Shown: positions 1 to 64,000 of the stretch, piece after piece
Layout: the number at the start of each line of letters is the position of its first letter
How positions within the stretch are numbered: the first letter of the stretch is position 1
NCBI GenBank assembly: GCA_964187785.1
Contig: OZ076415.1
Span: 56,544,001-56,608,000, forward strand
Direction: 5' to 3'
DNA: 64,000 nt
Source: Amphiscolops sp. MND2022
Lineage: Eukaryota
The notes under the pieces: generated by a model
Database searches by the model: none
Seen by the model: the letters and a program-made list of their open reading frames with translations, nothing else
Told to the model about the DNA's origin: nothing
Position numbers and translations under genes: made by a program

Positions 1-534
1 AGCGACGGCCATGATGATCGGAATGACTAACAGACAAACCTGAAACGGAAAAGAAATAATATCAGGTATATATAAAGTATCAGAGGGATATCAGGTATTT
101 ACGATAAAATCAGAAATCAAAAGATTCTTGGTTTTGAACTAACGTTCAAAGACAGACTATTTCCGCTACATGAAGCTTGCCATCCTAGGTACTTGAGCAA
201 ATCCCCAATTTAGATTCGCGATAAACTTCAACTAGACAAACTACATACAAAGTTTCCAAATATCCAAATTCAAAGTTCCATACCCAACACCAGAAAATAC
301 AACGTTACAAAAAATCCAAGGCTCCGAAACTTCAATTGCCAGAGATTTCAAATGCTTAGGTTGACCCTCAGTATTACAGTGCGAATTTTTTAAAAGAAGC
401 TTTTTGAAAAACCCAATAGAGTGTGGTTAATCTATGACTTCTGCTGTATTTTAAGTTCGGATTTGTCAAAACAATGAACCAACGAGAATTGGCAGGTAGC
501 TCTCTTCACTTCATTCCTGCGCTAAAGTGTTAAG

Positions 535-998
535 TCAGATCTCGATATTGTCTGTCACATGGATAGCCTGATATAAAAAGGTCTCCCGAGTTCGTTTTTG
601 GTCCTGACACCCTTTCCTGCATTTTACACTCAAGGGTGAGGACACTTTAATGAATGGATGAGGATAGGAGAGAAGCATGAGGAAGTTGTTCATACCAGAG
701 ACAAGTTCCAAGGTCGCTGCCATCCATTCTTCCTGGGCTTCTTGGAAGCAGGGTTCCCAGGGGGTAAACACTTGGTCAAGGGAGCAGCCAACTCCTTGTC
801 CTGCCCACTGCCGTAAGTCTTGCCATGACCGTCGCTGCTCTTCTGCTGCTGCATCATTGCACAAATTAATATTGCTGATGTTACGTTAAGTTGTCAACCA
901 ATTACTTACTACATTTCCATCTATAACAGTTACTTTGCAATTCAAAATTACATCCTCCCTCTGTAACGACAACTGGTGGAAATGCAAACTCGTCGGTC
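535..998 (-). CDS. Last two exons of an unidentified spliced gene: join 998-952, 874-535
   Basis: Exon 998-952 (cag|GAC...AT|gtaatt) and exon 874-535 (cag|C...TGA) are phase-compatible and give DRRVCISTSCRYRGRININLCNDAAAEEQRRSWQDLRQW...HVTDNIEI*. No family recognised; upstream exons not resolved. Confidence 0.5.
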
Positions 999-2096
999 CT
1001 GTGAATGTAAAATCACTCTGGATATCTCGTAGGGCCCAATTTGCAAAAACTATAATTCAACGTGACGTACAAACCGATGGGCTAACACGGTGAGAACAGT
1101 GCATCTTTGAAGAGTTCATTCCAGCTATTTTACACGTTTCATGAATATTTTGCTAAACGTTGATAAAGTTCAACTGACAATAAAAAGGCTTTAATTACAA
1201 AAACACACAACTGTTTTTTCTCTACTCCGGCGTCTTCGTTTGCCGAGAGTTCCGCGTAATTTCTGAAGATTGAAATAGTCAACCCCCTTCATAATCTAGC
1301 CTGACCTAGCTATGTCTCAATGTTTAAAGACAGTAATGGTACAGACCCCCAGCGTTTTTTTCAAAGTGTTCCATTATACTCCCTTAAAATTGTGCTCCCT
1401 GCTAATAGTAAAACCAGAATAACCGTGAAAATGATGGCGAAATGGCCTCTAAAACTCGGCAGCTTTAAAATCATTCACTAATCAAGGCTTATGATGAAAG
1501 TTGACTGTGATAAAACTAACAGAGATCAAGAGATTGACGACTTCGGACTTATTAGCTGTCGCTTGATTCAAAACATTTTTGAGCATCAACCACATAATAA
1601 AGCCAATTAGTCTGCTGCAGTAGGGATTGTCAAATTTTCAGAGCAAAATGAAAAACAAACCCATTTGCGGTTATCTAGAATGTTTTGACTAGTCAACTAT
1701 TCCAAATGTTGCAGCGACGACTTCCTTAGTAACCGTTAAAGTTTGGCAAACTAAGTAACCAAACATTCGTCGCCGAAGATTTCAATTGTTTAGATTAAAC
1801 TTCATGTAGTAGTGTAGGTTAAACTTCTAAACAACCTTGTGTAGAAATAGCTATTTCGAAATATATTAGGATGCAATTTCCGAAATCAGTAAGGTTTATG
1901 AACTTTGGCTATACTCTTCCGTGTATACTTTTTCAGCGAACTATTATTTCCGCTGATTCTTATCATCAGAATTATGTTCGCATACTGCTGGGAGAAGCAG
2001 TAATATTTTGGTGAAAAAAAGTTAGCGGCGTAATCATAATATTCCAGAAATGTTTGACACAAAATCACCGAAGAAAAGCCGGTTTTCAGCTCCTAA

Positions 2097-2570
2097 AAAT
2101 AGGCCCATGCGGAGCACAGTATTATATCTGCTTTTATGATTTCGTGTTCAATAATAATGCATATCTTAATCATTTATATAGCGCACATTTAATCACTACC
2201 AGTTTACACCGCCTTTATTTCTTATCGGACTAAAGAAAATATAACTACTAAACGTATGCAGTACTAAACGTATAACTACTAAACTAAACGTTTGAATGCA
2301 GGCGAAGCTCTCGGCGAACGAATAATTAAAACTCGTCCGCTTCATCTCAATAACTCGGCGTACGAAAGCATAATTACCACTCGCTCGTTCCATCGCACGA
2401 GAAACGAATTGTTGTCGGCAATGGGAAATTTAAATCTCGCGCTTATACTCACTGCCGAACAAAATATCTGAATTTTTCAGTAGGCACTCGTAATCACGAC
2501 AAAAATTGAACTGAAAAAAGTTCAATAATTCAGAGCTCAATAATATTCCGTGGCCCGAAAAGAAATTGAA
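2097..2570 (-). mobile_element. Interspersed repeat family A (probable non-autonomous Helentron/DINE-like), copy 1
   Basis: Core taatcactaccagtttacaccgcc...tgaatgcaggcgaagctctcggcgaacgaataatt...catcgcacgagaaacgaattgttgtcggca recurs at 5775-6135 and 17041-17830, with fragments at 37630-37705 and 40108-40210. One end is a GC-rich stem-loop followed by a T-run on the minus strand. Confidence 0.7.
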
Positions 2571-4042
2571 AAACACGACGAAAAACCAGTATTATAATCG
2601 CGTTTTATTCGATAAGGGGTCGATTAAAAACTGCAATAGATGGGGGTCACGGTCTCTTGAAGTTTTTACATCTCTCTTGAAGCCCAGTCGTTCCACTTTT
2701 GGGTTTCTTCGGGACAGTGAGAATTTTGGAATGTACGAAAAAAACTGCTTCAACTTGAAAAACTTCGGTGCATTTCGAGCCTTGCGCAGAGTGCCGACTT
2801 GGGTCGTTTCGGGCTTGTTCAGTTATGAAAACTAACTGATTGGTTCAGTAGAGTGATGGCCTTAAAAAAGTTCACTTTAATAATTAAGTTTTGATAATCC
2901 CTACTCTGACCTTAAGTCGAATAATAAAACCACTAAGTGTTTTGCTGATAGAAACTGTGATGAGGTCAATGTAAATTCTAAGTGTTCAAACAGTGAATGA
3001 TAACAACCAATGATGAATAGAAAACCATGTGAAAACTAAGAATAAATAAAATTTGCATTTAGCACCATGAACAACTTCAGTCGGAAACAATTGAAGAAAT
3101 GACATTTTAACATAAGAGACAAGAAGTTGAAAGCTAACAATTTCAATTTACAAGGCTTTGCAAAGCAAATTTGGAGATGTAGGAGCTAATTTAGATGCGC
3201 GTTTGCAGTAATTGTTTACATACATGATCCGAGAACGAACTTCCAACTGAAGGCCAATCAGAAAATATAGCCCAAAATCAGTTCGATGCTTTACGCGTTC
3301 AAAAAATTCAACAAAGTTACGCAATTCCGGAAGCAAGTCGAAAGTAGACCTTTCCCCTGAAAACAAAAAATGCAAAAACATTTCATGTTATCTTGAGGAG
3401 GGCACACGGAAGCGGACTTCGATTTCGTAGAGTCGTTTTGATGTATACTTTTTGAAATTAATGGGGCCATTTTCGGGGCCAAAAAACTCATGCTTATCAA
3501 GCGCACTTCCAAAAATGATTTTCTTTATTATTTTGGCACAATCTTGGATTCTTGAGATTCATTTCAATTCTTGGTAACAATCACGTGCGGAAGAAAGAGT
3601 TTCAAGAATAGACAGAATTCTATTCAATAAATCTGAAGTTTTCACAGATGACACCCTCGCAGTGTAGAGTTCAAACTTGCCTCAATTGTGAAACTGAAAA
3701 GTTCACACCACCTTTTGGTAGAAGGAAGGGCTTTCGAAGAGATACAGGTTCTGCTGCCAAAAACAGCACGAGACTACGTTATCCTAACAGATTAAGTCAT
3801 GATGCAATTCTATTTTCGGTCATGATGAAGTTACAATAACTGTCATTCACTTTTTCGACCACTGCGAAATACAGATTCCGTGGGCGCGGACTGTAGAGAG
3901 GACCCAATTTTAATTACGCTCTGAACAAAAAAACCAAGCTTTAACTTTCAACTCCGTGGAAAAAAGTTCACGTAATCGTAAATCCTGCAATGAATATGAT
4001 ATGACACAATTATGATTTAGCTGCAGTTGAGAATTGTGTTTG

Positions 4043-7000
4043 TTAGAAGACATTGAGCTCCCCGGCTATGGCAGCAATGTTGATGGCAGTCTGCTCGTTC
4101 AAACTGCTCTCTCCGAAGAGACACTTGAAATGCTCCGTGTACTGCTCGCACTTCTGGTTCGGCATCAAACCTACGTCATCGTAGGCAGTGTTAGCGATTA
4201 ATTACAATAATTATCATCTTTTACAGTCTCAGTATAAAAACTACAACAGTCTCCGTACTTTTTCCTAAAACATTTTCGCTCGCAGTGAAATATGTCAGAA
4301 GAATTTTTCTCAAAGAATTTTTTCCTTCAATGAGGATTTGTCATATGAGGTCCACGGAAAATATATAATTCAATCGACAGAACTGCATGATACCGAAGGG
4401 TTTTCAAGACCCTTGGGTTTCGGAACTGTGCAATTTTTTCTCAAAATTGTCTCACTCAAAAAAAGTCCTCTACTGCATTCTTTCTATATTTTAATTCGGA
4501 AACTAGTCTAGGAATTTTGTGTCCAAAGAGTTTCCATATACATTTTTAATGGCACTCACTGAGATTTTCCAGCCTTTCCTTGAAAACAGCCTATAGAACA
4601 TTTAAATCGTTCTTTTTGAGCCTAAAGTGGGACGCCCACTTGAGACGCTTCCGTCTTGTTTTCATTGAAAATAAGGCTGCCGGCATTACCTCGATGGTTG
4701 AATTCTGTAGCGTTGAAATTCTCAAAAAACTTGTAGGTGGAGTAAAACAACACACGGTCTCCCTTGTTCTTGGCTACTTCCAAAAACTTGTCAGGCCGCT
4801 TCAGGTCTGCCTTCAAACCAAACTTCTTGGCGAAGTTGATGGCAGTTATCACATCTCCGTTTGACAGAAGCAATTCTAGGATTTCTGAAACAGCGGAAAA
4901 TAGTTGCAACAAGTAGAGCATAGAGTAGGAGCGAACTTGAAATTCGCAAATAGTTCATTTCATAAAAAAATGAATTTAAATACGAATCCTCGACAGTTTT
5001 TGAGCATACCATAAAAATTAAATACGATTTTTAAAAGTTTGTCACTATTTCAATAAAATCGAGGTAGCCCCGAAAATTAGTCATTGACAATTCAGGTTAT
5101 CGACGAACACCTTAAATTAAAGGCAAAGTTTATGATTCGACAGAAACAGTATGAGAATTGCAAATCGAATCAACGACAGAAGCATGAATGTACAATGACG
5201 GGGAATTCCCAAACAGCCGAAATCCCAAACAGCAGAAAATGAAAAATTGGTCTCAAACAGCAGAATATTTCTTTATGCTGCAATTTGATTGTCTGAAATT
5301 TGAAATCGAATTGATTTCACTTAGCTGGAAACGCGTGTCAGATTTTGTCGGAATTATTACTATAACGTAGTCAGCTATGTTCACATACCCCTAGTGCCCT
5401 AAATGCAGGAGCGAAGCGGAGCGACGTGCCATATGGCTATGCCTCAATGTTGCTACTTGGCGAAGGGAGCGAAGCGACCGAGCCATACAACAAATATGCA
5501 AACTTTTGCAAATAAATCAAGTTGCAACATATTGGCTGTTACAGCACTAAAATTAAGTAAGTTGAATTCTGCTGTATGGGACCAAATTTTTATTTTCTGC
5601 TGTATGAATAGGCACCACAATGACGAAAGATGGTTTTAGTGAATTTCAATATACAATAGTCCGACAAACTTTACTGTTCCACTCGAATATCGAACGAAAT
5701 AATTAAACTCCAAACGTTTGAATAAATTCTTCCAAACAATACGGTTTACAATTTCGGGTGCAGGAGTATTAAAAAATAGCGCGCAATTAATCACTCTACC
5801 AGTTTACACCGCCTTTTGTTCTTCTCGGACTAAGAAAATATAATTACTACGCGTAGACGAAGTTTCGCATTCGCATTTGAACGCAGGCGAAGCTCTCGGC
5901 GAACCAATAATTAACACTCGTTCGCTTCATCTCAATAACTCGGCGTACGAAAGCATAATTACCACTCGCTTGTTCCATCGCACGAGAAACGAATTGTTGT
6001 TGGCAGCTTGAGAAATTTAATTCTCACGCTTACCACTGTCGAACAAATTATCTGAATTTTTCAGTAGGTACTCGATATCACGACAAAAAGTTCAATTGTT
6101 GAGATTTCAATAATATTACTGCTATCGAAGAAATAATAAACGATTACTTAATTCAATTTTTGCAAGAAAAAACGTAGAATTTTTTATACTGTGCGGGTTT
6201 TACAGATGAAAAGTTGGTATTTCTCCAAATTCAATTTCAAACTCCATAGAAAATTTCAAATTTGCACAATCTCTTAGTTGCCGCTAATTTGAATCGCTGA
6301 AAAATTTCTGCGCGGCCTCTGATTAGAAAAAAATTCTAATTCGCTGATTAGTAGTGTCAAACTCTAGTTCTTTCAAGAGAAGGGGGCCAAGTCCTGTCTG
6401 TACCTGGATATGCTTTCACCCCGATGCGCTTGAGCATGTCCAGAGCCAGCTGGATGGCAGGCGGGTAGTCTCTATGCAGAGTGAGCAGCTTGCACGCCAT
6501 CTGTTTGCGGTCATTGATGACGTAATACTGGAGCAGTTGATGCAATTGGTAGTACTGTCCTGTGCGAACCAGATGACTCACCAGAACATCTTCCACATTG
6601 AAGTCCACTTCTGAAATGGTACAAATTTGGAACGATCGATTTGAACAACCTTCGGTTCTCACCTCGCATGATTGTCAAATAATCTTGGGCAGCAGTGATT
6701 ACTTTCAGTTCAAAAGTTTTGGTGTAGCTCATTGAAGCTAAAAACGTGAGAACTTGAAGTCCGCATTTAGGGAAGGTTAAAAAAGCGTTAGGCCCTTAAA
6801 AATTTGTGGAACCTATTTCCGATAAATTTGCAAAAAGTGCTTAGTAAACCAAGGAGAGGACATTCGGGCTGTTTTCGCTTCCATACGGGGCAAATTATTG
6901 AGATATTGAAAGGGGTTCATTTTTGAACAAAAAATTGAAAAATCACCACTGAAAAGTGTCCAAAGGGGACCTGTTGAATGATTTGCAAATGTTCCACGAA

Positions 7001-10000
7001 ATTACTGAAGTAATTCTGTTCGAAAGTGAACCATCCGAAGCGAGATCTGTGATCTGAAAAAAAACAAAGATCTGAGAATTATTGCTAGAGTCGGATACTT
7101 GGCCGACTTAAAAACGTACTTTCATAAAGATTAAACTCTAATAACTCATCAAGAATCAAACAGTTTCTTTCCAGCATAGATTTTACTTTTCAACGAAGAG
7201 TAAAACTGCCTATCGTCAATTTACACATTTAATTTTGGTCAAAAAGTACATTTATTGAAATTTTAAACTTAAATGGCAACTTCAAATTGCTGCATTTAAA
7301 TTGGGCGTCATTAAATTATTTGAAATTTCAATGATAAACAAGACGCCCGCCAAACACCGGTTCGAATCCACGACCTCGTGTCTGCTAGGCAGACGCACTA
7401 CCAACTGGGCTACGGTGACTAAAATATTCAAATGACTTTACAAAATGGAGTAATTAAAGTGGAGATTTGGCAGCATTTGGAAAAAAACGCAACACAGATT
7501 ATAATTTTCTCCCCATACACAAACAAATTTGTGGGTGCGGAAGATATTAAACCTATTCAAATTGAGTTATGTAAATGTAAAGCATTGATGATAGTGTTCT
7601 GGAAAAAGAAAAAATGTACTTTGCTAGCATATGGTGACAGTTCGGTGTGCACGAGAAAGTGAGTACTAACTAAAACAATTGTTGAGCAGGGACTGTATGA
7701 ACTCAAGCATGACGGCCACGATGAAGCGGCTTCGTTCTGGGGACACCATTGGCTGGTAGAGCATGTCCTCGAAGATGGTGAGCATGTCCGACTGATGCAG
7801 CACTGAGTTGCTGTGGAATCCGTACACAGGTCTGCCAGCCGAAGTGGTGCTGCCCCCTGCCGACTGCACTGCAATAGATTGGGAACTGCCCCAAGACCCC
7901 AACACTCCTCTGTCCAGCTCCACAAACTTCCTACACAACCAGGTACCCTTCAGACCAATCGAAAGTTATACAACCCGAAGAGGCGTTTCTAACGTTTATC
8001 GAGGCTATGAGAACAAAAACTTTTATTGGATAAATCATTCCATTTTTCAATGTTTTCAGAAAATTGTTTTTATACACACCATTTTATGATGAGTCCGAAA
8101 CTCATGTCCAAGATTCAAGGATTGTGGCAAGCTGCATATACTTTAGCCTCTACGACTTGAAATTAGTTCATGCTCTTGACCAGCTTTTTCAGTTTAGATC
8201 CTTGTGCTTCTAAAACTGCTTCAAATGCTAATTTACGGTTCACTTTTTATCTTCATTTACGGTTCAATTTTTTGGATATCAGCTTTACCTCTCAAATTTG
8301 TCTTGAGTTCTACCGGTCACTTATCGGCTCAGATTATCGAGTGGGCAATAAAACCTTTTTTCAAACTTTAGCTCCCCGATTGAATTTGAGAATGTCATAT
8401 TTATTAGACCATTTGTTTATGGTCGCTCACCTGTAGGCATCGTTGGATATGTCAAACAAGGTTGCAGACTCGGCGAGCGTGACTGTCTTCTCAGAGAAAA
8501 ACTTCTTGAACAAATCCAGTTGCAACTGGCGACTGTTGTATCTCATCTGCAGGAAGCGCAACAAACTAGTGTTCGTGGTGAAGTTAGGCGCCATGCGTTT
8601 GAGGTCAAGAGTCAGTTTCCACATAGCACCAATTTGAGGATTGATTATGACATCAGGGCGGAAAACTACCCACGCTTTGTCGTACAGAACAACTGCCTGA
8701 AACCAAATAGTTTAAGCAGGATTACAGAGACTCAGCTCCAGCTTATCTTTCTACATCCATATTTACCAAAGACAGTTGTTTTAAATCTTAGTTGTTGCTA
8801 AAAGCTAAGCAAACTAAAGAGTGGAGAAATGGGACTAAAAATCCACTGTGCAGTAGCTAGAGAAAAGGAAAGTCCCAATAAAAAATCCTCTTCTTTAAAA
8901 ATTGCCACCTTTCAATTTTGATTAGCGAATTCAATTTTCTCCGCAAATCAATTTCGACGAATAGCTCGAGATATTCGACCACGAAAGATTCCTTTGTTTG
9001 TAGTTTGTTTCAAGTGTGTGTATGCAGAGAACAGCATTAGAACCCTGGAAGGTGTGTTGACATACCCTGGATTTGCCGGTGAGAGGATCGTGGAGGTCTG
9101 GGGCCTTTGCGATGGCGGCGGGCAACAGCAGTGGGTCTAAGAAAGTGGTGAAGCCATCACTCTCGCCCGGCAGTCGCACGTCGAACAACATCGACACTTT
9201 CAGCTCCTGATAGTGCACTACTACTAGGTTGTCCACAGTGTTCACTGCAAATGAACCTGCTTCAGATGCCAACCTGTAATGTGTAGCATACTCACTGAGT
9301 ATCAAGTTGCGTTTCAGTTAGTCAGCAAATTTTACAAGAATGGCCCAATCGGGCGCAGAAATTGCTTAGTCGAGGGGAATAATTTGATGAAGAAAACTGC
9401 CCGAAATGTTTTACTTTTCAATCAACTATGCCTAAGGAGACGCAAAATAAGACAATGATAGTCGATAAGTAAAAACAAGACGGCGCTAAAAGGTTTTTAT
9501 GAAAATTAAAAACGCCTTTTTCCTAACTGACAGTGTAAAAAAACAAAAGGGTGTCGCCAAAGTGAAAATTCTCAAAGTCACACAGTGCCAGGAAAAACCC
9601 AAATGAGAGACGCTCTGGGCTTAAACGAGCTTTTTGTCACCTCAAAATAACTCAAGTGAAACCCTTTGGGGAAATTGAAAACTTTTTCCAAAAAGTCACG
9701 TTGTGCCAAAAATTTCGTAGGTAATGTAAAACTATGGACAATTGAAATGGAGGACCCTTTGGAGAATGTTAGGACACTTCAGTTCTAAGGCTATATGATT
9801 GTAAAAAGTTGATTTTCCGGAGTGATAATTGTAATCTTACAAAAAACAAGACTGAAGTCAGCGCCCCGCTTATGGCTCAAAAAGCGTAGTCTCAAATATA
9901 TATGGCTGGAACAAAGAATGGTTTGAAGCAAAATTTCAAAAAACTTCAGAGATCCAAAATCCCGATGGGTGCCCTGTTGGCCTAGGGCAAAAGGTCATAT

Positions 10001-13000
10001 GAAATTTATGAAAATTAATAAAGGTGGACGCTTCAGAGTGACAGGCGAAAAAAACTTGCCACTGTGAGAGTCTAGAACTTTTTACAAGTAAAAAGCACAG
10101 ACTAAAAAATGAACTTGATGAAACAAAATTTGTAAATGAAAAAAGTCCCACAGTGCCGAATGAACCATCTGATAATGTCAAGGCTTGCAAATATTTTTAA
10201 AAAATTAGTCCTAGCCCGGTTTTGATCCGACCATATTCTGATTGGTGAGACCGGTGATTGCCGAACTTTTGACTAGGTAAATTATAAACAGCAAGGTTGT
10301 ACGCTTACTATAATGAATTTCTGACGCTGGATTAGTTGGCTCGGAGATATGATGATTCCATAATGGTATATGAATGTTAATGGTTTCATTTAGGGTATAA
10401 TCAAATCGATATTAAACATAATTCTGTGGTTTATACTGTGTCAATGTTTCGTATAATTGAAGATCAAGGCGATGACAATGAATCGAATAAAACATGAGCC
10501 ATACTAACGCTGATTCATTTTGGTGCCCAACATTTGAAATTCTAGAATTGAAAATTTTGGTGCAGTAATACTATCTTGACATGTTTTTCAAAGCGTTGAA
10601 CAATTTTCAACACGAACTTGAATGAAGATTAGATCTCTCAACTTGAATAAACACTGTTTATAAATAGTGAAATCCTCATGAAGTGGAGGACCGATTTACA
10701 AAGCAAAACACCAAAAGTTATTGAAAAGGTAAAAAAACTGACGTTCAGGATATGCACCCACTTGGGATTGTCATAATTCACGACAGCCTTCCCTCCTGCA
10801 CTACTATGCAGTCCATCATTGTGGTTAAATTGTTAATTTCTCTTAACCATTTGGTTAAACCAAACTTGGTTAAATGTTTTTAATTTTCTTCCGTTCATTT
10901 AACCATATAATTTAACAGTTGGTTTAACAAATGTCAAACAAGTTGTTGAATACGTACATCACTGGTGCTCATTCACAAAAAGCTCACCTGAGAATGAAGT
11001 CTTTCTTGGCAGGTGCTTCTCTAGAAATGCGATAGAGCACGAGTTCGGACGCGGGTTTGGGGGAGTTGGGCATGGCGGATTGCTTCCTGATCACAGACAC
11101 GTAGCTCTCGCCGTACACGGTCAGCAGAGACACGGCACTCTCCAGCAGAATCTGTTTCTGGCCAGGTCTTTTGGACGACATCGGCATGTCCACCTCGAAC
11201 TTGGCCAGTCTACTGATGCTGCCACTCGAAGTTCCTCAACGTACAAGTACAACTTCTTGAAAGTAGTTGAACATATACATCAGAAAGGTACAAACAAATT
11301 CCCACAACGCCACGAGTGGACGGGCGCCCATGAAAGGTTATCTTTTTTTTAGAGCCGAAGACATGGTACTTTCATTGCGACCAAATCATCGAACAATAGC
11401 TTCAAAATGCATCGCCCAATATCACTATTGCATGGATATCAACAGCTGCTTTTTAGTCGGCGCTTTTCTTAAGAAAAGCGTCGACTACAGTCATGACTTT
11501 TCGTCAGAATTTTTTTTCGATACACCTGAAGTGACCAAAAACGTTCTACAAAAATTAAAGGAAGGCGCCAAATTGTATCTGTTGGCCCAAGGTTTTTCCT
11601 TTTTTCTCGCGTAACATACAATACCGGGCGAGACTAAAGGACCCTTTGTTTTTCGGCATTGCGAGACTTTTTTTCGAAAAAATTCCCCACGGGTCCTTCC
11701 AAATTTTTTTTGGAGATTTGCGACAGCATGGATGTTGAAAAATCCCAAAGAGTCCCCCCTTTCAGTTTTTTCGGCATTGTGAGACTTTTCAAAAAAACTT
11801 ATTATCAAAGGGTCTTCTCTTCAATTTTTTTTGATGATTTGTGACAGAATGGATGAAAAATCTCAAAGCGTCCCCCCTGGTGCGCCCATTCGGTCCAACT
11901 TTTGGTTTTTTCCGGTACTGTAGAATACTTTGACACATTGAAGTCCTTTTGCTATTTTTGAGCCTTAGATATGGCGCCGACTTGGGCCGTTCCCGGCTTG
12001 TTTCAGAATGGTTCAACCATAATAACGTCGCAACCAGGCACCCAAATGAAAGTGAGTTGTGAGATTCATTCATTAAAAGATTACACAACTGCACCGACCT
12101 GTTTTGAATATGAATGGATGCAGAACATTCTGCTGATCGGTGGTGGACACAACAAGCAATCCCTGCACGTCGAATGCCGTCCCATTGCTTTTGGGCAGAA
12201 GTGGCATGAGATGGAACACAGACCAGCTCACATTCATAGACACACTCTTGACTAGTTTCACTTGCTGAAACACCACGCACAACACATTCCATCTCTTTTT
12301 GAGTCATTACTTCACACTTAAAGAACCTGAACGCGCCCCCTTTTTGTTGGGGCAAAAAAGCAGGTTTAAAAAAACTGGCACATTTTTAGATGGCACGTTT
12401 TTTCGCACCCAGGGTTCAATCTTTTAAGTTTTGGATTTTGCAAAGCCTACTACTTAGAATTTTTTACATCGTCTGGAGGATAATCAGAGAAAGACAAAAC
12501 AGTCAGAAAACAACCATCGAGTATCCTGGTATTTTCGTAACCTTCAAAGGTTCCATTGCGAGGACACTAACTTTTTTGGCAGCATTGACAGAGTAGTATT
12601 CAACAGAAGCATTAGTGATGAAAAGCAGCTGGCAGCTTCCGATCCAGAAGAACTCCTGCAGTTTGGCATTTTTGGCTTTGCAATGCTGGTAGAAAGCAAA
12701 TTCATACACGTCTGGCTCCTTCAAAGAATCATGTCCACTTTGTACTAATAGCTTATTTTTTAAAACCTGATCTCAGCTGACAAAGTAATGTTTTTATCAT
12801 AGATAATCATTGCAAAACCTAATTGAAACATTCGAAAGTTTCAAAATATAAATTTATTGCAACATTTTTTTGAAAAAATGAAACAAGGTCTCAAACCATA
12901 AATGTTAGTGATATTTTGCAACATGCAAATAAAATTCAGACATGGAATTTTGAAAGCAGCAATTGTCCAAAACATCCCCTAGTTGGAGAAAACGTTGACA

Positions 13001-14859
13001 ACGCCCTCAGAATCTATGACCTCTCCAAAAAATCGCAACTTATAGGATAATCTAAGTTACAACTCATTGAAAAAGGGATATAATGAAATATTATCATTTT
13101 TGTGATCTTGGACATCAAACATCTCATCTCGTTTAGTACGAGTCAAGTTTACATACAGCCGACTCACAAAGTGGACAAGAATGCCTTAAACAAGAGGAAC
13201 TCCACTGTGGAACTTTGGTTGGCACGTTTGATAGTGAGACAGTTCTCGTCCGCCGATCTCTTAATCCACCGGATGGCGCCTATTTCCGGAGACGATATCC
13301 GGAACTGCGGGTGCTTCAGACCCCCTGGTCAATCATGTACATTTATCCCAGCATTCAAAAACCTTTCAAATGTTTACAGCTTTTTCAGCGTTTCTTGTAT
13401 GCAAATCCTTTTAATCCGAATTACTGAATAAACTATGACGATAAATGCTTTAAATTTCATCATAAACATCATTAGGTAAAAAAAATCTTTTGACTAAGCG
13501 GCAGTCCTAATTTGTTTCTGTTCCTGGTTCGTGGATTTTTACCACAGAACACGAACTGCCGTAGGGTGTCCGGACATTACGCCCAAGGACATTAAGCCCA
13601 AGGACATTACGCCCAAAGCGGACATTACGCCCAAATGTAAATTACGCACAAGGAAATTACGATAATGTAATCAGCTATGCTCACATACCCCTAGTGCCCT
13701 AAATCAGGAGCGAAGCGAAGCGGAGCGACGTGCCAATATGGCCATGCCTCAATGTTGCTACTTGGCGAAGGGAGCGAAGCGACCGAGCCATACAACAAAC
13801 ATGCTAACCTCTTCAAATAATAACCTGAAAAAAAATCGCTGCTATTCTCTTTGAATAGCCTAATTTCCTTGGGCGTAATTTCCGTTTGGGCGTAATTTCC
13901 TTGGGCGTAATGTCCTTGGGCGTAATGTCCTAGAACCCTGCCGTAGATATTGATTGGTTTGAAAGGAAGTTCAGAATCAGGAATTCTCGAATGGGGCAAA
14001 TTCAGGATGAAATTTGTTTCAGATGTGTATCAATGTACATCACTGCCTAAAGAAAGAGGGGATGTGCTTGGCAAGGAGGTGTAGGTTGAAACCCCAGTGA
14101 CACCGTGTGACCGAACCACAAAAAGCTACAAACACAATTTAACACAAACACTTTCAGAAACTAATTAAAAACTGAAGACCTTTTACGGAAGTGAATCAGG
14201 CTGAAATACAGTGGATCCCGGATAAAAGAAACCCGATTATTGTCAATGCGTATCTTGGCCCCAACTGCCAACTTAATTACTCTTTAAAGCCGCATATAAG
14301 AAAGTTCAATTATAAGAAACACCACTTTCCAGTCGTTCCGCTGACGTTGATTATATCCGGGATCCAATGTAGTAAATAAAGTTGTGCTTTTTAGTGCGAA
14401 GACTTTTGTTCGTATCGAAAAATGATTGATAATTTTCCTCAAATACTTAATTCTTTTGTCTTCCTGATTGATAAATTACTGTTCTTTTTCAATTTCAAGT
14501 TTCAAAAGCCAAAACATGAGTTTACAATATTTTAAAATAGTTTTCCGACAATTTTCAAGGAATTTCGGAGAACTTAAAAAGTACAGAAGTACTCTTTCTT
14601 CAGAGTGAAAACTGAAGTTCAAACACGGCAGTGAAGAGAATGGAAACCAAACATTAAAAATTACTTGGTTGAGCACATGATCGAAGAATATAGACACTGG
14701 ACTTTGGTTGTTGGCCTTGGGCTGAGTCTGCTCGAAAGACTCGAACACTGCCACAGGTCTTGACAGACCCAGATACGCCTCTGAACTAGTGGGGGGATTC
14801 TCCCCGAACGACAGGCGCGAACACCCACTCGATGTTGAGCAGAAACTTCGATCAGACAT
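4043..14859 (-). CDS. RMC1: Regulator of MON1-CCZ1 (C18orf8/Mic1 homologue). Exons 14859-14665, 14125-14047, 13324-13168, ~12737-12572, 12264-12099, ~11240-10988, 9273-9066, 8696-8431, 7930-7671, 6610-6404, 4884-4690, 4170-4043
   Basis: Spliced translation follows RMC1 motifs in order: SIFFDHVLNQ-LFVVRSHGVTG, YQHCKAKNAKLQEFFW, RLAKFEVDMP, GSFAVNTVDNLVVVHYQ, LYDKAWVVFRPDVII, FIVAVMLEFIQSL, YQLHQLLQYYVINDRKQMACKLL...YPPAIQLALDMLKR, CEQYTEHFKCLFGE. Most junctions have matching phases; the exon 3/4 and 5/6 junctions are approximate. Confidence 0.93.
5201..5616. mobile_element. Mutator-like foldback MITE with 9-bp TSD
   Basis: Perfect TSD ACAATGACG at 5192-5200 and 5617-5625. The arms are inverted arrays (caaacagcagaaaatgaaaaattggtctcaaacagcagaat and its reverse complement). 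Contains repeat module D. Confidence 0.8.
5371..5515. repeat. Repeat module D (GCGAAGCG-containing), copy 1
   Basis: tcagctatgttcacatacccctagtgccctaaat...ggagcgaagcggagcgacgtgcc...ggcgaagggagcgaagcgaccgagccatacaac is nearly identical to 13671-13822. Confidence 0.8.
5775..6135 (-). mobile_element. Repeat family A, copy 2
   Basis: Colinear with 2170-2570. Confidence 0.7.
7344..7419 (-). pseudogene. Degenerate tRNA or tRNA-derived SINE head
   Basis: Minus strand GTCACCG-TAGCCCAGTTGGTAGTGC-GTCTGCCTAGCAGAC-ACGAGGTC-GTGGATTCGAAC-CGGTG. A box, B box, D arm and acceptor pairing are visible, but the 3' half of the T stem is missing and the anticodon loop is abnormal. Confidence 0.55.
9470..10235. 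repeat. Degenerate repeat related to family B (cacagtgccgaa / accctttgg sub-repeats)
   Basis: Shares sub-repeat motifs with 11451-12003 and 21165-21720; boundaries approximate. Confidence 0.4.
11451..12003 (+). mobile_element. Repeat family B, non-autonomous Helentron/DINE-1-like element, copy 1
   Basis: 5' TTTT-AGTCGGCGC and 3' GCGCCGACT form subterminal inverted repeats, followed by hairpin GCCG-TTCC-CGGC and a TTGTTT end. Other copies at 21924-22266 (minus) and 61001-61417. Confidence 0.72.
13565..13937. mobile_element. Mutator-like foldback MITE with 9-bp TSD
   Basis: Perfect TSD CTGCCGTAG at 13556-13564 and 13938-13946. The arms are tandem ~16-bp units (ggacattacgcccaa) inverted relative to each other. 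Contains module D. Confidence 0.85.
13671..13822. repeat. Repeat module D, copy 2
   Basis: Near-identical to 5371-5515. Confidence 0.8.
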
Positions 14860-15667
14860 GGATTTACGACAATCAACCGAGATTCATTTTCCCTCTGAAG
14901 AGCATGGCAGTTGGAACGAATAATATCTAATTGATTAGCTGCTTTGAATGTAACTGACAAAAAGAATAAGATGTTCGCGACTGAAAAAGTGAAGTTTACT
15001 CATTAAGATTCCTGCTCACGGAAAAATAATGATAAAGGCATTGGGCTAAAATATTTTTTCTAGAACTGGGCATGTAAGAAAAGATGGAATATTACGTACT
15101 TTTTTAAACTGTCGATGAATTGATTTGAAGAATTACCGGGCCCATTGCAGGGCTCAAGGACTACTTGGATGGTAAAAAACATTACCACATACTCAAAATA
15201 AAATACAGGTTAGCTCTGAAAAATATGAATTAGAAAGAACATCGACTTGCAGTTTTCAACGAACTATTTACAACTACCGTAATCGAAAGAATTATTGCCG
15301 TGACTATCATTCAATGAATGTTGAAACATTTTCAATTTTTTGTTTAGTTTCCGAATTTCATAAGCAATTTATCATTTCAAATAAAAGTTGTTTGAATCAT
15401 CTACATCTCGTAACCATTTATTGATCATGTTCAATTTTTTTCCGCTATTTTAGTCGTTTCTTTTTTTTCAGAAATGCCACAAAAAACTTTTCTCAGATAA
15501 GTTTTCGGGCTATTGAAAGATTGACAAATTTCTTTTAGTCACGGTGACAATTCGCTCGGCTACCATAACTACTATTCTAGTAACAAATCAACATTTTTAC
15601 ACAATAATGAAAAATATGTGAATCAATAAAAGATTGACCGAAAACGAAAGGATGACGAGGAGGAGTT

Positions 15668-18600
15668 TCATTGATGCGAGGCTGCAGACTTGATGTCTAC
15701 AAAGGTGGCAGGAGCAGTACACGTGGGCCTCGCTGACTGCCAGCCTGCAACTACATGTTTAGACAGACCCATGGAATCGCCAGGGGTGTGTGCACTACTC
15801 TTCTGTCCCAAGGCTTCCCCTGCAGCTGTCTTTGATGACCGCAAACTGGATGGAAACACATCACGTTGCTGCGGTTCCCAAGAATTGTCAATGCGGTCGA
15901 ATTCAGGCAGCATTTTCTTGGGCACTGTGATTCTGACCTGAACATGTCGAAATTTCAAAACGAGAACAAAATTTTTTGGTTTTTGAACAAAAGCACTTAC
16001 TCTAGTGTCCCTATTTACCGTGGGTACTGATTGCAGGGGGTCTGGTTGAACCATATGAGACAATACGCATGGAGGTCTCAATCAAAGAAGGGTCTATATG
16101 GTAAAAATTGAGACATCAAATAATGAACAGAATCATTCATCAGTTTGATCACAAATTCGTCGTCTCTAATATTTTGAGATTGAACATTGACAAAGACAAT
16201 TTTGATGTAATTCGAGCATTTTTAAGCTGCCTGGTAAGTACAAGAATGCCGGATTGAAAATGCCTCATGGAAATTTTCATTTCATTATTTCAACCAACAG
16301 AAGTCACCCAAAACACCCACCGACCAAATAGCAACACCAAGTAAATACACACTTAACGACTAGTGTAGATTACGGCTAATTTAAATACGACTACTTCATT
16401 TTTAAATCCAAATTAACGACTCAAAATTTCGCAAAACTTCGATCATTTCAAGAGTATTTTTTAGACGGTAGACTCAGCTGTCATTGAGGCTTAACTAAGA
16501 GCTCGGACTGTACCTTGAGCATTTTACAACCAATAATATCACTCTGAAAGGGCCGAGTAACACCCGATATAAAAAAATTATGGCTGTCGTGAGATCAATT
16601 GTTATCAATTCTTCTACCAGTATCTCCTATGGGCCATTTTCATTAAGGCGTTTTTTCCTCTAATGGACCAAATGGTCCTGGCAGACAGTGTCCTGATACC
16701 TTGAATGAAGATACCATTGCAGCTTAAGCAGAAGTTCAAGCACTGACCATAGTTTTGGAGTCGAGCTGGCGTTTCTTCTTGCACACTGGGCACACACTCT
16801 GGCCATGATCGTCGACGTTGACGGGGATGGCAAAGCCTCGGGTGTTCATTCTGTACAGGTGCACACATCTGTGCTCCATGTCTTCTCTCAACTTATCCAA
16901 GTGGGCTTTGGAGGAGTAACTGGCACAAAGCATAGCATGCGCAATTAGACTACCAGTTCGTGTTTCAATGGAACACACACTTAATGACAAAAAGTTCTGT
17001 CCCTAATCGATCAACTCCGACTGCTCCAATACGTTTTACGAAAAATAGGCCCTCCGGGGCACACTATTATTTCTGCTTTAATCTTTCATTAATAATAGAA
17101 TCATATCTGGAATACAAATACACTCCTGTTTAATATTTGTTAGCGCTTAATTAATCAAGTGAATTCCAAATAACATAAGAGCAAATAACATAAAACTGAA
17201 ATTAGTTTCAAATAACAAAAATGAAATGAGTTTCACTAAACATAAAAACAAAATAGTTTACGAGAAAGTTTTAGTGGTCAAAAGCATTCACAATTCAAAA
17301 GATTCACTGAAAAAAGTGTGCAAATTACAGATAAAATTTTCTGAGTTCGATTGTTGAACCGGGTATTCGGTTTTATTTTTCTTATTTAAAACTAATTTCA
17401 ATTTTGTTATTTGAAACTAATTTTGTTTTTTTTTTTAAAGTTATTTGCTCTTATGTTATTCGGTAGGTAATCATTAATCACGGTACCAGTTTATACCGCC
17501 TTTAAATCTCGGACTAAAGCAAATATAACTACTGACCGTGACGAAGTTTCGCATTCGCATTTGAATGCAGGCGAAGCTCTCCGAGAACGAATAATTAACA
17601 CTCATTCGCTTCATCTCAAAGACGTCAGCGTACGAATGCATAATTACCACTCGCTCGTTCCATCGCACGAGAATTGAATCGTTGTCGGCAGCTTCAGAAA
17701 TTTAAATCTCACGCTTATACTCACTGCCGAACAAACTATCTGAATTATCAGTATCATGCGAAGAATTTTACTGAAAAAAGTAGACATCTTGAGATTTCAA
17801 TAATATTCCTGCTACCGCAAAAATAAAAAGAAATTCATTTTAGATATATATTCGACGCCTTTATATCAAAAGAGTTCCCAAAAATGTTTTGAAAATTTCG
17901 TTTCGATAGAATTTGCTCGTAGTAACTCCGTTATTTGACCAATACAGACAAAAATATGATATTTTGGTAAAAATCAGTGTTGATAAAACAAAAGAAGCCA
18001 TCTTGAGAGTACTCCTTGTAGCTCTGAATCTGCAATATACAAGTTTTTACTTTTACAAACTTTTCGCAACTTCACGAAAAACGAAATTCAGTATACCATG
18101 TTTTAAGATAGCGCATGGTGGATATTCTTTTTGACCGTTCACAAAACTTTGCTATCTAAAGGTTTCTCGAAAAGCTAATTTCGAGGCCCTTCAAAAAATG
18201 CGAATCAATGCAAGATTTTCCGCATTTTTGTGTTTTGGCCTGCATTTTTTCGTGATTCATTACATAAACTTACATTGTACTGGAGAAATCCATACGCGAA
18301 GTAATTCTTTGAAAAATTATGATCGAGACCAAATTTCACGGAATACCATTTTCCAATAATAACATTTTGTTTTTTGGGAAAACAAGCGCTGAACGGAAAT
18401 AGAACAAATTTGCGAAAGCTTAAGATTGGCTCAAGTTTTATGAACGCCTTCGGTTATTTTTTCTAATTCAACAGAAGATACGCAAGGTGTTAAGGAAAAT
18501 ATTGAGAATTCGTACAAGCGTCGCATACTTCACACTCGTAGGTAACTTATGAGAAACTTGGCTTTATTCTAGACAATTTTTGTAAATCTAATATGAATAT

Positions 18601-20679
18601 CGAATGTCCAAATACGCTGCTTTAATATAGTCTTCAATCAATTTCATAATACAGTGGAATCCGCCTAATTCGTATCGCTAGGGACCGAATAAAATAGTAC
18701 GAATAGTGAGAAATACGAATTCACAGAATGATATTACTATGATCGTCACGAAATGGGGGGTCTCAAATTTATACGAATTAGACGAAGATCCGAATTATCC
18801 GGATACGAATTAACCGGAGTTGACTGTATGGGTTAGTGATCATTGCGCATGCCTAGGGGGCGGCCAGTCTTGGTAGGGCATTCGGGGGATCTGCTGGAGG
18901 TTATCGTCGGGTTCAGACGCTGTGCCGAAACAATCAACATGATGGGTTTGTCGAAACTTGTTGAGCTCATCGAAATATTCGTCTGGTCTCGTTTCAAAAG
19001 ATTCATTAGCTTCTAGCATTTCAGCAATCCAGTCATAACCCAACAAGTTCTCCTTGTTTCGCGTTCCTGTAGAGTTGTTTCTTCTAAAAGTTTGTAAATC
19101 AAGGTTGGCATCAAGTTTACTTTACTGCAATACAAAGTGAAAAAAAAACAGATAACTAATGGCTTTTCAAGTCCTATAATAAATTAATGTAGGCAAAAGC
19201 TCATTCGGAAAATTCAGTTGAGACACATTGATATATATTGAAGTCACCACAAACACCCGGAAAAACAAAAACATCGTTTTTTTTCTCGAACCCACTCTCA
19301 GAGAAAGCGTTCTGCATAACAATTTTCCTTATTATAATAAAGCCAACCTTGATGTTTGTTGTATATTGGCCAAGGTTTTAGAGGGAAACTGCAGAATGAT
19401 GGACTGCCTGTCAGACTTAGCATTGATTGTTTCCACATTGTGTGGGTGGTCGTTTGTTTTAGCAGCAGCGCGGTTTGCTCTGACATTAGCCGAACTCTCC
19501 AGTTTGCGTTCGAAAGAATCAAGAAAAGCAACATCCGACTGTGCTGCTAAGTCGAAACTGAGGATTGAGTTGAAAGTGTCTCCATCGGCATGGTTGTCGT
19601 CTTCCGTCTGATCAGGGAGGTTGCAAATATCGTGAACAACAAAACTTGGTTCGTGTTTCATTGGGAAAAATTCTGGGAGGTGATTTTTATTTCAAAGGTT
19701 TGTTTTAACTTCAAGAACTCAAGACTTCAGATTTTTAAGAGATAAGGTCCGAAATTTGGACCCAACATCTAATTATTTTGCAACTTTGATCCTGGCGATC
19801 ATATTGATTTACTTGGTACAAACTAAAAATCATTTTAAAGATTCACTGTTCGTCAAAATGTTTTCATTCCTTACATTAAAGTTTTAACATGTTCATTGAA
19901 CATCCCTGATTATGATGATGATGATGGGAAAGAGACTGGTCAACTGCTTGGTATGATAAAAACTTCGGGGTACTGCTTCTGGTGACCACTGGATTGGTTT
20001 TCCTAATATGGAAAGTTTAATGAATACATATCCCACTTAAAAGCATTCCTAAGAGGATTTAGAAGGACCGAAACCATGAGTTGAATGGGTGAAAATTAAA
20101 TTCCACTTGCGAGTTCATTGCACGCAGATGTTTCAAGACATACAGAAAGCATCTTTAAAGCAAAAATTTCGATCGGCGCAGTAAATCCAAATGCAACAGG
20201 TATATATTACAAAATACAATTACTCAAAATGAGTTTCGAAAAAAAAAACAATATTACTGAGTTTTAAAAAGCTTTCTCATGATAGTCAACTCGTACACCA
20301 CTTTTCACGTTAAAAGATCTTGTTCAGACACCACCAAAGACGATGCACTGACTTGAGATTCAACATATTAGAAAAGATTCAAATATTAGAGAAGTAAATC
20401 CAATAACGATCCAAAATTTTACTTCTCCCTCTAATTGTTGTGAAATTGGGGAACTTACTGCTGTAAATCATCTCTGACAATATTTTGGTTCAAGTTTCTA
20501 CCTCTGCTTATCATTTTCTGTCTAGCATCTTGACTGCTAATCTTTTTATTGGACACGTTGGACTGTTTGGAAGGCATACTTTTCTTCAGCTGAGTTTGGT
20601 TCTCTAGCAGCTTCGAGAGAAGTTCCCGGTTTTGTTCTCGAAGATCTAACGGCATTCTTTTCTCTGAAACGTCATGCAT
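15668..20679 (-). CDS. MIIP: Migration and invasion inhibitory protein homologue. Exons 20679(or 20655)-20459, [possible exon ~20003-19900], 19672-19348, 19083-18853, 16919-16748, 15937-15668
   Basis: MIIP-like motifs in order: LREQNRELLSKL; LLGYDWIAEMLE...DEYFDELNKFRQTHHVDC; HRCVHLYRMNTRGFAIP...CPVCKKKR; VRITVP; DSMGLSKHVVAGW. The last four exons are phase-consistent; the link from exon 1 is unresolved. Confidence 0.82.
17041..17830 (-). mobile_element. Repeat family A, copy 3, interrupted by a MITE
   Basis: Terminal hairpin GCCC-TCCG-GGGC next to AAAAATA. The core resumes at ~17473 after an inserted inverted-repeat element. Confidence 0.7.
17158..17472. mobile_element. Inverted-repeat MITE nested in family A
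   Basis: Inverted repeats aataacataagagcaaataac / gttatttgctcttatgttatt; ATTAATCA duplicated at 17150-17157 and 17473-17480. Confidence 0.6.
18652..18826. mobile_element. Tc1/mariner-pogo (Tigger-like) MITE in a MIIP intron
   Basis: TA|CAGTGGAATCCGCCTAATTCGTATC ... GATACGAATTAACCGGAGTTGACTG|TA: imperfect 25-bp TIRs and TA target duplication. Confidence 0.8.
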
Positions 20680-21164
20680 ATTCAAGTAAAGATAACTCCC
20701 TAGGTTGATAAGGCCAAAAGAAGACACTACATTGCGTTCTCTATTCACTAGCACACAAGGAAAAAATTGAACTCCCACTATTCCATTGTTGAACAAATTT
20801 TCTTAGTTGAGCTCTGCAAAAACCTTCTCAAAATGTGTATCTTCTTTGGCTTTCTTAGTCCAGGAAATTTATTCTTCGAAGTTTGAAAATTATTCGCCAG
20901 AAGTAAGACATTTTACAACTACTGGAAATTGAATTTCTGAACTACCAGGCATTGTCAGCTCGACAAAAACTTTTAGAAAACAGAAAAATTCAGATTCAAT
21001 ATTCAGTAATTGAAGGATTCTCTTCTGAAACAAGGCGCAATTGAATCGAAGACTAAGCATGAACAGATTTTTGTCATATGGCACAGCCCATTCTTCAACA
21101 ATTCACGGTTTTCGGCTGTGAAAAAAAATTACGCTTCATATTCGGCGATGTCTTATACAACGAA

Positions 21165-21720
21165 AGATAACAAGCCGGAACGACCCAAGTTCAAACAGAG
21201 TAAAGTGTAACCATTGCGAAAATTTTCATCAATTTAGAGTGCCAAAAAATGCCCGAAGGTAAAAAAACGCATAAGACTCGGAAACCGCTTTTTCCCTAAC
21301 TCGAAGCATCAAAAAATGCTCCGGAAAAAAATCTCATAGTGCCGAAAAATCCAAAAGGAGACCTTTCAAGTTCGCAAAACGCTGTTTTCAAATCGAATTT
21401 TATCCAATAATGAAAAGGGCACGCTTTGACCAAATATTTTTTGTCTAAAAAGCCGAACAGTGCCGAAAAAACATTAGGTCTTTTGCACATGTATTGAGAA
21501 TACTCTCATCCGTCCCACAGGACGTGAAAATAACCAAAGAGGTCACTCTCAAGACTTGGGAAGTTTTACTCAAAAGAAAACCTCGAAAAATTTTCGAAGT
21601 CTCGCAAAGCCGAAACAAGGCACAAAAGTATACCCGGGAATAACAAGAAAAAATATTTTTGGTCAAGTGAGACTAGAACTCACGAACTTCTTTGCTTGTC
21701 AGACCTCAAAAAATCCGGAA
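21165..21720 (-). repeat. Family-B-related degenerate element
   Basis: Starts with the reverse complement of the family B 3' end (aacaagccggaacgacccaagt) and has cagtgccgaaaaa sub-repeats. Confidence 0.45.
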
Positions 21721-21923
21721 TAACCCCTGCGCCAAGTGACAGTAGAATTTACAAGTTGCTCAGCAACAGCTTATAAAACTTACATGCAGTTCGTCGGTCT
21801 TAAAAAGAAGAAAAGTCACTACGTACTAAAGTCTGCTCTTTCTACAAACGCGCCAACAAAATTAAAAGAACTGTTCCCGGAACTCTTCAAAATTTACCTT
21901 CATAACAAACCGCTGTCGGTATT

Positions 21924-22266
21924 AAACAAGCCGGGACCGGCTCAAGTCGGCGCCATGTCTATTTAAGGCTCAAAAATAGCAAAAGGACTTTAAAGTGGCA
22001 AAGTAATCTCTTCTACAGCACTCGAAAACAATGCCGAAAAAAAACTGAAAGGGGGCCTTTAGTCTCGTCCGGCATTGTATGTTACGCGGGAAAAAGGAGA
22101 AACCTTCTTGCTTCAGTTCCGTGGGCCGACAGGTACAATTCGGCGTCTTCTTAAAATGTTGTATAACTTTTGGCAGAACTATTTTGGTCACTTCAGGTGT
22201 ATCGAAAAAAACGCTGACGAAAAGCCATGGCTATAGTCGACTCTTTTAAGAAAAGCGCCGACTAAA
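21924..22266 (-). mobile_element. Repeat family B, copy 2 (internally deleted)
   Basis: Reverse complement of both ends of 11451-12003. Confidence 0.72.
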
Positions 22267-22269
22267 AAC

Positions 22270-23000
22270 AACTATAAAATATTTCCCTAAAGAGACAAGA
22301 TGCTTTACACAACAGATACTAACTGTGAAGCTGCGTGTGCTGAATTAGAATCAGCTATCAATTCAATCGTTGAAAGTATTGACAGCTATTGTTTGAAACC
22401 TGAAACTCGTTGTCCATGCTCCAAGTTGTTTAAATCAATCAATATTTCTGGCCTGTACCTCGTTTGAAATCTCACTTTTCGATCTGAAGATTACTGCAAT
22501 CTTGGAAGAATGGCTTTTAGCATAGGAACTTCATTATACTCTGTCAAATAAAACTTTCCTCTCTAAATTGGATTGAGCCCGTTAGAAGTTTTAGTACTGA
22601 GTCATCTTCATTATCCTGCTATTTCGTCCATTGGCATCACAAATGACTTAGTAACATCACTCCAAAAACAAGTTATCAGGGTGCTAAAATCCTGCTTTAA
22701 TCCCAAGAAAAGTGCTTTCCATGAACATGAAAACTGTGATTTTCCTGGAAAACTTGCAGTCAAAATCCTATTGTCAAACATTCAGAGATCAAAACCTTCG
22801 CCCCAAAGGAAAAAGAATGAACTCGTGACATCTATTTCAATCTCTAAATCCAACAAACTTGGTCAGATTGGTTTTCGAAAAGCTGTCTGTAAAGGGACAA
22901 GCTAGCCCATACGGAACACGCTCATACTTTTTGAATGCCTTCGAAAATTCCGTCAAAACAAAAGGTAATGCTAATCATAGATGTGTAACGTCCCGATTTA
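22270..23000 (+). mobile_element. Decayed LINE ORF2 C-terminal fragment (CR1/L2 group)
   Basis: Broken frame containing LVLSHLHYPAI...SLQKQVIRVLKSCF, resembling the post-RT region of CR1/L2 ORF2. Confidence 0.4.
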
Positions 23001-23384
23001 GAATTTGGATGATGTTACCCCAATATGTGTCCACGCATTGCCTATTCCCTTCCCAGTGACTGTTCTTACCCTTTCATGAAACTCTTGAAATAAATTATAA
23101 GTTGTATTTCACTTTAATGTCTGCGAATTTTTATAGGTGACAAAAGGAGTGCTTTTTCTGTTGAAAAATGGGCGCTAGAAAGTCATGTAGAATTCTATGA
23201 AAGTAACCTCACAAAATAGGCCCTGCGAGGCCCAGTTATAATCTTTGTTTTATGCTACAACCACCATTACCATCAACGTTCGATGCTAAAAACATCTGAA
23301 TTAAGTATACACTTCTGTCATTTTCATTATCATTGTGTCAGTTAACACCACCTTATTACTGAAACGAGCAATCACTTCTCCATC

Positions 23385-23749
23385 TGTCATGAGGTTGGTC
23401 CGAGCGGTGGACTATGAATTTTATAAAGAACATTTTGTATCGCTTTTATACTTCAGATTTAGCCTGGGTTATTTTCCTTTACTCAGAGTGAATAAAGTTT
23501 TGTTGAAGAAATCAGTTTTAATGTTGAAGAGAAACTGAAGAGAAGTTACAACTGAGAAATATAATTTACAAGTTAAAGCGAGTGTTCTTAATCTTGAGAA
23601 AGTTATCGTCTTCTGTTCTTGTGTTTGACCACTTCGTTGTATCGTCGTCCATCTCGGTGTTGTCAGCCTCTGATTGGTCCACAACTGTTATTGGCTAAAT
23701 ACATTCTGTCATCGAATTTTTGTAATTGTATCATGATTGTATCATGACA
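23385..23749 (-). repeat. 3' LTR of the 14.1-kb provirus (365 bp)
   Basis: By eye differs from the other LTR by 4 substitutions and one 2-bp indel (about 98-99% identical). Confidence 0.95.
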
Positions 23750-23761
23750 CTCCCCACTTTT
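23750..23761 (-). promoter_or_regulatory. Polypurine tract
   Basis: Minus strand AAAAGTGGGGAG immediately before the 3' LTR. Confidence 0.8.
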
Positions 23762-24795
23762 AAGAAAAAGGGGAACTGCCGGGTTGCAGTCCATTTCAGA
23801 GCGGAGATGGTGAAGTGGCATGAAACAAAAGAACTCAATGAATCCGTGAAACCAAGAAGAGCCAACACAAATGCCCGAAGGAAAAAAAGTGAAAGAATAC
23901 ATATGACATAAAGGGGGGGGGGCTCGAAAAGAAGAAAAAAGAAAAGAGCATGTGAAGCATGCAATGCAGAAAAGGTTAATCAAGAAGTTACAAGGGGTAC
24001 TTGTATGAAGAGAAGTCAGCAAATCAGCAAACAGTGAATCATTATTGACAGAGTGAAGCAGAGAAAGAGCAACTGTGTTTGTTCACAAAACTTCTGCTCG
24101 AGAGGGCACGTGGCGACGTGTGCCAAGTGTAAGCTATGGTATTTGCTGAGCAAGAAAACGGGCTGCGAGAGTCGCAGATAAGGCTAGAGGGGCCTTGTTA
24201 ATGATTAACAGTGCAAAGAAGAAATAACAGAGGACGGAAACTTTTATTATGACAGCAATCAGCTAATCTGTTTATAACAAACACGGAGAGAAATGTACAA
24301 CAGAACCAAAGCGGAAAGTGTACAATGTTGCAAGAAGGTAAATATATTGATAGTGGATGTGGAGAACAGAGTAAGCAAAAAGAAGGGGCCGGAGTCAACT
24401 ACAAAGTAATGACTCAAAAGCAAAAGGCAATGTAAGATACATTGAAGATATAATCGGACAAAGTGTCAACCGAAGATTATGGAGAAAAATAGCGCACAAT
24501 TATCCAAAGATATATGAGAAATGCGGGTATTGATGAATGATGAACAGAACTGCATAGACGACATCAAAAGGAAAGGGTTACAATATCAGAGTAACCGAGC
24601 ACATAATGTATTGAAAAAAAGGCATGGTGTTAGAATCCGACTGTGAAGCAGTCAGAGACTGTTAGAGTGGAGCGGTTAAAGTTACTAACAGAGTAACATG
24701 TAAGTACAAGAGAACAGTACTGAAAAGAAAACACACTGCACTCAAGAGTCCAAAAGGACGGGCAAAATGGCGCTATCAGAGAACGCCTTAAAGAA

Positions 24796-27018
24796 TCAGA
24801 GAGGGAGGGTTGTATATCGTGGATCATCATTTGGATGTCGTGTAAGAAGGCAACGACCCTGCCAACGGAAGTTGGGGTCGTTTTGTATAACATTCATGTG
24901 CTCTGTCGGGACAGATAGCACGGGTTTCAATGGTATTTTATGCGTCGTTTTATCTTTATCTTTGTAAACGTATTTGAATGGCATGAATTTATGTAGATTG
25001 TTACAACGATGAAAAATATACATGAATAACAAGTGTACCAACATAGAGATTATAAAACTTGCTATGCCCATTATTAGCCTAAGGGTTGTTGTAAAAGGAG
25101 TGACGTGGCTAAGTTCTCGTCGAAAAGGGTTTTTTAAAGCAGTCATTTGCATGACAATTGGTTCAGCGAGTTTCTGAAGCGCTTCTCGATCTTGGAGGGA
25201 TGTTGGAGGGATGTATTTTAATTCCTTTTTCAGGGAACGTAAAAATGCCAGGTTTGCTGAAGATTTGGTGCTGAAGGATGGAAGTTCGTCAATTGAAGGA
25301 AGAACACTCAGCACATTATGGAGAGGATCGGGAAGATCCACATGGATTTTGATTGAGGGCACACGCGAACAAGATTACAAATCAGAGCGGATGAAGATAT
25401 TGGGTCCACGCAGTTGGTGACCACATGGTAACGTATAGATACAAATTCGACATCCTGGGTATGTTCGTGTGGACAAGTGAGCGGTGTCATTACTGGCTGA
25501 TTCACGGAGTTCAAAGTCAGCATCAGCGGAGAGTATTAGCCATATGCCAAATTTAAGGTTAATCGCTCTCTCAATGATGGGCAACTGGTAAGGTATCAAG
25601 TCACAGACTTTCATAGCCTTGACAAGATTGCCAAAGAAAAGAAGAGACAGGCATGAAGAACCTGAACCTTCAGTTGCAAATCCTTGTTGGCAAATACTGT
25701 AACGGGACGACCCTATGCATTGGTCCAATTGTTAACGAGACACACTGGCAGTCTCGCGACCATCTTCAGAGACGGCGAGAAAATCTGCATTTGTATCCCA
25801 TATCATTGCCATGTCATCGTCATGTTGGGGCATGGGCAGAGGTATAGCTTCATATGTCGTGAGGACCGTCTGACGCGAAGCCAAAGGTATAGACATTGTT
25901 ATGAGTAGTCCTTCAGGCAAAGCGACAATGTCTTGTAGGAGCTGAGATTCGTAATATGACAATGTCTCCTGAAAAGGAATTGCCAAAGTGAGACGGTCTC
26001 GGGCTTTATTTTGGATATTCTGTACAATCGTGAGGACTTTTTCCAGTGACGGGCGGTCGAGAAGTGACATCGGTACAAACTTGTTCAAGAGAGCCGGAAG
26101 GCTGTTCAAGAGGTTGAGGCGATACGCGAACAGCGCAGCACGATATGATTTCACATTCGAATAAAAGAGAGAAAGAAGTGACGCCACGGTATCAAAATTG
26201 AAGTTCATCTGTTGACGAGTAAACAACAGCTGATCACAGTTTCTCATTCTGTGAATATCATCTTGAAAGGCTTCAAATTGAGCGGTTATCGTCTGCCAGT
26301 TGGCATTCTGGATGTCAACCATCTGCTGTTGAAGGTCTCTAATCGCTTGTAATTCTTTGCCTACAACAAAGAATTTCTCATTCGTAGAGGATTGAATATG
26401 TTGCAGATTCTCAGCAAGCGATTCTGTCATCTGAAACATGCGATTGATAGCATCAGAATTCTCCCGGGATTGACAGGTGCCGAAGATACCTGACAAACCA
26501 CAATCGCCAGAGCCCATGGCAATACCGGTGCCAAAAAGTCCAATTGCTCCAACAGCGGCTGCTGCTAGAGGCAGGGCTCTGCGTGGGCGATCAGCTTGTG
26601 GGGTGCTGGGAGATGGAGGCGGCAAAAAGGCAGCGATTTCGTGTTGGAGAACCAAGAGGGCTTGTTCAGAAGCAGTGACTTCTTTTTGTACTTCGGAAAG
26701 AAGCCAGTTGATATCAAATCCTTGCATTGATGTATTAGTGAAATTCAAATAACAGTTGAAGGTGGGCATGTTCCACATGGAGTCCAAGATAGTGAGAAGA
26801 TGCTTGAGATCAGATTTGATGGAGACGTCGAACTGAGGGAAGGGAAGGAGAAATTCCACATTAATAAACTTTTCAGCAAGCAATATTTTTTTGTTCTCAT
26901 GGAAGATGATGCCTTTTTTCAAAGGACCATCTGAATCGTCGAAAGCAGCAATCGGCGATTGAGTGATGCCCAAATATGGAAAGAAGAGAAACAAAAGGAA
27001 TATGCAAATCCCAATCAT
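24796..27018 (-). pseudogene. env: Envelope glycoprotein, class I F-type fusion protein, 740 codons with two in-frame stops (25732-25734, 25375-25377)
   Basis: Signal peptide MIGICIFLLFLFFPYLGITQS; furin-like site RPRR followed by fusion peptide ALPLAAAAVGAIGLFGTGIAMG; heptad-rich helices; Cys-rich ectodomain; TM LIMGIASFIISMLVHLLFMYIF. ORFs 27030-25732, 25728-25375 and 25362-24796 share one frame. Splice acceptor ttttgccctgcag lies just before the ATG. Confidence 0.88.
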
Positions 27019-27487
27019 TCTGCAGGGCAAAATACGATGGGACGGTGATCTTGATATTTATTGGTATGTGGAGAACTTTGATTTGTAACAATATGATATT
27101 TCGAATAGAAAGAGCAAGTTTGTGAAAAGAAAATATCAAAGTTGAAATTCTTTTGTTCGAGTAGGTGGTGTGATCACAAGAAAGATTCAAAAGTCGAATG
27201 ATCGAACAAAAATGGAAATAGTACGATAGGAGTGTGAACAAATGCGTAGTTTGCTATTTAAACAGGATATTTGAGAAGTTTTATCGAATCTTCGAGAAGT
27301 AAGACCAAGTTTCGTATTGGAGTGTGTGAATTATTCGTTTAATAACTAGTCGTCTTGTTTGAGTCTCATTGTTTCTACTTTGTTGATCATCAACAATTTT
27401 ACCAACTAAATCTTCAGTCTACTGCTAATATCTAACGTAAGTCTATCATGTTTATTCGAGTGCTTCAGAGTCAAGTTTTTGTCAAAA

Positions 27488-27787
27488 ATGAATTGCCCAA
27501 AGGCAAGTTTCGAGGGTTTCACCCTGTGGTGTTGTCCGGAGGGGACCTATGCCGCAAGAGGGGGTCGACTCCTCTCCTTTAGTAAGAATCCCCATCCCGA
27601 GTGTGCCCCGCCAGTCGCGACAATGACAGAGGACACAGGGGAAAGTTCTGTCGGTTTGTGGGTGAGTCTGACGTTGTCAGTACTCCTCGCTGTTTTTGTC
27701 TTTTTGTGTTGCCGGGCATGCCGAAAGCAACAAGAGTTTGAAGTAGAAGAAGAAAGAAATACAAAGAGAAAAAAGAGTGGCCTATAA
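27488..27787 (+). CDS. 99-aa single-pass membrane protein (FAST-like layout), antisense accessory ORF of the provirus
   Basis: Intact ORF: Cys-containing N-terminal segment, TM VGLWVSLTLSVLLAVFVFL, CC motif, basic RACRK and KRKK. Upstream candidate 32-nt UTR intron gtaagt...cttcag (27437-27468). Confidence 0.65.
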   Translation: MNCPKASFEGFTLWCCPEGTYAARGGRLLSFSKNPHPECAPPVATMTEDTGESSVGLWVSLTLSVLLAVFVFLCCRACRKQQEFEVEEERNTKRKKSGL

Positions 27788-28251
27788 AAGAAAAGAAAAA
27801 TAAGAAAAAATCAGTTGGCTCAAGAGCTAAAAAAGAATTCGAGCGAAAACAAAAAGAAAGAAAAATGAAGAAGAAGAACTAGAAGGTAGAAGAAAAGAGA
27901 AGAAACAGAGAAAAAAAAGAAAAAAAACCAAAAAAAATGAAACTGTAGATACAAACAAAACGGAGAAGAAAAAAAAAGGAAGAAAAAAGAAAAAAAAGGA
28001 AAGTGAAACAGAAAGAAATTGTGTGTTTGTAAAACTAGATATCGGTACTATATTTATGTAAAGTGTGCTGATACATAAGTACATAGAAAAAGAGGAATAG
28101 AAAAATAGAGGCCAGAAAAAAAAGAAAAAGCAAACAAAAAAATCATAGTAAAGAAAGTAAAAATGAAAAGAGAGAGAAAAGAGAATTTTGGCTGCAACAT
28201 CTTTTGTATATGTCGAACAGTTGAAGTGAGAAGTGAGTAGCAGTGAACAGA

Positions 28252-29586
28252 ATGGTAGTTGGGTATGGTCTAACAAAATCGTTGGTTTTTATTTCAGATT
28301 ATCATCATGGAACGATTTTTACACGAAGCGATCTGAAGGAAGGAGTGCTCGATACGTCAGTTCTAAAGACGTCGGAGAAGAGAGAGAACTTCAAGAAGGT
28401 GTGTCGCAGTCTGAAGGTGGAGAATGGTGTGCTTATGTACAAGGGGAGAAGAAACCAGTTCTTGCCAGTTCCAAATCCTGAACAGGTGGACAATCTACTG
28501 TACAAAGTGCACATCAAGAAATGGAAGGAAGGCGAGAGTGATGTCGGAAAGAAGCACTACCGGGGGGTACAGCTTCACATCGACGCTTTATCTGACGCCG
28601 GGTGGGCTTATCCAGCATCACTAGGAGGCCTGAAGGCGCTAGCAGAGGAGTAATTAATGTTTGACATTATTGTTATATGTATATATAGTAGGCAGTGTCC
28701 TTCTTGAAATGTAATGTGTGCAATATGCCAAAAAGAAATAGGTATATGAAAGAAAACGTAGAGTATACATGTAGAAGTGTTAACAGGTTCTTGCATAATT
28801 GCCAAACCTGCTATTTCGAGAGCGAAGAAGGAAAGCGGACACAGTGGTATCTGCCTGTGTCGTTGAAGCGGAGAGTCGAACTTTGCGAAAAGTTCGGCTT
28901 TACATGTGTCTGGGAACCGATCAGTGGGATAGAGACCACTACTTCAGCAATGGTTTTGGATGCTCCAAAACGGAAGGAGCCATTGGGCGAGCTAGCTGAA
29001 GTAGGAGGCGAGTGCTTCTTCTCCAGTATATACTATTTACTGGTCGGGCGGAAATCAGGTATTTAAGGCGATATCTGTGTAAAAATAAAAAAAAAAGGTT
29101 ATATCGAAATAATCTTTGTATATAGAACGTAAGAACAGTGCACCGAGTCGGAAGTGCAAGGGGCTACGTGTGGCAGCTACTGAGGCAATGCAGACTGCCG
29201 AATTCAAAGAGTACTGCCGCACTTGTCTGGGCACGGCTCCGAACGATTTCCTAGCACAGGAGTGTGCAAAAGTGACTGCAAGCATTTCCGAAGCAGCAGT
29301 AAGGGGCTGGTATTTGCCTGGTAATATGAATAGTCACTCTAGGAAAACGATGGGCTGTTAGAAAACAAGAGAGTACTTTCAGATCTTAGCGACTGCCTGG
29401 GTACTGCAGACGGACCTCAATGTGTACTGGCAGTATTGGAATATGGGCGGCTGGATCCGGTACAAATACGGACCAGAAAGCAATGGGCGAGGAGGCAGCT
29501 TCTTGTGCCAAGCCATCCAGGGCGGTGAGAGGTTCAGAACTCGCTTTCATTGCGAACCGTTGCCCGATTTTCCAGAGCCAGAGTAA
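28252..29586 (+). CDS. Spliced antisense accessory gene, HHCC-like zinc module plus OTU-like cysteine protease, ~380 aa: join 28252-28650, 28692-29058, 29126-29298, 29383-29586
   Basis: Introns 2 (29059-29125) and 3 (29299-29382) are GT-AG and phase-consistent. They join EVGGECFFSSIYYLLVGRKSE...LRVAATEAM to EAAILATAWVLQTDLNVY...RFHCEPL, the OTU Cys and His motifs. Intron 1 needs a one-base correction; the start codon is uncertain. Confidence 0.75.
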
Positions 29587-30526
29587 GTAATAACTAAATT
29601 ACATAGAGAATCAGTAAGCAATCCAAGGGTATTTTGTGAAAATAAGCATATTATTATTAGGTTACGAACATCAGTGAGGGTACGAGGGCCTGTAGTGGAT
29701 CCCTGGGAGGAGGAGGGAGAACAGGGAGCCTGTGGGAGTAGTTCTGCACAACCGTAGAGGTTAGAAAATACACATTTATTGTGAAAAAAACTAAAAAGGT
29801 CAAAAAAGAGCAAGTTCTTTACATGTTTTTTGGGTGAAAAACCTGGAAAGGTTCTAGGCAATGGGTGTATTTATGCAGAGGGATATCGTATAGAGCTATT
29901 AGAGGGGTTTTGCAACCATTCCGGGCGCAAAAATGATAGAAAAAGACATAAAATTGTCGAAAAATGCAATATGTGATAGGAAGGCCAAAAAGTCCCCCAG
30001 AAAAACTTTTAAATTTTTTTTTCGATTTTTCCAATTTTTTTGCTTAGATCGAAAGTTTGGGGTAAAAAACTGGGTTCACCGATATTCCGGGGTCAAAATT
30101 TCGAAAATTCAGTTTTTCATGGGTCTTTGAAAGTCGCATTTTTCAGGGGTCAAAAAAAGTACAACTTTTTCTGAAAAACGGTTATCTAAAAGTGGTTAGT
30201 TGGGAACCCAAGCACGTGTAAATATCACCTAGGTGGCGCTAGGAATCCCATGGTGAGAATGGGGTACCATATGGGTATATAGAAGAGGACTATGATACAT
30301 TTTTTGTCAAAAAACGGTCGAAAAATAGCGATTTTTCGAAAAAATTCAAAATTTTCGTCGAAAAAAATCTATGAAAGGAGGGTAATGCGGAGTGCTAGGT
30401 GGGTTAAATGGAAGCTGGGGAGAAGCCAAAAGGTAGTAGGAAGTGAAAAAAAAGTAGTTGGGAAAATAGAGATTTTTTCCAGAATCATAGAAAAAATGAT
30501 ACAAAAAATGAGAAAAAAGAATGATT

Positions 30527-33500
30527 TCATTTCCAAGGTTTGGAATGAAAAAAGGATGTACGGCTCGGTTTGGGTCGTAAACGGGTGTCACGACGATTAG
30601 ATGAAGCGGTGGTGGTGATCGTAACAGTGGATGGGGTATTAGGCGTATGCGTGTTACGAAAACCAGTAGTTGGAACAGTGTGATTTCGAATAAAGGCAGC
30701 TAGATCTGTGGTATGTAACACAGGAGTGGTTGATGGGCGGTATACCGGAATGCCTTGTGAAAAAGGAGAAGTGGTAGGGGGGTTTATTGTCGTAGAGGGT
30801 GGGGTGGTAAGGGTAGGAGTAGTAGGACGCGGAATGCGTGATGAGGGTGGGCGAATATAATATGGTTTAGCATTAGGGTGACTTGGATATGTGGGAGTAT
30901 TATAAAGGTCAAATAGAGGTGTTACGTTCGATCGAGGATTAGTAGAAGGTGGCGAGGCAATGGCTCGTGCTCGATTTACAAGCGTTTCTGAAAATCCTGA
31001 AAACGAAGAGGATGAGGAACTCTCATGACCGGGTGTATATATCGGTATACGTTCAGAATGGTGAGAGTCCAAACCTGATGGTTCCAAGTCCAAGGTTGGC
31101 ATTGGTTTATGGGTTAAACCAGGAGGGCTAGGAAAATGGGAAGGTGAGGTATGACTCGAAATAGGGGTAGAATGCATTAAAGGTGGGTGACGAGGAGAAG
31201 AGGTAATAGTCGTTACTATACCAGAAGTCGGCTGTGCGACAGTAAAAATATCGTCAGAAGTGAATGTTGTATCTGGGGTGGGAAAAAACGTAGAATGGGG
31301 CATATTTACTGATGAAAATGGTATTCCTGAGAAGGAGGAAGCGAGAAATGAACGGTGGTGTTGATCTTGAAGAGGTACAGTCGAGGGATCAAGCCGAGCT
31401 TGATAAAAAACAGGTGGGAGATCAACATGATGTTCTGCTTGTGGGAAGTCACGGTCAGGGAGGACTTCAGGTTGAGGTAAGGCATGTGAAGGCTGCGGTA
31501 GACCCAAAGGGAGTACCAGGAGAGCCTGCGGTGCCGGTGGGGCCGGTTGTGGCGCCAGTGGCACACGGCGTGGAACAATGAAATACGACGGCAGGCGTAT
31601 CATCAACTTCGTCCGCCGTGGTAAAGGTTCGATCAGTCAAGAGGTCTGGAAGAGCCTGGTCAAAAAGAGCAGGTTCTGAGACATGTCGGGTAGATGGGTC
31701 AGGAACAAAATTAGACTGGCTAACATTATCAAGGTCTTCGACTGTATATTGTGGGGTGATTGGACGAAGTCGAATTCGGTGTACACATTGGGTGTAATTG
31801 GTGCCTACCTTTCGAACGATGTAATTTGAGTTCGTTAGTACAGATTCAACTCTGTACAGAGGGAGCCATTTAGTTAGGGATTTTCCCATATGGTCATTGG
31901 TATTGGAAAGTTTCGGATTTAAAAGTAAACAAAAGGCATGTTTTTTCAAAGAGGCAGCTGACGCTTTTGTCGTAAAAATGCCGATATTTGTTATAGGCGG
32001 TAATTGTAGCATCACGTGCTAGAGAAAACACTTCGTTCATTTTATCTTGGAGAGTACTTGTAAATTCATAACGTGTTTCAAGAGTTTGTAGTAGTTTATT
32101 GTCAAACCGTAGATCAAGTTGTGAATGTGGTTGTCGACCATGAAATAAAAATGTTGGAGTGCATCCAATTGATGCATGGTTTGCCGTATTATGTACAAAC
32201 ACGACGAGATCTACGTATAGGTGCCAATCACGTTTAATCTTGTTTTCATATATGCCAAGATATTGTTTAAGAGACGCATGAGAGCGCTCGACGGACCCTA
32301 CAGTTTGTGGGTGTTTGACAGTGGCATATTCCAGTTTGATTTCGAGTAAGCGACTCAGTTCAGTCATGACACGGGAAGTGAATGCTGTTCCCATGTCTGA
32401 AAGAACAACTTTTGGTATATAGGCGGATCTCATAAAAATGTGAGATAACTGTTTTGCAACATTCGGGGCGCTAGCGTTGCGCAGAAGAGTCGCAAAAAGA
32501 TATTTACTAAAGGTGTCTTTAGCTGTGAGAATGTGCGTATACCCAGTGGAATCTGGTAGTTTACCTACGAGATCTACTTGAAGCATATCACCTGGGTAGT
32601 ATTTGTCAGTCGCAAGGGACAAAAGTGGTGTTTTCAACGTTTGGTGTTTAACGGATTTGATTTGGAGACAAGAGCTACAGTTTTTTACGTAGTTAGCTAA
32701 AAATTCGACAAAACCAGGGAAATAAAAATGTTTACGAAAGAGTTCTGCTGTTTTAGCAATGCCTGGGTGGCCTGCAAACTTGCTATTATGTACTCGATAG
32801 AGAACTTCATTTCGCAAATGTTTGGGTACAACATATTGGCGAATAAAATTTCTGCCAGTATCATCAAAAAATTTACGATATAAGATACCATGGTGGTTTT
32901 CTAATCGGTCAAAATGTTTGAGATACTTCCGAAGTTCTGTGCTCATGTAAGGAAAATCAGAAGGCGGGCCTGTTTCTAACCATGATAATACTAGTCTAAT
33001 AGTGTTATCTTTCTGTTGTTCCGCACGCAAATTTACGGGTGTTAGTTTATCAGTAAGGTCCAAATCATCCAAAGGGTTTGGAGAATGGAGGGCGTTAATT
33101 TCGGGAAAAGAGTCACGAAGACTTTTCGAAAGATGGAACGTTTCACAGTCAAATTTGAAAGAATTTACAGAGTTATCAGGGACCTGCATGCCCATATGGA
33201 GGTGGACATCAGCTACAGGTATTTTAGAATTAAAGCGGAGTTCGAGTTTAGTGTGTGGTTGGATATGAATTCTAGACAGATAATCTGCCGCTGCATTTGC
33301 TTTTCCTGGTATATGACCAAGGACAAAATTATAATTCAAAACGTGATCCACACACGTCCAAAGACTTGACGGGATTGTTTTAGCTTGGAAAAATCTAGTT
33401 AGACTTTTATTATCGGTAAGAACTAACACTGGTTTAGAACTTCCCCATAAAATGTGTGCAAACGTGTCAAATGCAAAGTGCACGGCTAAAAATTCCTTAG

Positions 33501-35779
33501 CATAAATGGACAGCTTTAAATAGGTTTGGGGTGAAGATCTTAGAACCAAACGAGACTGGTACATAAGTCTTGTGAGTTTTGCCTGTTTGATCAATGGAAT
33601 AGTCTTCAATTAAGAGGACATATCCAGCTGCGTAGAAACTAGCATCAGTCAAGATTACATACTGTGCATCTGGTTTAGGGAGACGAAGCGACATTTGACA
33701 TGCTTGTTCAAGATCTTTTCGTAAAGTAGTGATACTTTTTTGGTGTTCTTCTGTTAAAACGATGTCTGATTTTTTTCGTAGCAATTGAGAGAAGGGTAGC
33801 AGTTTTTCACCAAGTTTGGGAATAAATGAACGAAAATACTGGAAAAAACCAATAAATCTTCGAATCTGCCTTACGGTTTTAGGAGGTTTCAGAGTGGCTA
33901 AAAAATCTGTTACTTTCGTTTTATTGGGAGACATTCCTTCGCTTGTAATCGTATTTCCCAAAAATTTCATTTCTTTTAGACCAAATTCGCATTTACTGGG
34001 TGTAAGTCTTAGACCTGTCTTTTGTACACATTGAAAGATGGCTTCTAAGTTGACAATAAATTCTTCAAAAGTTTTGGCTGCAGTGCCTAGATCATCAACA
34101 TATTGAAAGCACTGGTCGGCAACTATACAGGGGTATAGGTATTTTCGCATGAAAGAACTAAAGGCGCTAACTGAGCGGCTTAGTCCTTGAGCTAAGCGCA
34201 AATATGCGAATGTCCTTGAAAGAAAATTGAATGCCAGCAGTTGCACTGACAGTGGGTCGGCCATTTGCAGGACATGATACGCTTGACTGCAATCCAATTT
34301 AGCAAAATATTTCTTACCTGCGAGATGCGCATTTACATCTGCCAATGTTGCTATAGGGAAATTGTGATTATCGTAATCATGCCTGATTAAATGATTGATT
34401 CGTCTGAGGTCTACTAAAATTCGCAATTTACCCGAGGGTTTACGGACGGCAAAATTGGACTTGAGTACTTAGAGTACGTCAAGGTTGTTATCACTCCCCA
34501 ATATTGCAAAAGTGCCAATTCCACTAGAACTTCATCGCGGTAGTGAATCGGGGTCGGTGGACCTTGGGTATACATCGGCTTGTCATTTTCAGGAGTAAGT
34601 TTCACTTTAAATTCTTCATTTGCTCCAATGTCTAAGCGATGTCTTGCGAAAATTTGGTGATATTTTAAAAGTAACGTTTCAACAATGTTAATCTGTTCGG
34701 CGTTAAAAACAGTTTTCCCACGTAAATTGTGATAGAAATTTCTTTCGGTCTTCTAATTTTTTGTCTGGGTCTAGTTTTTCGCGTGCTTTTAGAGCAACGA
34801 TCTCGTCATAAATTCTTTTGTGAATTCCTGTGAGGTTTTCTGGGTCTTTGCAATTTTCCGGTGTAGGAAACCAAAACTCATCTGTTGATGGGTATACTTT
34901 GGTTTCAGAGTCTTCAATGAGACCATTAATGCTTTTAGTTCAATGGTCAAAGAAAAGTTCAGGATTGATAGGATGCAAGTACTGAGCTTGCTTGGCTGTC
35001 AAGATTGTTACTTTTGCAACAGGAACATTTTTTGTAACTGTTACTTTGTATGGCAAAATATTAAGTATCCCAAGGGAAACTTGTTTTTGGTTATTCAGTT
35101 TGACAATTGCGCTGGTGACGCAAAGTCCTGTTTGTTTTTCAAACCGCGGATTCGGTTCTACAATAGCTACTGTTCCTTCAGGAAAGGATTCAGCGGAAAG
35201 AGAACAAGTGATTATTTCGGATGTATTCGGTTGTACCGAATAGTTTTGGATAGAGTGTAAGAAAAGATTTTTCTTTGGAGTAAGCGAACTTACTTTTCCG
35301 TCTTTATGTATCCGTTCGGTCAATTGTAAAGTCATATTGGGTAGTTTAAGCGTTCTTGTTTTCGGGTGGATAGAAATATCATTTTTCTCGAAAAATGGTA
35401 ATCCCAAAATTGTCTGGTTCATGGTTTGCATTAGAATAAAAGTTTCAGTGAAAGATTCACCTGCAATTTTAAAAGAAGCTCGAAAAGTACCATAGGTGGT
35501 TACAGAGTCACCATTTGCCACTTTTACAGAGCTAGTTGCTGGATTATAGTTTGTTATAGCTTTTGGACAAAGACGTTGAAGTTTTTGGAATATGGTTATG
35601 GGCATGGCGCTTGAGAAAGCACCTGTATCAATTAAAGCTTTGACTGGAAAAGAAAAATTAAGTGGTACAGAGAAAAGTGAAGTGCGAGGCTTTGAGGAAA
35701 GGATGTTTATAGATGAAGAAGAGTTAGTCATATTAGTAGATAAAGAAGGAGAAATATGGGCAATGTGTGGCTTACTTAG
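30527..35779 (-). pseudogene. pol: pol: protease, dUTPase-like insert, RT, RNase H, integrase, long Pro/Ser/Thr-rich tail; several frameshifts
   Basis: PR ALIDTGAF; RT LVDLRRIN, KLDCSQAY, YVDDL; RH LTDASFYAAG, YAKEFLAVHFA, LTDNKSL; INT HNSKFAGHPG...CSSC, QVDLVG, LSDMGTAF, VERSH. Confidence 0.93.
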
Positions 35780-36964
35780 TTTTTTGGATTGGAGGCTTGT
35801 TGATTTGCATCATAGTGGGGTGTCCAGTATGTAGGCATTTGAGTGGTGGCTACCATCGACTGAGGCGGCATCATGGGTTGCTGGACTGTGAAGTTCTGCG
35901 CAGAGTACGGTGTATAGGGTAGAGCTGGAGGATGATGTTGTGGACGAAACCAACATTGAGAAAGTATATGGCCAAACTTGTTGCAATAATTGCAATACTT
36001 TTGGCTTGATTGAGCAGTATTTCGCTGTTGATTCCAATTGGGTCTCTGATTTTGCCAATTAGGGTTTGGTGGTCGCCAATTCTGTTGGTTGTTATTGTTT
36101 CTCCAGTTCTGCTGGTTGTTTTTCCAATTCTGAGGGTTGTTTCCACGAGGGCCATTGTTTTTGTTCCAGTTTTGTTGCTTGTTTTTGTTGTAGTTGTTGT
36201 TTTTGTTGTTGTTGTTATTGTTATTGTTTGTAGACTGAGCCGTAGTTAGCTGATTGATAGTAGGTTGCAAGGTTTTAGTCAATTCCTGCAATTCGGTGGA
36301 CAGCTTTCCAGTTTCTTGCTTGAGAACATCTTGTGCTTTTGACAGCTCATGTAAGGAGATCTTTTGTGGAGAAATCCCGAAGTTCATTGAAAGCGGTATC
36401 GTCATCTTCCGGGTAAAGACGATCAACAATCATACGGCTAGAAGCTTTCGCACATAACTCCTCAATCGGGGTTTCATCTGGTTGTGTCATTAAAAAGCGT
36501 TTGAGTTTGATAGTCTCTCTCTCACTCGTCGTGTTCTTTCTTGAGCACGATCTTCTGCTACTACTGCTGGTCTTCCTGCTCCGGCGGCTCTTGCTGCTAC
36601 GTTGGGGTAGGCTTCCAAAGCCAATCGTTGCAGCTCAGTGAGGAAATCTTGAGCGCTTTCCTCAGAGGCTTTCATTTTGCGGGAGTTGAAAAGCAACTTT
36701 TGAAGCTGGATTCTCTGGTCGTTTTGATATCTGTCACGTAGGGCTGCTACTGCTTGATCGTAGTTATCTCGAATTGCTGCAGGTTGTTGGTCGAAGAATG
36801 TGAGTGCACCTCCTTTTAGATGAAGGTGTAGGTATCGGTGTCTCTCACCGTTAGGTACAGCAGCAACTTGGATACAACTTTCAAGTTGTCGTAGAAATTC
36901 GTTAAGGATTTTTTTCTGTGCCTTTGAAAGGCTGTAGGTTAACGAAAGGTTGAATAGCGGCCAT
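35776..36964 (-). pseudogene. gag: gag (capsid-like domain, Asn/Gln/Trp-rich linker, CCHC knuckle); frameshifted
   Basis: ATG at 36964 (MAAIQPFVNLQPFKG), then LHLHLKGGALTFFDQ...ESAQDFLTELQRLALEAYP and knuckle CNYCNKFGHILSQC. Frameshifts near 36915 and 36500. Confidence 0.85.
35779..35785 (-). promoter_or_regulatory. -1 ribosomal frameshift slippery heptamer A AAA AAC at the gag/pol junction
   Basis: The heptamer is in the gag frame directly before the gag TAA. The -1 frame is open and is 16 codons in frame with the pol ORF at 35731. Confidence 0.7.
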
Positions 36965-37141
36965 TTGAAAATTTTGTGAAGGGAAATTTAATCATGAAGA
37001 GAGTATGTAGAATCAAACTTTTCTATGGTATTTCAGGCAAAATTTTGTAGGATTATCAACTGGAATCGATGAACATAGCTATGTTTTAATCAGCAGTGAT
37101 TGTGTTTCAGTTGTTCAGGAAGGAGGCTGAGTGAACAGGAA

Positions 37142-37159
37142 AAGAGACTCCTGTCACCA
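37142..37159 (-). promoter_or_regulatory. Primer-binding site
   Basis: TGGTGACAGGAGTCTCTT directly after the 5' LTR. Begins like a tRNA-Trp-type PBS; primer identity not verified. Confidence 0.75.
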
Positions 37160-37526
37160 TGTCATGAGGTTGGTCCGAGCGGTGGACTATGAATTTTATA
37201 AAGAACATTTTGTATCGCTTTTATACTTCAGATTTAGCCTGGGTTATTTTCCTTTACTCAGAGTGAATAAAGTTTTGTTGAAGAAATCAGTTTTAATGTT
37301 GAAGAGAAACTGAAGAGAAGCAACAATTGAGAAATATAATTTACAACAGTTAAAGCGAGTGTTCTTAATCTTGAGAAAGTTATCGTCTTCTGTTCTTGTG
37401 TTTCACCACTTCGTTGTATCGTCGTCCATCTCGGTGTTGTCAGCCTCTGATTGGTCCACAACTGTTATTGGCTAAATACATTCTGTCATCGAATTTTTGT
37501 AATTGTATCATGATTGTATCATGACA
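37160..37526 (-). repeat. 5' LTR of the 14.1-kb provirus (367 bp)
   Basis: Direct repeat of 23385-23749. Minus strand has two CCAAT boxes, a TCAGTT initiator-like motif and ATTAAA. Confidence 0.95.
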
Positions 37527-40478
37527 CCATCTCATTGCCACAACAATTGACCATTATTGGAGAAATCTTGGACTACAAACAGTTATTTGAACAGAAAAAT
37601 ACAACTACTAAGAGCATAAGACTTCACATTTTTAAGTGAATGCAGGCGCAGCTTTCTGCGTACGAGTGGTCGTCCGCTCCATCTCAAAAGCGCTGCTACG
37701 AGAATTAAACTAGCTGAAGACTGCTTAGGCTAAGACTTGTAATGGCCACGACATGGAACGATAGAAGTATGGAAAAAAAGATTCAGAAAAAATTGCAGGA
37801 ATTTTCCATTGATTCGAAATTCTTTGTCGTCCTTCTTTCGACAATTTCCATATACTCCGCCAGAGTTTAACCGAAAAAAAACGAAATGTACAGTGCTTAG
37901 GGCAGTGATTACAGTCCTGCGATAAAAGAATAAAATCCGTTATTGGAACGTTTGGAACACTCCACTTTTTCGCTAATAGCTCAATCTATTCAACATCAGC
38001 GGAAATGCCTCAACTGAAAGTTATTCAAAATTCAATTTTGTTTACCTTCATGCTTTTTTGGAGCTTCTATGACAAATATTACGGAATTTAGCCTATTTCA
38101 CCTATTTATGTATTATGATTAAGACTTGGTTTACAGTCTAAGTTCTTGATTTTCGTGTATTTCAGAAAATTTTAATTGTTTTTTTTTATTTTTGTAATAG
38201 TTTGTTATTGACTATTGATTGCACTGTGAAAGTTTGAGGTCCTTGATGTTCATAGATCCGAAAACTGCCGTGCTCCAATGAAAAACTTCCGGTGCATGTT
38301 TCAGAGTCGGGTAAAGACCTCGAAATTGTGGTAGTCTTTTTACATGTGAACAATCAAGAGCTCAAAATTCTCGAGTGTATTTAGTCAATGTGAATATCTT
38401 GAACAATGGCTAGCTTCTGCTGTCAATGTAAACTCTGAAAGTGGATTTCCAATATATTACTTAAAAACATTCCAAAATTGAAGGAGTGAAAATTACCATA
38501 CAGCAATTTAATTCTTCTATTACTGGACTGTGGGGCATTCGGCTTGTACTGGGGCAGTATCAGGTTCGGATCTCTTTCCCTTCATCATTTTTGGACCTCA
38601 AGCCCTTCATCCCTGGCTTTTTCGTTGTATGGTCACGAAAAAAAAAACAGTTGAGACAACAAATTCGAGTCGACTATTGCTTAGCCATTGAGCTGCAAGC
38701 AAGGTACAATAGCTTGCTATGGGAATATGGTATCCGAAAACGGCGCCGATTCACAAAAACTTACTTGGTTATTCGTCGTCCCTCCCTCGAAATTGGGGAA
38801 ATAAATTTTTATCAATGACATGTCAAAGACATGATATTGGGATAAAGGTTTGTAGAACCAGACTATGATTACGCTGAATAAAATTATACCAACAAATAAA
38901 ATCAGCTGTTTCATGAAACCCGCATGAAATATTCAGTTCAAAGTATAATTGGTAGTGATAACGGAGACACGAAATAGCTTTGATTAAAAAGCAAAGCTTT
39001 TATTTACTTGAAAAAAAATTTTTTGACATGGAATCAATTACGTACAGCACAATAGTAGTTTCCACATAAATTTTGTACACATTCAGTAAATATTAAGTAA
39101 CTATCTATTTGTCAACCGTGTCAAAATAAAGTTACACCGTGCGACTAAATAGTCAAAATGAGTGACGCGAAAGTTCACATATTCCATCTCGAGAAAATGC
39201 GTCACATGAGTCGACAAGAAGAGAGCCATTATGATTGATTCATTTGCAAAGATGTTAAGTTAAGCAGTAAACTTACACACAAAATTTTTTTCGAAGCATT
39301 TACAAAAAAAACATTTACAAGCTCAGGGATTGGCAGATTTGACTATTTCAAGAGAATCAATCTTTCAAACTGTCTCAAAAAGAACAGATAATTTTGAGGG
39401 CAAATTTCGAAGTCTAATGTCTAAAATTTTCGATGCCAAGAAAAAATTCAAAAAACATTCACTAACAGAAGCAAAACGCTCTGCACTCGACCGAGGAACT
39501 GTTTTCTCGACAATTTATTGCTTGTTAGAGAAATTGACATAGCCAAAAAGTTGGCTCAGAAAGGCTTTTGGATAGACTTATCTCTCAAAACTTTTGAAGG
39601 ACAATATTTCTCAGGAATTCAAACTTTTGATTCAACTTTCATAAAAATTGTTAAACTTTGTTAAAAATAAATAATAAATGAACTATTATAATTTCATTTG
39701 AGAGAAACTCCGTGAAGCAATTCGAATAAAACCAAATTTTAAACTCGCAGAAAAACACTATTGGCGTTTTCTCTAAACAAAAAAGTTCGGAAATTGACCC
39801 TACTTAAATCATCTGATCTAAAGGTGGCTTTTGGAGGAAACGAATACACAAAAAATACAAAGAAAAAAAATTTTGCAGAACGAACCTACGATTTGCCCGC
39901 CAAAATTGTCTTCAAAAACTTCGGTTGAATTTACATAACACGAGTTTTGACCATGCTTCGTATGAAGGGAAGTTGGAACTTTCAGAGGAACGCTCTTCGA
40001 ATCCGAAAACAAGTCCGAAATTCCGCTCTTCGAATCCGAAAACAAGTCCGATATTCCTAGTCACAAAAATGCCTGAATATCGCCAAACTTAACAGTGGCT
40101 CTCTTCCAAAAAATAGGCACTTGCAGGGCACAGTATTATTTCTGCTTTAGGCTTTCATGTTCAATAATAGAAGCATATCTGGAATAACTCAACACTCCAG
40201 TTTAATCAACGCAACAAAAAAGTAACGTTTTTCGACCGACTACTAAGAGCTCAAGCGAAAGTTCGAGTTTCATTCTATTTCACACTGCAACAAACTCAGA
40301 ACAATTGGATTTCGGCAGAATTTTCAATTTAGGAAGAATAAGTTCCATGAAAACATTTTGAATTGATAATGTCTGGGAACAGGCAAATAAAATCGAATGA
40401 ACATAAATTGAAGCCACTTCACTACAAGTAAGAAAAAGAATAACATGGATAATCATCTCGGAGAAAGTAGTACAGTTT

Positions 40479-43098
40479 TCATGCGACTCCGCTGAGAATT
40501 ACAATGATAAGATGATCTTCGAGGGCTTCCGCATCGATGATTTTGGGCGCTACCTTCTTGAGATCTTCGGTGAAAAACTTACAGGGTGGGAATGCATGTA
40601 ACACGCCCATGTTTTCACTGGATCCGATGGGCAATCCAATGACTCCAGCAGAATGCTTTGACTTTAAATACGAGACTAAATTCTTGAATTGTCTGGGGGC
40701 AGTTTGGGAAGGAAGTTCTTTGCCTCCTGAGTTGTCATTGTTCTGCGTGGCGAGTAGCAGGCAGAACCCGTCACTTGTTGCACTTTCCATGCGCCTTCGC
40801 ACTTCTTCCAGTTTTCCGGGTTCACATCGCAGGCGTTGGGTAATCTTGAGAGCGGTGGCTGGATCACCAGTGGGAGATTCAATCAGCAGCTTTTTGCACA
40901 CTTCACGGCTGCCGCTGAGCAAGGACATATGAGTACTGAACGCACTGTTTTTCAGAATGAGATGTCCTTTCCAGCAGCTTTCCAGAACCATTGCCAAACT
41001 TGTTATATCCAAAGACTCCCTTGCGATGCTCATTGGACTGGGTGACCGATGACGTTTATTTCTTGGCTCATCGTCTTTCTTTTCGTAACCACCTTTGCCC
41101 GTTCTTCTGTCAAAACTACCAGCGCGAGATCTCTTCTTGTCAGCCCTGAACTCATTCTCGGGACTGCGTCTATTGCTCCTCCCATAGGGCGGACTTCTAG
41201 ACCTGTCCCGGTGGTCTCCTTTGCCATGGAAAGACGACGTACCGTTATAATTGCGATCCCGATCATTATCATACTTTCCTCTGTTTGAGCTGGAAAAATT
41301 ACCACCTCCGCCTGATTTGTCTTCTTTCCTGGAATAAGAGTCCCGGTGGGGTGACCTTTCACGTGTTTCATTGGGATGACCTTTACCGGAATAACCGCGT
41401 TTGCCACCCGCATTGTCATGATCATAGCGCCCAGTGTTTCTACCACTGCCCGAAGAATACTCATCTCGGTAACCACCGTCGCCTCGGCTATCGCGACCAG
41501 GAGGAGCTCTGGACATGGGAGGGGAGACTTCTTCTCCCAGAGAAGGAGCCGCTTTGGCCGCCGCATTTGTCTTGGTTATGCGCATATGATAATTCATAGC
41601 AGATACTTGGTCATACTCCACGTAATCAAATCTGGCTCGAGAGTCACTACCACAGATATGGCGCCCAGTTAAAGCCTTTATAGCCGTTTTAGCGCCTTCT
41701 GATGAGCTATACACGATGTAGGCAAAATTCTCTCCTTTGGAATAATCTATTTTCTTGATATCTCCAAACCTGTCGAACTCATTCTCCAAAGCTGCTAAAC
41801 TAGTCTGCTTGCCCAATCCGCCAACCCAAATGCAAGAGGACTCAGGAGAACTACCGTAAGTAATTTTGCATGGCTTGCTGGATCGACCTCCAATCTGCTT
41901 ACCTTGCATGCCTTTCTTGCCCTTTTCAGCTTCGTCGGGATTGAGAAATGCGATGCAAGCAAACGCAGGGCCGTCTCTTGGATACTTCATATCAATGCTC
42001 ATCACACTAGCATAACGCTGGAATTCTGCGTACAAATCTTGTTCGTTCAAATTGGGATCCAGATCACTCACAAACAGCATTCTTGAAGGAGGATCAACAG
42101 ATTCGACCTTGGGTTTGCGGGGCTCGTAATACACTTCTCTCTCGCTTCTCGAGTTGTAGTTGTCAAAATCTCCACGGTTGGAATGAACAGGTGCTTCAGG
42201 TGATCTGTGTCGAGATCCGTCTCTCTTGGTAACAACAGCTGACTTAGGGCCCTCTTTGTAACGCTAAAACAAAGAATGGAGCAACTAGAAATGGTCGCTG
42301 AGAAAACCCAAGAAACTTTTTTTCAAAGAAAAAGATCTAAATTATATCTTAAATAAGTCAGAACATTGTAACATTTGTCCAATTTGTACGTTCAGCAATG
42401 GACAGTACCCTCTCTATTTCTCCGCTTGAATGCTCAAACAGTAAGCATCAAAACGCAGCAATACAATGATTGAATTTAATCAGCGGTCAAGTTTAGACAA
42501 AATGAAAGATGTTGGTAATCGGATTGGTGGCACCAAAGTTCTGGCCACAACAAGCAAGCACACGATAAGAATAACAATGGAAAAAGTGCTTGCAATAAGT
42601 CAACAAGCAATTTTTTAAGTACAGATTTTTAAAGTTCATTCGGTACGCCCGATCTCTAAAAACTAGCTCTAAAAATATCCATGTGCTGCTTCTTACCTGA
42701 CTGGGAGACCGCGATTTGGATCTTTTGCGATCTCTGTCTCGAGGGTCCACAGGCAGCACGCCTTTGATAACAGGCTCCAATGGAAGAGACCGATCAAACA
42801 CATGCACTTTGCGCATCTTCTCAAGAGCCACTCGAGCGTCATTCTCTTGTGTAAAGTTGATGTAACAAATTTTTTCTCCAGCAACCATGGCCAGTTTCAC
42901 GTTATGCTCATCGAATTTGCGGAAAACTTTTTCAATAGTCTCGATAATGACGTGATCTTTCACACCACGAGGCCACCCGCCTTTGATGCATAGAGAACGG
43001 AAGTTAGAAACTCTGTCAGGCCGTGATAATCTATCTCGAGCAGGTATCCTTTCGACATCTGGGCTCCTCCGGCGATCATTTCGGTTGTTGAAAGGCAT
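40479..43098 (-). CDS. RBM15: RNA-binding motif protein 15 / Spenito (SPEN family: 3 RRMs + SPOC), join 43098-42697, 42263-40479, 728 aa
   Basis: RRM1 in exon 1 (KICYINF); RRM2 SRMLFVSDLD...EFQRYA; RRM3 SSCIWVGGLG...LENEFDRFGDI; SPOC CWKGHLILKNSAF...LKITQRLRCE...LVSYLKSKHSAGVI...LHAFPPCKF. Canonical phase-0 intron CAG|gtaaga...ttttag. Confidence 0.93.
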
Positions 43099-44599
43099 TC
43101 TATTGACGCACAAAAAATTTACAACTAAGTTTTCTAATTTGGTTTATTAAACTGAAAAACATCAAAAGTATCAATTCAACATCAATCTAACAATTTACTT
43201 ACGTATGCTGATAGGGCTACCAGTCTTTTATTTCCAGTCAGAGGCTGTTAAGACAACGCAATTCAAACGCAATCCCTGAAAAGACTTGTTCCATTTTCTT
43301 CCAGATATGGGAAGGAATATGTCAGATAAAAATGATAGTCATAGGATACATATGTTCTTTCGACACGAAGAGTAAATTGTAGAAGCATCTCCCAACGTGT
43401 AACATTTTCTTTCAGCAGAAAATATATCTCGTGAAGACATTGAATATCACCAATCTTTGGCTGCGATAAATATCTCACACTCCAAGGTGAGGGATGGATC
43501 ACCGAGATATTTCCAGCTTAATACAAATTTTAAAAGCAATCCGATCTCATTTTATGTGGCATAACTCATAATACCACTTATTGCTGATATCTCCTCCACG
43601 GGATAGCAATACTTTAGAATATTGAAGGAATATAGTCTTCAATAATAACATCTTCTCCTCTTCGAGATACGAAGATATTAAACTTGCTCAGCCTGTTTAA
43701 ATACGACACCTATATCACATGGATACCCCTGATATGATGATGGAATACTGATGATATGATTCTGCACCAGAAAACTCCCTAAAAAGTTTAGAGCCCTGAA
43801 AACTAAAAATAACTTCAGAATTACTGTAGAAAAGTCATGATCGGTTATCCTCTTTAATACTACAATGGTACATATAGACAACAGGAGTGATAAAGCGACG
43901 TGCCTCTGGTGGTAACAATAGGGTAATTTGATTATTTGAATCATTGCTTGAACAGCGCTGGTTTCGACAGACCGGTAAGGTCGAAAGGCGAACAAAGCAA
44001 GACCGAATCATGCAATCATTTTTCACCGAGAAACAAAACTATTTCGGCCATGAGCATTCAAATTTCAGTCTCTTTGAAAGACACCTTCAGGTTTCAACTG
44101 TTCAGCGTGAAATTATTTGGTTACAGTGACAGCATTATACCAAATCTATACTCAGAGATTTGATTCTGTCGAAATAATTTGAATAACGTCTGGGGGAAGG
44201 GCACACATCGTGATTTGCATTTCATGATTTAATTCAGGACAAAGGAACGGCAAACATGTTTTCGATCATGAGGTTTTCGTCGATTTCTTCGGCAAGCTAA
44301 TATTCGTTTGCCCTAGTGGTTCACTGTCGCGAGAATGGCAGTTGAATGTCATGGTGCTGAGGATAATTGAAATCCTTCAGCCAAAGAGAAAAAGTTGTTC
44401 AAGTGCAATAGGAACAAATTGCGACAGGGGCTGCATCAAACAATAGCCCAGAGGTCGCACCGGACACAACTCTAAAATAACTGCGAAAAATGCTAACACA
44501 GGGTGATATTCAGAAAAGGGGCGGAATAAGAGGACTGGTTCTATACCCGTTGCCCGGGGATTCCAGATGAAAACAAAAGAAAGCGAGGAGCCGCTATTA

Positions 44600-45055
44600 C
44601 GATCACTGTCTCTGATAGGACTACAAAACTTGATACGACCTAACCTGGGATCAAACAGTGCCTATATTGAATCCAAAAACAACCTAGAAGGCATGATGAA
44701 AAGACTTCTTGAGACATTGGCAAAGCTGCTATATGCACACTGACAATCGCCGTCAAAAGTGAAACAAAAATGGTACGCCGGTGACGGAAATGCTGTCGGC
44801 TCTTTGGCAAATCTTCATCAAGTAATGCGAATGCTACTTGAACACGGTCCCTCCTCTGGATACAATTTAAGTAAATGTCACTTCATTGTGAAACCAGAAT
44901 TTACACATTCCACTGTCAAGACATTTCATATATGGAAGTGAGATTGTTGAGGAATCTCGTGTCTTAGGTTCAGTGATAGGTTCGGAGAACGCCTGTCGTA
45001 CGCACCTAGAACCAGTTGCGCATGATCAAACAACCCTATTAAAAAAACTCCTCGA
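44600..45055 (+). mobile_element. Decayed CRE-like non-LTR retrotransposon RT fragment, left part
   Basis: KWYAGDGNAVGSL (WYADD-like), HGPSSGYNLSKCHFIVK, SRVLGSVIGS. Continues after the CR1 insertion at ~48143. Confidence 0.6.
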
Positions 45056-48000
45056 TCGAAACTGAAGTTTGCTAACGAAAACCTTACAGCTGAGAGTCAC
45101 GCCAGACAGGAGCTTGAAGGAAAGAGAAAACGTTCGTTTCTTAGTTCAACGGGCAAAAAACTTGACCTCAGAGGAATCAGGGGACTACATTCACATAGTG
45201 AGAGGAGACCGAATTCCAAGGGTAAAGAAACGATTAAAAACCCAAGAAGTATTGACGGACACAAACGTGAACAATTCAACGTCTGGTTCGGGAATGTAGA
45301 TGTCATGACAACTGAAAAATTTTTAGAACTGAAAACTCTCCTACAACAAGCCTCCGCTTTACCACACATTATAGCTATAACTGAAGCCAAACCGAAGAAT
45401 GTAATTCTTAAATGGAATCCGATTTGGTTTAAACTTGACTGCTACAAGCTGAAAGACAAAAATATGGACCCAGAAGATAAAGGAAGAGGAATGCTACTAT
45501 ACATACGCGGTGACATTGAAACCAAGGAAGTGACTCATGAATTCGGTTTCAATGAAATTCAAGCCTACGAGTTTTCCTGCCGAAAGATAACATTATTTTT
45601 GTATCCATATTTAGAAGCCCTTCGTCACCCTATGAGAACAACGTCAAGCTAAACAAAATTTTGGGAGCAATTGGCGGAATCAGAAAGAAACTTCTTGTTT
45701 GTGGTGACACGAATTTTCGTGACATTGACTGGGACAACTGCACTACGAACCATGATGAAAACAGCAAAGAACATCAGTTCCTTGAGGCAATCAAGGACTC
45801 ATTCCTGGAACAACATATCGACAAGCCAACGTGGGCAAGAGGAAACCGCGAACCATCACTATTAGATCTTTTACTCACCGATAAATCCCTAGAGTCAAAC
45901 GTTGAGTACACACCACCTCTAGGCAAAGGAGATCACAGCTTACTCAAAGTTAAATTCAACGTCTGGACCAAATGTCGAGCCAAAGTTCGACTCAACTACT
46001 CAAAAGGAAACTATTCTTAAATACGACGAATCCAAACCATTAGAAGACAACTGGAATTGTTTCGAGGAAATGATGAATGAAACCACAGAGAACCATGTGC
46101 CAAAAATGAAAATTCGACAAAACAGACACAACCGAACTCCAATTTCGGGTGAAATTTTCCAAAAAAATTCTAGAGAAAGAGAAAAGCTACAAAATCTTTT
46201 GTAAAGATCGAACACAATACGCCTACGAAAACTACTGTAAAATGAGGAATAAAGTCAGGAAGATCACAAGAACCAATGCTTTGAAGCATGAAGAAGCAAT
46301 CGCTAGCAAAGTCAAGTCTAACCCGAAGGTTTTTTGGAACCATGTAAATAGTAAACTGAAACTAACTGAAACAATACCTACCCTCAACCTTAAAGACGGA
46401 ACTTGTGCAATGACAGACACTGATAAAGCAGAGGCTCTTTCGGGATTTTTCAGCTCCGTCTTCACTAAAGAATCACCTGGGGACTGGAATCCAGTTGATT
46501 GGCGACCAACTCAGATTTCAGATGATCTCGTGATCACTGAGGAGATAATTCTAAAAGAATTGGAGTCACTGAACATTACCAAATCAATGGGGCCAGACAA
46601 CACGAATCCTCGAGTATTACACGAGACACGCCAGCAAATAACTCCCATATTGACCAGAATTCTCACGGAATCTTGGCAGTCTGGAGAACTTCCCCGAGAC
46701 TGGAAACTTGCCAAAATTTCTGCCATTCACAAGAAAGGTTCGAAAAACGATCCTAACAACTACAGACCCATTAGTCTAACAGCAATCTGCTGCAAAATTA
46801 TGGAGAGGATAATCAAAAGGCACATCATCAATTTCCTAGATCAGAACCATATCATATCTGACCAGCAGCTTGGCTTTGTCCCCGGACGCTCGACAACCTT
46901 ACAGTTGCTCAGGGCACTTGAAGATTGGACAGCAGAATTGGACTGCGGCAATGAAGTCGATATTATCTATATCGATTTCCAGAAGGCTTTTGACAGCGTC
47001 CCCCACAAACGCCTGCTGAGAATCATTGAGCTTTATGGCATTCGAGGAAAAACTCTCGATTGGTTAACTGCCTTTTTGTCAGGAAGAAAACAGCGAGTAA
47101 TAGTAAACGAGAACCACTCACAGTGGGCAGTAGTGACAAGTGGAGTGCCCCAAGGGTCAGTCCTGGGACCAATACTTTTCCTTCTTTACATCAACTCCAT
47201 GTCAAATGGCGTAACATCCAAAATGTTCTACTTCGATTATGACGCGAAAATTTACAGAGCAATCACCAACCTAGCAGAGCAGGAAGAACTACAAAAGGAT
47301 CTTTACAAGTTGAAGACGTGGTCAAATGGCGGTGATCTCGAGTTCAATCTGACAAAATGTCACCAGCTTACACTGAGTTTAAGAACAACATCATCAAATA
47401 GAACGTATTCCCTGGATGGTACAACACCCTTGACAAGGGTTAACAGTGAGAAAGACCTCGGAAATATAATCGATACAAAACTCTCCTTTCACGAACACAT
47501 TTCAAAGAAAACAAAAACAGCTAATGGCATTTTAGCGATCATTAAAAAGTGCTTCCTGAATATTATTGCAGAAATCCTCAAAACACTGTACAAAACTCTC
47601 GTCAGACCTCATCTAGAGTACGCCAACCAGTCCTGGAAACCGTATCTGAAGAAATATATATTGATGTTAGAAAGTGTCCAGAGGCGAGCAACCAGACTCG
47701 TACCCGGCATTGGTAATCTTAACTACGAAGACAGGTTAAAAGAATTGAATATTCCAACTCTCGAGTACAGAAGACGGCGCGGTAGAATGATTGAGGTATA
47801 CAAAATACTAAATGAATGTTACGACAGGAAAGCGACTGAAGGGTTATTCGAATTGAACGAAAGAGAGACCAGAGGTAACCCTTACCAGCTGAAGACAAAG
47901 AAACCGAGACTAGCAATTAGAAAGAACATTTTTGCTGTCGCTGCAGTAGCGGATTGGAATTCATTGCCATAAACAGTTGTGCGCTGTGACAACGTAAACG

Positions 48001-48143
48001 CTTTTAAAAGAAGTTCAGACAGACACTGGGAACACAGAATGTTCAACACCGAGTTCCTTGTGAGAAATGGATTCACATGAAAGAGCTGATCGACAGGGGC
48101 TGTGGCCTACAGATCAGAAAAGAACCTGTGAACCTGAACCTGA
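45055..48143 (+). mobile_element. CR1-group LINE, 5'-truncated within ORF1; ORF2 (APE + RT) frameshifted
   Basis: ORF1 end (LRVTPDRSLKERE); APE (IAITEAKP, CGDTNFRDIDW, LLDLLLTD, GDHSLL); RT (GPDN, YRPISLT, DFQKAFDSVPH, SGVPQGSVLGP). Catalytic motif degenerate (YFDYDAK); GAACCT tandem tail at 48122-48143. Confidence 0.9.
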
Positions 48144-48510
48144 GAAGTTTCCCCGCAGAATATCTACAAATCGCAGAGATTCTTTACAACACAAACTGAT
48201 ATTTCGGTCACGAACAACACCCAACATCGACATCGCTCTGCAAGAAACGGAAAACATTGCGAAGGAATTGATACCCAATGTTGTCAAACATCCCTCTCAT
48301 GACTCAAATCACAGAAAAATTTTCGTGCTACCAGTGAAACATGCTGATCTGAATATAATGTCCCCAGGTAAAACTATTATCAAACTGTTTCATATTTGAA
48401 AAGGTCAATTGCAAAACCTGTAAGAAGGGCATCGGCAAAAGTGGCAGTTTTCACTGCGTGGGATGCAGCCTGGAGACGCACCTTACTGAAATGCGTACTG
48501 GTTCTATCTA
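48143..48510 (+). mobile_element. Decayed CRE-like element, right part
   Basis: SLQHKLIFRSRTTP...LIPNV...KIFVLPVKHADLNI resembles the sequence that follows the RT in CRE-type ORFs. Confidence 0.5.
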
Positions 48511-48585
48511 TGGCCATCAATGGAATCCAGGAGCAGGAGCTCAGTGTGAGTGTCGTTTTTTTTCTATGACGAGTGTGTGGCTAAC

Positions 48586-49142
48586 GGTTACCAGTCACAT
48601 GGCTTAAAACCATTTGGCTTAAATTTTTCGTCGAGTCATTTGGCTTAAAAATTTTAAGCCAAGTGACCACAAAATTAAGCCAACTCCATTCCAACTCAAG
48701 GAATAAATATGTCAACTCCCGGAAATATCATAATGTGGGGCACACGCGGTGTATGCACGCTCGCCCTCACCGTCGCAAAGACCAGCTCCCACTACGATCG
48801 CTTCGCGATCTTCGTTCCCGCTAGGTCTTTGCTCCTGTTCGACCTCGCTTAGCAAGATGAGAATATAAGCGGCCCCAAGGGGCCCCAGGGCACTAGAGGA
48901 AATGGGGACATATTCGAGGGGTACTTGATATGACATGTTATAATAATACGCTGACTACGTTGTTAAGATAAAATCGACAAACTCTGCCACGTGTTTTCAA
49001 CTAAGTGGTTTTAAGTCAAATGACTTTAAGCCAAGTGACCAATACCCGAGACACTTGGCTTTAAAAAATTAAGCCAAGTGACCAATTGTATTAAGCCAAA
49101 TGACTTTAAGACAGATGGCATTAAGCCAAGTGACCATTTACC
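48586..49142. mobile_element. Foldback MITE (Mutator/hAT-like) with ttaagccaagtgacc sub-repeats
   Basis: Termini GGTTACCAGTCACATGGCTTAA and TTAAGCCAAGTGACCATTTACC; flanks TGGCTAAC / TGACTAAC (7 of 8 match). Contains module E. Confidence 0.7.
48732..48859. repeat. Repeat module E (CGCTTCGCG-containing), copy 1
   Basis: aatgtggggcac...tgcacgctcgccctc...atcgcttcgcgatc...gacctcgcttagcaagatg; near-identical copy at 52705-52832. Confidence 0.8.
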
Positions 49143-49169
49143 TGACTAACCATAAGGCTTGACAGAATC

Positions 49170-52100
49170 CTGAAGGACATTAACATCCACAAAATAAGTA
49201 CCAATTTCCTGACTTCGAAACAAAATTTGAGAAAATTGAGAAAGAATTGTCTGATGATGGAAATGAATTTGAAATCATCTGAAAAATCTCTCACGAAGTT
49301 TATTGAGAGCAAAGTACCCTCTGGCTCATAAGTTGAGATACCAAACCGGATTACCAAAAATTTTGATCACGACACCAACAAAAGTCTGCGAACTTAGGGT
49401 ATCCCTGAAGATTTTGATAAACCAGCCAAGGAGAATAACCTACTGACAAATGAAAAAACTGAATGATGTTTTCTTTACACTAGGAGTCACCAGTCCAAAA
49501 GTTAACAAGAAAAGACTTGGAAAATTTGACAACTCTAGATCAAAGCCCAGAAAAATAATGGTTAAAGTATCGAAAGAATGGGAAAAGCGAACAGTTTTTG
49601 ACAAAGTATCGAAAAACGAACAGAACTGATGAACAAAAATATCTAAATACTACCAGCGTTAACGAGAGAAGAAGCATTCAAAGAAAATGCATGATTGAAC
49701 AGGGACGAGGTTTATTTCAAACAAAAATCGTCAGAAGTGCGCTCAAAATGAGAAATTTTGAACTTTTCTAAGATGATGTCAAACTTAAAATTACTCCTAC
49801 CGCCAAGTGACTATGTTCAAAAAACATGTTAGTCCTAAATGCAAATAGCTTGATAAACGTAGATTTGCGAAGAAATTTTTCTGCCCCTGTAATTGGGGGC
49901 GGTTTTCTAGTTGCATATGATAGCGAAACCTGGCTTCTTTCAAATATCTCTAATAGAGAGCTTTTTCTCCGAAATTATGAGCTTTATCGAGCTGATAGTC
50001 CCACTGGAGAAGACAACTTATCTACTCATGGTGGATCAGTTATTGCTGTATCTAAATGTCGTTGACCGATACACTGTGAGTGGTTTTGAACTAATGATAA
50101 CATTGTCAACGAGGTTCCAGAAAAACCGAAAACTTTTTTGTGGAGATATAAACTTCCCCAGACAATTGGAAATTTCTTAGTGAAGATGCTTTTGAGAGTG
50201 AGGTCTTAACTTTTTTCGATAAAGACTGTCTGCAGCAAGCAGTAACTATTCCAACTTGCGGGAAGAACACTCTTGATATTGTTTTACATAGAAACCTCTC
50301 AAAACTTTGCGAAGAAAATCATATTGTTGCAAAATTGTTAATATATCAAATCATACTCCTGTTGCCCTTGAAATGGAAATGCCCATCTACATACACCAAA
50401 CTGATTCAGAGACTGCATACAGTTTCCATGCTTTTGATTATGATAGACTTTTAACTATTATGTAAAGTTCTCCTTTCAGGCCGTCTCGTTACTCGAACAT
50501 AGATAAATGGTAAACGAATGTTTATCTCAATGATATTTTTGAAAAAAATGTCCCCCGACGAACGCTTCACAGATAAACGTTACCAATTTGGTTCCCCCGG
50601 AGACCTCTCATTTTTTCAAAATACTTGAAACGCAGAGGAAATTACTGAAGTGGAAACCAACTGCGTACCGAAACAAAAGATTAAAATACTGGAATACGAG
50701 TTTTGGAAGTCGAGTGAGCAGAATACAATTGACCATCAAACGAAAATTGCGGAAGCCCGAAACACTGATTTGTTGTTCAAACATTTCAAACGAATGAGTA
50801 AAGCGTCCGCTCGTCCTTCAGCAGTTGTTCTAAACGGACAAGAGACTAACAGCGTCAAAGAAACGTTAAACCTTTTCAAAAATTACTTCCAGTCTGTTTA
50901 TTTGCAGAAAAACGAGTCACTAAGTGACATTTGTTGGAAAGGCCCAAAACCAACAATTTTCAACACATCAGTTATTATCATCCGAGAGTACCTCGACGAT
51001 TTGGATGAGACTAAACCTAGAGGCCCTGATGGAATTCGGCCTTCGTTCATCAAAAACTTGGCTGCACCTCTGAGCCAAGCACCCAAACTTATCTACAGAA
51101 AAGTTAAAAGACAGAAAAGAATACCAAAAGTGTGGAAAATCGGCGATATTTCACCTAGTCACAAAATGTTCGGAAAGAAAGATGTGTCAAGTTACCGACC
51201 AGCAGCAATACTTCATATATTCGAGAAAGTCTCTGGAAAGTGCCTGTACTCGCCTATTTACGACTGTTCTTTAGACAAAATAACTTCTTCCCATCATGGT
51301 TTTGTCGAAAACAAATCTGTCAAAACAAATTTGCTTTCTTTTCTACAGAAAAGTTACAATAGCAATGACGACCCAACAACTAAATTGCATTGAATGCAGA
51401 CATGGGGAAGCTTTTAACAAAGATCCTAATTTTGAGTTACTTCAAAAGGCTTCTACAATAGGAATTGGGTGTCTCGTGGAGGTTCCCAACGATTCCTTAA
51501 CAGCTCGATACCAAAATGTCCGTCGCGGCGAGGAACGCTCTGAACAACTTCTCTTAACAAGTGGGAAACCGCAATGGTCTGTTATTGGACTGTTGCTGTT
51601 GTCCTATGTTTATCAACAATCTACCAGATAATTTAATCAATATTGAAGCTTTATTATATGCTGACGAAATGTTTTATAATACATTATAATATCAAATGTT
51701 TTATGATTACATTCCAAGGCACAACGGAAGAACAATTCTATTTGAGTAATTTACCTCCCCTGGGACTTACATCTGCCAAAAATCTTGGATTGATGGTAAC
51801 TAGTAAGTTGTCATGGTCGACCCAAATGGAAAGCAAAATTCGTAAAGCCAACACAGTTTTCATCTTTAACAAAAGAAACACCTCTGCTTTTCAAATGCGA
51901 GTCAGGTTATATTTGTGTACACTATGTTGCTGCCACTTTTGTCATTTGCTTGTTGCTGCTTCAGTCATTCCAGAACCAATTTATAATTACTGGAAAAGTT
52001 CCAGAAAAGTTTTATTTAGTCCTCAAATGGTTATGCTGCGACCATCGTTCGACTCACAAAAAGCTTCTCTTAAAATGCAACATTCTACCAGTGTCTATGT

Positions 52101-52550
52101 TCTTCCAACTAAAGAACCTGTTTTTCCTGTCAAAGTACTTACACGAAATGCGCTTCACGGGGGTAGACTTGAGTATTACAACGACAATAACTAAAAACGG
52201 TAGAATGATGTTGATATAAAACTGCCCGTACTAAGGAAACTCGCGTTGAGTTCTGTTTCAGGATATGCCGACTTGCGAACAAATTTCCGGAGATATTGGC
52301 AGTTTTCGAACCTTTGGGCCTCAACAATAGAATTCTGGACTTTATGTGGCAACACTTCCACCAGCTCTGTCTTGAAGACAAATTGTGCACCTACCAAATA
52401 TACTGTGACTGCCAAAGCTGCCGAAACACAACTAGGACAACTTGATAACAACTGTCGGGGAGAAGTCCTTCAGCCTAGCTGTAAAGTCACAAACACAACA
52501 ACAACTGTCCCCAGGTGCACGTTTCGATGATTACAACCGATCAATGTCAT
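49170..52550 (+). mobile_element. Heavily decayed CR1/L2-group LINE (ORF1 remnant, APE, RT, C-terminal CxCxxC)
   Basis: ORF1-like KRLGKF...KPRKIMVK; APE MLVLNANSL, ETWL, YRAD...HGGSVIAV, CGDINFP; RT GPDGI, YRPAAIL; terminal CTYQIYCDCQSCR near 52440. Confidence 0.8.
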
Positions 52551-52574
52551 TATAGTATGGGAATCGTTTTCACA

Positions 52575-53045
52575 TGGTGACATGTCCAGAATTAATATTT
52601 TTTGTACAAACTGGATCATTAATTTCTACAAACTGGACATCCTCCACTCAAGATCCTGAGAGCTCCACCGCCTCAGATCTGAAAGAATAAGATCTAAAAA
52701 CCTAAATGTGCGGCATATCCGGTGTATGCACGCTCGCCCTCATCGTCGCAAAGAGCAGCTCCCACAACGATCGCTTCGCGATCTCCGTTCCTGCTAGGTC
52801 TTTGCTCCTGTTCGACCTCGCTTAGCAAGATGGGGACATAAAATCCCCATAACCGAGGCAAGTTTTATACTTTGCATCATTCCTACATTACATTTACAAA
52901 CTCGATTCTACAAACTGTTTCTCTAAAAACTGGACTGTTTTTCTACAAACTGGTCGTTAAAATAATACCATGGTCCAGTTTGAAGAGAAGAAATTCTACA
53001 AACTGGACCTCGCTTTTCTACAAACAGGATTCTACATAATCGACC
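52575..53045. repeat. Element with ctacaaactgg sub-repeats containing module E copy 2 (52705-52832)
   Basis: About 8 copies of (t)ctacaaactg(g) on both sides of module E; no TSD found. Confidence 0.55.
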
Positions 53046-54242
53046 AACAGCTAGCAAGCAACAACATCAAAAAAGATAAAAGTCTTTTCATCGAGAATAA
53101 AAAGAATGAAATCAGAAAAGACACGAGCGAGAACCAACTGATTTAGAACTAGCATGTCCGAAAGGGTCCTCCAACTGGTTGAATGCACTACCGTTAAAAC
53201 GATATAATTTCAGTTTATGGGAGTCTGAGTTTCCTGACGTATTGGGTTTGATATGTCTGGGAGGCCAGAAACCTACCCTCGAAAAATTGATGCGTTAAAA
53301 ATTTTATCGTGTCTCATGCAATGCATTGCGCAAAGTATATATAACATTACAAAAGGTGAACATTACGCAAAAAAGTCTATTATTACAGAGTTACCTGCAT
53401 TATCTATTGTCTCGCTAAAACGTGTCAACAATTCAATTATATTGCGTTCGAGATATGATTGGCGCCTATTAAATTTTTTTAATTCTTTTTTCATACAGTT
53501 CGTCTCCGTATATGGTTTCTTGTCCTCTCTGCTTTTTATAACTCCCCCTTTTTCTAAAAAGCGAAAACGTAAAAAGCGAAATTGCGTACTCGACTGCCAC
53601 ATCAGTAGCTGAAAAATGTTTCAGGTTGGAAACATTTACCAGTTTCCAAGATATTGAAAGTTTTTTCTTCCATTCACCCAAATTTAACAAAAAATAACTT
53701 TGTTACCTAGCGGTCCGTAATGAAAAGGCACATATTCAGTTGGACTGAACTTTTCTGGATTCCTGCCGCTCTTTTTGCGCACGGTTGAAGTTTGAGCTGT
53801 TTGTCCTCATCGATGAGTCACGCTTTTGACTTTTCAAGGTAAATTTCGGTAAAAATTAAAAAAACTTTTTCCACAAAATTATGCTTTAATATAAAATTTT
53901 TGTTGTCGGACACTGTTGTTATTCATATGCAAAAACACCTTCTTTCCTTCAAACTTTTTTCAAACATGTAGCAAAACGGACGGACTCTCAAAATGAAATT
54001 AGTTTTTGATTGGTCTCATATATTTTCGCAAATTATGCTCTCGAAATTCTCGTCAAAAAAGCCTGCTGTTAACTTTTCCACGTTTTTTGCAGCTTAGACG
54101 TTAGAAACTAGACAATATTGACTTAGCACTCAAACTATTGCCGTTGATCTTCTGTTGACAGTTATTTGATTCAAATTCTCTGTTTACTGGTGAGCTTTTG
54201 AAGAAATTTGTTATTAATTAAAGATGTTCATTGATGTACGGA

Positions 54243-54432
54243 TGAAGTAATTATAAGATAGGCTTGAGAAAAGAAGTTAAGATCAACGTTTACTCCAGCT
54301 AAAAGTTTACTATAATGATGTCAGCTTTAAATTAAGGGTTAAATAATTGTTGGTAAACAATAATGATAACAAGTTCAAACTAAAAATAGCAACAGTAATT
54401 GATATAAAGTTGTTTGTCAACAGTCTACTTCA
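54243..54432 (-). repeat. 3' LTR of Gypsy element 2
   Basis: Direct repeat of 60001-60190. Confidence 0.95.
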
Positions 54433-57400
54433 TTCCCCCTTCTTTGATTGGATGAGAATTGTCAAATGGGTGTGATTGTCCGTTGCTGTCCATTATGTTG
54501 TTGTGTCCGGTTATCCGTCCAATGTCTGGTACTATTTTCTCCGGTGTTCCGTGAGAGGCTTGTTGTTTTTCCGGTTGTGGGTTGGGTATATCTTTTTGGC
54601 GTTTTACTGGTCGCCCTCTTCGTTTCGCTCCGGCATCTCCTCTGAGCATTCCTGTAGTGGTGGCAGATTGAGTCGTTTTGCTGTGTTTCCTGTAATCAGA
54701 TTGGTTAACTGGGTTATTTAGTCTAACGATTGGGTTTGTTTTTGTTAGCCTCTTTGACCGGCGTAGATTAGTATTTTCTAGTTGTTCTAAGTCATTCTCT
54801 ATTTCGGTACTAGAGCTTAAGTTACTTGCTAAATCTGATTTTGACATGTCTAGCTTGTTTTCTGTTTTTTCGTTGTTATAAAATGTTACCTTACGGGATT
54901 TGTCTCTGATTTGGATTTCTTGTCCTGACTGTATGGAGTCTTTTATTGTTTGATCAATGTCGAACTCCGACATTTGGTCTGTGTTAATTGTAAGCGTTCC
55001 AGTTCCTGTGTTGTTTTGTTGGCCCGGTGTATTGTCTGGTGTTGGCGGTGTGCTTTCTCGCGTAATCCGGGGCCTTTCCCTGCCGTCTGTGCTTGTCCGT
55101 TTAATGGTGGGCGGTTCTGGGCTGGTGCCCAGATCTTCTTCTGATGGGGATTTTTCGGGGGAGTGTTTTGATTTGTCTTGTTTCCTGGCAAATCTCCCGT
55201 CTGGTCCTCTTGGGCCCGTCCCTTTGTTTGTTGGTTCCTGTTCAAATGTATTAAAAGGTTTGCTAATCAATATACGGTGAATTATTTTATTATCTGAAGT
55301 AGTCACGGTATGTTTCGTTCCAGTTACTGCCGTTTGTAGGTGTTCTGAGTATGGACTTTCAATTTTATCTTTTGATTTTCTCGTTCGAAGAATTGAAACG
55401 GGTATTTACTTACCGTTTTAGCTCCTTTTCTCTTTTGTTTCATTGGTAGATGGTCGGAGCTACCGCCGTCTCCACTGAATGTGTATACCTGTAGGGTATC
55501 TGGTCTTGCTGAAATGAAGTTATTGGTTATCGATTTAGTTTTGTCTAGTTTCAACTTATTGCTCCATTCCGTGTTTGGCTCTCTGCCAAAGTGTAATTCG
55601 AACGCGGATTTTCTTAGCCTAGTGTGTGGTGTAGTCCGCATCACACTTAGTGCTAAGTCCAATGCTTTTCCAAATGGTTCTCCGTCCTTAATGTTAGTTA
55701 GGTTTTCTTTCAAAGTACGTACTCCTCCCTCTACTAGGCCGGTAGGGGTGTGTTCATACGGTGTCCGGTATATTAGTTTTATGAATTTGTTTTTGCAAAA
55801 TTCTCTAAATTGTCGTCCGGTAAAGGCTGTTGCCTTGTCCGTTCTTATCGTTTTTGGTATACCGTTTAGGTTACAGTATTGTTCCAAAAATTTTGTCGCT
55901 GTTTCGCCATCTGTAGATTTACACAAACTGGCGGCTGGCCATTTGCTATACCTGTCCATAGAGAGTAAAATATAAAATCTACGGTTCTGGTCCGTGATTG
56001 GTCCGATGAAATCCAGTTGGATTTCTTCGTTCGGTGCGCTTAATGGAGGTAAACTATTTTGTTCCGTTTTTGGTTTATTAGGTTTTATGTTCTTACCGGA
56101 AAGTTTGCATGGTATGCAGCTGTCGCATTTTCGTTGTATGGCTTCCGTCAATTTGGGCCACCAGAAATGTTTTGCGGAGAGAGTCATCTTGTTTATGGCC
56201 GGATGTCCTTTGTGCAGCAAGCTTATGACGGTTGTTCTCAGGTTGATTGGAACTAAGATTTCGTCTTCGAAGAATACTAAACCATAGCGTGTTGACAGCT
56301 TCTTTTTGTACTCGTTCGGGATGTTGTCGTACTGTTGACGCTCCAGGCAGACAAGTGTTTTTAGTAGCTTGGGATCGTTTGTTGTTTCCGTCATCAGTAA
56401 CTGCAGGTCTGTGGCGAAATCTTTTTCCGTTTCACGGACGTTTTGTTCCAGGTCCCAGCTGTTTTGTTCGAGTGCTTCGACTCTTGGGGCGTGCCCCATC
56501 TTTATGTATTGCACGTTTTTTATTCCAATGTAGTTTGCCCAGTTAATGGTGGGCACCTCCAGTACCGACGGTGCTAGTTCGGAGTCGCTGGAAATCTATC
56601 CTTCTTCCATGGCAATGTCTTTTTGGGTGGCCGGTTGTGATTTTGATGTCCCCGGCTGTTCGTTTTTGCTTCGCTGAACGAACCCTCCTCGAAAATTTTG
56701 CGGAGCCGGTGCGGTAAATTGCCAGTTAGCGGTGTATTCGTATGGTTGTTGTGGCCGGTTTCGAATTTCCTTGGGCCGGGCTTTCTAGTCTCTGGACAAG
56801 TTCGGAAAGTCTTTCTTCTATGTCTCGTTTTTCTCCGCGCAAGGATTTCAGTTCATGGTTCTTTTTTCCATTTACCATTTGAGAGTCGGTATATCCCTGG
56901 CTTTACTATATTTCGCCACCGCTCTAGCAGATTTATTGTTTCTTGAGAGTTGTCGATTCGCTCCAAGTTATCTATTGTTTTGGCGTCCATTGTTTTAAAG
57001 TTTGTCTGAATTTGACGAGTTGTGCTGCTTGTTTTGATGCGGTCAATGCTATTATTGGCGTTCTGTTCACGTGTGCCTTCCGTTGACGGCTGTTTGTTTG
57101 TTTTCGTTCCTTTTGACGTTTCGCTGCGTGCTTGTGATTGGACGAAATGGTTGCTAAGGCAACCAACTTTTGAAACAAATTCGTAGTGCGGTACTATGCT
57201 GTTAACTACGTACTATTCTCCGTATGCTTCGTCTTGTTGTGGCGGTGCGTTTGGATTCCTACTCAAGTAATCCGTCAAAGCTAGATGCTTTCCCGTGATG
57301 TGATTCACGTTAATTGTGAAATGTGCTAATCGGTCCATCCATCTAGTTAAACGGGCGCTGTATGTTTTATTTGAGCGGTTGCGTTTAATTAATGGTTCGA

Positions 57401-58938
57401 GAGCCTGATGATCGGTCAGTAGTTTTATCGTTTTGCCGTTTATGTATAAACGGAAATGTTCTAGGCCCCATACGACTGCCAATACTTCTATTTCATTGGC
57501 GTTTTTTTTCGGTATCCGATAGAAATCTGCTTGCAAATGCTATCGGCTTTAGTTCGCCATTATGTTGTTCCTGCCAGAGAGTTGCGCCCAGGCCTTTTGT
57601 GCTGGCGTTTGTTGTTATTGTATTCGGTAGATTGGAGTTGTAGTGTGCTAAACACGGTATCTCCGTGATTTTATTTTTTAATTGTGTAAATGCTTCGGAA
57701 TGTTCTGGTGTCCAGATTCATTCATTATTTTTTTCAGTAATTGTCTCAGTAAATCCATTTGAGTTGACAAGTTTTCGATATATTTTGACGAATATTGAAT
57801 TGCCCCCAGAAAGGATTTCAATTCTTTTTCGTTCTTTGGTTCCTTTATTTCTTGTATGGCTTTGAGTTTATCTTGCAACGGTCTAATACCGTTTTGGTCA
57901 ATTTTGTGTCCCACCGATTCTATTTCCGATTTAAACAATTCGGTTTTGTTTTCGCTCAGTTTTTACCTGCGTTTTCTAATTCTGTTAATACGTCTATTAG
58001 CTCGCGCTTGTGTTGTTCTTTCGTTCCTTTGGTGACTACTAATATGTCGTCTAACCACGCCGGGTGTTTCTTTTCCAATAATTGGTCAATCTTTTCTTGG
58101 AATATGACCGGGATGTCCGCCAAGCCGTAGAAGCCTTTGAGGAATCTATAGTAGCCGGTAAAGTTCCCTCCGGTTACCGCAAACACGCATAGGTCCCTTG
58201 CGTTTTTTGATAACGGTAGTTGACCGTATACGTAGTCCAGGTCGAATTTTGATATCCATATCTCGTCTGCTTCTCCGACAGCATTTTTTCTGGATATTCT
58301 GGATATTAATGCCTCCATTTGCGCTTTTCTTTTCACGGTGATTTCATTGAGTTTCCGTGAATCTAAGGCAATTTTTATCGTTTTGTCTTTTTTGACTGTG
58401 ATAACGGCTGGGCTGACGAAGCAGTTTTCGCCAATATCGGTAGCTTTTTCGATATGGCCGTTCTTCGTTAATTTCTCAATTTCTTTACAGACTGCCGGTT
58501 GTAGGTGAATCGGTATCGGTCGACCTTTTTGTTGTATCAATTTTGCGTTTGGTTTTAGTTGGATGTCTACTTCTATTCCTTTCACGGTTTTTTTTCAGGG
58601 CCGTGATGTCTGGATCTTCTTGGATGTTTTGTATTTTTGAATATGGTGTCTCGATGTTTACACTTATTCCCAGATGATTCATCCATTCTAATCCAAGTAA
58701 TGGGTTTGTTCTTTTTGTGGTAATCAGTAACTCTAGTTTTTTTCTTTTCTCCATCTATTTCGATGTTTGCCATTGTTTTTCCCTCGAATTTAATTTTGTT
58801 GTTGTTTACATCTCGGTAATCTTCGTTCAACGGATATATTGTTGTAATGCCGTCGAATTTTTGTTTTGGTATCAGAGTGACCGGTGATCCGCTGTCTATT
58901 ATGAATTTGATTGGACGGTTGTTGACCAATACCGTCAC
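54425..58938 (-). pseudogene. pol: pol of Gypsy element 2 (PR, RT, RH, long linker, INT, low-complexity tail); frameshifted
   Basis: FIIDSGSP; IALDSRKLN, WLDDILV; EVLAVVWGLEHF, LTDHQAL; LHKGHP...CDSC, QLDFIGP, IRTDKATAF. Confidence 0.9.
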
Positions 58939-58989
58939 CGTGAAGAATGGTTGTCCGTCTTTGGATTTTTGTCTTGTTGAATGGACCGT

Positions 58990-59971
58990 GTTGTTTATTG
59001 AATGTATTTTGTTTGGTGTCCAGTTATCTTCTTCTGCATTGGTAGCTTCGGAGTCTTGATGAATGTGTTTTTATTCTTCGGTCCGTGTTTTGTTTTGATC
59101 GGCATAATCTTGCGTAATGACCGATTTTTCCGCAGTTTAAGCACTTTTTTGTCTTTGCCGGACAATCATGTGATTTGTTCCAGTTCGGTGCCCCGCATCT
59201 GATACAGTCTACTTTTCTGAATTTGTTTTGTATTTCTTTTTCTGGTTTCTGGTAGGTTCTTTTTCTATCCACGTGCTTGATTTTTGTTTCTTCTTCGGAA
59301 TCTTTCGATTCATTCATTTTTCGTACATGTATTCGTGGATTGTGTCGGTAATTGCTTCCACCGACATGTCCCTTTTCTTTATTTTCTTTTTCAGGTCGTT
59401 ATCGCCTGTCGTTTTTCCAATAACGGATAGGAATTTTGATGCGAGCAATTCGGCTGACGTTATTTCTTCGAATTCGCAATTCTTCTCTATTTCTAGAATG
59501 CGTTTCCTCGTTTCCGCAGCTGATTCTCCTGGTTCTCGTTTTAGATTGAAAAAATCTGCTCTGCTGTGGTGTTTGTTCCTCTCGGGAATGAAATGGAGTC
59601 TGAAGAGTGTGTAAAGTCGGTGTAATGGTAGGGAATTTGGTCCCTTCTCTTACCGTCTTTGTCATTTCCGTGATCGCTGATTGACCAATCGCCCATATGA
59701 ATACATCTTTGAGTTCTTCCTCCAACTGCTCTCTGAATTGTGGCAGTATCTCTTTGGAGTTGATAATTTTCGATAAGTCGATTTCGCGGGTCATCTTGAT
59801 GTATTGGACGAACTTTCTCCACCATAGTTTTGTATTGGTGTGGTCATTCTTTTCGAGGATCGGAATGGGTAGCTTTTGTGTAGCTGTCCGTTCTACCGAT
59901 CTCGTCGTTGTATTGTTTGGAAGGGATTGGCTGTTACTCTGTCCCGTTATGTTGCCTTCTTCGTCTTCCAT
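58990..59971 (-). pseudogene. gag: gag of Gypsy element 2 with two zinc knuckles; frameshifted
   Basis: ATG at 59971; CIRCGAPNWNKSHDC and CLNCGKIGHYARLC. Confidence 0.82.
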
Positions 59972-60000
59972 TGCAATTCTTTAAATTGTTGACTGTGCCA

Positions 60001-60190
60001 TGAAGTAATTCTAAGATAGGCTTGAGAAAAGAAGTTAAGATCAACGTTTACTCTAGCTGAAAGTTTACTATAACGATGTCAGCGTTAGATTAAGGGTTAA
60101 ATAGTTGTCGGTAAACAATAATGATAATAAGTTCAAACTAAAAATAGCAACAGTAATTGATATAAAGTTGTTTGTCAACAGTCTACTTCA
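60001..60190 (-). repeat. 5' LTR of Gypsy element 2
   Basis: Direct repeat of 54243-54432, followed on the minus strand by the PBS. Confidence 0.95.
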
Positions 60191-61000
60191 ACGGAATTCC
60201 TTTCTTTTGACAATTTCATGAGTTAGGATAATTGAAGTCAATCGTGGTTCTAAGCCCAGTAATCATGGTCATTCAAGACACAATTCTTAGCCTCTCTTCA
60301 ATTTTGATACCAGCGTTATTGGTCAGCGCCTTTTGACAGAAAGTACTCAACTCTTAGGGACAAGTTTTTATTTTTTTCTCAAAAGATGACAGTTTACACC
60401 CTGAAATGTCAACTTTTTACAAACTACTAGCCTAAAGGGTACTTGAGGGTACTGTTTTTCAATTTCATACATTATATTGGATCTACGAAACTGAAAGAGT
60501 GCAAAGATTTTTCCCTTTGACTTTCCGGACTGTGCGACTTTTATTGGAAAATTTGCAACTTCACAGAAAGTCCCCCCTGTTTTCGTATACTAAACTAAGG
60601 AGATAACGTTACAACATGCCAATTCAAGTGGACTCGTGTACTACCCTTTTTATATGAGAAAATTCACATTATCAGCAAAATTTTTCGATTTGACGTAAAA
60701 ATACTTACATGAAGCTGTTTCTCTTCTAAGTATTGGCTTGCCACGAACTACGTTGGTGTAGACGAAGTTTTTAGTTATACGAACAAAGGCTGTCCTAATG
60801 AATTCGGCCCCGCGGTTTTCAGGAATTGACTCAGGGTTTTCTCACTTGGCCTTACTGTTTCAGGAAAAGAGGATAGAGAATTATTGAAAAACTCTTTCAG
60901 ACACGGCTCATTTTCTATTTGACTGTTTTGAGGCATCCATTAAACGGGCGTTTGCCTCTGGTTCGTTGTTTTGTTTGTAACATTCAACAGATAATAAGGT

Positions 61001-61417
61001 TTTTAGTCGGCGCTTCATGAAGTGAAACGCGGCTATTATAGTGACTTCCTTTTCAATCCACACGAACTGACCAAAATTGTTCTACAAGGTTCTACGAAAT
61101 TTTATAGTGTCAAATTGAACCATTTGGCTTAGCGAACTGAACCAAACAGGTTTTTCTGCGTAACACAGTACCGGGCGAGACTAAAGCGTCCACTTTCATG
61201 TTTTTCGTCACTGTAAGACTTTTTCGAAAACAAAAGGGTCCATTTTTTTGGTTTGGCGACAGAATGGATGTTGAAAAAACCCAAAGGGTCCCCCTTTTAG
61301 CGGTAATTCGATTCAACTTTTTTTGGGTATTGTAAAAGAATACTTGATACTTTGAAGTCCTTTTGCTATTTTTGAGCCTTAGATATGGCGCCGAATTATA
61401 CTGTTCCCGACTTGTTT
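61001..61417 (+). mobile_element. Repeat family B, copy 3
   Basis: ttttagtcggcgc ... gatatggcgccgaattatactgttcccgacttgttt. Confidence 0.7.
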
Positions 61418-62036
61418 AAATAATATCGAATAACAGAAAATCTTTTGTACAGAAAAAACCTAGAGCTTCCGGTTTTTTTGGCACTTTGGGATAGTTTTCA
61501 TAAAAACGATTTATCATATTTGAAAAACTGCGCCTCTTGAGCGGGGTTCAGATTGGAAACGTTTCCAGTTTTGTTGAATATTGTGGAAGCAATCAATTGA
61601 CTTCAAAGATATGAAGTGGGATGTCGTTTCACGATCTAGTATAATTGATGAACATTTTGTGAGTTTCGATTCTTTCCATTTGTCGGTAAAGCAATGGCGT
61701 CTCCTTAAGATTAGTGGAAGTTTTTTTGAACATGTTGAAACTTTTAATGTGAACATTGCCGTCCAGGCAATAATTGTAGCGTCTCATGGGTTTCAACGAA
61801 GAAAAACACGATGTACAAACGTGAAAGATTGAAGAATTTGGTTTTCCGTTTCCGATCTCTGGAAAGCTGCCTGAAATACTCCTTTTGATGTTTTCAATTA
61901 TGTACCAAGAATTCAACAAGATGTGTAAGTGGTGATAACAAAGTGGGATAGGGAACAACCAACGCCAAAGATGTTTTCGAGAGTTGCTATATGAAAATTG
62001 TTGGTAATATTAAAGGAGTTTGACTCACTTGAATAA

Positions 62037-63657
62037 TTATAGATAATTCACGGCGGTGATAGGTTTAATCTCAAAGAGGTCCACTTTGAATATTAGATTG
62101 TCGAGTTTTGGCAAAAATTTGGACGATTCTTGCTGTTCCAAAGTAATCGTCCACACATAGTCCAGGTACGGATGAGTTGCGACTACAAACTGATGTAGCG
62201 TTCAGCCATGCAGAGAAACGCACCGTAGTTTGAATTTTCTAATTTTGGTAAACGGATTTTCCCTTCAACAAAACTATTTTTTCAACAGGAGGACCATGTT
62301 GAAAAATTCCAACGATTGCGCGAAAACTGTACTCTCCATCTCTTTTATAGTGAAGCAGTAGGATGCAAAGAAAATCTAACTTGATCTAATGCATTTTTTG
62401 AAGAGCTTAAAAATTAATTTCAAAGAATCCTGACTTCATTACAGTCTCTCAAATTCAAGTGTTCCCATAGTTTGGACCCTGAATTTATTACCACAATGCT
62501 GGACAGTTTCTTATATAATGCCGAAAACTCAACATGTAGATGAAGTCGCAATACCTGTTGAAAGAGGCAGACAGGATAGTTGATATTTTACTGATCCATA
62601 AGACGAAACAAGCGCAGACCAAATTTATAAAATAGAAGGTAGTAAATCTACTGCATGTTACTAAAACTTTACATTCACTTGAATTGGGCATAGAACAATT
62701 TTGGATTGAGTGGAAAGAGGAGATAAAAAGGTTTTTAAATAACTGTATTTGTTATTATTCATGATGCAAAACTGTGGTGGTGTCCATTCCGACATGCAAG
62801 ACCAGGCTCGAATATAGAGTAAGCTTTTTTCACTAGCATGAAGTTCCCATTCTGAGAGCTACCATCGTCGATGTGACGCTCATTCCAGGGTTCTTTCACA
62901 GCCGATTCCTTGCCTAGAGTTAAGGGTGTTCAAATAACATTGTGAATCATTGCAATAAAGTTATTACTTAAAAGTTAGTAACTTAAAATGGGCAAAAGAA
63001 TCAACTTTGAGATTTCAGAGAATCCCGAGTAAAAGTTAAATGAAAAATCAGGAAAATGTTTTGAATCTGCGAAACCTTTTCATCAGGAAATGAGATGATC
63101 TACTCCGGTGCAGGTATTAGTCGTTCAATTCTAATCATTGCCATCATCAATAATTGCAAATTCGCCCAGTTCATATCCAACAGGACTGCGTTCGAATTCA
63201 AGTGCTTGTAGGATATACAGGGATCTTATTCCATTTCTTGTTATTTTTTTTTAGAATTGAGATTCTTCCAATTTTCTCAGTCACCATGTGGGAAAATTAA
63301 AAACGCCTGACTGATTTAAAAAGCCGTGACATCATTTGGGCATTAATCGCTTGTTCATGCTTGAAGTAAGCACACCCTTTACCCTGAATAGCATCGTCTG
63401 GCAGTCTGATGTTGGCCATGGACACACTCAAGGTCGAAGTCTTGCGCAGTCGGGAGTGCCCTTCGTCCTCATTGGAGGAGACATTGGGCGAACAGACCTC
63501 GTCGGGGGGAGAAGTGTGGTTATTAGTGAGGGCACACCCAGTCTTGGACACATTCCAGTATAGGCGCTCCTGCAGATCCTTCAGCCAATCTCCCACTGGC
63601 TCATCGGAACACACGCAAGGCACAGAACTGTCGGCACCCGCCGGTTCTATCACTATT
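62037..63657 (-). CDS. Unidentified spliced gene with one hydrophobic helix, 5' part not resolved. Exons 63657-63307, 63224-63142, 62913-(62863 or 62803), 62660-62555, 62341-62295, 62182-62037
   Basis: Six consecutive segments join in matching phases without stops (two joins use GC donors): ...SRLFKSVR|SLYILQALEFERSPVGYELGEFAIIDDG|KESAVKEP...|VTCSRFTTFYFINLVCACFVLWISKISTILSASFNR|DGEYSFRAIVGIFQHV|ATHPYLDYVW...*. No family recognised. Confidence 0.55.
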
Positions 63658-64000
63658 CTAAAAATAAACACAAAACCAAATTAAATGGAAACAAACATAA
63701 AAGTTATATTTCATCTGAATAATTCTCACATAAAAGTTATAATTCAATTTAATAATTCTCAACTAATAAAGACGTACTACTATTACTTCCATTGCTCCAC
63801 TTGAAAGCTCTAAACGCCAACACCAATTCGTTGGCCCGAGACAATATAATAAGAATTCCAAGGGTGGGAAGATACTGAAACCCACCCTGTCAGTTTGTAA
63901 TTCTCGAAAAGGACTACAAGTTTTTTGTATTGGAAGTTTTTATTTTTTATTTACTGGCATGGTGTTGTGTTACTAACAGTTCTCTGTTACCGTTCTCGTT

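What the first reader, a model, noticed from the sequence alone, without database searches (positions are those of the whole stretch)
28252..29586. Intron-containing OTU-like deubiquitinase gene inside an LTR retroelement
Seen: short introns (42, 67, 84 nt) on the strand opposite gag-pol. Splicing introns 2 and 3 at canonical sites joins EVGGECFFSSIYYLLVG (Cys motif), LRVAATEAM, EAAILATAWVLQTDLNVY and RFHCEPL (His motif). Intron 1 works if one G is restored. Established: OTU proteases use GxGxC...H motifs; viral OTUs (nairovirus, arterivirus) remove ubiquitin/ISG15 to blunt host defence; animal Helitrons carry OTU domains. Inference: a captured deubiquitinase serving as an anti-restriction or anti-silencing factor. 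The Asp usually three residues before the Cys is Gly here, so activity is uncertain.
Basis: partly seen in the sequence, partly recalled or inferred. Interest (0 to 1): 0.85.

Follow-up and report, generated by a model that had tools for sequence, protein, structure and literature searches.

The report
Spliced antisense gene inside endogenous retrovirus
A real, intron-containing gene sits backwards inside a family of envelope-carrying gypsy-like retroelements and is under strong purifying selection; it joins an integrase-like zinc-finger head to a conserved Cys-His domain, but the claimed OTU deubiquitinase identity could not be confirmed.

Summary
The window holds a 14,142-bp LTR element (23385-37526, 5-bp target duplication) with gag-pol and an F-type env-like ORF on the minus strand. 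On the plus strand lies a five-exon gene (28307-29757).

- **Introns:** Intron 1 is 137 nt (28650-28786), not 42 nt, and needs no restored base. A fourth intron and a fifth exon follow.
- **Damage:** This window copy has a 10-nt deletion after codon 8.
- **Conservation:** Eight further element copies and one copy outside any element carry the gene, from three ENA assemblies, at about 50-70% protein identity. Intron positions and phases match, and dN/dS is 0.07-0.10.
- **Intact copies:** Three copies give intact proteins of 355-363 aa.
- **Domains:** The N-terminal half resembles an integrase HHCC domain, on weak evidence. The C-terminal half has an invariant Cys and His.
- **OTU tests:** Pfam, PDB profiles, a 1.84-billion-protein profile search and a partial AlphaFold model gave no OTU match.

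The whole spliced domain could not be submitted to any tool, so OTU membership stays untested. My best reading is a selected antisense accessory gene, probably a thiol hydrolase.

The parts
23380..23384 (.). target-site duplication CCATC (left)
   Evidence: The same 5 bases follow the right LTR at 37527-37531.
23385..23749 (-). 3' LTR of the element (TG..CA ends), with a purine-rich tract just inside it
   Evidence: Direct repeat 98-99% identical to 37160-37526.
24847..27030 (-). ORF3, F-type envelope-like gene, broken in this copy
   Evidence: tblastn to intact ORF3 of L004 and L003 gives 54-57% identity. The intact 737-aa L004 form has a signal peptide, an R-S-K-R site, a Gly/Ala-rich fusion-peptide-like segment and a C-terminal TM segment. 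There is no Pfam hit.
27488..27787 (+). small conserved plus-strand ORF: Cys-rich ectodomain, TM segment and basic tail
   Evidence: Homologous ORFs lie at the same place in L001-L006 and L008. A donor-like site at 27437 and an acceptor at 27468 lie upstream.
28298..28649 (+). exon 1: acceptor AG at 28296-97, start ATG at 28307-09, 10-nt deletion relative to other copies at about 28330/28331, His codons of the HHCC-like motif at 28510 and 28555 or 28576
   Evidence: The ATG and an acceptor 5-13 nt upstream are conserved in 9 copies. The deletion is shown against L001 and L002.
28650..28786 (+). intron 1 (137 nt, phase 2, GT..AG)
   Evidence: The donor GA|GTRRGT is conserved. The in-frame acceptor is conserved in all lineages, and lengths range from 69 to 137 nt.
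28787..29058 (+). exon 2: C-x2-C of the HHCC-like motif (28800, 28809) and the invariant L-A-E-x-G-G-x-C motif (Cys 29013-29015)
29059..29125 (+). intron 2 (67 nt, phase 1)
   Evidence: Lengths are 65-99 nt in other copies.
29126..29298 (+). exon 3 (three helices in the partial model, pLDDT about 90)
29299..29382 (+). intron 3 (84 nt, phase 0)
   Evidence: Lengths are 72-84 nt in other copies.
29383..29582 (+). exon 4: invariant F-H-C-E-P motif (His 29548-50, Cys 29551-53, Glu 29554-56)
   Evidence: This exon is the best conserved, at 61-81% identity between lineages.
   Evidence: Lengths are 71-91 nt in other copies.
29661..29757 (+). exon 5, acidic C-terminal tail; stop TAG at 29755-57, followed by another donor-like GT at 29760
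   Evidence: It is in frame and conserved in L001-L005, L007 and L008.
30527..35818 (-). pol (protease, RT, RNase H, integrase with C-terminal extension), split by frameshifts in this copy
   Evidence: Pfam hits to gag-asp_proteas, RVT_1, RT_RNaseH, Integrase_H2C2 and rve. tblastn to the intact 1280-aa L004 pol.
35779..36960 (-). gag
   Evidence: tblastn to L003 gag. A zinc-knuckle-like hit.
37160..37526 (-). 5' LTR, with a primer-binding-site-like TGG... immediately inside it (37159 downwards)

Best explanation
This is an accessory gene of an envelope-carrying Ty3/gypsy-type endogenous retrovirus family ('ancient errantivirus'-like).

Shown:
- It lies antisense to gag-pol, between pol and env.
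- Because it is antisense, its four coding introns are not removed from the element's genomic RNA, so they are inherited through retrotransposition.

Inferred:
- It is transcribed from inside the element on the plus strand and spliced.
- A conserved acceptor a few bases before the ATG suggests a 5' leader exon or trans-splicing. That leader may be shared with a small membrane-protein ORF upstream.

The protein:
- It is 355-363 aa in intact copies and has two parts.
- The N-terminal 130 aa or so resemble the N-terminal extension plus HHCC zinc-binding domain of retroelement integrases.
- The C-terminal 200 aa or so carry an invariant Cys, at the start of a predicted helix, and an invariant His-Cys-Glu near the end.

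Proposed mechanism (inferred): the integrase-like head brings the protein to the element's integrase or nucleoprotein complex. The Cys-His domain acts as a papain-type thiol hydrolase that removes ubiquitin or a ubiquitin-like modifier, or cuts another target, to the element's benefit.

The copy in this window is probably dead for this gene, because of the 10-nt deletion.
For: Gene reality and selection:
- The five-exon structure has GT..AG at all four introns, with identical positions and phases, in the window, L001-L005, L007 and L008. Intron lengths differ by non-multiples of 3.
- L003, L004 and L007 give intact ORFs of 359, 363 and 355 aa.
- dN/dS is 0.07-0.10 over 298 codons between the window and L002, with 77 of 105 differences at third positions.
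- dS is saturated while proteins stay 50-70% identical in other pairs.

Part of the element:
- The gene always lies between env-like ORF3 and the 3' end of pol, in lineages whose pol is only 44-80% identical and in three assemblies.
- There are no inverted repeats around it.

Head domain:
- H..H..C-x2-C is colinear with the element's own integrase N-terminus, and hhalign gives P 0.0048.
- The AlphaFold model has a beta-hairpin plus helices, with pLDDT 75-89 over residues 40-110.
- The highest-probability Foldseek matches are foamy-virus integrase or Pol: rmsd 3.5-4.9 A over 61-95 columns, but E about 0.4-2.4.

C-terminal domain:
- The Cys and His are invariant in all six aligned copies and are also kept in the more divergent members L008, P0053 and P0059.
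- The Cys sits at the N-terminus of a predicted helix.

Precedent: Ginger1 transposases fuse a gypsy-like integrase to OTU or Ulp1 proteases and contain introns (PMC2836005).
Against: - No Pfam OTU hit, or any other protease hit, on exon pieces or read-through ORFs.
- No PDB sequence-profile hit.
- Nothing but fragments of this same family came up among 1.84 billion proteins.
- Foldseek on the partial model (mean pLDDT 66) found nothing.
- The Cys loop reads G-G-E-C rather than the usual OTU D-G-N-C.
- Many other Cys residues are conserved, so a zinc-binding, non-catalytic domain is possible.
- The integrase-like assignment rests on weak statistics. Pfam Integrase_H2C2 does not hit the read-through ORF P0019.
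- There is no expression data.
- One intact copy (L007) lies outside any recognisable element, so the gene may also serve the host.
Confidence: 0.45

Rival explanations
1. The protein is a non-catalytic regulator. It would be an integrase N-terminal-domain mimic joined to a Cys/His-rich zinc-binding or protein-binding domain. It would modulate integration, particle assembly or transcription of the element, in the way antisense regulators such as HTLV-1 HBZ act without enzymatic activity.
For: - No protease profile or fold match in any test run.
- Many conserved Cys residues lie outside the proposed dyad.
- The N-terminus is integrase-like.
Against: - In the most divergent members only one Cys (G-G-x-C), one further Cys and the F-H-C-E-P motif persist in the C-terminal domain. 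That pattern fits a dyad better than a multi-ligand zinc site.
- A Cys at a helix N-terminus followed by an aromatic residue is typical of papain-like enzymes (the rule comes from my own knowledge).
Confidence: 0.3
2. The C-terminal domain is specifically a member of the OTU deubiquitinase superfamily. On this view it was captured from a host or from a Ginger1/Helitron-type transposon, and it strips ubiquitin or ISG15-like tags to blunt host restriction.
For: - The order of motifs fits my recollection of OTU domains, which is a lead and not a test: Cys helix, then helices with L-R..A....F..(F/Y)C, then I-S-E-A-A, a helix, four strands and His-x-acid.
- Ginger1 and Helitron precedents exist.
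- Pfam OTU also misses the Polinton PolB N-terminal domain of L007. Domains of that class have been called OTU-like from structure prediction. So a Pfam miss is weak evidence.
Against: - All profile and fold tests that could be run were negative.
- There is no similarity to the OTU-like PolB N-terminus in L007 (hhalign P 0.72).
- The conserved Asp before the Cys is absent.
Confidence: 0.3
3. The gene is a passenger: the remnant of a Ginger1-like DNA transposon or a host gene nested in the element. On this view it has no role for the element and is merely copied along with it.
For: - An integrase-like head plus a Cys-His tail plus introns recalls an internally deleted Ginger1 transposase.
- An intact copy exists outside any element (L007).
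Against: - dN/dS is 0.07-0.10, and intron positions and reading frames are kept across element lineages with saturated dS.
- The location is fixed in all lineages.
- There are no terminal inverted repeats.
- There is no DDE core.
Confidence: 0.07
4. There is no gene: these are chance ORFs with chance GT..AG pairs.
For: None beyond the fact that this window copy is frameshifted near its start.
Against:: conserved exon structure, intact ORFs in three copies, and a strong third-position bias.
Confidence: 0.01

Closest known systems
Ginger1 DNA-transposon transposases (Bao, Kapitonov and Jurka 2010, PMC2836005)
   Same: - A gypsy-integrase-like N-terminus with an H2C2 zinc finger is fused to a C-terminal cysteine protease domain (OTU or Ulp1).
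- The genes are interrupted by 1-4 introns.
- They are found in invertebrate animals.
   Different: - There is no DDE catalytic core or GPY/F module: only about 55 residues separate C-x2-C from the Cys motif.
- There are no terminal inverted repeats.
- The gene is a fixed antisense component of an LTR element, not a transposon of its own.
- The OTU identity is unproven.
OTU proteases of viruses and transposons (nairovirus L, arterivirus nsp2 PLP2, animal Helitron OTU, Polinton/adintovirus PolB N-terminal OTU, PMC8502044)
   Same: A mobile element or virus carries a Cys-then-His domain that could deconjugate ubiquitin-like modifiers.
   Different: - No profile or structural match was obtained here.
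- The Cys loop lacks the Asp.
- The domain is encoded as a separate spliced antisense gene, not as part of a replicase polyprotein.
Antisense genes of retroviruses and LTR retrotransposons (HTLV-1 HBZ; antisense extra ORFs of plant Ty3/gypsy elements). Stated from my own knowledge.
   Same: An accessory protein is encoded on the strand opposite gag-pol and expressed from an internal or 3' promoter. HBZ is also spliced.
   Different: - The gene here has four conserved coding introns.
- Its protein has an integrase-like zinc-finger head and a Cys-His domain, unlike those accessory proteins.
- It sits between pol and env, next to a second plus-strand ORF.
Env-F-carrying 'ancient errantiviruses' of metazoans (PMC13524379)
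   Same: The host element has LTR-gag-pol-env order. Its Env-like protein has a signal peptide, a furin-type site, a fusion peptide and a TM anchor.
   Different: - That survey does not mention antisense ORFs, introns or OTU domains.
- Here about 3.5 kb between pol and env hold two plus-strand genes, which makes a 14-kb element.

Membership tests
OTU deubiquitinase superfamily (Pfam PF02338 and relatives) | Significant sequence-profile match to an OTU model or to solved OTU structures | tested here: inconclusive
   There was no hit for exon pieces, read-through ORFs or exon-wise profiles. The contiguous spliced domain could not be submitted, so the test was run on fragments only.
OTU deubiquitinase superfamily (Pfam PF02338 and relatives) | OTU fold with Cys at a helix N-terminus facing a His on the C-terminal sheet | tested here: inconclusive
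   A partial model of exons 2-3 puts the Cys at the start of helix 20-33, at pLDDT about 65. Exon 4, which holds the His, is absent from the model. Foldseek against the PDB gave nothing with E below 5.
OTU deubiquitinase superfamily (Pfam PF02338 and relatives) | Cys-loop signature D-G-x-C with a conserved Asp three residues before the Cys (signature recalled from my own knowledge) | tested here: not met
   The family consensus is L-A-E-x-G-G-x-C, with Gly at position -3 in all members.
OTU deubiquitinase superfamily (Pfam PF02338 and relatives) | Deubiquitinating or Ubl-deconjugating activity | not testable with these tools
   This needs recombinant protein and ubiquitin or Ubl probes.
Integrase N-terminal HHCC zinc-binding domain (Pfam PF17921 / PF02022) | H-x(n)-H-x(about 23-32)-C-x2-C motif, colinear with integrases | tested here: met
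   The family has H-x5..14-H-x(about 33)-C-x2-C, aligned colinearly with the element's own integrase. The second spacer is slightly longer than usual.
Integrase N-terminal HHCC zinc-binding domain (Pfam PF17921 / PF02022) | Significant profile or structure match | tested here: inconclusive
   - hhalign against the element's integrase N-terminus gives P 0.0048.
- Pfam gives no hit on read-through ORF P0019.
- The best-probability Foldseek hits are PFV integrase and foamy-virus Pol, but E is 0.4-2.4.
Ginger1 transposase | DDE (rve) catalytic core and GPY/F module | tested here: not met
   There is no rve hit, and no room for one between the C-x2-C and the Cys motif.
Ginger1 transposase | Terminal inverted repeats flanking the gene | tested here: not met
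   Only low-complexity A/T runs were found.
Ty3/gypsy LTR retroelement with env (errantivirus-like): the host element | LTR pair with target duplication, PBS and PPT, gag-PR-RT-RH-IN order, and an env-like third ORF | tested here: met
   The env assignment rests on sequence features, not on a profile hit.

The most novel reading that the evidence does not exclude
An invertebrate errantivirus-like lineage may have a 'complex retrovirus' genome plan. An internal antisense transcription unit with a shared leader would be spliced alternatively to two accessory genes. One is a small membrane protein. The other is an integrase-head/deubiquitinase fusion that docks on the element's own integrase complex and strips host ubiquitin-type marks. 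The enzyme would descend from a Ginger1-like transposase that lost its DDE core.
Probability: 0.2. Interest if true: 0.85.

Novelty: new variant of a known kind. Interest (0 to 1): 0.62.

Why it matters
- LTR retroelements of animals are usually described as gag-pol, with or without env.
- A conserved, multi-intron antisense gene that has been kept through many rounds of retrotransposition shows that these elements can hold accessory genes with their own splicing programme, as complex retroviruses do.
- If the Cys-His domain is a deubiquitinase or another thiol hydrolase tied to an integrase-like targeting head, it would be a testable example of a retroelement manipulating host ubiquitin-type control.
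- It would also link LTR elements to the protease-bearing Ginger1 and Helitron transposons.
- A practical point: ORF-based or sense-strand-only TE annotation misses such genes.

Tried and rejected
Rejected: a conserved donor and a 137-nt intron are in frame without any change.
- **Stop at 29586 as the gene end.** Rejected: it lies inside a conserved donor, and exon 5 follows.
- **ATG 28252 as the start.** Rejected: it is out of frame in the undeleted copies, and the ATG at 28307 is the conserved one.
- **Pfam on exon pieces and read-through ORFs.** No result.
- **PDB profile searches.** No result.
- **Word-index search with P0005.** Only 2 hits.
- **Scans of viral and JGI metagenome contigs.** Nothing found.
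- **Rfam and tRNA scans of the window.** Nothing found.
- **A contiguous ORF spanning exons 2-4, to make the whole domain submittable.** None exists among 63 library hits or 10 loci. Introns 2 and 3 read through in frame only singly.
- **Nested DNA transposon.** No TIRs.
- **Using the Polinton PolB N-terminus in L007 as an OTU reference.** It shows no similarity to the family, and Pfam does not recognise it either.
- **A first alignment for the N-terminal fold.** It mis-placed the exon 1 pieces and was discarded. It was rebuilt as A7.
- **Identifying the host from a neighbouring RBM15-like gene.** The best named orthologues are only about 34% identical, so the host stays unidentified.
- **Bacterial promoter/terminator scan.** Not informative for a eukaryote.
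Full report
**The element.**
- The region lies in a 14,142-bp LTR retroelement, window 23385-37526.
- Its two LTRs (23385-23749 and 37160-37526) differ by 4 substitutions and one 2-nt indel. They start with TG and end with CA, and they are flanked by the same 5 bases, CCATC.
- Inside the right LTR lies a TGG... primer-binding-like site. Inside the left LTR lies a purine-rich tract. The element therefore runs on the minus strand.
- Pfam finds aspartic protease, RT, RNase H, Integrase_H2C2 and rve on minus-strand ORFs between 35731 and 31894, in that order.
- gag (36960-35779) and pol are recognisable but split by frameshifts in this copy.
- Downstream on the same strand, at 27030-24847, is a third ORF. 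In an intact copy (L004, 737 aa) it has a signal peptide, an R-S-K-R site followed by a Gly/Ala-rich hydrophobic segment, and a C-terminal membrane anchor.
- That is the layout reported for F-type Env proteins of 'ancient errantiviruses' across metazoans (PMC13524379). Pfam gives no hit.
- I therefore treat the element as an env-carrying Ty3/gypsy endogenous retrovirus of an animal.

**The observation.**
In four copies the end of exon 1 reads GA|GT(A/G)(A/G)(G/T)T, which is a phase-2 donor at 28650.
- The matching in-frame acceptor is at 28785-86. This gives a 137-nt intron and the junction ...A-L-A-E-E|F-L-H-N-C-Q-T-C....
It is A/T-rich and unalignable in the divergent copy L003. ORF fragments from other copies become similar only from (R)F-L-R-N-C onwards.
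- The true start is the ATG at 28307-09, conserved as M-E/D-x-F/Y-L in most copies and more loosely in L008.
- Right after codon 8 the window copy lacks 10 nt that L001, L002 and L003 have, so its frame shifts.
- At the other end, the 'stop' TAA at 29584-86 is part of a conserved donor, GA|GTAAGT.
- A 78-nt phase-2 intron (29583-29660) leads to a fifth exon (29661-29757). That exon is in frame and conserved in L001-L005, L007 and L008. It ends in a stop a few bases before yet another donor-like GT.

**Is it more than chance?** Yes.
- Searching with exon 2 found 14 ORF fragments, all from ENA assemblies. A profile search of 1.84 billion proteins found 63.
- I fetched ten loci from three assemblies.
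- Intron positions and phases are identical wherever the four-intron structure could be read (the window, L001-L005, L007 and L008).
  - Every site is GT..AG.
  - The exceptions are the rearranged L002, whose intron-2 sites are disrupted by an insertion, and the decayed L006, which has lost the intron-2 donor.
- Intron lengths vary: 69-137, 65-99, 72-84 and 71-91 nt.
- L003, L004 and L007 give intact spliced proteins of 359, 363 and 355 aa. L005 has a single premature stop. L001 (97.5% identical to the window element) has a deletion and two stops in exon 3. L002, L006, L009 and L010 are decayed.
- Proteins of different lineages are 50-71% identical.
- Between the window and L002, dN is 0.04 and dS about 0.5, so dN/dS is 0.07-0.10. 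Of 105 differences, 77 fall at third codon positions. For more distant pairs dS is saturated.
- The gene always sits between the env-like ORF and the 3' end of pol, on the opposite strand. This holds even in L008, whose pol is only 44% identical, and next to env remnants in two other assemblies.
- No inverted repeats flank it.
- An antisense gene is the only kind that can keep introns through an RNA-copied life cycle. The conserved introns therefore show it has been carried in this orientation for a long time (inference from established retroelement biology).

**The N-terminal half of the protein.**
- Residues 1 to about 130 show, in this order: a short hairpin motif (G-x-L-x-Y-K), V-P-T-P-E-Q-V, H-x5..14-H, A-L-S-x-A-G-x-x-x-P, G-G-L, then N-C-x-x-C.
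- The element's own integrase N-terminus shows the same order.
- Profile-profile alignment of the two gives P 0.0048, with the His and Cys ligands aligned.
- An AlphaFold model of a read-through ORF (P0019, which carries 25 intron-encoded residues) has a beta-hairpin and helices at pLDDT 75-89 for residues 40-110.
- Its highest-probability Foldseek matches are prototype foamy virus integrase (rmsd 3.5-4.9 A over 61-95 columns) and foamy-virus Pol. All have E above 0.3.
- Pfam Integrase_H2C2 does not hit.
- I rate 'integrase N-terminal-like' at about 0.6.

**The C-terminal half of the protein.**
- It carries the invariant motif L-A-E-x-G-G-x-C-(F/W)-F-S-S, with Cys at 29013-15.
- It also carries F-H-C-E-P, with His at 29548-50. 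Both are kept in the most divergent members.
- A partial AlphaFold model of exons 2-3 (mean pLDDT 66) puts the Cys at the N-terminus of a helix. It is followed by three confident helices.

**The OTU claim.** I could test it only on fragments.
- The spliced protein has no reference. No ORF in any copy spans exons 2-4.
- On fragments, everything was negative:
  - Pfam.
  - PDB profiles of exons 2-3 and of exon 4.
  - The 1.84-billion-protein profile search, which returned only family fragments.
  - Foldseek on the partial model.
- The Asp expected before the Cys is Gly throughout.
- A Polinton PolB next to L007 has an N-terminal region of the class reported as OTU-like (PMC8502044). It shows no similarity to the family. 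Pfam misses that region too, so a Pfam miss is weak evidence.
- OTU membership is therefore unproven. A papain-type thiol hydrolase remains the most economical reading of an invariant Cys-then-His pair. A non-catalytic Cys/His domain is a serious rival.

**How it probably works.**
- Shown: a conserved, selected, five-exon antisense gene belongs to the element.
- Inferred: it is expressed from within the element.
  - All nine copies have a pyrimidine tract plus AG 5-13 nt before the ATG.
  - About 850 nt upstream there is a conserved donor (27437), preceded by a TATA-like box near 27250.
  - That donor is followed 32 nt later by an acceptor (27468). The acceptor lies just before a second conserved plus-strand ORF (27488-27787), which encodes a small membrane protein.
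  - This suggests one leader spliced alternatively to two accessory genes, or trans-splicing. RNA data are needed.
- Inferred function: the integrase-like head targets the element's integrase complex, and the Cys-His domain acts as a hydrolase on ubiquitin-type or other conjugates.

**Closest known and novelty.**
- The closest known architecture is the Ginger1 transposase: gypsy-like integrase plus OTU or Ulp1, with introns (PMC2836005).
- This gene lacks the DDE core and the inverted repeats, so it is not a Ginger1 member.
- I found no report of such a gene in LTR elements.

**Host and limits.**
- The host is an unidentified animal. A neighbouring RBM15/spenito-like gene has close relatives only in unlabelled ENA assemblies. 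Its best named orthologues are about 34% identical.
- No expression data were available.
- The full-length fold and profile tests remain to be done.

Noticed in passing
window 27488-27787 (+); L001 8768-9076, L003 8937-9281, L008 8916-9419: A second conserved plus-strand ORF of about 100 aa lies upstream of the main gene. It has a Cys-rich motif (C-C-P-E-G-T-Y..L-L-S-F..H-P-x-C), one TM segment and a basic tail. The L008 version has its own signal peptide. It looks like a small type-I membrane protein.
   Followed up: partly
window 27250-27470 and 28285-28297 (+): A TATA-like box, a conserved GTAAGT donor at 27437 and two acceptors (27468 and 28297) each sit just before an ATG. This suggests a shared leader with alternative splicing, or trans-splicing. 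It is unverified without RNA data.
   Followed up: partly
window 24847-27030 (-); L004 6229-8442 (-): The element's third ORF has the hallmarks of an F-type viral fusion glycoprotein: signal peptide, furin-type site, fusion peptide and TM anchor. It has no Pfam hit. It is broken in the window copy.
   Followed up: partly
L007 9647-11020 (+) and 13740-17630 (-): An intact five-exon copy of the gene lies outside any recognisable env, pol or LTR. About 3 kb from it is a Polinton-type PolB whose N-terminal ORF carries a D-H-N-C-F-L-Y ... H-Y motif. This copy could be a host or donor copy, or a relic.
   Followed up: partly
window 29758-29765 (+) and equivalents in L003, L004, L007: A conserved donor-like site (G|GTRAGAAAA) lies 2-5 nt after the stop codon of exon 5. 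This hints at a 3'-UTR intron or further exons. No AATAAA was found within 900 nt in the window.
   Followed up: no
L010 2762-8266: About ten tandem repeats, spaced roughly 583 bp apart, of a fragment homologous to residues 47-127 of the env-like protein.
   Followed up: no
L009 10001-11070: This decayed copy, from another assembly, has in-frame TGA at conserved Trp positions. The stored protein P0071 was translated with TGA read as Trp, and the tool flags that it does not translate to the query.
   Followed up: no
window 40479-42134 (-): A single-exon host gene with RRM and SPOC domains (RBM15/spenito-like). Its best named orthologues are only about 34% identical, so the host is a poorly sampled metazoan lineage.
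   Followed up: partly
window 46149-47972 (+) and 54425-59971 (-): Other retroelement remains: an RT-bearing ORF, and a second LTR-type element with Integrase_H2C2, rve and RT in a region of strong negative AT skew.
   Followed up: no
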